From contig NC_043004.1 in assembly GCF_006345805.1 (NCBI RefSeq), positions 71,858,001 to 71,922,000 of the forward strand: a DNA stretch of 64,000 nt. Reading direction: 5' to 3'. The stretch's first letter is position 1, and each line of letters opens with the position of its first letter. Position numbers and translations under genes: made by a program. The notes beneath the pieces are model-generated. The model made no database searches. It saw nothing but the letters and a program-made list of their open reading frames with translations, and was not told the DNA's origin. Origin of the DNA: Octopus sinensis. Its lineage: Eukaryota. Below, in pieces: positions 1 through 64,000 of the stretch.

Positions 1-480
1 TATCTCTTCAGAGGTAAAACGCACCTCCACTGTGCCGTATTTTTTACCTCTGTTTATATATGTTATTTTGTCCATTATTGGTTTCAAACATAACTCTATT
101 TTTTTCTCCTCGATTTTCTGAATCATTCTTGTAGCTGTGTTGTACGTTTTGTAAATAATTATTTTCCTCTCTATATCTTCATGTTTCTGTACGTCTGCGA
201 CCACAGTCACTTCCGTGCCCTCTTTCTTTACACTGTCTGCGAATTTTTCTAGATTTTCCACGTTTATTGTTTTAATTTTTTTCCCAGCTACTTCAGCGAA
301 TTTTTTCGCTGGAGTTGATGCTGGTATTGATTTTTCTATTTTTTTGGGCGACGCCGCCTCCTTTTTCTTCGGCGATAACGCCTCTTTTTTTCTTGGCGAC
401 AACGCCTCTTTTTTTCCTGATGTCAACGCCGGGTATTCGTCCTCGCTCGTCACGGGCGAATAGGAGATGGGGGACTCCAT
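1..480 (-). CDS. ORF1/Gag-like protein, copy A of the ORF1-only element; N-terminal 160 codons, open to the window edge
   Basis: Manual translation from ATG at 480: MESPISYSP...AKKFAEVAGKK...KKEGTEV...IELCLKPIMDKITYINRGKKYGTVEVRFTSEEI, no stops; aligns with copy B (IEKCLGDIMGKITYVSRGKKIGTVEVRC). Missing from the ORF track because it has no stop inside the window. Confidence 0.85.
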   Translation of the reverse strand, partial: MESPISYSPVTSEDEYPALTSGKKEALSPRKKEALSPKKKEAASPKKIEKSIPASTPAKKFAEVAGKKIKTINVENLEKFADSVKKEGTEVTVVADVQKHEDIERKIIIYKTYNTATRMIQKIEEKKIELCLKPIMDKITYINRGKKYGTVEVRFTSEEI

Positions 481-704
481 CTTAAACAAATGGCTTTAAC
501 AAGCCTTTGGAGATTCCAAAATAATTGTAGTTTCCCCCCACGGAGGGGGGAACACCAACGCGAAGTCCTCGCGCGAAGGCTGACTTCTTCAGTTAAACAA
601 CAGTAAACAAACAGGTATACAAACAATATAGAAAAACAGAGATAATACTATGAGAGCAGAATATATAACTTACTAACAGACGCAAAAATAGCTTTCTCCA
701 TGTG

Positions 705-2487
705 ATTTTATTACTACCCACAAGGGGCGAACATAGATGGGACAATGCAATCGGGGAACTTAAAATAAGAAAGCGAATGACATGAAAAGGAAAAAATAAA
801 AGTAAAAATGACATATGAAAGAATATTTACAATGAGATGTAAATGTCCACTCGATCCCCGGAATCGAGAGGTTACATTTTCGTCACATATATTTCACAAA
901 ATTTTCTTTTTTCTCTTTTTTCTTTTTTTTTTCTTCTCACAATTCTACACATATTCTATAATAGTTTTCACTTCTCTAAAGTCCATCACTGAGCCCTCAG
1001 GCGGCCGCTCTCTCACTCGAACCTTCGTGTAAAATATTACACTCTCTCCGGCAGCTCTGAGGAACTCACCGGCTCTTTCTTCGGGGATTAGAGCAGTCTC
1101 CTGCCACTGATCGGTCATCCTGTTGACCCATATATGTCCCTCCGTATTACATGTCAAGTCTTTCATTTCAGGGCAGAAATGGAAGGTTACTAACTTGTAG
1201 TAGTAGTAATCTTGTTTCCGTCCTACGTTTTCCTTCATTTTCCTTTTCGGGCTTATTTCTTCCTTGTTCTCCTCTCTTTGTTTCTCTCTTTCTCTCTTTT
1301 TGCCTTCTTTTCTTTCTCCTTCCTTCTCTTGTCTTTTTGTTTCTTTGTCTGTTCTCTCTTTCTCTCGTGTTTTATGTTCCTTTTCTTTTTCCTTTTGTGT
1401 GTCGTCTTTTCTTTTCCTTTGATTCTGATCTCTCTCTTGTTTTTTTTCCTGTTGTTTCTTTTTCCTTTTTTCTTTCCTGACTCTGTTTTGGTTCTATTTC
1501 TTTCTTTTCTTTTATTTCTTTTTCCTTCATTGACTTATTATTTCCTTTCTCTTGTTGTTTTGTTTCCTTTTCTATGTTTTCTTTCTCATTTACAGTATTC
1601 TTCTTTTCTTCAAGTTCTTGCTCGCACTCCGCTACGAATTCGTATAACGGGCACTCTTTTTTAATGTGCCCCCTTGTCCCACACAAGTAACAGTTTGGTT
1701 TTCTCCCCTCTACAATTACACTGAGGGTTTTTTCCTCTTCAATTTCAATTCTGTAGGGGAACCTTTCAATATCCTCTTTTGTGGCCATCAACCACAGTTC
1801 TACCCCATATCCTCTCCAGTTTACCGCGTTGGACTCCTTAATAGATTCCACCTCCACTTCCTCTTCTGCTGCTCCTAGAATAGCTGTTGCCAGCCATTCT
1901 GTTTTCACTTCTAGGGGTATATTCGGGATTTTAACCCGGACCCCTCTTCTTCCCTTGTATGAGGGCCACATTGTGAATTTTTCGGCTCTTAGTACGGTGG
2001 TAGCCAGTGAGGCCGCAATTTCTTCCGTTGCACATCTCACCTCCACCGTACCAATTTTCTTGCCTCTACTCACGTAGGTTATTTTCCCCATTATGTCTCC
2101 CAGACATTTTTCAATTTCGACTATCTCCACTCTTGCCAGTTTCTTCGTATTTTTGTCTTGGGTTCTGTATGTCACTGTCTTGCTTTCTTTATCCTCTTTT
2201 GCTTTCGCGGGGGGGATTAGCTTCACGCTATCACCCTCCCTTTTGAAGAGCTTTTCATATTCTTTGAGTTTATCCTTCTCAAAGAAAACCTCCTTTATGA
2301 TTATCGACGAATCGTTATTTTTCCCGGTGACCCCCGCGTAAGTCGCCATGACTAGAGGGTCAATTCACCTTCTTCGGAAGGTTTCCACACGTGGAGGCAA
2401 ACGCCTCGCGCGATATCAAATCAATTTACACAGAAAAAATTTCACCGTCTAGTCACAGATAACAACACACGTAGCTTTCCTCCATGT
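705..2487 (-). mobile_element. ORF1-only non-LTR-type element, copy B (complete unit of the tandem array)
   Basis: Starts at motif ACATGGAGGAAAGCTA (2487-2472); 5' UTR; ORF1; T-rich 3' UTR; LINE/SINE-like tail GCCCCTTGTGGGTAGTAATAAAAT at about 728-705; no ORF2. Confidence 0.75.
945..2349 (-). CDS. ORF1/Gag-like protein copy B: RRM-like region, CX2CX4HX4C knuckle, K/E linker and ~95-aa C-terminal domain; one frameshift
   Basis: ORF 1372-2349 contains VIVEGRKPNCYLCGTRGHIKKEC. The frame of ORF 945-1238 extends upstream through the K/E-rich linker. The span is 1405 nt, so removing one base (homopolymer region about 1440-1470) would give a 467-aa protein. Confidence 0.8.
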
Positions 2488-4155
2488 TAGGGGCTACGAA
2501 GAATGGCGGACATAACAAAACATGGGGGACATAGAACAATATGATTAAATTTATGAGCAAATGAAAATGAAAAATGATAATATGAAAGCGATGCTAACGG
2601 CCCCCTCCGCCAGCATCACTTACCTGTCCTTTTGTTTTCACTGTCACCTGAATGTTCATTCCCAATACGAAGACCATCCATATCCATTCTTACTCCGAAA
2701 CTGTCCTCCATATATTCCACGAATTCATCGCTCATTCTTGTATCTTTCACCTCCCAATTCTCCCTTTCACACCTCAACACAAACTCATCTATATTCTTCT
2801 TTTCCAGCACTGCATATCTGGTCCCATCCATTTCATACCATTCATACTCCTCCATTACCCTTTCAACCTCTTTCTGTTCAGTCACAATATAAATGTTCGG
2901 CCTGGTTCGTTTTCAAACTCATGTCTGTCTGTATTATTATTTTCTTTTGTTTTCTTGTTGGAGGGGAGCGGGTGGGTTCACTGTCTGCAGGGGTAGGGTG
3001 GGATTCAGAGGGTGCGGGTGGTGTTGGGGTGGGTTGGGGCTTCGCACAGTTTTTCTTTTTCTTTTTCTTTTTCTTTTTTCTTCCTTCTTCCCACTCTTGT
3101 TACATCTCCTCTTCTTCTGTCGTTTCTTTTTCCCTTTGGTTCTCTTTGGTTTCTTCCTCTTTTGGGGCTTCCGCGACGATTTCCTTTTCTTTTTCCTTTG
3201 GTGGGGGAGGGCAGTAGGCTCTTATGTGACCCCTCAGGCCACACTTGTAGCACCTGGGCGCCCTACCCTCCACCCACACTCTCATAATAATATTTCCAGT
3301 TTTTATACTGTCCGTAAGCTTTTCTATAACTTCCGCCTCCGTCTGTATGTTCATTACTAGTGTGGCACCTCACACGCCTTCATATTTCATAATGGCGTGG
3401 AGGATGTCCACTTTATCTTCATTTCCTTTGATAACCGCAGCCGTTATTAATTCGCCCTCTAGGTGTGGAGGTATTCCTTCCACCCTAATTCTGGTGGTCC
3501 TTCTATTCAAATACGAAGGGAACAAGTAAAACTTTTCTGTACTCACCACCTTGGCTGCTATATTCCTGGCTGCTTTCTCACTTTTAAATTGTACCGTTAT
3601 GGTTCCATATTCTAATCCTTTTGTCATGTACACAATTTCTTCTCCTGTCTGTTTGAAAGCCTCTTCAATTGCTTCCATGTTAATCACTTCCATTTTTCTA
3701 CCTCCATTCATAAATACTTTATATTTAATGGTTCTACGATGGAACCGGTCTCCGCGCCCTGCTAGAGGCAACAGCTCAACCTCTCCGTTCTCCTCCTCCT
3801 TCATGAACTCCTGAAAGTCCGTCAACTTAGCCAGGTCTATCTCTTTTTCTGTTGACTTCTTCGTTATACCTGCGTGGGTGCTTTCCATTTTTTTCACCGC
3901 CAACTCCTCCTCAGATGTCGACGAATTTTCAGAGAAATTTCTCCCTTCCATCTCATCCGTTTGGTAGAGGCGGCTCATAGTCGCCTCAGACCGAAAAACG
4001 GCCTCCCGAACAGAAAACGTGCGACGCACAGAACCAGTGCGACGCGAAACCGCACCAACCGACGTTCCAATTCCGCAACCACAATTTACTTTTTGTTCTT
4101 TTTTCTTTTTTAACCGAATTTTACAGAGCGCAAAAAAACGCGACCTTTTTTCTCT
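2488..4155 (-). mobile_element. ORF1-only element, copy C (5'-most unit of the tandem array)
   Basis: ORF1 homolog followed by a 3' UTR (ATGTCCCCCATGTTTTGTTATGTCC...GTAGCCCCT) similar to the 3' UTR of copy D, abutting the 5' motif of copy B. The 5' boundary is approximate. Confidence 0.7.
2616..3979 (-). pseudogene. ORF1/Gag-like copy C, disrupted
   Basis: ORFs 3370-4029 and 3100-3354 are in the same frame, separated by one TGA (YEGV*GATLVMNIQ); knuckle VWVEGRAPRCYKCGLRGHIRAYC; then a K/P-rich linker and C-terminal ORF 2616-2885. Confidence 0.8.
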
Positions 4156-4414
4156 ACATTGTATACTTTATAGACAATAGTCTTTTCTTTAATTTAATTT
4201 TTTATTATCTATCTGGACTATTCCATTTCTGCACGCTAATTTTATTTTTAATTTATTCCCATTCATGTGAAACCACTTATTCAAGTTCAAGTCATTGATG
4301 CAATTTTATACCAATTGCTATTTTTACTTTTGTTATGTTACGATTATATTATACTTTAGTTTGATTTTAATTATTACTTACTACATATAATTCAATTGTT
4401 ATTATTTTTATTGT

Positions 4415-4655
4415 TAAAGTGAAAGTATCTGAAACGTTTTTGTTTCACTTTTAACACGTAATACTGAAATAGTGGAGAAGATATGATATTGCTATGGGCT
4501 CGCTCTAGGCAAGAAGTTGAACATTTTTTTGCCCATGACACTACATGGACCCTAAGTAAAGCATGTGTAAAATTTGAATGAAATTGCTTGTGTAGTTCTC
4601 AAGTTTTAGGGAAACACACAGACAGACATTCTCAGTTTTATATATATATAAAGAT
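4415..4655 (+). mobile_element. Non-autonomous Helitron-like 3' end
   Basis: AAATTTGAATGAAATTG...TAGTTCTCAAGTTTTAGGG...ACAGACAGACATTCTCAGTTTTATATATATATAAAGAT resembles the end of Lep1/HINE-type elements. Confidence 0.45.
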
Positions 4656-4674
4656 AAGCATAGTGCCGATCCTC

Positions 4675-5110
4675 TTTAAAAATGTAATTACAAAGATAGA
4701 TCCTCCTGTCCGTTTGAAAGGAAATGTTTGGAAAAAGGAATCGTATAGAGATCCTAGGTGCAAATGGAAGGCTCACCTGAATATAGGACTTATACAGGGG
4801 CTTCTGAAAATTCTTTTACAACCCGATTTTATTCGCACAAAAATTCCTTTCGGTACCTAGAAAATAAGACGAAGACTAGCCTGGCGAAATATATATGGGA
4901 ATTAAAAGAAAAACAAGCCTGACCTTTCAACGTGTCATGGAGTATTTTAGATAGAGCGGCACCATACAGGCAGATGCACATATAAGGAATTTCAAGTGCG
5001 ACCTGTGTTTGCTAGAGAAATATTTTATTTTATTCCAAGACATTAATTCTTTGAATCAAAGAAACGAACTATTGAATTCATGCAGACACGCAACTAAATT
5101 CAAAATGTCA
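4675..5110 (+). pseudogene. Degraded GIY-YIG/C-terminal region of a Penelope-like element (Naiad-type signature)
   Basis: Broken translation: KCNY..SCPFERKCLEKGIV..IGL..FTTRFYSHKNSFRY..TSLAKYIWELK..WSILDRAAPY..CDLCLLEKYFI..LNQRNELLNSCRH. Confidence 0.75.
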
Positions 5111-6379
5111 AATATCAATATCCGATATGGAGAGCGTATATTTTTGTTCTTTGAGTTTTTGATTCTTGCACAAGTTTTTGATCACACTGTTGAATTTGTT
5201 TTGTATTATGCAGGTTTTATTCCGCATCGCAAAGTTTTTGTATATATTTCGATATATTTCTTAAGAAAAACCTTCGACTTATTTCATTTACTTTTATTGT
5301 ATTTTATAAACCCACTTTGGTCGTTTAATTTATGGATAATTCAATATAGGGTGTTATATTTTGCATGTCTTTTATCTAAAATTTGTATTATTATGCACTC
5401 AGCAATTTTTAAAAAGATAATGTTGTTTGTATATACGTCACATCCTAGACATGTTTTTATGTGAATATTTGTATTGGCATGCATATGTATTTGTAAGTAT
5501 ATGTGTAAGTGAGCGTGTATGTTTGTACTTATGCACATACATACATGGATGTATTTGTGTGCATCTATTCACTTGGATTTGTGTGGATGTGTTTTTACAT
5601 ACTTGTCTCTATATATTTATATATGTGTTCTTATATGTGTATTTACTGCTTAAATAGACTTTTATATACACATGTATACGTAATTTTATTTTGTGAATAC
5701 TGGTTACGCATAGTCAGACATTTTTCTTTTTTCTTTTTTTGTTTCTTCCTTTCTTTCGTTATTTTTTCTCTCCCTATTCGTTACTTGTGTAGAGTCCTGT
5801 AACTTTAGGCCCGTCTCTCCTTCTCTTACTCACGTCTTTAGCTTTCTGTTCCTCATAATATCGTTACCTTTTCTTTTCTTCCTCCTCTCTGCGTTTTACT
5901 TCTAGTCTATACGTATGCACCAAGTGATTTTTGCAAGCGAGCAAGATTGCGTATACATATGTGTACATATATTTGTGTGTATATTTTCGTTTTGCATTTA
6001 TATGTCTGTATATGTATGTATGTTATCTGTGCACATCTATCTGTGTATTTGATATATGCATGTATATTGACGGTTTAGTATGAGTATATACTGTTGTTAA
6101 ATATTTTAATATATTTTAATTTCAAATTTTATGTATTAATTGTATTAATCCAATTATATTTTCTATATAATTAATGACAATATGTATTTGAATCAACTCT
6201 TAGATTTAAAGTTTTTCCTCGATTTTTATAATTTATTTGAATTCATTTATTTTGTTTGTTTATTTTGTTTATCGCTCGCCTATGACCATTATTTGAAAGG
6301 ACCAATGAAACAAATACATTTTAAAAGGTATTTCGTTTAGCTAGTTTTGATCAAATTGTTATCTCGGTTATATTTTAAC

Positions 6380-6426
6380 AAAACTGTCCGACGAACGGGA
6401 ACGTGAAACTCCGAGTAACAGCTTTT
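6380..6426 (+). ncRNA. Hammerhead ribozyme-like motif (variant core CCGACGA) in a PLE pseudo-LTR
   Basis: CTGT-CCGACGA-ACG GGAA CGT-GAAA-CTC C GAG-TA-ACAG; stems I, II and III pair; one core substitution. Confidence 0.55.
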
Positions 6427-6455
6427 CTTACATTTCTGCTGCTTTTAAATAAAGT

Positions 6456-6565
<110 letters not shown>

Positions 6566-7163
6566 GTATTTATGAATATGCAATATATATATACATACAT
6601 ATGAATTCATATTTTCAACCGCTTTTGTTCTGTTTACAATTTGTTATATTTCATTGCTTATCAATTAACCAACCGTAATTGAGACAAAGTAATTTTTAAA
6701 AATTGATAACCAGTTAGATTAAGTAAATGATTAAAAATAATCCCTCCCCACTTCCCGCAAGATTTAAACTACTGCAATAATAAACAACGGAGAAGAAAGC
6801 TTACCACGTTTCCTTCTATATATATAAATATAAATTTGTCTGCGAATTATCCTATAATACGTATGTACATATTAGTATGTTTAAATGGAAAAATATATAT
6901 GTATTATATTCTATATTCTATATTATATATATTGTGAATAACAGAATTCATCTAATATTGATACAATTAGTAATAGCTGATTATTGCAGATGCTTATAAA
7001 TGTAAATATGTATGTATATTTCAGTATATATAAAGGTATTTATGTATATCTATATATGTGTGTATATGTATATCTATATGTATATAAGTATTCAAATGTG
7101 GGTATATTTTATTTATATTATATTTATATTTATATTTATTTATAACTTAACATTATGTACTTT

Positions 7164-7292
7164 ATAATCTCTGACGAAGCCTAGAGATATACTCAAGTAC
7201 CTCATTTTCATCTACCACTTACTTCACTCCACTTGAGTAATAAAGGTAGAATGAGGTATGTTTATTTCTTGGTTGAAACAGCTGTAAGTTAT
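7164..7292 (+). ncRNA. Hammerhead ribozyme motif with long stem II insert
   Basis: ATAATCT-CTGACGA-AGCC...(~95 nt, partly self-complementary)...GGTT-GAAAC-AGCT-GTA-AGTTAT. Confidence 0.6.
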
Positions 7293-7526
7293 TTTCCAAA
7301 TTTCATGTTTGTTATTTTCTAATAATTACTGGTATGCGTATATATTACTATATTTTATATCTTATATGTAAAGCATAATATGTTACATGTATGTATATTA
7401 TTGTAATTATCTGTCTAGTAAATAAATAAATGAGTTAGCATAATATAATGTCTAAAAGTTGTCTCTCTCTCTATATATATATGTATGTGCGTGTGTGTGT
7501 GTGTGTGACTTTGTGTGTGCGTGTGT

Positions 7527-7660
7527 GTGTAGGAGTGGCTGTGTGGTAAGTAGCTTTCTTACCAACCACATGGCAATTTGGGCAAGTGTCTACTACTATT
7601 TCCTCGAGCAAACCAAGCCCTGTGAGTGGATTTGGTAGACGGAAACTAAAAGAAGGCGTC

Positions 7661-7714
<54 letters not shown>

Positions 7715-7812
7715 GTGTGTGTGTGTGTGTTTGTCCCAACATCGCTTGACAACAGATGGTGGTGTGCTTAAGTCCCCATAACTTAGCGGTTCGGTAAAAG
7801 AGACCGATAGAA
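7527..7812 (+). mobile_element. tRNA-derived SINE (family 2, internal TA/TG microsatellite)
   Basis: Head GGAGTGGCTGTGTGGTAAG; body GGGCAAGTGTC...TTTGGTAGACGGAAAC; homologous to 38729-39250, 11770-11927 and 53354-53512. Confidence 0.75.
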
Positions 7813-8869
7813 TATGTGTGTGCGTGTAATACATATATTACACACGCACACTTCCAAGGCTTGCACATGAAATATCGAGCTATAACTTTAGAGATCTGCC
7901 TTTCCTACCGATCCTCAGGCTCCGATAGTCTTTTTCGTTAGATAAATCCTTTGTTTGTTTCTTATTTTAACTTTCATAAGCTGTAATTGAAGAGTGCTCT
8001 ATCCAAGGGAGAGCATAATAACGAATCATGGTTCTTTTGAAAAAGAAAAAGAAAGGAATCAATTTAGAATTAACCCATAAAAAAACGAAATAAGATGCAA
8101 TATATTTATTTCAAAATAAGTTTATAAGTTTATAAATCTGTTTCAGTCATTTTAATTCTGACAAAAATAATAATAAAGAAATTTGTATGTGATTATACAC
8201 ACACACACACACAAATATGAACACGCTGTCCTCCTCTGTTTCTCAATATGGAACTCTTGAAACAAATGTGCAAATATTCTGTTGAACACTCTCGATACCA
8301 GCGCACCAAGTGTGAGGATAAACTAGTTGAGTCCTGTGCACTCAACGAGCCGCAATTCTTAATACATACATACATAGATACATACATACAAACATACCTA
8401 CATACATACATACAAACAAACAAACAAACATACATACATACACACATACATACATACATGCATACATACATACATACATACATACATACATACATACATA
8501 CATACATACATACATACATACATCGGGATAGTCAGTGGCACATTGGGTCTGAAAATACTGGTCACCATGTGACTAAGGGAGCCCTCCCGGAACTACAATA
8601 CTATGATTATTATTATTATCTTTCTCTTTTGTATTAAAAGTATTCTTTTCAACTGCCTACAAATACATCGAGGTTGAAAAAATTAATGCATTCTTCCAGG
8701 GGTGAATATAAACTCTCAAACTTGAGGGAATGGGCCCCTTAGATACTAACATGGGTCCTCATATATGGATTGTAATGGCGCAGGGGCCCACTTGCCATCG
8801 GGCAAGCTGGCAACCTGGCCAGTCCGCTACTGATGATGGTAGCAGACTCTCATAATCCGAGAAAGACGG

Positions 8870-9135
8870 TTCTGCAATTTCTTGTTGGATAACCAGCACA
8901 AATGTTTTGTGTATAGAGATGAAATGCTTATGCTGTCCATTAGCATACTCCCTCAATCAAACCGATGTTGCCTGAATAGGTGCACGGTGTACCACAGGTC
9001 AGGAGTTGAAGGGATTGCTGGGCAACAACGCCAGATGAAGTAACTTTCATTGGATCACAACGCACCATCCTGTCTAGGAACTGAACCACGATTTCGCGCT
9101 TGTTAGAGCATCACTCTATCCACAAGGATATGCGC
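8870..9135 (-). mobile_element. Degraded tRNA-derived SINE (family 3-like)
   Basis: Minus-strand head GAGGGCGCATATCCTTGTGGATAGAG...GGTTCAGTTCC; weak similarity to 51372-51752. Confidence 0.45.
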
Positions 9136-9243
9136 CCTCACATATCCGTGCATCCCTCATTCTCCATAAACTCCATCCTTCCATCCATACAGGCATTCAA
9201 ACAACAAACAAACATACAAACATACATACATATACACATGCAT

Positions 9244-9440
<197 letters not shown>

Positions 9441-9454
9441 TACACCCATATTTC

Positions 9455-9657
9455 TTTGTCCATGTTGTGTGTGGAGTATATGAATGAATGATTCAACAGG
9501 TAGATAAGTCTAAGGGATGTTATCGTTATTATTGTGGATAGGCGGGATGAACAATTATCTCACCTGTCCACAATAATAACGATAGCCAATTACATCACCT
9601 TATAGTTTTCTCCTTGTTGAATCATTCATTCATATACTCCACAAACAACGAGTACAA
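9455..9657. repeat. ~200-bp imperfect palindrome next to a (TA)n tract
   Basis: GTGGAGTATATGAATGAATGATTCAACA pairs with TGTTGAATCATTCATTCATATACTCCAC; TATCGTTATTATTGTGGA pairs with TCCACAATAATAACGATA. Confidence 0.85.
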
Positions 9658-9949
9658 AAAATTTTCTTTGGAAAATACGTATTTAAATAAATGTTAATGT
9701 CCAGTTTAGCGAAAGCGAAACCGGTCGACAAACACAATATAAGATACATTAAAAATTATGCTAAAACTATAATAAATATTTGATGTGATTCATATTATTT
9801 GTCCCTATATACGCAAATAACCACAATGATGAAACGTACGAAATGCATGTGCATCTCGAAACTTCTACTCGAATGGACTTTCGGTTTTTCCTAATGTTCC
9901 AATTACTGAGTTTAGATATCCAAGAGCTAGAGTAACTCTACAATACTTC

Positions 9950-10125
9950 TTTATCTTTCCCTTTTATTCATTCTTTCTCCATTTTTTTCTCACTTTTTAC
10001 TTTTTGTCTAAGAGCGTAGGCTCGAAACGTAAAAGACTTTTCCACTTTTCCCGAGCGTCAAACTATTACACCTGCTTGTTGCTCCTACACCTGTCCTCGT
10101 CTTTTGTTTTTCTCTAAATTTGGAC
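9950..10125 (+). mobile_element. PLE pseudo-LTR remnant with degenerate minimal hammerhead
   Basis: GAGC GTAG GCTC GAAAC GTA followed by CCCGAGCGTCAAACT; related copies at 29770-29895 (+), 57450-57650 (-) and 59320-59440 (-). Confidence 0.55.
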
Positions 10126-10167
10126 TATACATACATACATACATATATACATACATACATACATACA

Positions 10168-10214
<47 letters not shown>

Positions 10215-10606
10215 TCTTTATATAAACAAGGATAAAATGTAAATGATAATATCAAGTGGCCAGCATGCGATAAAACCTCGTGGTTAGATTATACTAAAAT
10301 TAATAACGATATATACAAATTTTATAATTATAGAAAGGGATTAGGAATGCCCTTCCCCAACATAATATAATAATATAATTTAACTATATATAATCACTAA
10401 TTATAGTTTTATACGCACATATATATATATATGCATATATCCATCTATCTATATATGTATATAGAGATGTATGTGTATATAAACATATTGATACATATAT
10501 ATATACATCTATCTATATTTATATATATATAAATACATATACATATATACATGCATATACATACATATATACATAAATATACGTACATTTATATACATAT
10601 ATAAAC

Positions 10607-10637
<31 letters not shown>

Positions 10638-10959
10638 TACACTTAGGTGAAACAGCATGACTGCCACAGATGTGAAAGAAACAGACAGTTGGACAGCGTG
10701 AAACTTTACATAAGTTTGATAAAAATTTAAAAAGTGGTGTATAAATTTGTGAAAACATGTGAAAAAATATCATAAGAACTTGTACGTAGTGAATTGCACG
10801 CCGTAAAATTAGTAAGGAAAAGAAACTGACGTTTCAGGTGAACTCATTACCAAAGTAGAGTGAAAAAAAGAAAATAAGAAAAAAGAAACAAGTTAAAAAC
10901 AATAGAAATGTACAGCACGTATTTACCATTCGGTATACATGCATGCAGACATACATATA

Positions 10960-10993
<34 letters not shown>

Positions 10994-11023
10994 CATACAT
11001 ACATACATATATACATACATACA

Positions 11024-11057
<34 letters not shown>

Positions 11058-11062
11058 CATAC

Positions 11063-11094
<32 letters not shown>

Positions 11095-11180
11095 CTTTCA
11101 TGTAGGATAAGATGGGTTTTTTTCGAAAATAAATCTTATCAATGGCCAGCATATTAAAAAATACATTTAAAGGTTAAATT

Positions 11181-11378
11181 TATCAACAACTTATAAGTAA
11201 GGGCAAACGAAAAAATTCCTAATGCCAAATATGCCGAAATTGGGCATATTGTCTGTAACCATATAATATTTTCACATATAATTTTTTTGTGAAAAAATTA
11301 TATGGTTATGGACAATATGTCCAATTTCGGCATATTTGGCATTAGAAATTTTTTCGTATGCCCATATTTATAAGTTGT

Positions 11379-11382
<4 letters not shown>
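11181..11382. repeat. ~200-bp palindrome between microsatellites
   Basis: TATCAACAACTTATAA...CTAATGCCAAATATGCCGAAATTGG pairs with CCAATTTCGGCATATTTGGCATTAG...TTATAAGTTGTTGATA. Confidence 0.85.
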
Positions 11383-11441
<59 letters not shown>

Positions 11442-11614
11442 CGTATGTGTGTGTGTGTATGTATGTATGTATATGATGTATTGTGGATGTAGGGAAAGAA
11501 ATCCAATAAACTTCAACAATTTAGTTAAAAATGGGAGAAGTAAAGTATATAAGCGAATATTGATTCATGCAGACGATTGTTTCGTTCAGACAGATAAAAA
11601 TAATGCAAATTTAT

Positions 11615-11651
<37 letters not shown>

Positions 11652-11769
11652 GTGTATATTCAAAGCGCAAAAACCACTAGGTGGTCAGCCGTATGCTAGA
11701 GTTAGATCACCTACGATCAAACTACAAAGAAAAGAATGTTCTCTAGAGGTGTTCCGCTGAATATAGATA

Positions 11770-11927
11770 TACGACAAGCTTCTTTCTTTTCCGTCTACCA
11801 AATCCACTCAAGGCTTTGGTCGGTGCGAGGCTATAGCTGAAGACACCCAAGTGCCACGCAGTGGGACTGAACCCGGAACCATGTAGTTGGTAAACAAGCT
11901 GCTTACCACACAGCCACTCCTGTGCCT
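11770..11927 (-). mobile_element. tRNA-derived SINE family 2, 5' portion
   Basis: Minus strand GGCACAGGAGTGGCTGTGTGGTAAG...GGTTCCGGGTTCAGTCCC (A and B boxes). Confidence 0.8.
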
Positions 11928-11936
11928 ATAACGAAA

Positions 11937-12052
11937 TGCTTACCGCACCTAGGTTTCCCAAGTAGTCACCCATCTAAGTACTAACTAGGCTCGACGTTGT
12001 TTAACTTCGGTGATCAGTCGAGAAACGGTGCTTTCAACGTGATCTGGTCGTA
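11937..12052 (-). pseudogene. 5S rRNA pseudogene, near full length
   Basis: Minus strand TACGACCAGATCACGTTGAAAGCACCGTTTCTCGACTGATCACCGAAGTTAAACAACGTCGAGCCTAGTTAGTACTTAGATGGGTGACTACTTGGGAAACCTAGGTGCGGTAAGCA matches the molluscan 5S pattern with several substitutions; single dispersed copy. Confidence 0.9.
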
Positions 12053-12249
12053 TTTATATAAATATCAATATGTATACATATATACTTACAAAGATTCAGA
12101 CGCTCTCTCACACATAACTCTGATAGCTCTATGTGATGTGCTTCGAGAACAATTATGCAAAAAGACAAAAATATTTCATATTCTATCGGAACTTCATAAA
12201 ATTCTTAAGATGTGAGTATATATATATATATGTGTGTGTGTATATAAAT

Positions 12250-12730
12250 ATTAAATTTCTAAATCTCTCATAGAGATATGTACGGTGGTGGGGCGATAGA
12301 ATGGTTGTATACTCTCAATCTAACGTGAACGTGACAGTAGGGGGTTACACCACCGCTGTTTAGCCTTAGGAAGCATCGACGCTTTGTGATGGCTTCGACA
12401 CATTTTTCCTGTGTCCTTATATACATTTACGAAGGGGAGACACACACCCCCAGCAGCCAGGCCTGTATCTAGAGACACGCATGTTTCAGGATCATTGTCC
12501 ATCATCGGTCAGTAGCAGATGCCCGCCAGACGAGAATATCTGTCCTGATTCGCAAATGTATATATCTAATTTTCAATGAAGTTTATTCACTGTCTCCCCT
12601 TCGTAAATGTATATAAGGACACTGGAAAAAATGTGTCGAAGCCATCAGAAAGCGGCGATGCTTCCTAGGGCTAAACAGCGGTGGTGTAACCCCCTACTGT
12701 CACGTTCACATTAGATTGACAGTATACAAC
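12250..12730. mobile_element. Inverted pair (~135 bp arms) of a repeat family also flanking ORF1 copy D; probably PLE pseudo-LTRs
   Basis: 12305-12441 is the reverse complement of 12591-12730; GATGCTTCCTAGGGCTAAA...GGTGGTGTAA...GACAGTATAC is shared with 34040-34115. Confidence 0.6.
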
Positions 12731-12750
12731 TATTATATATATATATATAT

Positions 12751-12795
<45 letters not shown>

Positions 12796-12968
12796 AAAAC
12801 TATTTGATTACACCTGCGTTAACTCCATTTTTTATTCATATATATATATATATACAATGGTTGTATACTGTCAATTATATATATATATATATATATAATT
12901 GACAGTATACAACCATTGTATATATATATATATGAATAAAAATGGAGTTAACGCAGGTGTAATCAATA

Positions 12969-13061
12969 TTTTTACTTTCGACACATGTTTCAAAAATTCC
13001 ACTAATACTATTCAAAAGAATAAATGGTATAAACAATGCAATCTTCTCCTCAGGAAAGTAA
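12969..13061 (-). ncRNA. Type I hammerhead ribozyme in PLE pseudo-LTR (copies at about 14461-14552 and 31172-31262)
   Basis: Minus strand TTTTACTTTC-CTGAGGA-...-GAAAC-ATGT-GTC-GAAAGTAAAA: 10-bp stem I, intact core, GUC cleavage triplet, palindromic stem III (ACATGT). Confidence 0.75.
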
Positions 13062-13110
13062 AAAAAACGAAACCCGTCAATAAGACATTTAAGCAAATTT
13101 TGATGACGAT

Positions 13111-14260
13111 ATGACGAAGGCCAACTTTTTAGATATTACGCTTAATTTACACAGTGACTCTTACCTCCCATATCGTAAACCGTTGACCAATCTTAAGTAT
13201 ATTAGCAAATTTAGTAATCATCCTGGAGCAATTACTAAGAACTTAGTTAAGAATATTTCATTTAGATTATCTAAATTATCTGCAAATGTTGATATTTTCA
13301 ATAATAACGCTGAATTCTATAACTCTGCCTTAATCAAAGCAGGTTATACAGAGAAAATTTTCTACATAGATTCTGCTCAGTCTAATTGTAAATTCAATAA
13401 TGTAGATAAGATTTCTAGTCGTAAAATAATTATTGATAACAAATATAACTTACGCACCGATACAAAGCGAATGAAGGCAGATAACCCTTATTTAATCCCC
13501 TATTATCGATCTAAAAGTAAATATAACACCTTCAAAAGTAATTACGCTATGAATACTAGTAAAAATATTTGGTTAATAATTCCTTACGGGAGACAAATTA
13601 AATCTAATCTCCCACTGCTGTTTCGTCAAGGTATTACTAGGAATTTTCCAAACAATTCTAGATATTACTCTATAATCAATTCACATAAGGTTAGGATAGG
13701 TTTTTCAAACACAAAAAATCTCTTGCAAATTATCTCTTCTCATAATAACAAACTGTTAAATATTAATACATTTACTAATACTAACATTAATTTAGCTAAT
13801 ACCATCCAACTCTCTAGAAATATTAATAACAAGGTTATTGTATCTGAAGTCAATTCCAATAGAATTAAGTTTATGTCAAGTAACTCTAAGGTTAAAAATT
13901 CTATATACCAGTGTATAATCAGTACTCGTAATAAAGTACGATTTTACATTGGAAGCACATCGTTAGAGTTATCTAAAAGAATTTCTATCCATTACTCAAC
14001 GTTTAGGGATAGAAATAAACGGAATAGTAGCGGTCTCAGCAAACTGATTTGGGATTTAAAAGACCACAATGAACAATTTCATTTAGAATGGTTGATTCTC
14101 TCAATTTCGATACCATATGACAAAAGGCAAGAAATTCTGTCTTCTCTGCAATTCTGAGCTATTTTTCATTACTTTTTCTAAAAATACTCTAGTAAACACG
14201 GTTATAGAGCGAGCATACAGATGTAAGCATTGGCAAAAACATACATTTAGTGCATATAAG
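13111..14260 (+). pseudogene. PLE RT thumb plus GIY-YIG endonuclease; frameshift near the end
   Basis: NFLDITL..PYRKP..YI..SNHP..LSKLS; NSIY..FYIGST..KRISIHYSTF..LSKLIWDLK; after the frameshift KFCLLCNSELFFI...CKH. Confidence 0.9.
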
Positions 14261-14740
14261 TAGTCTCTATCATTATATATAATTTAAACTTTAATTTCCT
14301 TTATATTTAACATTCACTATTAATATCCCTACTGTTTTTGTTAGCTACTTATGACGTTCTATCATATAACGTTTTTTAAACAATATTAATAGCGTTCTGT
14401 CTATCGCTATACAAATCCATCATCTTTTGCTAAAATGTTTTATTGACGAGTTTCGTTTTTTTCACTTTACTGAGGAGAAGATTGCATTGTTTATACCATT
14501 TATTCTTTTGAATATTATCAGTGGAATTTTCGAAACATGTGTCGAAAGTAAAAATATTTGATTACACCTGCGTTAACTCCATTTTTTTATTCATATTATT
14601 CAAAATATTCAACGTAAACACAAAGTTTCTACCTTTATAAACAAGGAGTTACAACACCTTTACTTGTGAGATTTTTGCTGCACTGGTAACTATTTATTAA
14701 TTTTTTCCGTGTTAACAGTTAACAAGGTAAAAATACACTC

Positions 14741-14812
<72 letters not shown>

Positions 14813-16365
14813 TTATATATATATATATATCTTTATATATATATATATACGTGCACGTATGAAGTAAGAGTGAGAGAAAAAGGCAAAGAGACTGGGAAGA
14901 GAAAGTGGAGAGAGGGAGAAGGGAGGAGAGAGGGGGTGAAGCGAGAGAGAGATTGAAGAACACGGAAAGAATTTGGGATTAATTAACAATCAAAAGTATT
15001 AAACAAATGTAAAGAGTTGTTATAACGTTTCGGACATTTGTTTTTCTTCGAATGTGAGTGGAGTGGAAAAAGAAGTAAGACGAAGAAAAACCGAAAAAAT
15101 GTAAGTCACACTCGTGGTAAAAATGTGCACTTTGGTCTGATGTACGTGGTAATATGGCGATGTTTGTATGGATGTATGTATGACTGTATGTATGTGTCTA
15201 CATGTGCGTGTGTATGTATGTATTTATGTTAGGTATGTATGCATCTATGCATGTGTGCATATACTTATGTATGTTTGTATGTATATATGTATGCATGTAT
15301 AACTGTATGTATGTGTGCGCGTGTGTGTATGTATGTATGTATGTATGTATTTATGCATGTGTGCATGTTCTTAGGTATGTATTTCTGTATGTATGTACGT
15401 GTGTGTAAATATATGTATGTATGCGTGTGTATGAATCTGTATGTGTGTATGTATGTACGTATTCATGCATGTATGTATGTATGTGTATGTATATATGTAT
15501 GTATGTATGTATGTGTGTATAGGTATGTAAGTATGTATGTATGAGTGTATGATGTATATATGTATGTATGTATGTATGTACGTGTTTGTATATATATATA
15601 TATGTATGTATGTGTAGGTATGAATCTATATGTGTGTGTATGTATATACGTATGCATGCATGTATGCATGTAGGTGTATGTATGTATGTATGTATGTATG
15701 TATGTATGTATGTATGTATGCATGTATGAATGTGTGTGTATGTATGTGTGTGTGCCTCAGTTTTAACGTTCTAGCTTACTTCCGCTGTTTACATCATTGG
15801 TTTGGAAGGACGGTGTCTAGTGTGTGATCGGCGCACTGACTATGACAGAAAGTTGTCATGGTAATACCTGCTCAGAGGCCTATGCGATGTTGTAGAAAGC
15901 ATATGGAGAGGAGTGTATGGGCCACACACAAGTGTAGGAGTAGTTCAGACGTTTCCGAGATGGACGAGAAAATGTCGATAGTGACTAACGTTCTGGGAGA
16001 CCCGTAACCAGCAAAAGCAGAAAAAACATCACTGATGTTCGTGCAGAGTGAGGGGAAATGGACGAATCGCAATCCCTGAGTTATGAGAGGATGTCAAGAT
16101 GAGTTACGGTTCAGTCCATCATCACTGAAAATTTGGGTATGAAACGTATGTTTGCCAAGTTTGTATCAAAACTGCTTTCAACTGACCAAAATGACACTCG
16201 GGTTTCAATTGCACAAGATCTCCTTGATTGTACGTTATTTATATTTGACGGATATTTGTTCTCATCTTGCTGGTTGTTAACACAACGCTTCGGCTGTTAT
16301 ACCCTCCAGCCATCATCAGGTGTCTTGGGGAAATTTCGAACCTGGGTTATTTGTTGTTGTTGTTG

Positions 16366-16434
<69 letters not shown>

Positions 16435-18529
16435 TCACTGCTTGAAATCGAAGTCAGAATCTTGGGGGTTAGAAGCCCGAGCTCTTAACCACTACGCCAT
16501 ATACTCAAGGGCAATTATAGAGTGAATTTTAAGGCTTATAAATCCAATATTTTCCTATCCTTCCTTAATACGGGTGCCCATCTGCTACACATATCTGCAC
16601 TCAGTCTGCTTAGGAGATTGTTGTGTCCTAGCATATGTGTTGCTTCTTTTAGTTTTCGTAGTTTCCAGTGGTGTTCGCTGTCTGTAATTTTAATTTCATC
16701 TCACGGAGGTGTGTCCCTATTTTTCCATACATGATCAACTATAACCGATTTATCAATATCTCCTCGTGTCACAGCTTTGCGATATTCGTCTACGCTTATG
16801 TCGAGGGGGCGGCATGTTTCGCATTTGTATAACCTACCACAACTTCATGGGGTGGAATACACGCAGTTCTTAGTCATATTCTCTTCTATTGGCGTGTTTT
16901 ACTCGAAGGAGATATTTCCGAAGTGTTGTATTACACTTGAATACTGACCTGATGTCACGTATATCTTTTGTATCTTTTCGGAGAGGCCTTTCACATAGCG
17001 TAGACAGACTGTGGATAGTTTATTGGTTTCTTCCTCTCTTTTCTTCGCAATTGGAGTGGATAGTATGTTTTTGGGATAGCTGTTGCTTAATCGATTGTTA
17101 TTAAACTTGATAATTTCTCCGTGGTGTGTTTCCCGATCGCTACTTATATTCTTTGCTCGATGTTTTAGGCACTGAGCAATCCCTCTCTTTACACCCTATG
17201 GATTGTGGGAATTGAAGTTGAGGTATCGTCCAGTGAAGGTCGGCTTGCAATATACAGATGTCCTGAATTCATACTTGGTGCGTGCTATTAATACGTCCAG
17301 GAATGCTAGCTGATTGTCTTTTTCCCTTTTTCATTGTGAACTGTATGTATGGCTTTATTGAGGTCACACGATCTAGCAGCACTTGGACATCTTCCTAATG
17401 GAGCCAGAGTATACTAATAAGAAACTTCATGGAAATGTTGAATTTCTGTGCAGAAACTACCTACTTCAGTATGGACACTGATGTATATATTGACAAAAAG
17501 CGGGTTCAGCTATGGGTTCGCCATTATCACCGATAATAGCGAATATATAAATGGAATAGTTTGAGAATTGACGTTAGGATCAACACCACTAAAACCAACC
17601 CTATGGCTGTGATATGCTCATGACACATTTATACTCTGGCCCCACCAGGAACATGTCCAAGTGCTGTTAGATCATGTGAACTCAATAAAGCAATCCATAG
17701 AGTTCACAATGGAAAAGGGGAAAGACAATCAGTTAGCATTCCTGGACGTATTAAAAACACGCACCAAGTATGGATTCAGGACATCCGCATACCTCAAGCC
17801 GACCTTCACTGGACGATACCTCAACTTCAATTCCCACAATAGTGTAAAGAGATGGATTGCTCAGTGCCTAAAACATCGAGCAAAGAATATAAGTAGCGAT
17901 CGTGAAACACACCACGAAGAAATTATCAAGTTTAATAACAATCTATTAAGCAACAACAACCCCAAAAACATACTATCCACCCCGATTATGAAGAAAAGAG
18001 GGGATGAAACCAATAAGCCGTCCACAGTCTGTCTACGCTATGTGAAAGGCCTCTCCGAAAAGATACAAAAGATATGCGACCCATGTGACATCAGGTCAGT
18101 ATTCAAGTGTACTACAACACTTCGCAAATATCTTCTTCGAGTAAAACCACCAATAGAAGAGAATGTGTCAAAGATTGCATGTATTCCATCCCATGCAGCT
18201 GTGATAGGTTATACAAAGACGAAACATGCCACCCCCTCGAAATAAGGGAAGACAAACATCGCAAAGCTGTAACACAGGGAGATATTGATAAATCGGTTAT
18301 AGTTGATGATATATGGAAAAATAGGGACCCACACCCGTGGGATGAAGTTAAAATAACAGGCAGCGAACTGGAAGATACGAAAACTATAAGAAGCAGCACA
18401 TATGCTAGGACTCAACAACTTCCTAAGCAGATCGAGTGCAGATATCAGTAGCAGATGGGCACCCGTATTAAGGAAGGATAGGAAAATATTGGATTTATAA
18501 GCCCTAAATTTCACTCTATAATAGTCCTT

Positions 18530-18602
18530 GGGCATATGGCGTAGTGGTTAAGAGCGCGGGCTACTAACCCCAAGATTCTGACTTCGATTTCAGGCAGTGA
18601 CC
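18530..18602 (+). promoter_or_regulatory. tRNA-like Pol III promoter module inside the PLE pseudo-LTR
   Basis: A box TGGCGTAGTGG, anticodon-like loop GGG-CTACTAA-CCC, B box TTCGATT (GTTCGATTCC in the copy at 44747). Confidence 0.7.
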
Positions 18603-18679
18603 TGAATAATAATAATAATAATATATAATAATAATATTAATAATAATAACAACATCGAAGAATACCTTAGGAATGAGAA

Positions 18680-18725
18680 GACACCTGATGAAGGCTGGAG
18701 GGTATATCAGCCAAAACGTTGTGTC
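18680..18725 (+). ncRNA. Minimal hammerhead ribozyme in PLE pseudo-LTR (GAAA mutated to AAAA here; intact at 44881-44925)
   Basis: GACAC-CTGATGA-A-GGCTG...CAGCC-(G/A)AAAC-GTT-GTGTC. Confidence 0.7.
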
Positions 18726-19662
18726 AACAACAAATAAGATAACGACAAATATCAGTCAAATGTAAATAATGTAAATAATGTACATTTTCCTCATCTCTTA
18801 AATATAGAACTGCACCCCTTGATTGAGTCGAGAACGATGAAAAGTTTGCGTAGGCCTCTGAGCAGGTATCGCCAAGCTTTTAGTAAAATTTAATGCAGAT
18901 TCTCTGTTCAACTTTCTCTGTCATGGGCAATGCGACAATCACACACTACACACGTTCCTTCCAAGCACTGTTGTAAACAGCGAAGTGAGCTAGAACGTTA
19001 AAACCTAGTCCACATGTAGAGCAGAGTCCAAGGTCAATCTCTTCCAAGTAGCTTTACACTGCATGCTTCAGCTTCCTTACTATGGCAAGAGTCCGGATAC
19101 TTGTTGCTGAGACCACGTATGCAAACGAAGTTTCGTGAACGATGTATTTTACATGAGTACGACATTTATTCTCATTAGAGTTAATGGTTGCAGGCCGAAA
19201 GAACCTGAAATGAAAAGATTTGCGAAAAAATATCAACTAAATTATAGATAGTTGTCACAAGCATACAAATGGTGCATAGTCGGGTAAATCAGGAATATTT
19301 ATGAAATTACAAAAATAGTATTTAGAGAGTAGTTTTAAGCATTGCACCTACTTAATATTAGTTCTGAATGTATTGAAAATTTACATTATAGACATACATA
19401 TATATATGCACAGATATAAATACACACACACACACACACATGCAGTAGAAGATATGAAGATGAATTAAATAGATCGAGGCAAATCAATAGCACAGTAATG
19501 AAGGACACTGCGTCTTTTGGTTTGACAAAAACAGAAAAAAAAATCGGAGAACTCAGTTAAATAAACTATTTGAATTGGTGGCAAATTCAAAAGCATATCA
19601 ATCGACCAACCCACCTACCTATCTACCTACCTACCTACCTCGCTACTTACCTATATTTGTAC

Positions 19663-20282
19663 ACAGAACGTAGCGGTAGACGAAATACCTATTTCTTTAT
19701 TGCCCACAAGGGGCTAAACACAGAGGGGACAAACAAGGACAGACATAGGTATTAAGTCGATTACATCGACCCAGTGCGTAACTGGTACTTAATTTATCGA
19801 CCCCGAAAGGATGAAAAGCAAAGTCGACCTCGGCGGAATTTGAACTCACAACGTAACGCAGACAAAATACCTATTTCTTTACTACCCACAAGGGGCTAAA
19901 CACAGACAGGACAAACAAGGACAGACAAACGGATTAAGTCGATTATATCGACCCCAGTGCGTAACTGGTACTCATTTAATCGACCCCGAAAGGATGAAAG
20001 GCAAAGTCGACCTCGGCGAAATTTGAACTCAGAACGTAACCGCAAACGAAATACATATTTCTTTATTACTCACAAGGGGCTAAACATAGAGGGGACAAAC
20101 AAGGACAGACATAGGTATTAAGTCGATTACATCGACCCCAGTGCGTAACTGGTACTTAATTTATCGACCCCGAAAGGATGAAAGGCAAAGTCGACCTCGG
20201 CGGAATTTGAACTCACAACGTAGCGACAGACGAAATACCGCTACGCATTTCGCCAGCGTGCTAACGTTTCAGCTAGCTCACC
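19663..20282 (-). mobile_element. tRNA-derived SINE family 1: one head plus three tandem ~185-bp units
   Basis: Repeated GAGTTCAAATTCCGCCGAGGTCGACTTTGCC...GCCCCTTGTGGG(C/T)A(A/G)TAAAGAAATAG; single head at about 20230-20282. Confidence 0.9.
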
Positions 20283-20502
20283 CTACCTATCTATCTATCT
20301 GTCTGTCTGTCTGTCTTTCTCTCTCTCTCTTTATCTCTCTCTCTCTATCTATCTATCTATTCATCTATCTATCTATCTATCTATCCATCTATCTATCTGT
20401 CTGTCTGTGTGTCTGTCCGTCTATCCGTGTATCTTTCTGTCCGTCTATCCGTGTATCTTTCTGTCCGCCTGTCTGTCTGTCTGTCTATCTGCCTATCTAC
20501 AC

Positions 20503-21486
20503 GTACAGGGATGGGGAAACATAGATATACATTCGCTTAATATTAGTGGAATGTTCTTTTCTAAAATAGAAATATCATTATTTCTAATTCTCTCTAAAGG
20601 AGACTACGGCAGCGGTACTGGATATTAATAGTTATCGCCAAGCTAATATGGCAGTCCTGAAAAATAGGACGAATGCTGCCGTTGATTAGCTCCAAGAGAC
20701 CATCGCCTCTAACTAGCTATGTGACACACAAACCTGTGTCCATTATAACCTTCGTACAGGAGAGGTCAGCAGCTTCCCCTTGCTGTTCGGGCATCCACAG
20801 TGATAAGGAGCAAACACCTCGAAACTATTCTATGGATGCCGGACAAGCAAGGGGAAGCTGCGGACATCCTTTGTTCCAAGGTTATAATGGACGCAAGTTT
20901 GTCTGTCACATAGCTAGCTAGAGGCGATGGAGCTAATCAGCGACAGCATTCGTCCTATTTTTCAGGACTGCCATGTTAGCTTGGCGACAGCTATTAATAA
21001 TGTTCTTTTCATTTCTCTTTTTCCTTTTTAGGATAAGAATTCTATGATTCTATGTTCTTTTGAACTAATTATTTCTATTATAAAATAATTATCCATAGCT
21101 TCAGATATTTATGGTTGGAAATTTGACTAACGATGAGCGAAATTAGATTATCAAGCAATACTGGGAAACAGAATGTAGAAATGGTTAGACAGAAATGGAC
21201 AGAAGAATATCAAAGACCAATTCCGTCAAAATTAGCAGTTTACAGAATACCTAACAACAGGGTCCATTTGCTATGCACAGAAAAGGGGTGACTGGTCGGT
21301 GTTGGCGCTGAAGAAAATGAGTTGTTTGAAGATCAAGCATTCACTCAAAGTCCTCATAAATATAAAAGAAGAGGGCTTGCGATGAACTTAGCATCTTCTG
21401 CAGTTCCCTTAGTTGACTGATGAAGAAATAGTGAAATGAACATTTCATTCATATTAAGCAGCCATATACCTACATTTGCCCACTGC

Positions 21487-21490
<4 letters not shown>
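20503..21490 (+). mobile_element. Degraded Tc1/mariner-like non-autonomous element hosting a MITE
   Basis: TACAG...CTGTA termini; transposase-like N-terminal remnant (KLTNDERN.IIKQYWETE) near 21120. Confidence 0.4.
20623..20999. mobile_element. Palindromic MITE (~375 bp)
   Basis: TATTAATAGTTATCGCCAAGCTAATATGGCAGTCCTGAAAAATAGGACGAATGCTG pairs with CAGCATTCGTCCTATTTTTCAGGACTGCCATGTTAGCTTGGCGACAGCTATTAATA; pairing continues to the centre. Confidence 0.85.
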
Positions 21491-21532
<42 letters not shown>

Positions 21533-21562
21533 TGTGTGTGTATGTATGTGTGTGTGTGTGTG

Positions 21563-24500
21563 TAATTGTTAAACAGGACAGCAAACATTAAGGCAAGGCA
21601 AATATCTCAAGTAACATACAATATTATTTTAGGAAAAATTCTAAATCTTACAGCTGTTTCTGAGATATCCCCGAGTGTGGGATGTTATTCCATCATCAGA
21701 GACAAAGAGGGAAGAAATAGGGAAATGAGAATGGTATATATTAATGAGATGATGACATAGAGAACGGGAATAAAAGAACAAGGAGATGGAAAGAAAGAAG
21801 AGAAAAGAAGCACAAACGTTCATAGTTCAACTTTCTGAAGTCATGGAAACCAGAGCATGAGTCCTTCAGTTCAATCCTGCATAGATCCATGTGGATTAAA
21901 TTCCTGATATAGTAGACAACCCCCCCCCCAAAAAAAAAGACGCGAACGTATCAAAGTTCAATAACAGTTATTGAACGTTGGTATGTTCGCAAGTGAGTGT
22001 CCTGTTTTTGCTCTTTCCAAACATCATTTCTCTCTCCTACTTTAATTCTGTCGGTGGGACGTATAATGATTCGCTTGTTTGCATCAATAAACTTCATTAC
22101 ATGACTGATGGTCTTCCGTAAACCAGTTGCCTTATTTCTGTCTTCAAAACTCATGATGGTACTTTCTTTGTTATTTCGGTTTTGTTTACCTTTTAAATAT
22201 CATTCATGTTCTGTTTTACAGTAGAAGACAGAGCATATAGACAGGTGTTAATCTGTCAGAATGTGGCCTCATCACGATGTTGTAAATACTTATCACCAAT
22301 TTCATTAACAACTTTTAATACCATATCTGGTGGGTTTTTTTACTTACTGTGATAGAGAATACTCTCTCCTCGGGAGAGCCCTTCAAAGCCAAATTAGTTT
22401 ATTTCTCGGAAAATTTCAGTAAGGGCACATTTCACAGGCATATAATCCTGACTACCACTACTACTACTATTACTACAATAATCGTTGCGGTTGTGCCTGC
22501 TAATTACCATAGTCGTAGTTGGGGGACAATGGTCAGTTAGTTGAGCCAGTAATGTAGTTTGGTTGGCAGGGATTATTGAATCCGCTGGGATATCACTAAA
22601 TGTGAAACCACGAGGTGGTCTTATATCGTCCACGTTTTCGTTTTTGCTTATTGAGTTGGTAAGAAGGTTAGTTTTCGATTTTTTAATAAAGTTACAATTA
22701 CTAACCTTCTTTCCATGTTCTGCAAATGTTGCTTCATGGCGTAGTTGTTTCGCAGTAAAATGATTTAATTCTGGATGCAGATCGTCCCAATATGATTTCA
22801 ATCGATTCGTATAGCCAACGGCGGGGTTTTGTTTCGCTTTTGCGTAGCAGTTAAAATAGATCAGTATTCAATTCATAACTCCAAGAGAAATCAGCTTTGT
22901 TATTACGCTTTCTTCTATTACAACAGCTAGAAAGAATCTGTTTATCTGTTGAGCTGTTATTTTCGTTTTGTTCCTCGATTGTGTTGTTGATTTTGTGTCC
23001 AGTCATGTTGTTTGTAGTAACTCTCTGCATGCTAAGTTCAAGTTTCAGTCGAAAATCACTACGATCGTGAATAAAAAGTTCCCTCGGTTAATTCATCTGA
23101 AGATTAACCAGTTATTTAACAAGGCTGATAGGTGTGGCTCCAAAGTTGGAGATATTATTCATCGTATTTTCGATTAATAGTCTTCCACGCCAAATACGAG
23201 ACGTGTCGCTTCTTATGTACTTTAGTTTGTCTGAATTGCAATATTTTAATATGGAAGATCTGTCTCTTGTTGAAGAGAAATTCGGGGCCTCCTAATAGGT
23301 CAGTTGGATTTAATAGCTTTAGGGTTCATCGTTTGTGTAGGTAACTTATAGTTGCTCAATATCCTTTTTGGTGATTTCGTTTTCTCTTATTTTATATAAG
23401 GGAGCAGAAAATTACTAAAGGCATTTAGCAATGTATTCTTTCTGTCCAGGTTGAAATCTCGCAGTATATTTACTGCTGTGTTTTCTTTGTGTAGGTCAGG
23501 CATTTTGATCTACATTTTTCAGCTCACCTACTAGTTGAAACGAGATACCATGTTTTGGAAGGATGGTGGATCAAACTTCTAAAATTGCTTTAGTTAAATA
23601 AGCGACATATCCAGGTGGCACTTTCTCTTCCTCACTTTGCGCTTCAAAACTGGAGTTAATAAACAGTTACCCACACCAAATACGCGACTTATCGCTTCGA
23701 ATGTATGTGTATGTTGAAATATTTCGTATCATGTCAAAACAATTTATTTTTAAAACCTTTACCCAATAAATCCCCTAACTCTAACTCCCACTCATAAATA
23801 ATATAACATTCAACTAGCTCTTCCATCCTTGACTAACTACGTACCCACGACCCCGTTGATAAAAATAACTCTACAGCCACTGACCTTAACCAAAACACAA
23901 GAAGTTACAGCTAAATTTTCTCCACAACTTTAGACTTTAAGACTACCAGACATCTACCTCTCTCTCTCAATTCTTTTTATTTTGCTCTATCTTTTTACCC
24001 TATTTTCCTCTACCTCCTCATCCTCTCTCTTATCTTCCTGGCTGCTCCGTACGCAATTCTTAGACACAATGCGCCTATACACTTTACTTTATTACAAGGC
24101 CAACCCTACACCCTCACTCTATCTATCTCTCTATTTCTTTTCTTTCCTTTTACCACTTAATAACCACCTCCGCTACCTTTCTGTTATTGAACATTGATAT
24201 GTTCGCGTCATTTTTTCTTGGGATGTCTACTATATCAGGAATTTAACCCAACTGGATATACTCAGGATTGCACCTAAGAACTTACGCTCATAGATCTGCG
24301 CCGGATTGCACCTAAGGACTCATACTCTGGTTTCTTCTATAACTTCGGAAAGTTGAACTATGAACTTTCATGCTTCTTTTTTCTTCTCTCTTTCTGTCTC
24401 CATATTCTTTTACTCCCTTCCACTATGTCGTCATCTCATTAATATATACCATTCTCGTTTTCTTAATTTATTTTCTATTTCTCTCCGATGAGGGAATAAT

Positions 24501-24621
24501 ATCCCATACTCGGGGATATCCCAGAAGCAGCTGTAAGATTTTGAATTGTTCCAAAAATAATATTGTATGTTACTCGAGATGTTTGCCTTGCCTTAATGTT
24601 TGTTGTCCTGTTTAACAATTA
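21563..24621. mobile_element. Inverted pair of hammerhead-containing PLE pseudo-LTRs (21563-21917 minus; about 24220-24621 plus) enclosing unrelated sequence
   Basis: Arms are reverse complements; CTGATGA...GAAACAGCTGTA core in the left arm, degenerate in the right arm. Confidence 0.75.
21950..22900 (-). pseudogene. N-terminal relic of an R4/Dong-like LINE ORF
   Basis: YAKAKQNPAVGYTNRLKSYWDDLHPELNHFTAKQLR; INTCLYA; LRKTISH resemble R4/Dong N-terminal motifs. Confidence 0.55.
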
Positions 24622-24825
24622 TATCCGCTGCATCGAAAATCCGCAATGGCTCCATAACTACCGTTTCGTCTATAACCTTGTACTCCTAGTAATCCGTTAC
24701 AGTACTTACCTAGCGTATCCAATCGTTTAGATCACCTGCAAACTAAACCCGCATATTTTGTGTGTACACACACACACACATATTGAGAAAAAGTCATCAG
24801 AATTTGGGGAAAAGATTTTTATTTA

Positions 24826-25015
24826 TTATTTATTATTAGCGCTTTCGTTCCTTTTCCGAAATTTTCAAGCAAAATTTTGTGAATGTACAAAGAGCTTGTT
24901 CATTTATATAAAACAGATGTTCTTTGGGGGTTTTATATAAATGAACAAGCTGTTTGTACATTCACAAAATTTCATTAGACAAGTTCGAGAAAGGAACGAA
25001 AGCGCTAATAATAAG
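24826..25015. repeat. ~85-bp-stem hairpin
   Basis: TTATTATTAGCGCTTTCGTTCCTTT...CTTGTTCATTTATATAAAAC pairs with GTTTTATATAAATGAACAAG...AAAGGAACGAAAGCGCTAATAATAA. Confidence 0.85.
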
Positions 25016-25398
25016 GAAGAAATAAAAAGATGTTTCCTGGAGCTAAATAACAGTAACGTTCCTCCCTTTCCTGGGACTGCCATATTAAGTTGGCCACAAA
25101 CTATCATTTTATCGTGCTGCTACTGTATAACTCCCTTTGAAAGATTTAGAAATGTAATATTTCTAATAAAAAGATGATTTTTCCAAAATTCTTGACATGT
25201 CCAACAATGCGTGACGCCTAAACCAATCAGCTCAACCAACCAATCAGCTTAGGTAATTGAGTGATACTACACACTGATTGGTCAGAATACAGTTTGCAAA
25301 ACCTAGCTTCTGGAGCCTACACAGCTGTATTTAAAGCACAGATTCAATCATCTCGCTACAGTCAAATATTGTGAAGCATGACTGTCACCACTACTACA

Positions 25399-25443
25399 TG
25401 AACCTGAAGATTGCAGAATTTAATGCATGAAAGTACTAGTTCA
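25399..25443 (+). ncRNA. Minimal hammerhead ribozyme motif
   Basis: TGAAC-CTGAAGA-TTGCA...TGCAT-GAAA-GTAC-TA-GTTCA; palindromic AGTACT stem III. Confidence 0.6.
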
Positions 25444-25564
25444 ATCAGAATGAACATTTAACATTCTATTATTTTATTTCATTTTATTATATTATATTAT
25501 ATTATCTTATATCATTATAAGATTGTAAATAAAACGTGAAAATCAGACAAGGTTGGAATTCCTC

Positions 25565-25635
<71 letters not shown>

Positions 25636-25639
<4 letters not shown>

Positions 25640-26905
25640 GTTGTCCGGAAAGTTCTTGCCGATTTATAATAGCTTACCTTTCGACTTATTTTAGAACATG
25701 GTTTAGTCCATAAAATACACCTCCTTTGACTACACCTCCATTTAGAACACAGTTTAAGCTATCTTTTCGTGGAAGAAGATTTATGTTCCTATAACCTGTG
25801 TTAATTCTGTAACCCTTTAAAATGGAAGATAAAGAAGTTCATTTTCGGCACGTGATGCTTTTCTTTTTCCGTAAAGGGAAAAATGCCTCACATGCAACCA
25901 AAGAAATATGCGCAATTTACGGTGATGTTTCTTTATCCGAAAGAACTGTACGGAAGTGGTTCGCAAGGTTCCGAGCTGGAGATTGTAGCCTTATTGATAA
26001 AGAGCGATCAGGCAGACCATCCACTGCAGATGATGACCAAATCAAGTCATTCATTGAGAATAACCGACATTGCGCAACCCGAGAATTGGCAGAAAGCCTC
26101 AACCTATCAAAATCCGTCGTTTATGAGCACCTGGTAAAGCTACGATGTTTGGGTACCACATGAGTTGAATGAGAAGAAGCTTTTGGATCGCATTTCCATC
26201 TGTGATTCGCTTTATAAACGGAATGAAAACTCACCTTTTTTAAAGCAAATTGTGACAGGTGATGAGAAATGGATTATCTACCGAAATACTCAGAGAAAGC
26301 GATCCTAGAGTAAATGACATTCGACACCCTTAGCCACCCCAAAAGCGGGTCTTCACCCTAAAAAAGTCTTGCTTTGTGTCTGGTAGGATCGGAAAGGAAT
26401 TTTGTACTATGAACTTCTCCCAAGTAACCAGACAATTAATTCTGAGAAATACTGCACACAGCTGGACGAGTTAAAAGCAGCAATTCAAGAGAAACGTCTA
26501 GAATCGGCCAACAGGAAGGGCATTGTTTTCCAACATGATAATGCAAGACCGCACGTTTCTTTGGGAACCAGATAAAAATTGCTGCAGCTCGGCTGGGATA
26601 TGTTACCCCATCCTCCATATTCACCAGATATTGCTCCTTCGGATTTCCACTTATTCAGGTCTCTACAGAATAGTTTTGATGGTAAAAATTTCAATTCCGT
26701 GGATGATGTAAAAATATACGATGATGAATATTTTGCGATGAAACCATCTCAATTCTGGGAGAGGGTATTTTCAAGTTAAAGGAAAGATGGCGAGGCATTG
26801 TGCAACAAAATGGGTCACATTTGGTTGATTAAAAATGTAGTATCATGTATTTATTGACCTTTTTCTTTCCTTTAAAAATCGGCACGAACTTTGCGGACAA
26901 CCCGA
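25636..26905 (+). mobile_element. Full-length mariner (D,D34D) with inactivated transposase
   Basis: ~30-bp TIRs TTGGGTTGTCCGGAAAGTTC.TGCCGATTT, TA on both sides, 1270 bp; motifs WVPHEL, TGDEKW, HDNARPH, YSPDIAPSDFHLF; frameshifts and stops. Confidence 0.95.
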
Positions 26906-26926
26906 TATATATATACACGCACACAC

Positions 26927-26997
<71 letters not shown>

Positions 26998-27021
26998 CAC
27001 ACATAAATAAATATATATATA

Positions 27022-28140
27022 TATATAATCAAAATAAGCAACAAGAATGACTCCGGTAATTTGGTACGATCGTTTCGTACTACATCATTTTATTAAATGT
27101 TTTAAGTATTACAACATTTTTAAAATGCTGAGCACTCATCAGCCAATTATAGAAGTTTTCCATTAATACAAACATTTTCATATCAAGTGGCAACATTATA
27201 GAGAAGGTAGATACATAGACAAAGATGTTGATTTAAATTTTAAGAACATTTGAGGTAGTGGAGCCCATCAACTGACTGACTAAGATCCAGTTGTTCCATT
27301 AATATCAACTCAGTATCCATGAAATTTGAATAATTTTCTCTTCTAATTACCTCTCTTCATATTATAAAATATCGTCTTCTACTATACCTATGAATATCTT
27401 CCTTCTTTGATTTTCCCTCTTCCATCTTTCTTAGTATATATTTTGACCCCTAATATGTTCACTTGATTAATAAGGTTTTTTCCCCCAGTTAATAAGTACT
27501 ATGCCTACTCATAATAAGTGATAGTCTCTTTCTCCAAATTTGAATAAATTTTAGATTTATATTTTTCCTTTATTCTAACGTGTCAAAGTACTTGGAACTT
27601 ATAGACCAACTGTCGTGATGATATGCGTAGGGTTTGTAAGATCTCTGCATTCTCTGTGAATGTTATTGTGACCATTTGACATTGACCTAGTTCTCCTAAC
27701 GCCGAATCTGTTCATCAAATAGTAGTAATTGGCATTTAGTTGTGACAATGCAGTCTTCTACATAAATTCCTTATATGGAGCTATGACATCCCTTTTACCC
27801 CATTTCTATAATTAGAAAATCTTTATTACCTCCTTTTGTTTGTTCTTCCCTCTCAGAACGTTACAGTAGTCTGGAACAACTGAATCTTAGTCAGTCAGTT
27901 GATGGGCTCCACTACCCCAAATGTTCTTAAAATTTAAATCAACATATTTGTCTATGTATCTACCTTCTCTATAATGTTGATATGAACATTTTTGTATTAA
28001 TGGAAAACCTCCATAATTGGCTGATGAGTGATCAACATTTTAAAACTGTTGTAATGCTTACAACATTTCATAAAATGATGTAGTACGAAACGATCGTACC
28101 AAATTACCGGAGTCTTTCTTGTTGCTTATTTTGATTATAC
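27022..28140 (+). mobile_element. PLE 3' remnant with ~270-bp inverted pseudo-LTR arms and a hammerhead (28015-28105)
   Basis: 27022-27295 is the reverse complement of about 27875-28140; AATTGG-CTGATGA...GAAAC-GATC-GTA-CCAAATT. Confidence 0.8.
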
Positions 28141-28520
28141 TCACCCCACGGATTTTTATGGATACAGAATTCTGGTGCATCTAAATTAAGTACCATATTC
28201 ATTTGAATCTAAATTTTTGCTGAACTTATATATATATATATACACACACACACTTATACATATACATGCTGCACAGATGATACGTTAATGCGAATGAAAT
28301 ACTTGTGCTGTACAATGACACAGTAAGCCACAAATAATTAGAGACCAACGTGAAATGTGTTTTGTTCAAGAATAGAACGCATCATTGGTTCGCAAGACAC
28401 AATCTTGCAATCGGGAATGCAACCGTAACCATTAGTTCACGCTTTCATACACACACACACACACGCACAAACACACACACACAAACACACACACACACAA
28501 ACACACACAGACACTTTCAC

Positions 28521-28606
28521 CTTGTTCGATTTGTTTTCGTCACAACCTAATAATCTGCAATATTTCCGTGCGTCTGATCTGTTTTCGACAATAAGAGCTA
28601 ACCTTA
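28521..28606 (-). CDS. Candidate exon of the host gene (LRLALIVENRSDARKYCRLLGCDENKSNK)
   Basis: TTTTCAG acceptor, GTGAAA donor, 86 nt, phase 1 to 0; in frame with the candidate exon at 28850-28935. Confidence 0.5.
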
Positions 28607-28849
28607 CTGAAAAGCAATAAGATGCGACGTTATCAATTCTGCCATCATATTTCTCTGTTTAAAAAAAGGCGTATAAATAATCACATTCATACGTATGTCT
28701 GCATGTATGTATGTCTGTACTTACGTATGTCTGTCTGTCTGTCTGTATGTATGTATATATATATATATGTTTGTATGTATGTGTTTGTGTGTATGCTTAC
28801 ACACACACACTCATACAATAAGAATAGTTAACAATACAAAATTACTTAC

Positions 28850-28935
28850 GCACAGCTGTAAACTTTTGTGAGTACTTCATCATACCATCGCATAACAGAA
28901 GCCATTGCCTTAGACCGCTATGCGGGAATTTGTTT
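28850..28935 (-). CDS. Candidate exon of the host gene (KNKFPHSGLRQWLLLCDGMMKYSQKFTAV)
   Basis: Strong GTAAGT donor, weak ATTAG acceptor, 86 nt, phase 2 to 1; matches the phase-2 end of exon 34471-34625. Confidence 0.45.
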
Positions 28936-29105
28936 CTAATTTCAAAGCAAGGTTGACTGAAACTAACAAATATGAGAAATGAGAGTTTAAGCATAATTCT
29001 ATAAAGTTTATTATGAAGTCTTTTACGATTGTTCTTATGACTATCAGTTTTGTCACCTTTCCATCAACGGCATAAGTGAATGCATGAAATACAAGTACCA
29101 TAATA

Positions 29106-29157
<52 letters not shown>

Positions 29158-29159
29158 CA

Positions 29160-30950
29160 CCTACTTCCTCCCATCCTCCTTTCCTCTCATGCTCCGACTC
29201 CAACTTCTCTTCACTCCAAACCATCTTCTCCTTCCCCTTACAGTCACCCCTCCCTCGTAAGCCCAGCCTAGCCCCACCCCTACACATTCCAACCCCACCT
29301 TCCCTATCCTTCCCATCCCACTCCAGCTCTTACACCCACTCCCACATATCCCACTTCTACCCCCACCCTCGGCCTAACCCACAACCACCCTTGCTTTCCC
29401 CACACTCGGCTCCATCACCTCCCAACACCATCGCACCACACCTCACACCACTACACTATACTCCACCATACAACACAACACATCACATCACAACACAAAA
29501 CCACGTACACAGCACTGACCACTTTCCAGTCCCACATTTTCACACCTACACATACAACACATACACACACGCACAAGTCAAGATCACCAGCCCTCTTCCA
29601 CACGCACATACAAACACTCTTATACATACGCACGCGCACCTTCGTTTTGGTATCACCACCACTTTATTATCTCCCCTTCACCCTAGCTCTCCTGTGTGAC
29701 CTTTCTGTCTGGCATTCGCCAAGATAGATCGCTAGTCACTACACATTCTATATTTTCTCTCCTTGTTTCTTTCTGTGCTCCTTTCTGTGGACGAGCGTAG
29801 GCTCGCAACGTTAATGACTTTTTCACTTCCCGAGCGCTATACTGATACATCTGTTTGTTGTCTACACCACCTGTCTTCGTCTTTTGTTTTTCATTTGTCT
29901 ATTACTGTTCTTATTTTATCCTCTGTCCATTGCCGGGAAGTCTTTCGTCACAATTTTGTGACCTCTTCAGTGACCTTTTCCATCCACGTGTATCCGTCTA
30001 CTTCACTTAATGCATCAGGGATCTTGTAACACACATTTATATATAGATTGCAAAGATAATCTGGAACTCGACTGAGGATAGAAAACTCCGAATGGCCCCT
30101 CATTATTTTCTTTGTATCGCCTGTCTGGATGTTTTCTTGTCCCTTTTTTGTATCACCTAACTGTTTGGATGTTTTGCGTTCTTGTCCTATTTTTGTATTT
30201 TTTTAATATAAATTATAGTGGCGCATGTACACTTTGCTCTCTTATATGTAAGTATATATATCTAAATTTTGTACGAATCTCTTATTCTTTCTATTCTTTC
30301 ATTTTCCTTCTTTCTATCATCCCCTTCACACTTCGTTCATTCCACTCTTCGTTCTTTCGTTCTCTCTCTCTCACATTTCCTGGCCTTCTCTTCATGCTCA
30401 CTTTCCCTCCTCTTTCACTTCATTGTGTCTCTTTCATATATTCTCGCCCCTCCTTAATTCTTCCATCCCTCTATCTCTACCCTCTCTCTTCCCTCCCCAT
30501 TTGACCGGTGTTCGACCGAGCATGATATTTCTTTCTTGGTTCGATTACCATCCGCGCAACATCTATATTCCTCCCCGTGTCTGCCTAAACATATGTTCTG
30601 CCATAAGGCTTTACTTCCACACATGCCACTTAATTTAATTCGTCCTTGGTCGAAAGACACCTGTTATGTCCTGTTAAATGCATTTATATTTGTGTAACAT
30701 TTCTCCGTTTTTTCCGTCCTTGTTTTCGTATACATTCGCTGCTTTCTTCCAAGGAAACTAATCCTCTTTGCTTAGTTTTTCCTTGGGGCTGGCCAGATTG
30801 GAGCAATCACGAGTATAACCAGCCGAAATTGCAAAGAAAAATCTGTAACTCGACTGAGGATAGAAAACCCCGAATGACCCGTCATTGTTTTCTTTGTATC
30901 GTCTGCGTGGAGGTTTTGCATTCTTGTCCCATTTTTGTATTTCATATATA
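29160..30950 (+). mobile_element. Cluster of PLE 3' UTR and pseudo-LTR remnants
   Basis: C/A-rich tract, pseudo-LTR at 29770-29895, direct repeat TGCAAAGA.AATCTG.AACTCGACTGAGGATAGAAAAC at about 30048 and 30830. Confidence 0.55.
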
Positions 30951-31302
30951 TATATATATATATGAAATACATATAAATTACGACTAATGTATATAATTTA
31001 AACTTTAATTTCCTTTATATTTAACATTCACTATTAATATCCCTACTCTTTCTGTAAGCTACTTATGACGTTATATCATATAACGTTTTTTTAAACAATA
31101 GCATTCTCTCAATCGCTATACAAATCCATCATTTTCTGCTAAAATGTCTTATTGACGAGTTTCGTTTTTTTCACTTTCCTGGGGAGAAGATTGCATTGTT
31201 TATACCATTTATTCTTTTGAATAGTATCAATGGAATTTTCGAAACATGTGTCGAAAGTAAAAATATTTGATTACACCTGCGTTAAACCCCATTTATTTAT
31301 TC

Positions 31303-31384
<82 letters not shown>

Positions 31385-31469
31385 AAAAAAGAACTGAGTT
31401 TCAGTTGAATTATGTATTTAAGTTTAAGCGCTAAATCAGTCCGGTATTATCCATACATTTCGAATGAGA

Positions 31470-31600
31470 ATAAAAACAAAATAAGCAACAGGATATCAAG
31501 AATTGATTCAGTTCGACCGTTTCGAGCGACTCCATGTAATTGAACAATGCAAGCATTACATCAATTTATATGCAAAGCTATCATCAGCTGCACAAATAAA
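31470..31600 (-). mobile_element. PLE pseudo-LTR remnant with hammerhead-like core
   Basis: Minus strand CAG-CTGATGA-TAGC...GCTC-GAAAC-GGTC; end AAAATAAGCAACA shared with 27030. Confidence 0.5.
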
Positions 31601-32364
31601 TAGAATTTTAATCAGTTGGACACATTAATATAATTTTTCTCAAATACTTTAACAGAACAAGAAGATGGAAGAAATAAATGTTGTCGCTATTGTATCTAAG
31701 AATAGACTACACTTCCAAGAAAGGCATACAACCCACTGGGTCCATAGCTTCTAAAGAATTGTGGTTCACTTCTAATTTATTTGTCTTTTTATTTACTAGA
31801 TCTAAGACTATAGGACTGTGTCTGTTTGGGATGAAGTGCAAGAGTGTGTTGACAGCTTATGGCTAGGTATAGTCATAAATATTGTCAAAACATTAGGATT
31901 AGTAAATTGGGTATAGATTAACTGTCTATAATAGGAGGCTGGATAGAGGAAGATCCTAAATCATTAAGTTAATTACCAGTTAAATCGGCAAGACGCTAGT
32001 AAAACCTATGATGTTAATACAGAGGAAATTTTATCTTGGAGTACTATTGGTGATTGTTTATAAACAATATTGTTATGTTGTATACAAATAAAATTTAATA
32101 TTATCAAAAATGATATCATAACTAAAATGTGTGTATATGTCGTGTCTTGTCGGGGAACACCAACTCCTCCGAGATGTTATACCACCGACATTTAGCTTTA
32201 GGAAACATCGACGTCTCCTGTGGTGTAATTTTCTTACGGGACTGTCACATTGAGTTGACAGTATACGACCACTATATCGCTCCACCACCGCTTAAGTCTC
32301 TCTGAAATTCAATATTTCTAATTTCGGTGATCAATAAATATATTTTACTGATAATATGATATAT

Positions 32365-34020
32365 TTGCAGAGAGGTTGCAGTCATCTCAGCGAGCGAGGC
32401 CGGTGACCCTGAACTGTGTTTGTGTCGGTTTTTCGGATTTGCGGTTGTGAGTTGAATTTTGTTGATTGTTGTTGTTGAGAACTGTTGCATCGTGTTGAAT
32501 TGTTGAATTTTTTGTTGGGTATGCAAGCTCAAACTTATGCGGGAGCAGCAGGCAAGGGCCTGGCTGCGAACAAATTACAGTTGGAAGAAATAATCATAGA
32601 GAAGGAAAATTTGAGGAAATACTACGACAGCTTCAAGAAGGAAGGAGACTGTCTGAGGGTTACACTACCTGAAGACGAAGTGAAAAAAGTGGAGAAAAAA
32701 ACCCGTAACATACAGCACATGGAATGTGGTCTCAAAGAGAATAGAAGTAGCAGAGGTGGAAGAGATTGAAAAATGTCTACAAGAAATTAAAGGCATAGAG
32801 GTAGAAAATACGCTACGGTAGACGTTCGCTTTGAAAATGAAGACGAAGTGAAAAGAAACGCAACGACAGTGTTGAGATCGGAAAAATGGGTTTTACTCCC
32901 TAGTTATTGTGAAAAAAGAGCAGTGAGGATACGAATAAGCAAAATCCCACCGAAACTTGATACCGAAAGAATACTAGAATAATCTACAACAGCAAGGAGA
33001 ACTTGGATATACTTAAGGTGGAAAAGTCGAATGAAATAAACTGGTGGGGTTATGCGGTGCAAGTCGTAGTTCACATAACCATGCCAGATTTGTATAACAT
33101 CCCGGAGGAGTTGGTGTTCTCCGACAAGACACGTCTGAGAGTCGTGGTGAAGGGGAGACCTCCAGTGTGTTATAAATGTAAGAAAAGAGGGCACATGAAA
33201 GATGTGTGTCCTGAAGGAGAAATACAAGAGAAGATGACACTGGAGGAAGCAATAAAAGCTTTGACAGAGGATTTAGGATATAATATGGAAAGTGACGACG
33301 AGTTACTGAAGGAGAAAGAAGAGGAAAGAACAGAAGAAAAAGAGGATAGAAAGCGAACACGGGTGGAATCACCACCCAAAGACCAAAAAAAGAAAAAAAA
33401 CTAAAAAGAAGTATGCTGACGAGACAGGATCGAACGCACGAAGGGAGAGATACAGCAATTAAAGTGAGTGAAGGTTCGAGTTGGGAGGAAGTGATAAAAT
33501 GGTCAACAAAAGTGGAAAAATGTCTGAAAACATGCAAGGAAGGATGAAGACCCAAAGGAAAGAATCTCAGAGCTGTAATATTGTACACAAAAGATAAAGA
33601 AATTGAGAAAAAATTAGCAGTAATGAAAAATCTAACGAGAGTGAAATTGAACCCGAGGATGTACGATAACCACACAAAGGCTGCAATAGTGGAAAAAGAG
33701 ACGGTAAATAAATTTTAAAAATTGTTTTCAGATACAGTTGTAACCATAAAGTATTACGTTCGATATAACAGATTGCCTGGAGTTATAGAGCAAGATGAAT
33801 TACTCGTTTACATAACGGACGAACACCCCAGATAGTATAACTGTAATATAAATGAAACTGAGAGCTTTGTAGGGCTCGTAAGCCATTTCATTTAATTCAT
33901 TGTTATTAATTCATTTCATTTCATATCACCCTTTTTATTTTTATTATATGTACCCCATGTCCTGTATTGTATTGTTATGTCCCCTCTTCAGTCAGGCCAT
34001 TGTGCCTATAATAAAGAAAA
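32365..34020 (+). mobile_element. ORF1-only element, copy D (pseudogenised ORF about 32521-33835)
   Basis: MQAQTYAGAAGK..KKEGD..IEKCL..RGRKYATVDVRF..PSYCEKRAVRIRISKIP..VVVKGRPPVCYKCKKRGHMKDVC, charged linker, C-terminal domain, 3' tail AGGCCATTGTGCCTATAATAAAGAAAA; no ORF2. Confidence 0.8.
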
Positions 34021-34470
34021 TGTGTCAAAGCCGACTGGAGACGTCGATGATTCCTAGGGCTAAATGGTGGTGGTGTAATTCCCTTACGGGACTGTCACAT
34101 TGAGTTGACAGTATACGACCACTATATCGCTCCATCACCGCTTATGTCTCTCTGAGACATATAGAAATCCAATATTTGTAATATATACATATGTATGCAT
34201 CTGTGTTGTGTGTGAGAGGGTGTGTGGTGTGTTACGAATAATTAGGTGGCAAGCTGGTAGAATAGTTAGACATCCACTAATCCCTTACACAATTTATTCC
34301 CTTCTCTCAAAAACAGAAACAATTATTATAATCATTTATATAACGGATGAATTTCTCGTGGTTGCTTGGTTTCTGACCTCAGTTTTGAGTGTGACTTAGT
34401 GAAATCATTTATCATCAAATCATTGTGTTACTTAAAAAACAACGTAAGAAAGAAACAGGATAATATATAC

Positions 34471-34625
34471 TTATTATTGAAAAGGAATTCCTCTTTGTCA
34501 TTAAATATCCATGTGCCTGGAGAAATAACTTTATCTACCTCGAACCACGATGAAGCATTCGACCCCGTTCCATTGAAAGATAAACGTTGAACAACATCGG
34601 AATCGTGTTTCAGATTTAATCTCAC
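34471..34625 (-). CDS. Host gene exon (VRLNLKHDSDVVQRLSFNGTGSNASSWFEVDKVISPGTWIFNDKEEFLFNN)
   Basis: TTCTACTTGCAG acceptor, GTATAT donor, 155 nt, phase 0 to 2; FNG.GS...SWF...W motif recalls an uncharacterised invertebrate extracellular domain. Confidence 0.75.
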
Positions 34626-34869
34626 CTGCAAGTAGAAAGGAAAGGAGGATTAGGAAATAATCTGAGATAAAGGGGACGGGAAAGAGAGAAAGAGAAAGAG
34701 AGAGAGAGAGAGAGTTGGAGGGAGAGAGGACGCAAATAGAAGACACGGATAAAGAGTGAGAGAGTGTGAGTGAGTGTGGATACATATAAAGAAAAAGAGA
34801 GTGAGGGTAGAGGAGAAAGTGACTGAAGAGATAGAGAGGGAGAGAAAAGCGAAGAAGGAAAATGGTAGA

Positions 34870-37330
34870 GAGAGCAACTGTTCGACCTTAACTCCACAAA
34901 TCAACGATGCTTGAGCAATATACGAGCGCGGGCAGGACAGTTTCGTTGCTCTGCTCGCATCTCGGACAGGCATGGCTTATGGCACTACCATACCCGAAGA
35001 GTTCATCTCAAACCACCAATGCCGATCTAGTACCATTTACCACTGCCATAACAGACATCTTTGTATATTATCCATAGACTCTGGCCCGAAAGTCCTCCGG
35101 AACAGAGCAGCCAGTGGATTCCCATCAGAAGCTCTCTGATGACGACATCGCTCTTACACCTCACTAATCCTCTATGGAATGCGACAAAGTAACAGCCACC
35201 ACCGACTGCGTTGCTTTACTGGCAGAGAGATGCAAGCATCTGAGGACTCTCCAGCTGTCAGGCGCCCAGACTCGGTTAACGTTTCATCTAGTACTGCAGC
35301 ACTGACAGAGAGACTAGCAGCAGAAAAGTGTGTCTAACAAACGGCAACTATACCTGCTCCCCGCCACAGAAACACTGGAGATGTCGTAGCCTCATTGCAT
35401 GTCTGCAAGTCATCAGCCACGGTATACCCAGTCCTCCACTCAGCTGATGTAGACTGCAAATGGAGTGCCTGAGCAGTAGAATGCGTCCTTTCCATAGAAA
35501 GCTGAAGAATTAGCACACCATTTTCACCATCCACAAAGCAGAGGAAACCAATACAGAGGGTAGTAAATTATAGATGCGATGAGAGCATTTGCCACCCACT
35601 CCACATACTAGGCAAGTGGATATGGTGTTGAAACACCCCGCCCTTCGGTTTGATGTTGAGAAGGATATCCTTTGTGCTTCTATTCTGAAGGCATGGCCTA
35701 TGATGTAAGTCATGTCCAGCTCCACCGATTTATTTTCTGAGTCTAGGAAAATGGTCCGTATTCAGAGATCAAGACCTTTCTGAAACAACGCAACTATTCC
35801 ATCATGCATTCCCGGAAGTTTTGTAGATGCAAACAGTTCGTAGTCACCGAAGATGGGTACAAATGCTCGTGCCTCGGAAATTCTGTTACGCCGATAGCCA
35901 CCACATTGATATCTAGTGACTTGAGATCATTGAGCATCCAAGGCGACTCCAGATTATATGCATTCACATCGCCTATTATGAGTATGGAAATTTTTGCAAA
36001 GAGAGAGAAGGAGAGTGAAAAAACCCTCACTCTATTTTTGTGAAGAGATAGATTTTCCACCCTTCCAGCTAGATATAGGTATCTCTGCAAGCATCTCGTT
36101 GTAGAATTTTTATTGATAGCTCTCGGAATTTCCCATCCCCTTGGGATATTTTGTTTCTAGTTTGTTGTAGATTTCTTGCGCTGTTTTTATGATACTTATA
36201 TGAGTTGGGATGTTATGTGGATTTGTGATGTATTCATTGTATTGAGGAATATGTTTTGTTGTTCTTTCTGTGTATGGTCGTATATTTGACGATACTTTTT
36301 GATTGCAAAGTTTGAGGATGCTGTTCATGTTGTTGGCTTGCATTGTGATATGTCTTCGTTTGTCGATGTGTTTATAATATTGGTGGTGTTTCTAGTTTTG
36401 AAAAGGTTTGTGGTTGTGTTGATGTTAGTGTTGTTGATGTGCCTGGTGTGATGGTCTGTCTGTTTCTGTGTCTTGTCCTCTAGTCTCTTCGTGTTTTGTC
36501 TGCTACAGCATTTTCAATTCTCCATTTTTTAAAATCTCTTTTCCTTTACGAGTATCTATTCTACTTGTCACTCCCAAACTAAGTTCGTCATGAGTCGAGT
36601 TTTCAATGTCGGAGAAATCTGAGAGAGGTACAATGGGTATTTTGCGCATTCTTGTATTATTTTGTGTCGGGAGTTTGACTGAGTGAAGTTTCTTTGGATA
36701 GTGGCGCTGTACGTCACATTCTTCTTTTCCTTGGAAGTGGCATTGCTGTCTGCTGCCGATATTGTTGACTTTTTATCTCGTTCTTTTAGTGCATCCGTTG
36801 TTGATATATTTATATTGTTGCTTTTCAGACAGCTGCAGTTGATGCTGCTGATGCTGCTGTTATGGTGAAGTTGATGAAAACAGAGGCTGGAGGATTCCTC
36901 ATTTCTTCATTTTGTATGTGTGCACCGGACATAAAGCTTTTAGATGGTTTGCATCTCCATACATGTGGCTTCTCGTCAGTCTGACCTCAGCTGCTACGAA
37001 AAGTTGCTTTCCATTTACTACAGAAAAAGATGCGTTCAGATGGCGGGGTAGTAATCTACTACAGCACTAAGATTTCTGATATGTGTTTTTCTGTGCAATG
37101 AAAAGTAAATTGTCCCTTTTCTGTACTTAAAATATCTGTGTTGTCTCAACTTAGAAGCCCTAAATTTCCTTTCCATAGGTTTTGGTATGAGACAATTCTC
37201 TATAAAATCTTTCAAACCCTCACTTCACTCTTTCAACGCTTTCACCATTTCTTTCAAGTTTTCGCGATAAGGCCTTTGTATTTTGAAGCACACTTTCACA
37301 ATTTTTCTTCTATATTTCTAATCAGATATT
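34870..37330 (-). mobile_element. Heavily degraded, internally deleted L1/Tx1-like LINE
   Basis: ORF1 knuckle remnant near 36920-36960; APE N-terminus (IGDVNAYNL..LNDLKSLDINVVAIGVTE; LDMTYIIGHAFRI); C-terminal zinc motif CPRCEQSNETVLPALVYC..LW at about 34890-34975; RT core not seen. Confidence 0.6.
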
Positions 37331-37530
37331 CTCAACGAGAATACGCTCCTTCTCTCTCTCCCACTGTCTATATCTCGCACGCACACACATGCATACGCGC
37401 GCACACACACACATACCCATTTATGTGTATGTTATCTATCTTTATATGTATGCATACACGCACGCATAAATACATACATACATATATATATAAACACATA
37501 CATACATACATACATACATACATACATACA

Positions 37531-37563
<33 letters not shown>

Positions 37564-37564
37564 G

Positions 37565-38690
37565 TACGAGGGTCGGCTGAGATACTCTCATGGAATGTGA
37601 CCAAATGAAGTCTATTTTTCAATATAGTGCCCCTTGCAGATCACATACTCCTTCAATCGGTGTTAGTCAGTTTTCCTGGGTTTTTGGTCTCGATAGCCTT
37701 TCGTAACTGCCTCAGCAAATTGGCATAGTACTCTCCCTATAATGCTCCTTGCAGTCCGTCCACATACTCCTTCAATCAGTGTTGCAGTGTTTGGATCCCA
37801 ATGATGAAGAACTTTTCATCCTGCTGGTCGAAAACGTCATCAGCAGCAGATACGAGATCATCATCACTGTGATGCTGGCATCCAGCCAAGTGTTTTTGCA
37901 CGTTGGTGGAACAAATGATAGTGAAATAAGGCCTAATCAGAAGAATAGAAACTGTGATCAAGCAATTCAAAGCTACAGCCACGCTCAATAGCCATTGAAA
38001 CCAAGGACTTGTATGCTGGAGAGTTTTCCTAATGCCACAAGATCCCTCTGGTCAGTTTTCTTGGGCCTTTGGTCTTGATTGTCTTTCGTAAGTGCCTCGG
38101 CAAATTGGCATATTACTCTCCATTGATAATTTGGCCAATTTGAAGATAGTCAATAAACACAATACTTTAGCAGTCCCCACAACTGAGGCTGTTACGTCCT
38201 CCGCAGATGAAACAATTTCGTCCTTCTTTGGAGCAGGCGAAGAAGGGCATTTCTACTGCATTCATTCTCTTCGTCTCTGGATCAAAGTGATGAAACCAAC
38301 ACTCATCCTGAGGTAGAAATTACTCAATGAAATCAGCTGAATCTGCTTCAAACAATGTCAGATTTTGCCATGATGTGATCGACCTGGTGTGCTTTTGATC
38401 AGGTAAGAGAAGACTTGGCACCCACCGAGCAGAAGCGTTCGTCGTGCCAAGTTCATTGCGCAGAATATTCTGAACGCACTTACAAGACATGTGATGATAA
38501 TAGCATTGACTATTTGAATAGAAATCAACCGCCTGCCATCCATCATCATGTTTTCCTCGGTGCTGGCAGGTGCAGGACGTCCAGACCTTGGGCCCTCTCC
38601 GTTCTCCTCTTAAATTCAGCTGGCCACTTTTGCACCGTTGATAAAGTTGGAGATTCCATTAAATAGTTGACCCATTGTGAAATACATAAT
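37565..38690 (-). mobile_element. Degraded mariner-family element
   Basis: TACGAGGG-type terminus; minus-strand transposase C-terminal remnant QQDEKFFIIGIQTLQH. Confidence 0.6.
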
Positions 38691-38728
38691 AAATTAGTGT
38701 AATGGAACCAGGTCATGTGTTTTTAATT

Positions 38729-39250
<522 letters not shown>

Positions 39251-39412
39251 AAATAATGACACTCCTTGAGATACACCGAAACTCTGATTCTACCCACGAA
39301 TTTACATCAGGAATCTTAGAAACCAAATTCAAAAGAAGCAGGCGATCTTTGTGTTATTTTGTTTACCTTTTTTAGAAGACAATCATTTAAGAAAAACTGA
39401 AAATTGTTTTAC

Positions 39413-39507
39413 CTCTTTGATAGGCAAACTGTCCCAATACAGATAAAGAGGATTTTTTGTAAAGCCATCTGCAGTCATTTCAAACATGTTCACATAATTA
39501 TCTGGAC
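39413..39507 (-). CDS. Host gene exon (GPDNYVNMFEMTADGFTKNPLYLYWDSLPIKE)
   Basis: CACACAG acceptor, GTAAAA donor, 95 nt, phase 1 to 0; joins in frame to 34625 as WDSLPIKE|VRLNL. Confidence 0.75.
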
Positions 39508-41190
39508 CTGTGTGAAGGATAAATTATTAACGAATGTTTTAAATGTAAGATGACAAACAAGGCTTTAAGCTAAAATTTCATATTTTAGAGAAAGAGTTAC
39601 GAATAAAAAGTCTAATTGATAAATATCATGGGAATACAGGTTCTTAATTAATATTAGAAAAATGATATTTCTTAATGACTAATTCATATATGCCATCTAC
39701 CTGAAAAACAGTTTAGGTAGTGTTGGGCAAAGGAAAAATTATAAAAAAAAAACTAGAATATTAATATGTAGTAGTATAATTCTAATTTATTTCGTCAAAT
39801 AGAGGAAATAATAACTAACATGCTTCTGTTTTATTACGTCCTCATCAGTGGGGTATTGACTTCCATGTACTTTCTGAAGTGGCGGTTGGAGAAGTGCTAA
39901 GTAAATATACAAGAATGTACCCTTGTTGGTGTAGAAAACTAACAGTTTTTCAGAGAATAAATTATTCAGAGAAGATATCTATCTACAAAAGATTTGATTT
40001 AGTCAGACTGAATACAGTTTTGCTGGTTACAGTCAAGCTGGAGCCATGCTATGACAAAATCTTGTAGTGTTTCATTGCTTAAAAGCAGTTTTGTTATGAG
40101 AATAAATATATTGAAGAATTGATTTTGTCACTTTAATGATTGTAAGAGTTCATTGGAATTAATTGTTATACGAACAGCTTTTGTAATTATTTTTCGACTA
40201 AGACCGTAATGTGTTTTAATCGTCTCAGTAAGTTCATTTAAAAAGACTGATTGATAGAGGAATATTTACACCACTTACATTTCTCATAACTTGTCCTTCA
40301 GTAAAATTTCCCTTTTAGTTGGAGAGGTAGCAAACAAAAACCTACTGTTACCATTCCGTGACTTTGAAAGGAAAGTGGAGATAATTTCAAGAAATTTAAA
40401 ATTTATTTACCAGCAGCAAGGAAAAGAACTGCCGTTTGCTTTCCGGCAAGGGGACACCTACGGGTATATTTTAGTCTTGTTGGTCCTTGGTGAACTGAGT
40501 CGCTAAACAGAGTTATATGGGTTTAACAAAATAAGGAAATGTCTTCAGCAGATACTAAATCATTATACATATTGTGGTAATGTATAGCAGACCACCAAAA
40601 TCCCAGTTACATAACCGAAGGAAATAGTAAAATAGACCCGTAGACAATGTATTCTACGTTCGATTTGCCCTGATATTTTGTAATATTTTAAAACGAAATT
40701 ATTGGACCTAATATTAATTTGTGATTGGGAGAGTTCCATAGATTTAAGGAGAGGGTACAGACTATCTCAAGGACCATAGTAATTAGCTGGTGCTTAGATT
40801 ATAGACGCTAGCGGACATTGATAGAATTTGAAAGCGACGTTATTAGATACGGCACTGGATTGTATCAGTGGCGCAACCGATTCCATTCGGCCTTACATTT
40901 GACATTATACTAAATAATGAATTTCACGAATGAAATCTACAGAGTATTCTTCTACACTTCTGCTCAGAATTTAATGTATTTTGTAATTCTAATGAATTAC
41001 CAAATTCAATTGTCTTGAAGCAGTGAAAGACAAAATTCTTTGTTGCCGTTGAATTTTGCCCCAGCGTATTTTCTTTTGCATCTTATTTTCGTTGTAACTC
41101 GTAGTTTGCCAAAAATGTCCAAATAATTTGCTAAAGTTAATTTTTCAAAACTAAAACGCAAAAGACACAAATTATAAGGAGAAATATTTA

Positions 41191-41593
41191 ATCTTTTCTA
41201 CTCTAGGAACAAGGCCCGAAATGTTTGCGGAGGTAGGGGGGTCTGTCGAAAAGATCGACCCTAGTACGCAACTGGTATTTAATTTATCGACTCCGAAAGG
41301 ATGAAAGGCATAGTCGATCTCGGCGGAATTTAAACTCAGAACGTAACGGCAGACGAAATACCTATTTCTTTACTACCCACAAGGGGCTAAACACGAGGGG
41401 ACAAACAAGGACAGACAAACGGATTAAGTCGATTATATCGACCCCAGTGCGTAACTGGTACTTATTTAATCGACCCCGAAATGATCAAAGGCAAAGTCGA
41501 CCTCGGCGGAATTTGAACTCAGAACGTAGCGGCAGACGAAATACTTCTAAGCATTTCGCCCGGCGTGCTAACGTTTCTGCCAGCTCGCCGCCT
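41191..41593 (-). mobile_element. SINE family 1, head plus two units, with TSD
   Basis: GAGAAATATTTA duplicated at 41179-41190 and 41597-41608. Confidence 0.9.
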
Positions 41594-41675
41594 TAAGAGA
41601 AATATTTATTAAAGTTTATTAAGCAGTTTTTGTTTAATAACTTCAACATTGTAGATTCAATATTTTCTGATTCAA

Positions 41676-42488
41676 AGGCGGCGAGCTAGAAGAATCGTTA
41701 GCACGCCGGACGAAATGCTTTTCGGTATTTCGTCTGCCGCTACGTGCTGAGTTCAAATTCAACTGAAGTCGACTTTGCCTTTAATCCTTTCGGGGTCGAT
41801 AAATTAAGCACCAGTTACGCACAGGGGGTCGATGTAATCGACTTACTCCGTTTGACTGTCTTGTTTATTCCCTCTGTGTCTAGCCCCTTGTGGGTAGTAA
41901 AGAAATAGGTATTTCGTCTGCCGCTACGTTGTGAGTTCAAATTCCGCCGAGGTCGACTTTACCTTTCATCCTTTCGGGGTGGATTAAATAAGTACCAGTT
42001 ACGCACTGGGGTCGATATAATCGACTTAATCCGTTTGTCTGTTCTTGTTTTTCCTCTCTGTGTTTAGTCCCTTGTGGGTAGTAAAGAAATAGGTATTTCG
42101 TCTGTCATTACGTTCTGAGATCAAACTCCTCTGAGGTCGACTTTGTCCTTCATCCTTTCAGAGTTGATAAATTAAATACCATTTGTGTACTGGGCTCGAT
42201 CTCATCGACTGACCACTTCACCCAAAATTTCGGGCCTTGTTCCTAGAGTAGAAAAGAATATTTTCTGATTCAAAGACGGGGAGCTGTCAGAAACGTTAGC
42301 ACACCGGGTGACATGTTTAGCGGTATTTCGTCCGTCTTTACGTTCTGAGTTCAAATTTGGCCGTGGTTGACTTTGCCTTTCCTCCTTTCGGGGTCGATGA
42401 ATTAAGTACCAGTTGCATACTGTGGTTGATCTAATCGAGTTGCCCCCAATCCCCCAAAATTTGGGGCCTTGTGCCTAGAGTAGAAAGG
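41676..42488 (+). mobile_element. SINE family 1: a three-unit concatemer (41676-42256) followed by a monomer (42274-42488)
   Basis: Heads GGCGGCGAGCT..GTTAGCAC; AATATTTTCTGATTCA occurs at 41659, 42257 and 42489. Confidence 0.9.
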
Positions 42489-42699
42489 AATATTTTCTGA
42501 TTCACTACAAAATGGACAAATGAATGAACGAAGAATGAAGAAATCAACCAATCAACTGATTTACTGAGCAGACAAACGAAGTGGAAAAGAAGACAGATGC
42601 AACCTAAGTTTGATACGCGACCAGAATATTTCTTGATTGATTCATGCTTTTGCTTGATGAGACGAGGGTCATCTCAGGTCAGTGGTTCTAGAGATGTCA

Positions 42700-43020
42700 T
42701 CATGCGGAGAGCCGGCTTGGTTCACCAGTGTTCTCCATCGCTGGCGGTTCGAGCCAGGTACTTTGCATCCTCGAAGGCGACGTGAAGCCTCTCGCGATCT
42801 TGCTTTATCATGTCCAGCCATCTGATGCAGGGCCTGTCAGAAGTGCTTATCATGCCCAGCCATCTGGTGCCTCTTCCAGCCACGAGGCCTCTTGCATCCC
42901 GCAGCTGCTGCGTTGAATGAAAGTAACGCCCTGGTCGGATGATTTAGCGGGAGATGGCCAGCGTGTCCGTACTGGTGCATGCGACGGATAGCTATGAGGT
43001 GGGAAGCTGTGGGCTAATGC
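42700..43020 (-). mobile_element. RTE-type LINE 3' fragment
   Basis: Minus-strand translation YGH..LPLNHPTRALL..KRPRG..W.D.I..NRQRWRTLV. Confidence 0.55.
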
Positions 43021-43196
43021 GTACGCTCCCGCTACGAGAATACTGGTTAGTATATCTACACGTAGCAGGTAGATACACTACCATTGTATCTACAGATACA
43101 AATAGTAGTGTATCTACCTTGTACTGCATAAGGCATAACACCTGAAATGAAATATAATGGAAATAATTTAATTTCAAGAAAGTGTTATTTACATAC

Positions 43197-43536
43197 CGTC
43201 AGTGTCTATTTTAAAATACAGAGTACACGAGCAAATGTTAGGTCCCATCATAATCTCTCCCTTGTCCTTTTCATATAGCATACATTCGTCATCGCAATAC
43301 CTAAAGGCGGTATAATTGCTTCGCAAACAATACGAGGCACATTCAATTATGGATGTCGCCGATTTTACTACTTTCGTTTGTAAATCCGGCAAGCAGTTTG
43401 GTTCGGATAGTTTTTCAAAGTAACTTTGGGCTACAAAATCCTGTGGGTTTCCACTTGCCAAATTCACAAAACAGATAAGGCCCAAAGCCAGCAGCACTTT
43501 CAGAAGATTTAAATGATATACATTTGATATTTCCAT
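43197..43536 (-). CDS. Host gene exon: signal peptide plus PAN/Apple-like cysteine domain
   Basis: TTTTACAG|ATG acceptor, GTATGT donor, 340 nt; LLKVLLALGLICFVNLASG signal peptide; SIIECASYCLRSNYTAFRY..DECMLY PAN-like pattern. Confidence 0.8.
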
Positions 43537-43548
43537 CTGTAAAAGAAA

Positions 43549-43625
<77 letters not shown>

Positions 43626-44281
43626 TTACAATTATAAAGAGGTATATAAACACATATACACATTAATGTAGTCACATAGATAGATATATAAACAGATACA
43701 TTGGCAGATAAGCAGTTAATAATCATAAATAAATCCAGTAAGATTATGGAACAAGGAAGTGACAAGCAAGAAAATAATGCATAAAGTCAGACGAATAAAA
43801 CACATGGTGGAAATATGAAATGAAAGAAAACAATGTAAGAGTGTGGACAGTGACAATAAATGCGTGAATGACCCATCCCCTCGAAAATCCAATGCTTTGT
43901 GTATACATGTTATCAAAGAGAAGGAAAAGAAATGAGAGAAACAAGAAATACCGGAACAAATTAATTAAAAGTGAGACCGTATTTACGGCGTCCATTTATC
44001 TAGCAGTAAATGTGTGTGGATGTGTATGATTGTGGTTGGGTGGGTGTTGTAATTATTTATAGACCTGTATATATACAAAAACACTTTCTCACTCGCTTTT
44101 TTCTCTTTTATACTCACACACACACACATTTTGTTGTGTCTAGAGAGAGTCATTAGGACAATAGTATTAATACACGCATTATGTAAATAATATTGGCATA
44201 AACTCTCCCTACACACAACAAAATATGCTTGAACACACAAATTTACCTGAAGAATCTTGCAGACCAGAGACAAAAACGAAG

Positions 44282-44318
<37 letters not shown>

Positions 44319-44434
44319 TCATTGATGGATTTTAAATAGGAATGGCGCTCTGTGTTCCATCTCGGAAATTTACTAAGTTGACAGTTATAAAATTTTTTAA
44401 ATCAACAACTTTTAAAAATCAAACTAATCGAATT

Positions 44435-44781
44435 CCTGTTCTATATTTAAGAGATGAGGAATTATGTACATTATTTACATTATTTACATTCGACCTGGTT
44501 TCTCTTTCCTAAGGTACTTTTTTGTATTTTTCGATGTTATTATTACTATTATTATTGTTGTTGTTGTTATTGTTGTTGTGGTTGTGGTTGTGGTGAGGAC
44601 AAATATCAAGAATATTGTTAAGGACAAGATGAGGATAAATATCCGTTAAATGTAAATAATGTAAATAATGTAAACCACTACGCCATATGCCCACGGGTAT
44701 ATGGCGTAAAAGTTAAGAGCGCGGGCTACTAACCCCAAGATCCCACGTTCGATTCCAAGAAGTGACCTGAACAACAACAAC

Positions 44782-44824
<43 letters not shown>

Positions 44825-44995
44825 TCGAAAAATACAAAAAATACCCTAGGAATGAGAACCCAGGTTCAAAATTTCCCCAAGACACCTGAAGAATGCTGGG
44901 GGTTATATCAGCCGAAACGTTGTGTTAACAAACAAGCTGAGGGCAAATATCTGTCAAATGTAAATAATGTAAATAATGTAAATATTGTAAATAAT
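44435..44995 (+). mobile_element. Non-autonomous tRNA-head plus hammerhead pseudo-LTR unit with rearranged inverted 5' part
   Basis: Same family as 18530-18812 but with no ORF; hammerhead core CTGAAGA...GAAAC intact at 44881-44925. Confidence 0.8.
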
Positions 44996-46699
44996 CGAAT
45001 TTCTGTCATTCTGACTTTTGTTCACGTCATGACCTTTCCCAATACGTCATGATCCATTAACTCTAACAAATCTGATTCTGCTGGATGACGTTGCTATTTC
45101 AAGTTTATGTAAAATGTGTATTCCAACTATATCCAAATTTTTGCTTCGTCGCAGCTATTCTTGCCGACAATAAAATGTGCGCAAAAACTGAAATCTATAG
45201 AGTGGAATTTAAGTCTGAATTTCAGTTAATAAGAATTGATTAGAATTTAATCCTACTCTCAGTATTCTGACTACCCCTACCCACCAAGAAACGTTATACT
45301 TGGTTTAAAGTAATAACCTTAATTTTATACATACATACACGCATATACGAGCAAATATATACATTATAAATAGAATAAAATTCATTGAACAAATTGTAAA
45401 CATAAGGCTGAACAACGGCGAAAATTGTTCTTGGCCAGTAAAATATGATATTCCTTCCATTGCAAAACTAAAATTTATGCAGGAAAACTTTTTTATGCGA
45501 AAACTATTTTCAGTACGAAAACATGTAAGTATTATGAAGTTTGCTCTCTCTTTTTTTGTGTAGCGCGTGTAAGATAGAACTTGTGAAAATATTAATCGAC
45601 CCCACTACTCAGTTGGTACTTATTTTATCACCATCGACACGCTGACAGAGATTTTGAGAGTCTTCAACGCGATGTTCCTTCTGCTCAGTGGTCAGCAGGC
45701 GGGGGACAAACTTGGAAGTGACACGCCGCATGTCAGTCTAGATAAGCTTGCATTTTCAGAGAAAGAAATCAACCAAGTTAACTGCACATTACAAATACAA
45801 TCTGTTAAGTGCAAAAGTATGCAAGACTTCTCTCATGTTTGAAATGTGACATTGTTTTGTTATCTACATTCCACCGATGGAGATTTGAATTTGTTATTTC
45901 TGTATTTTTTTTGTATTTTGATTATAATTGTATCTTGTCTGTCACTGTATCTATGGGTTTAGCATTTTGTCTGTAAGCTACAGAAAATCACACAACAACT
46001 TGGGTATGCATTCTCACACGTAGAATCTAACGAAGGACTTTTTTTAAACAATCACTTGAGGAGGCACACTTACACCTTGGATGCATGATAATGATTACAC
46101 AACATCTCATCAATGTACTATGGGTGTAAAAATGTGTCGAAACAATTGTAATGACTTTTATAGAAAAAGAATGTCGTTTATTCCATTCCCTATCCTTTAT
46201 TTATTTCTATAAACTCTACAGATACTATAGAATGCCAGATGTATATTCCATGGCAGGATCATTTCCACTGTATGATGAGATCAGGCAGCCAATAACTATA
46301 GACGGGCTTGGCATAGCGTTCTACTCGAATCTTATGTATGCATAAATTTTGTTGAGGTGTGCAAGTCTTTATATTGATAAAAGAAGGCGGTGAGCTAGCA
46401 GAATAGTTGGCACCGCTTAAACGTCTGCGTTCAAATGCTGCCTGGGTCGACTATGCCTTTCATTCTTTTATTCACTGGGGTCTATGTAATCGACGTAATC
46501 TCTCTCCTAAAACCGCTGGCCTTCTTCAAACATTTGAAACCAATATTATCAAGAGCAAGCAGATAGTGAAAACCCTTGGCAAAGTAACACCAAATTCCCT
46601 CAACGATTAGCCGGAGAGGATTTTTGAGATGAGACTATCTGAAATAAACTCGATTGCTCTCACAAGCGAGAATACTAAAAATGAACCCGACCGCTCTCA

Positions 46700-46920
46700 A
46701 AATTTAAGTAAAAACAACAGGAAAAATATTCCGGAATCCTTGTCCGGTACCGGATCGATCCTTAAATCTAATCAGTTCGTGCCAATCACGAGACCAAAGA
46801 TCCTTAAAAGTTTCATTCGAATCCATCCAGCGATTCTTGAGGTATCTTGCTCACGGACAAACAAGCAAACAAACACGACTGAAAAACAATACCTCCGCCT
46901 AAACGAAGGTGTATGTAATA
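46700..46920 (+). mobile_element. Helitron-like non-autonomous 3' end
   Basis: AAGTTTCATTCGAATCCATCC..ACGGACAAACAAGCAAACAAAC..AATACCTCCGCC..GAAGG hairpin end. Confidence 0.35.
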
Positions 46921-47099
46921 AAATAAAGCAGTCAGAATTTAGATAGATATTATTCATTGAACGCTTTTATTCCTTTCAAGAATTCATTATAAATGTTGGG
47001 CTGTTGAAAATTTTATATATTTGTGAGTTCGTTGAAAAAAGTCAACAATTCAATGAGTTCTCATCGGTTTTGGAAAAACAATGTTTATATGGACCAATA

Positions 47100-47838
47100 C
47101 CTCAAGTCCATACTCCGAACAGTTCCCCTCCGTAGTTCTTGATATTTCTATTATCTAAGTGTCCTCCTCTGAGTTGAAGGGGATAGCTGCCACCAGCAAC
47201 ACCTCATCAATTTCTGGGGGAACTTTCACCTATTCTTACTCTGACCGCACGTTTGCCACAATAAGTCTGTATCAGCGCCCACTCTGCTGATCGCAAAGTC
47301 ACAGTGGAGTATTTCCTCGCTTCTTCATTCACAAAGCGTACCTCCACTGTGCCGTATTTCCTTCCTCTGGTGTAGTAGGTCACTACATTCTTAATTTCTC
47401 TGAGGCACTCCTCGACCGCCTCCACCGCTGCTATTTCCACCTTTTTTGAAGCAAGTTTCAGTGTTACTTTTTCCGATCTTTCTGTTACTTCTTTCGGAGC
47501 GTGGGCGTTAACCTCAGGCTATCTCCCTCCTTTCTTTATAAATCATTGTATTTTTTGAAGTTTTCCTCTTTCAATTTTATCTCTTTAACTTGAAGTCCCT
47601 CCGCTGACAGGCTTTTGCCAGTCACTGCATCATAACTGCCCGCTTGCACTGCTGGTGTACTTTCCATATTATTCACAACGTCACCCATAAATGGCGAAAA
47701 AAATTTTAAAAACGGTAACAAGTTAAACAGGTAACAACAATCCAACAATTCAATAATTAACAGTTAAACGAAAACGGTACTCACAAGGAGCGTATACACT
47801 TCCAACTCACTAACTCAAACAAAACACTAACGACAGCG
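47100..47838 (-). mobile_element. ORF1-only family copy E, 3'-truncated pseudogene (ATG at 47667)
   Basis: SYDAVTGKS..KEGDSL..VEECLREI..YYTRGRKYGTVEVRF..LRSAEW..TYCGKRAVRVRI. Confidence 0.8.
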
Positions 47839-48223
47839 GGCTAACGCGTCTGCCAGCTCGCCGCCTTGAGAACATCATTAATAATGTCGATTAATTATTT
47901 GGTCTGGTTCATTTGGAATTTGGAAAATGAATATTTTGAATAACTTCTCATATTTTTATAAATATATTTATTTTGGGTAAGAGTTTTTAATGGAAAATGT
48001 ATTTCCATTTCTTTCCGATATCTGATATTTGCACATATTTCTATAGCTTTAATCAGTGGAATCTCAATAATTCTATTTGTTTCGGGGATGCTGTCTGTTG
48101 ACTCACAAATATATAACAGGAATAATTTCCAACAGGGCAAAATTCAAGATGAATCCCAAAGGCAATGAAAGCGCTCAATAAATTATATTGACTTCATTGT
48201 TCATATATATATATATGTAATAA

Positions 48224-48265
<42 letters not shown>

Positions 48266-48268
48266 CAA

Positions 48269-48332
<64 letters not shown>

Positions 48333-48413
48333 GGTAAAATTAATTAATCAATTTAACCAAGTAGCTCGGTATATTAAAAAAATCATTATCGGTAAACTTT
48401 ATAATTATAATCA

Positions 48414-48613
48414 TAATTATAATTAGGTTTCAGCAAAATTGCTTCACCACATAACGAAATTTAGAAATAGCAGTTAAATACTATTGTACTACCATAAGAT
48501 ATCTCTCAGCCAGCAATACTGGGAGATATCTTATGGTATTAGAATAGTATTTAAATGCTATTTCTAAATTTCGGTATATGGTGAAGCAATTTTGCTGAAA
48601 CCTAATTATAATT
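48414..48613. repeat. ~95-bp-stem palindrome between (AAT)n and (TA)n
   Basis: AATTAGGTTTCAGCAAAATTGCTTCACCA pairs with TGGTGAAGCAATTTTGCTGAAACCTAATT. Confidence 0.9.
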
Positions 48614-48630
48614 GTGCTTATAATTATAAA

Positions 48631-48686
<56 letters not shown>

Positions 48687-49760
48687 GATAAAGATATTAT
48701 TATTAATTTTAAATATATAAGTGGCCAGTAAGCATAAAATAACCATAAAAGTAAAATTATTAGTTTATAATCAGGGCACCAGATAGTATACAGCTTGATA
48801 GAAATAAGAGTCAAAACGGCTCAAAAACAACATTTATCACTTATACTCACTGGTGAATACGAGGAAACGAGTAAATATAAAAAATAACTTCCCAATCTCG
48901 ATTAAAAATCGCAAATGAATTTGCAGAAGTATTCAAATCACGTGGTTTCGAACTTTGTGATAAAACACTTTGTGCTCATCAGTGAGAATCCGCGTCAATC
49001 TGTGCGTATTGACCATTTGAATGCAGCAGCAAATTCTAAGATGAACGAAGTGAATTAAATTTTAAAAATATCTAAAGATATTATTATAATAGAAAATAAC
49101 AAGTGAGCAGCTAGCATAAAATAACCATGTGTGTGCATGTGTGTATATGTGAGTGTGTGCGTGTGTGAGTGTGTGCGCGTATATGTGTGTGTACGTGTAT
49201 GTGAGTGTGTGTTTGTTTAGCTAACTATCTATCTATCTGTTTGTCTAGCTATATGTCTATATATCTGTCTATCTATCTATCTGTCTGTCTGTCTGTCTAT
49301 CTGTCTGTCTGTCTATTATTATGTTATCTAACACATAACATAATACAGAACACTACTAACCTTTCAATTAATACCACTATTTCCCATATATCCTGTACAC
49401 CATTCACATTACAGATATATATCTAACCTAATTGCACCAAATCCAGAACTACTTACTTCCGTTACACATAATCTTTTTTCTCGGGGACTAATAGACCTGA
49501 CACCGTTCATTAATCGGTGTGCATTCAAAGCAATGATTAGTAATTTACTAAACCGGTATGCTTTTAAATCTCTTTAACAATTCACAATAATGACTTTTAT
49601 TACTTTAATTCCTACCTCAGTCCATTTAATTGTATATATCTATCGTTTCTTTTCATAAAATGCCTTTACTATTTTTGATTTCCCCTGTGTATTTTCGCTT
49701 ATTTTTCTTCTTACTTTCCCCTTACATTTCCACGTATAGTTTCTATTTTCTTTTTGTAAC

Positions 49761-49816
<56 letters not shown>

Positions 49817-50879
49817 TACGTAGTCCACGGATGAGATTCAGAAATTCTCATTATAGAATACACGTTGGAATGCTTAAAAGAGTCAAACTTAGAGTCCGAT
49901 GCCTTTGCAGGTGATCGATTCCGCATAGTAAAGGATGGCTGTAAGAGGGATCAGGTTGAAAGGGTATAGAGACAATAATGCAGATAAACCTCCTTATAAC
50001 TTCTCTTCTACTTTTCCATATACTTTAGTAATTTCCCTCTGCCACTGAACTTGACACTTCCCTCAAATAATTCCTATTCCTTTATTTGCTATCTCAACCT
50101 CCAATGATTCTATAGCTGTTATCCCTAAACTTTGACCCCTAAACACAAATATCACACAACTCACTACAATTCAAATGCAATATTTTCTACCTCTCCTCTT
50201 CATCTCCCAAATCTCCACCTCTACTACCACCTCCATTAGTACCCTCGTTATTAACTCCTCACTTTTCCTGAACTATCTTTTCTCCTCTCACCATTCCCTG
50301 TCTTAATACCCACATAACCCACCGACTTTCCCATTCCACCATCTAGTACAACTATCTCTTCACATTTAATCATTCCATCTTTGAACTTCTCTTCATTAAG
50401 ATCTGAAATGTAGATCCTTTCCACCATGATGACGGAGGCTCGTCTCATCCAATGTTGATTGTATCCATTATGGCCACATATTGAAATGAATCACATCTAC
50501 CAACATTATGATGGATCTCCGAGCCTCGAGAAACAGCTGTTGAACTTATAACGCCTTTTTTCAAGCCCTTTAATTTTCTTTGTCGTTTGTACTCTCTCTG
50601 TAAGTAGGATCTATTAATGTAAATATCTGTATTTTTATACTTAAAAATTCATAATCTGAAAGTCTCCACCATTTCCTTTCTCTCGTCTTGCGTGTATCCA
50701 TAAATACATATTTTGTATTTCATACCCAAACTATTATATTTGATATATTCAATATATTTAATGTACTTAATTTGTTTATATGCATAATTGCCTGTCTGTC
50801 TGTCTATCTGTCTGTCTGTCTCTGTCTCTGTCTGTCTGACTCTCTCTCTCTCTCTCTCTATCACAAACTCTCTCTCTCT

Positions 50880-51015
50880 CTGATGGGCCACTCCACTTTA
50901 GACCTCACCGACTTCGGCATTGCCCGACACTAGGGATCCACCAACTTTAGACTACGTCTGGAACAGCACAACATTTTCTCTCTACGTACTCGGACACCTT
51001 TTGGATTCAACACAA
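50880..51015 (+). pseudogene. Neptune-type PLE C-terminal fragment
   Basis: H..DL..FGI..H.GS..RLRLEQHNIFSLRTRTPFGFN. Confidence 0.55.
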
Positions 51016-51371
51016 CTCCCCCTCATCGGTGACTTTCCCCACACAACGTTTAAAAAAATATTCTATATTATTTTTTTAATTGTTTATTAGTTTTCTTTAT
51101 TTTCTGTTACTGATTTATTTATATAATCTTTTTCATTTATATTTTATATTATTTTCAATTTATATTTTATACTTTTATATTCCTTTGTTTTCTCATGTTT
51201 TTATTATTTAACTTGTATTTTTAACTTAATTTCTTTCACATACACACACCTTCATACACACATACACTCATACTCATATATACACATACATTCATAAATA
51301 CTCATACACATACACAAGTACACACACACACCCACATATTTGCTTCCACACTCTCATACACACATATACAT

Positions 51372-51752
51372 AGACACTCCGTCGGTTACGACGACGAGTG
51401 TTCCAGTTGATCCGATCAACTGAACAGCCCGCTCGTGAAATTAACGGTGCAAATAGCTGAGCACTCCACGGACACGTGTACCCTTAACGTAGTTCTCGGG
51501 GAGATTCAGCGTGACACAGAGTGTAACAAGGCTGGCGCTTTGAAATATAGGTACAACAGAAACAGGAAGAAAGAGTGAGAGAAAATTGTGGTTAAAGAGT
51601 ACAGCAGGGTTCGCCACCACACCCTGCTGGAGGCTCGTGGAGTTTTAAGTGTTTCCGCTGAATAAACACTCATAACGCCCGGTTTGAGAATCGAAACCGC
51701 GATCCTACGACCGCGAGTCCACTGCCCTAACCACTGAGTCATTGCATCTCCG
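51372..51752 (-). mobile_element. tRNA(Arg-like)-derived SINE family 3
   Basis: Minus-strand head GGAGATGCAATGACTCAGTGGTTAGGGCAGTGGACTCGCGG...GTTTCGATTC; degraded plus-strand copy at 52695-52970. Confidence 0.8.
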
Positions 51753-53311
51753 CCATACGCACAAATACATATACACACACTCACACATATCCATATGAAC
51801 ACCTACAAACACATACACACTTATAACAACACCAATGTATACATACCCTTGTCATCCCGCCCCTTACACCCTACCACACACCACACTCACACCCTACCAC
51901 ACACCGCACTCACACCCTACCACACACCACACAACACACACACACACACACGAACATACGCACACATCACCGCGCTCACACACACATACACACATACAAG
52001 TACACCTACACACGGACACATACATGCGCCCGCCCGCACACATACTCATCTGCACGCACAGATAATACCCACACCCTTGGCTACACCAACGAACCCACAC
52101 ATAATCCCCCTGCCCCTCTCACGCAAGCATACACAAACGCATAGACACACACACGAATGCACATATACCTCTACTCACACAACGCACACACACACATGCA
52201 GACATGCACATGCTCCTACATACACTTCCACACTGTCGAGAAAGGTGAAAGCTTTTTGAAAACTTTGTGTTGGCCTCTGAGCAGGTATCGCCAAGCTTTA
52301 GGCAAAATTTGATGCAGATTCTCTGTTCAATCTACTCTGTCATGTTCAGTGCGATGATCACACGCTACACACGTTCCTGCCAAGCGCTGTTGTAAACAGC
52401 GGAAGTGTGCTGAAACGTTTAAACTTACTGCGCATACATAACAGAGTTCAAGATCAGTCAGTACCAAGCAGCTTTACTCTGTGCATTAGTTTCGTTACTA
52501 TGTCAACAGTCCGGATACTTATTAATCAAACTACGTATGTGTGTGGTATATGTGTGTACATACATACTCACACACATACCTATACATCAATATATCTATA
52601 TCTATATCTATCCATCTATCAACTTTCATCCTCACTCCCTCATTTTATACACACAGACATATATGTACATATAAATATATATTATATCTTGAGAAAGGCC
52701 TCGTGTCCTGGCTGTTACGGTGTTACACTCATGATCGCATGATGGTAGTTTCGATTTCCAGTCTGGGTGATGTGTAAAATTCTTGAGTAAATCACACAAT
52801 TTAACGCACCTTACACGTGTGGAACTCTTGTACACCTGTACAGGCAATGTAGATTTGAAGGTGGGGGTTAGGTAATGCACAGCACAAACGCTTACTCACA
52901 GGTAAAACAAATCATCCTTATTGGTCGTTCAGCTAGAATCTGCAGAAGCCTCATATATTGTCTACAAAAGAAGTGTCAGGAATTTCTTGAGTTTACACAT
53001 AGAAGCACGACTATCACTGGTCCTGTAGTGTGTTTAGTGCTCAGCATAAAGTATCAGCATCTTGCATCAAGTAAACTAGTATGGTTAATACTGAATATAA
53101 CAGTATTATTGGTTGTGATATACAAAACAAATACAGGTTAAAGCATGATAAGCACACGATGTCGTTCATATAATTTATTCCCTACATACAAGAATAACAA
53201 CGCAGGAAATGACTGGTATAATCAGCACCGTGTATATTTACATATATTGATATGTAAATATATATACGTATACACACATAATCACACACATATGCTTCAA
53301 GAATTTATTTG

Positions 53312-53353
<42 letters not shown>

Positions 53354-54289
53354 GACAGGTTTTCAGTTCCGTCAACAAAATCTACTCACGTAGCTTTGTT
53401 CCACCCGATGCTATAGCAGAAGGCATTTGGGCAGGGTGCCACGCAGTGGGACTGAACCTGAAATCTTGTGGTTGGGAAGCAAACGTCTTAACACACTACC
53501 ACACCTGCGCCTATACTTGAGCTTTTATTATGATCTCGTTTAATATGAAAGGTAAAGTCGAATACAGACTAAATAGTACCTTTTTCTAAATAATAATGAT
53601 TTCTAAAATAAATGAAAATCAGGCAGGAGACAGACAAAAAGAAAAGGAAATCTTGCTACAGTAGAATTTGAAACCAGAATTTAAATGTACGTAACTGAAT
53701 ATTAAATATACTTTATAAATGGAACCATGACTTCTTCGAACCCACCGTCCTTCCTTCCGTCATCTATGGATATGAGATATGATAATAATAAAATCAAACG
53801 TAATGAAAGTACATATCACTTAAAGTATTTTTCAACACAGATTTATAGAAACAATTGCGGTTACTATCAATCATTTGATTCCTAATAAAATGAATTCACT
53901 TACCTTTAAGATTTCTTGAAATTTGATCAACCAGAAGTGTCTTACAGGAAACAATATCTTCTGCGTTTTCCAGTTTCGATAAACAAGATTAGTTTTTTTT
54001 ATCTTTTAGTTCTGACAATTCAGGAAATCAGACGACGGATTAAAACACAATATCGTCAGATGTTTTCCAACGTTTTAAGGATACTTGAACGTACTTGCCC
54101 TCTAAGTCTAGATGCTGTCGTCAGAATCTTTCAGCTTTCTTCAACACGTTCTTAAACTTCTGGTCGTATGCTGCGGTTTTTTTTCTCTCCAGAATGCTTT
54201 GATATAAGCTTTAAGATAAGCTTCCTTTTCAAGTCTGTTTCCACTTCTATCCACCGACCTACGCAAATAAACTACTTGACACAGGTTAC

Positions 54290-56610
54290 ATACATTTATA
54301 GCTGTAACTTTTTAGACACCCTGTTAAAACCACTCCTCAAACATGTCAAAAGCTATATAAGGGACGACTTAGATATGCTCAATCACCTACCGAATACTAT
54401 AAACAAAAACACCATACTGGTATCCTTCGATGTAATCAACCTCTACTCCAATATCCCCCACAACCTAGGACTAGAGGCAATCTAATTCTGGGTAGAAAAT
54501 CACGCCAACGAACTACCACATCGCATCAAAAAAGAATTCGTGATAGAAGGGGTTAAATTCATCCTGGAAAATAACTTCTTCGCCTTCAATGACAACTACT
54601 ACCGACAAAAATCGGGGACTGCGATGGGTACACGAATGGCCCCCTCCTTTGCCAACCTAGTCATAGGATATCTAGAGATCAGTCTGTATCGTAAGGTTCT
54701 AGAAAGATATGGCAAGCCCTTTCTCCATCTACATAGAAAACAACTGGAAGAGATATCTAGATGACTGTTTCATCCTTTGGCATAAAAATATAGAAAACTC
54801 ATAGAATTCCAGGAAATTTTAAACGGACTGGACGTAAACATCCAATTCACGATGGAATATAGCCAGCAACAACTCCCCTTCCTCGATATCCTCATTAAGA
54901 AAGCTAATAATATAATAGAAACAGACATATATTATAAGCCTACAGACTCTAAGCAATATCTTCCATTCAATTCATGCCACCCCAGACACACCAGGATGAA
55001 TATCCCCTTCAACCTAGCAAAAAGGATATGCACTATAGTCTCGAACGCAAACACCAGAGACACACGACTACAAGAACTAAAAGATACCCTTATCACCAGG
55101 AACTATCCACCTTCACTTATTGACAAGTGCATTCATCGTGCCCTTCAACTTAACATCAAGGAACTGAGACATCCCAAATCAAAGAAAAACTTACAACCAA
55201 AAGCCTTACCATACATCTCCACACACAACCCTCTCAATAACGAAGCCTTCGGCACCATCCTCCACAACATACCCCTCCTAAAAAAGACCACAGAATGAAC
55301 ACAATCCTCCAAACACACACACGATCATAAAAAGCAAGAGACAGCCTAAATCCATGAAAAGTCTCCTAACACAAGCCCGAATTCACTCTTCAACACAGAA
55401 GCCGACAGTAAAAAAATGTGGAAGACCCAATTGCGGGATATGCGACTATCTAATTGAGGGATCAGAGTTCTCCTTCAAACAGGGACAACGGTTACAGTGA
55501 AAAGCAACTTCACATGTGCTTCGGATAACCTAATATACTCACTAACCTGCTCCGGGTGTCAAGAGCAGTACATAGGCCAAACAAAAAATAGTTTGCGTAA
55601 ACGAATGGCCCTGCACAGATCCCATATAAAATTCCCCAAAACAGAAAAATAGCTTTTAGCCACACATAGATACTTGCGCCAACAAAAAAACACCAAGCTT
55701 CAGGATTTTCCCCCTCTACCAATTTAGGGACGATACAACCTCGAGACAACGAATAAGTAAAGAGACTCTCTTTATTGCAAAATACAGGCCACTTCTTAAC
55801 GGGTCTACGACAAACAATTAATATACCTCAACTTTAGAATAAAAGAAATATTCACACACAAATATTACATTCCAAAGAATCCATTACTAATCACAGCTAA
55901 AATCACAGCTATAATCCACAACATGCCAACTTCAAGTCATACAACACCTCACTACTTTAACCCATTCATATTCTCCCTTCTCTGTTTTTTTCTTCTTCTT
56001 CTTCATCATCATCATTATCATCATCATCGTCGTCATAACCATCACCACCATCACCATCATCGTCATCTTCTCCTTCTTCTTCTTCTTCTTCTTCTTCTTC
56101 TTCTTCTTCTTCTTCTTCTTCTTCTTCTACTTCACCTTCTACCCCTCAACTTTGCCACTAAGGTTTTTTAGTATAACACCTACGCAAATTCTATAAACAA
56201 GCCTTTCAATAGAAATATTCTCCTGAATTGAACTGCGACTGCCAGCCGCCACTGACCATTCAAAATACGACCATCAGGGCACTCCCAGATTCTCCCACCC
56301 CCTTTCCTCATCAGCCTTCTTCCTCTACTACCCTACCTACCAGAACTCACAACGACCTCCAACACACAAGTGCAAACAAGGGAGTCAGAGAAAGGCAGAA
56401 TGCTACTTATATCTGAACACTACTATAGAAATATTCCTTTAAAAAACTTTTCTTCTAATTTTTCTAAATTTAATTATTTAATCGTTACAGTTGAAAAGGT
56501 CTCAAAATGACCGAAACCGGTACTGAAATGTTCACTATAAATTATTTTAGCATTTTCTATTTTTGACTTGTTTTTTCATATATATCAACTCGTGTGTTCC
56601 TTTTTACCCT
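54290..56610 (+). mobile_element. 5'-truncated Neptune-type PLE (RT, Cys linker, GIY-YIG; pseudogenised ORF to about 55820)
   Basis: SFDVINLYSNIP, GTAMGTRMAPSFANL, WKRYLDD, PFLDI, KPTDSKQYL..SCHP, CGRPNCGIC, TCASDNLIY..CSGC..YIGQT; degenerate hammerhead at 56485-56526. Confidence 0.92.
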
Positions 56611-56611
56611 T

Positions 56612-56645
<34 letters not shown>

Positions 56646-57537
56646 AATATAAGAGAGTGGTCACTATATGGCTCACTCTAGCACTAGTTAATCCAAAAGG
56701 TTTCAACCACAAAAATACATGTTTCCCATGAAAGTCAGTACGATTGTTAGATATATATATATATACATTTAAACAATAAGGGTAAAAAAATTGAATATTA
56801 ATTTGATTAATATCAATTTAAACCAGTGGCCTAGCATATTAAAAAATCTGAAGATTCAGTAAAGTTATATTACATACATATAAGAGGGATGACCACTAAG
56901 TGGACATCCAATATGCTAGATGTAAATCACATGTGGTCTGACCACTAAGAAAAAATTGTTCTCAATTTCAGTTTCTGTCTACCAAATTCACTCACAAGGT
57001 TTTGGTCGACCCGATGCTATAGTAGAATTATGCAATTTATATCATAAATACAATGGTGGACATGTAAAATGATTTATGCTACTCTAAAATTAAATTTTCT
57101 TTGCATTATGTTAGCATCAAAACGGCTGTCATTCTATGGATGTCGCCTATGTGAAATAAGTACATTCATCTCATATATCCTGACATTTTTAGGTTATACA
57201 TACAGCTAATGAAATAATTTTCGCTCCTTGAATTTACTGGATTTCAACTACACAATACTCCAAAGTAGACTCCTACGTACTGGTTTATCATGTGGTTTGT
57301 AGCCGGGTCCACCAAAGGAGCTCTTTGAAATTATCACTGGATAATATATAAATTCATATATTGTGCATTGAATATATATGTATATGTATGTATGTATGTT
57401 TATATATATATATATATATATTAATATATATATATATATCAATTTAAACTAGAACAAGCAAGAAAAACAACGAAAACTTGGACGTGGGACAAGTACAGTG
57501 CTACTGGACGCTCAGGAAAAGAAAGAAAAGAAAGAGG

Positions 57538-57572
57538 ATTTAACGTTTCGAGCGGAGCTCTTCATCAGAAAT
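57538..57572 (-). ncRNA. Minimal hammerhead motif in PLE pseudo-LTR
   Basis: Minus strand TTT-CTGATGA-A-GAGC TCC GCTC-GAAAC-GTT-AAA. Confidence 0.6.
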
Positions 57573-57653
57573 ATAGAAAATGTCCAAAGAAGGGAGGACG
57601 GAGAATGAAAATCGCCAACGATACACACGCGGGCCACATATTGAAATATATAT

Positions 57654-57692
<39 letters not shown>

Positions 57693-58189
57693 ATATATAT
57701 ATATAATTCTGATCTTCTGTGTTGGCTAGATGAAACATCGATAGCGACAACTGGAACTTCATAAGCTGTAAGCACTAATGTCGTAGAAGAACCATCGATA
57801 AATACCATTACTAACACAAATTAACAAATTCTAGGAAAATTAATCGATATGGAGCTTAAGCCATGTAGGTTTGGATGAAATGATGCCCTTTTTAAAGAGC
57901 AAACACTTTCTATTCGGAAAATCTGTGTTTGTTGGTGTGGTGTGTGTGTGTGTGTGTGTGTATGTTTGTGCTTGTGACAGGAGAGATCTTGTATATCTCA
58001 AGGGCCTTGAGCAGCCTATTATGTAGGACGCTATCAAATGCTTTTGCTTCGGCACTTCTCTAAAATCGTGTTACTTGTAAATGATTATTCTTTGAACCCA
58101 TGAGAATTCCGTTTACAGCCATTATGTTCATTTTGTTGGGTAAAAACAGTGAGTTTATCCTTGTATGTTTACCGAGAGGTGTTGTAGAG

Positions 58190-58230
<41 letters not shown>

Positions 58231-58968
58231 GTGTTTCTATACATACATCCGTCCATGTATTTGTATTGCAAGGTTCCTATTTTGAAATCGTTTGTTTCCT
58301 CCTAATCTGAAAACAACAGCAGGGTTGTGGGAGGGAGAGTAGTGGAAGAGGTCACGGGTTGTGTGACAGACGAAAGGACACTAAAATGTGTATAATAACA
58401 AGGCCGAAGTGGAAACCAAGGATATAGTGCATATGGTTAACTGGCAAAAATATGACCATACCCTAGTATAATATTTTGTGTACAAACACGCGCCGCGCAA
58501 ACACTTACACACATATACACACAAAAAGCCTACATCTCACACAAACACACACATCTCAGATTCACACACTTTTCAGAGTCGTCCTCTAGGTTTTTAAACC
58601 CTGCAAAAGAAGTCCGATGAATGGGCCCCCAACCGGCCCTTTCGTGATACCCATAAAGCCAGGAACATTTCGCCCCCCATGTTTCATCTATAACAATGGA
58701 GTCAACAATGATTATCTATTGATTAGATCTTAGTCTCAGTTACACGATCAATAATAGGATGTAATTATTGTTATTATTAATTTTTTTTTATTAGCTTAAC
58801 ATCATTAATCGAGAGTTTATGTCTCGGCTTCTACATGTTTCAACTTGTTACTTCTCTTAATATTCATGAGCATCTTTGCCTATTCTTCATATTCCCTTTA
58901 CATGGAAGATGGTGACGGACATCTCGGCTTTATTATTATTAATAAATATACATAGAAACACACACAGA

Positions 58969-59271
<303 letters not shown>

Positions 59272-60705
59272 GACAGGCATATAGATAGAAACAGAGACAC
59301 ACACAGAGAGTTCAAATTTAAAGAAAAAAAAGACGAAGTGAGCTATAAGAACAACAAGTAGGTGTATTAGTTTAACGCTCGGGAAACATGGAAATGGATT
59401 TTAAGTTCCGATTCTACGCTCTTCGACAGAAAGGTATAAGAGCAAAAGAAATTGAGAGAATCAAAAGAGAAACGGAGAGCGAAAAAACCTTGTAGAGTTC
59501 AGCTGTCCATTCAATTATATATCTACTATCATTATTTAAAATTATGCATATCTACTACAGATTTTTTTGTATTGCATGCGCAATGATATAGAGTAACCAG
59601 CCGCAGTTAACTGAAGAATATCTACATCTCTGTGACTCAACGAATTTCTTTCCTATAACTTTTAAAAACATGGATATTTAATACGCTTCAAATGGTGTAA
59701 ATATGGTGTCGATTCAGATTATTTTGAAATTTGTTGGGATTTTAAATTTTCATAAAAATATGATGCGGCACAGGGTGCATGTGTGGCAAGTATCTTGCTT
59801 ACAGGCGGTTGACGGCACACTGCCGGCATGACCTGAAACTTTGTCGATGGGAGGTGTACCACCGACAGAGGAAACTCTGGACCCTCCCAGAGCGATGAGA
59901 GATGATTTTGTTATCTTCCATAAAGGAGGGGCATTACAGAGCTCCTTAAGGAACTTAGAGTGCCGGAGGGAGAAGCCCTTGCCCTGAACTGAAGACCCAG
60001 ATTGGCCTCTGCAGGTGACTATGGAGTTCAGATCGGAAGTCGATATGTTCAGGGTGTTGAACTCCTTCCCGAAGGAACAATTTAGGTTCGCCTTCTGGGG
60101 CCCTGACCTGGAGCTGGAGCTGGAGCTTTGCCTACGGGAGGCATACAGCCTGGTTGGGGAGGTCACCTGGTGGGATTATTATTTGTATGGACTTAAAGAT
60201 TGATCGCTATGTAGTATATAATTTAATTATTGTAGGTTTACTATCGAAAGCATTAAGTTTTTTTTTTCCTTTTAAAATTATTTACATATCTGTTCGGTGG
60301 TTTCACATAATTTATTCATTAAAACTTACTAAAACTTCAGAGGTCCCCATAACTTTCATCGTCGTAATGCTTTGCTTTCCTTTATTTAATAAAAATTGCC
60401 TCCTCGTAGTGATTTTGATTTCATTTTGTGATAGACTGTTATCATGCGGAAAATGCCAGCTTCCAAATCCTGTGTTTTGATGAGGTAAAATTTATTAAAC
60501 TTTAAACATCAATAATATGTTTTCTGTAATTTTTATGTCAGAATATATGACAGCAACAGGGAAGACTCTACATAACACAATCGGATTTAACGTGGAAAAG
60601 TATTTCAATATGCCAAATTTGAAACTGTTGACGTAATTTTATATGACAGCAACAGAGAAGGCCCTACAAAAGTAAAAGGACTGGTAGTTATAGGATGTGA
60701 CACAA

Positions 60706-60739
<34 letters not shown>

Positions 60740-61969
60740 TTACAAACGTTCACACAGGTTTTAAATGGTGTATGTGTGTGTCTATGTGTGAGTCTTTCTT
60801 TGCGATGGATAGCAGAAAACTCATTTATCATCTCTCTCCTTAAAGCTACGTATTCTTCACACATACTTTTCTCTTCCTCGGCGTTTTAAAAGTTACTTGT
60901 GTGTATGTGTGTTTGCGTACGTGTGTGTATGCGCGCGTATGCGTGTATGTATCTGTGTGTGTGCTTGTGTCTATGGATTTCTGAAAGTATGTATGCAGCG
61001 TCACGTGTATATGACAGCTGTATTAACGTTACCGTTTAATTGCTCTCCATATTTTCGCGCACAAAACTCTGTTCTTCTCTTCCCTGATATCAATCACACT
61101 TATTATGCGACTAGATTTACCACACACTAACATTCTTTGTACCCTTCTCATTTCATTATATCATAGCCGAAACCCCTTAGAGGGACCACTATAGATTTTT
61201 ACTGAAATCCAATTAGCTTATAATTTTATGTTTGGCCAGATTCAAGACTGGTCCACTGATGTAGGCTGCAAGATGGTAACAGACATTCCCTGTGTAGTAT
61301 ATATACATACATACTTACACACACACACACACACCACACACCCACACACACACACACACAACACACACATATATTATATATATATATATATATAATATAT
61401 ATAGACTTCACAGAGACAACAGGTTAAAGCCGTTTGGAGGTGAGGTTTAAGAAGTTGGAAGGAGAGAGTGACGTGTAGTGTCAGAATTAAACAGGAAACG
61501 CTAAGCTGTGAGAAGTTAAGAGAAGTTAGTATAAGTTAAGGCAATCCTGAACATGACAGGAGGAATGAACATGTAGTAGAAAGTGACAACTCAGAAATTA
61601 GCAATGAGCGATTGAGAAACGAAAAACGAGCAAGGAAAAGTTATAACTAAAAGTACAATTGAAGAGATGCAAAAATAGTAAGAAATGAAAAGTTGAGTCA
61701 ATGTGAAGGGGTGAGATTTTAATAGATTACATGGAGTGAGAGGAACCTTGGAAGTCCGCGTTTTAAATTCCACAAAATTTGAAAATACTCCCAAAATCTC
61801 TGTAGTGATATAGAGAAATTGCCAACGCCTGATGGCTTTAAGAGAGAGAGAGGGACAGAGGGAGAGAGGGAGAGATGGACAGATAGATGTGACCTCCTGG
61901 TGACATGTGGTCTATATATATCGTTGTTGATAGTTTTTGAATTAAGTATAAGTTAACATATGTCTGTGC

Positions 61970-63500
61970 TTTTGGATCTATAATCATTCATTGGACGTTC
62001 AAAAGTGGTTATTGCTGGCGTCGGTCAAACGCTCCGGGGGCAGAAAGAGAGTTTGCAGACTATTGAGGCCGAGCGCCCTTTTGCTGAGGAAATGTGCTCC
62101 AATATATTAAGAAGTTTTAAATCTTCATCTGTTGTCCTCAGGTGTAATTGTCTTTCTTTTATTGTTCAGGGGAGATAATGTCCTAGACACCGTATATTAC
62201 GCGAGTTTCAAAACATAGCCGGCGCTGCTCGTTGACTGTTTTCGTTTGATGGGCCCGACACTGGTTCAGACAGAATGTGTCCTGTGTGTTGCTATGGTGG
62301 GAGAGGTAGCATCTGAGGGTGGGGCCTAGCCCCGTGATTCTGACAAGGAGCCCCGATCTTTTGACGTTGTACCTTATCTTGTTCTCTACTTGTCCTCCAT
62401 AGTATGGAAGGTTGATATTTATAACCATTTATTACTTTTTCGTTTCCCTCTTTCTTCCTGTATATTTTTCTCATAACTTCGATCGTTGTTGAAGTTGAAG
62501 TTATAACTTCTGATGTTGGTGGTGTTTTTGTTGTTGCTGTTGTTGTTGTTGTTGCTGCTGCTGCTGAGGTGGCGTTGCTGTCGACGCTGTTGTTTTTGTT
62601 GATGTTATTGGTGTTTGTGTTGTTGTCGGCGTTCTTGTTCCTGTTGTTGTAATCGTTGTCGTTGTTACTGCAGCTGTCACAGTTGTTCTTCTTCTTACCT
62701 TTTACCTCCTCTTGTTCTCGCTGTTGTTATTACTATTTGCAGAATCACCTTCTGGGTGTTGTTGTTGTTGTCATCGTTGTTATTATAATTATTAACATCA
62801 TAGGTTCTTCGGTCGTCGTTGTTGTTGCCGCTGTTGTTGTCGCTGCTGTTGTTGCCGTTCTTGCTGCTGTTGCGCTACTGCTGTTGTTGGGGTGGCGGTC
62901 TTGTCGTGATGTCTTGGTTCTCGTTGTGCTCGTGTTTAGAGTTTTACACGCTTTCCCGACCAATCTAGATCTGTATCTTCTACTGTAAAGTAACCCTGGC
63001 GAAATCCGTGCTTACATCGTATTTCATATCAGCATCGTCGCATCTGTTTATTCGGTGTTTGAACTCATTAACGGCCACGTTATGTCTCTACGAATGTGGA
63101 TATGCTGAATGCGAATGGAGGAAGATGATTTTCTTCGCCACTTTCCCGAAGGCCCAATGTGAAGGCAATGTTGAAGTTCAAGAGGCCCAGCCAGCCATTT
63201 TGGGCTGGAAGTTCGATGTTGAATTGAATATTCAGGGACAGGCTGTTAAAGACGCTGTGGATCCTGATCGTCGTGTCCCTGGATTTAGTGAAGACGAAGG
63301 CATCACCGACAGATCTGCGGTATAGGATGAGGTGTCGTCCTGCCTGGACTGCTTTGCCTTCCAGTTTATCAAGCAATAATTATTGTATATAAAGGGTGCA
63401 GTGATGCACCGATAAACCGCTGATGGAATATCTGCCTGGGGTTAAACTACTAGTAACATGGAACAGCCACTTTGACTTGGCGATTGTCTATATAGTTACT
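61970..63500 (-). mobile_element. Degraded PLE of a further lineage with a low-complexity insert
   Basis: YRRSVGDAF (degenerate YVDD), IQFNIELP..GWLGLLNF, FLHSHSAYP, INLPY, C..C...C..RVIY. Confidence 0.65.
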
Positions 63501-63589
63501 ACTCTGATCTCATCTTGAGATTTTCCAACTCGCTGTATTGCTTTTATGTATATATATATATATATATATATATACATCCGTGTATCTGC

Positions 63590-64000
63590 TCTCTCTCTCC
63601 GAACCCGCCCTGTAGTCTCCCGCCTCCATTTTCCCCTCACTTACCACCCCACGACCCTACCTCTCCAACGCACCATTCTTCGAGCTTTCCGTCATCTCCA
63701 GTCCGACCCGTCCACTTCACACCTCTTCCCTAACCGACCCCTCCCCTCTTTCAAACGAGCCCACAACCTTCGAGGCCTTTTGGTCCATAGCTCCTTCCCT
63801 GACCCTACCTCCCAACCCGGCTCGTTCCCCTGCTCCCGCCCACGTTGCCGCACTTGCCCTTATCTCTCCAACACCACCCTCCTCACTAGCACCCATCATC
63901 GACCCTATCCTATCATCCACTCCTTCACCTGCACCTCCAGCAATATTATCTATTGCGTCTCTTGCTCTCTCTGCCATTCCTTGTACATCGGACAAACGGG
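63590..64000 (+). pseudogene. Neptune-type PLE Cys linker and GIY-YIG start, running off the window
   Basis: Plus frame: FKRAHNLRGLLVHS..GSFPCSRPRCRTCPY..SFTCTSSNIIYCVSCSLCHSLYIGQTG. Confidence 0.88.

Follow-up and report, generated by a model that had tools for sequence, protein, structure and literature searches.

A protein-coding element and a group of SINEs lie in the same window of 64,000 nucleotides from Octopus sinensis (NC_043004.1, positions 71,858,001 to 71,922,000 of the forward strand; positions below count from the first letter of the window), and both end in nearly the same letters. This raises the question of whether the tail is the element's own and, if so, which copying enzyme the element and the SINEs might have in common. 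Genome-wide statements made in the following are based on database proteins and the contigs from four public runs (X1, X2, X3, and X9).

The ORF1-only elements and the tail of element B

Five copies of one ORF1 family, designated A to E, were found in the window, and three of them (A, B, and C) form its one head-to-tail array with a repeated junction motif. The copies and the parts of B are as follows:

1..688, minus strand: element C, 5' part, third ORF1 of the array, ending at the window edge
689..703, minus strand: junction motif after B (B/C junction), a target-site-duplication-like copy of the motif before B, by repeat score
705..745, minus strand: 3' tail of B, in common with SINE tail type 1 (alignment and shuffles; family-wide from public contigs)
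705..944, minus strand: U-rich 3' UTR of B (240 nt), with no room for an ORF2
945..2349, minus strand: ORF1 of B with N-terminal region, CCHC knuckle, K/E-rich linker, and C-terminal domain; frameshift near 1430-1480
2472..2487, minus strand: junction motif before B (A/B junction), by repeat score
2488..4167, minus strand: element A, divergent ORF1 (approximately 28% to B) with one in-frame stop and a 3' UTR of approximately 130 nt; 5' end approximate
32520..33835, plus strand: ORF1 of element D, frameshifted, 33-47% to B in pieces; ends approximate
47090..47871, minus strand: element E, a 3'-truncated ORF1 copy with a SINE head on its 5' side (32/36 nt)

Elements A, B, and D encode ORF1 only. 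The distance from stop codon to tail end is approximately 130 nt in A, 240 nt in B, and approximately 185 nt in D, and no ORF2 remnant was seen in these 3' UTRs. The B protein lies above the Pfam cut-off for zf-CCHC and matches no other Pfam family, ZCCHC3-like RNA-binding clusters of the Atlas appeared at 0.90, and the structure model of a homologue (P0045, 26% to B, with a pLDDT of more than 85 across most of the core) resembles tandem RRMs. The combination of RRM and CCHC characterizes a type I ORF1, found with Tx1 among others in the part of the literature at hand (PMC5203782), and the ORF1 of the B family is predicted to be an RNA-binding protein of this type. The type II ORF1p of mammalian L1 (Transposase_22) was not found, with zf-CCHC as the only Pfam match of B and two RRMs in the homologue.

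The ten closest database proteins to the B ORF (53-99% identity) all stem from Octopus vulgaris, more distant ORF1 homologues occur in O. bimaculoides, O. sinensis, and Argonauta, and the N-terminal 240 residues of B are matched by 411 proteins. The close homologues are spread over O. vulgaris contigs with seven distinct lengths, and five of the ten end at the same C-terminal residues. With homologues on different contigs and loose contig ends at position 703, the B family is multi-copy with a shared 3' end. Among the homologues, 153 proteins were scanned and none contained an EN or RT family, and the protein searches returned no gene models extended by an ORF2 fused to ORF1, which is weak evidence. 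The ORF1 tree (28 rows, after removal of short hits and of five rows that had multiple knuckles or were a duplicate) did not resolve A to E as one clade, and the lineages are deep. ORF1 pieces also stand beside LDL-receptor and WD40 domains in the octopus gene models P0070, P0116, and P0130, as exonised insertions or annotation errors.

Further features were observed around the copies. Upstream of A lies an AT-rich stretch (4170-4660, minus strand), which we take to resemble the 5' end of a non-autonomous Helitron, and the array may sit inside it. The 5' side of D is rearranged (32141-32305; 34017-34189). It holds 42 bp of D's own ORF in inverted form, an inverted piece of D's 3' flank, and a direct repeat of 86 bp from the same flank. 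The flank is a repeat that also occurs at 12237-12406, 12628-12738, and 25029-25168; our guess is that it is a Penelope-like end. Penelope-like RT/GIY-YIG remnants were noted at 54786-55700 (weak GIY-YIG, E 0.001, below cut-off) and, by eye, at 13093-14157, 17613-18245, and 63519-63998. Element E begins right after a 36-nt match to the SINE head (47835-47871, minus strand), as if inserted into a SINE head.

The initial annotation had located the end of B at 705..750 and likened it to the end of the SINE unit. The end is indeed present on the minus strand, where it covers 41 nt and stops at 745 rather than 750; its terminus reads AATAAAAT and has no poly(A) run. The likeness to the SINE was borne out, as each of the six type-1 SINE tails present here matches the B tail with 79-83% identity over 37-42 nt. 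The best local score was 48, which none of 1000 dinucleotide shuffles reached (mean 17.6, maximum 28).

The tail belongs to element B. B in its entirety is flanked by a direct repeat of 15/16 nt (2472-2487 and 689-703), with a score of 26 that was reached by 0.5% of 2938 random pairs, and no direct repeat was found around the tail at 705-745 alone, where the score of 12 equaled the null mean. No flanking duplication was found around A or D. Summed contig depth, which is not a copy number, did not drop across 745-760, where the SINE likeness stops, in any of the four runs; in X2, the values were 159,923 (740-754), 74,581 (755-769), and 32,183, then approximately 20,000 in the UTR (785-844) and approximately 400 in the 5' region of C. 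Two X1 contigs cross the tail into the UTR (696-768 and 708-768) and show 1 and 4 differences, respectively, to the window sequence. At 696, one X1 contig continues into B's own 5' sequence, so that B follows a tail elsewhere too. Overall, the 3' end of B continues into mixed flanks, B's own 5' end, or that of C in the public contigs, and the loose ends at 703 open into mixed flanks in three of the four runs. None of the 24 loose ends listed (of 136) departs from the UTR at approximately 750, and several diverged contigs of low depth have their start at 748-752 and are partly unaligned there. At position 738, the B copy of the window deviates from most aligned contigs, and the SINE-like base accounts for 148,941 of 206,514 depth in X2. 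The extra base of the SINE type at 728 makes up a small fraction of aligned depth (17,909 of 308,948, X2).

Tail variants and the 4-bp hairpin

Nine SINE tails are present in the window, six of type 1 and three of type 2, the latter always unit-terminal. The arrays that carry them, the hairpin of B, and the tail of D are located as follows:

716..728, minus strand: hairpin GCCC-CTTGT-GGGT of B, 4-bp stem and 5-nt loop (loop alignment, covariation)
19655..20285, minus strand: SINE array of three type-1-tailed units plus a stub
33979..34019, plus strand: 3' tail of D, type-1-like in its 5' part, with the hairpin AGGC-CATTGT-GCCT at 33994-34007 (shuffles, loop alignment)
41189..41589, minus strand: SINE dimer, a type-1 unit followed by a type-2 unit, with a 15/16-nt flanking repeat
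41673..42492, plus strand: SINE trimer (types 1, 1, 2) and a type-2 monomer, flanked on both sides and separated by a 17-19-nt repeat

Flanking repeats of 15-19 nt are thus found on both B and the SINEs, and the repeat of B (15/16 nt) resembles a target-site duplication. In the SINE multimers (19655-20285, 41189-42260), later units start approximately 46 nt into the head, right after a type-1 tail. The arrangement of the multimers suggests SINE-into-SINE insertion at one site. We take the SINE head to be tRNA-type with a likeness to Nin, and neither Rfam nor ARAGORN gave a tRNA hit for it. An OR1/OR2 (CORE) or Nin/Deu-domain SINE consensus was not contained in the supplement files searched for PMC4758252 and PMC4824008. 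The sole Rfam match of the window is a full-length 5S rRNA (11937-12055, minus strand, 77.2 bits), which is a gene, a pseudogene, or the head of a 5S-SINE.

It had been proposed that the end of D resembles the second SINE tail type, such that B and D would be partners of types 1 and 2, respectively. The quoted sequences are present (33994-34007 in D; from 42464 in the SINE), but D scored 27 against the type-1 tails, which none of 1000 shuffles reached, and 22 against the type-2 tails, which was reached by 14 of 1000. The two-pair account is therefore half right: since the match to type 1 is at least as good as that to type 2, D has a third, mosaic variant, and its longer loop may require another enzyme. 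The tail of A breaks off in the middle of the hairpin, after the 5' arm, at the A/B junction; its comparison with the SINE was not significant (725/1000 shuffles), and the comparison of A with D, which have the CCCC-AT motif in common upstream, gave 34/1000. The fold of A (z −4.2) is not evidence for the tail hairpin, as it uses the junction motif outside the element. An 11-mer in the 3' UTR of A (2472-2530, minus strand) is complementary at 10/11 to the junction motif directly after A. Complementarity between RNA and target is only a lead, since no match was found in B or D.

When the stems were aligned by their loops, B and four type-1 SINEs had GCCC/GGGY, one type-1 SINE GTCC/GGGT, and one type-1 SINE a broken pair. 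Of the type-2 SINEs, one had GGGC/GCCT and the other two GGGC/TCCT with the loop-closing pair broken, and the stem of D is AGGC/GCCT around a 6-nt loop. Two adjacent pairs flip jointly between the types (C-G to G-C), the outer pair varies among G-U, G-C, and A-U, and TTGT is constant. In a MAFFT alignment, 40 of 44 stem cells pair, seven cells are changed on both sides, and the covariation score of 0.409 exceeded all six slid controls (best 0.322) as well as 500 shuffles. The earlier statement that the stem varies while pairing and loop persist is upheld by this covariation and has to be qualified for the three of nine SINE copies that break a pair. A SINE copy at 42.07 kb holds a U-G intermediate at pair 2, and a 1730-nt public contig, which was outside the derivation of the stem, displays a third compensated pair there (U-A, by eye). 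The rows of the alignment are related and the structure was read from the same sequences, so the covariation within the window amounts to approximately one event, to which the 1730-nt contig adds an independent one. A local inversion behind the stem flip was rejected, as the loop orientation is unchanged.

The predicted folds are weak. The hairpin is not the minimum-energy fold of the last 58 nt of B (z −0.34), its pair probability rises from approximately 0.06 in these 58 nt to approximately 0.5 in 28 nt, and all 11 tails with the hairpin fold no better than their own shuffles (z −1.16 to +1.44). In sum, a stem-loop with compensatory changes and a constant loop is present, with few independent events and a weak fold, and the evidence supports a tail that the ORF1-only elements and the SINE have in common, with covariation in the stem. 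We favor the reading that the weak stem would be stabilized by a bound protein.

The tail was also met outside the ORF1 copies and SINEs of the window. Two non-SINE sequences join it at 746-756 (X1, X3), including eight X3 contigs at 750, and both share the upstream CCCC-AT motif with A, B, and D, whereas the SINE is devoid of the motif (by eye). With 30 letters seen of them, these two families may be the 3' UTR of a LINE or further ORF1-only families. A motif from one of the tail-joining contig families was absent from the 64-kb window, and the 1730-nt contig (X1) has a variant tail with yet another upstream sequence.

A proposed common copying enzyme and the rival readings

The common tail likely reflects that both parties borrow the copying enzyme of a Tx1-type retrotransposon. 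Specifically, B would be a multi-copy ORF1-only element, and we consider it probable that B and the SINE are copied in trans by an ORF2p of the Tx1/L1 clade that recognizes the tail hairpin. This ORF2p would read the conserved CUUGU loop on a short stem that is free to drift in sequence, and it would prime at the A-rich end without a poly(A). Insertion would generate duplications of 15-19 nt, and re-insertion at the same target could build the A-B-C array and the tandem SINEs. The tail would be ancestral to the LINE/ORF1-only lineage, from which the SINE would have taken its last approximately 40 nt, probably on two occasions (types 1 and 2). A single LINE family and several related ones, each with its own tail variant, are equally likely. 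For zebrafish L2 elements, the available part of the respective study states that the loop sets the specificity and that stems are exchangeable (PMC4176376).

An RT-encoding LINE with the tail of B and the SINE was seen neither in the 64-kb window nor among the contigs listed from the public runs. The window does contain a candidate relative of the autonomous partner:

34870..37300, minus strand: remnant T, a decayed ORF1 of the same family followed by ORF2-like pieces, with zf-RVT at the end

In pairwise comparison with the homologue P0014, the knuckle and the C-terminal domain of T matched at equal spacing (E 6e-5 and 1e-4), matches that are weak and were chosen by eye. The C-terminal-domain piece was the top window hit of a profile made exclusively from database proteins (E 0.038), and profile-to-profile comparison did not confirm the ORF1 pieces (probability 2.1% and 0.1%). 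The ORF2-like pieces, which we take to be Tx1-type from their motif likeness to Tx1 ORF2, all miss the Pfam cut-offs, including the zf-RVT-like piece (E 0.019), and have no EN family hit. Their Atlas neighbors at 0.75-0.76 include a zf-RVT cluster, which is only a lead, and a comparison with PDB sequences gave no meaningful match. No RT core was seen in T, and its 3' end is lost. The ORF1 family may thus be tied, weakly, to an L1/Tx1-like ORF2 through T. Among the sequence collections, the B-type tail pattern had no match in metagenome contigs, the SINE core pattern had none in GTDB or IMG/VR, and the ORF1 queries led to no confirmed locus in IMG/VR or metagenomes. As T showed neither RT core nor 3' end and the collections added no locus, the partner LINE is a third party that we infer.

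Alternatively, a founder ORF1-only element could have captured the 3' end of a SINE in a single event (a template switch or an old truncated insertion) before it amplified. A capture agrees with the sharp beginning of the B-SINE similarity at 745, where among the loose ends listed 23 (X2), 19 (X3), and 13 (X9) contigs leave into the SINE body, and with the comparison of the last 95 nt of B and D, which was not significant (229/1000 shuffles). However, D represents a distant ORF1 lineage and has a related tail at the same position, the upstream CCCC-AT of A, D, and the two contig families is missing in the SINE, and the tail alone has no flanking duplication, so that we deem a capture unlikely.

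The tail might further be shared by descent as a 3'-end signal (an AATAAA/AGTAAA hexamer with its neighbors) or as a primary-sequence element, with the stem being incidental. AATAAA directly follows the hairpin in both B and D, folding predictions for B and for most SINE copies favor structures other than the hairpin, and the three SINE copies with a broken pair point in the same direction. The joint flip of adjacent pairs, the varying outer pair, and the U-A of the contig, all around a constant TTGT, nevertheless argue against an incidental stem and make this reading quite unlikely.

It is very improbable that A, B, and D are dead, internally deleted autonomous LINEs that were spread by segmental duplication or as an A-B-C block. 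Every ORF1 copy in the window does have a stop or a frameshift, and in the gene models P0007 and P0010 an A-like ORF is joined at its end, by splicing, to a B-like one, from which it follows that the A-then-B order recurs at other loci. Against this stand the varied sequences met by the 3' end of B, 3' UTRs of 130-240 nt in which no ORF2 remnant was seen, and the close homologues that end at the same residues in five of ten cases. Finally, an independent insertion of a truncated SINE at this locus only (705-745), the case that the initial annotation had named against itself, is largely refuted and hardly credible: although no contig among the 32 of 1033 pieces listed bridges 745 with 31 letters on each side, the tail lies inside the repeat of B with no duplication of its own, depth does not dip at the junction, variant contigs continue into the tail from the 3' UTR of B, and the SINE-type base at 728 is a minor one.

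A doubtful extension of the preferred reading, trans-copying by way of the tail hairpin, would be a community of split LINEs. Ancient ORF1-only lineages (30-47% alike), selected apart from ORF2, would share one hairpin address devoid of poly(A) with the dominant SINE, and one loop-reading Tx1-type ORF2p would serve all of them. The SINE would have drawn its two tails from this pool, and a motif directly upstream of the hairpin would pair with the landing site in some lineages (10/11 nt in A). If this were true, the ORF1-only elements would be helpers that give ORF1p to a SINE without ORF1, and not only parasites.

Comparison with known systems

For a better comparison, known systems are considered as far as the available parts of the cited articles describe them. 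Non-autonomous LINEs with ORF1 only are known in three clades, namely HAL1 (L1), HeT-A (Jockey), and Ag-Sponge (CR1) (PMC5786205, PMC5753468), and the telomeric HeT-A forms head-to-tail arrays (PMC13534243). Like these, the octopus elements encode ORF1p only, keep the 3' end, and would need an autonomous partner. They differ by their type I ORF1 (type II in mammals), the missing poly(A) run, the structured tail in common with a SINE, and several lineages that are only 30-47% alike within 64 kb. A LINE serving both a SINE and an ORF1-only element has a precedent in L1 with its Alu and HAL1 (PMC5753468).

Tails shared between a SINE and a LINE of the L1 clade are described for maize (ZmSINE2/3 and LINE1-1_ZM) and Chlamydomonas (SINEX-3_CR and L1-1_CR), and just three SINEs with such tails are counted in these sources (PMC3472496, PMC3747384). 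The tail comprises approximately 45-50 nt there and, as in octopus, a hairpin with a compensated variable stem and a conserved loop. The octopus system differs in being from an animal and in its third, protein-coding passenger, and its LINE side is a putative one. Crocodilian Tx1-Mar and SINEU, as well as Tx1 in Tx1D, exemplify tandem insertion inside a mobile element with a target duplication between copies (PMC4494074). SINEU-3 thereby resembles the octopus array and the tandem SINEs, in which insertion would likewise have been repeated with a duplication between copies (PMC4494074). However, Tx1-Mar and SINEU are linked by shared targets and SINEU has a poly(A) end, whereas the link in octopus is the shared tail with an ORF1-only passenger. 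The stringent tails of zebrafish ZfL2-1/ZfL2-2 and eel UnaL2 provide the model for a conserved loop on an exchangeable stem (PMC4176376). These elements belong to the L2 clade, have longer stems, and were tested in cells, whereas the octopus tails are known from their sequence.

In O. vulgaris, SINEs make up 11.6% of the genome, and recent activity is ascribed to 13 L1-Tx1 families; repeats are given there as class totals only, in the available part of the article (PMC13282606). A partner LINE of octopus SINEs is not named in the portions of the literature covered (including PMC4758252, PMC4824008, PMC3531059, and PMC6740152), and the present combination was not found for octopus in full-text searches of the literature, a coverage that ends before Repbase and Dfam entries. 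The shared tail points toward the enzyme behind the SINE expansion in octopus. With a 13-nt hairpin and its natural compensated variants, ancestral stringent recognition in the clade becomes testable. This comparison highlights that each ingredient is known singly, and that the octopus system differs by its type I ORF1, the lack of a poly(A), the shared hairpin tail, and several deep lineages.
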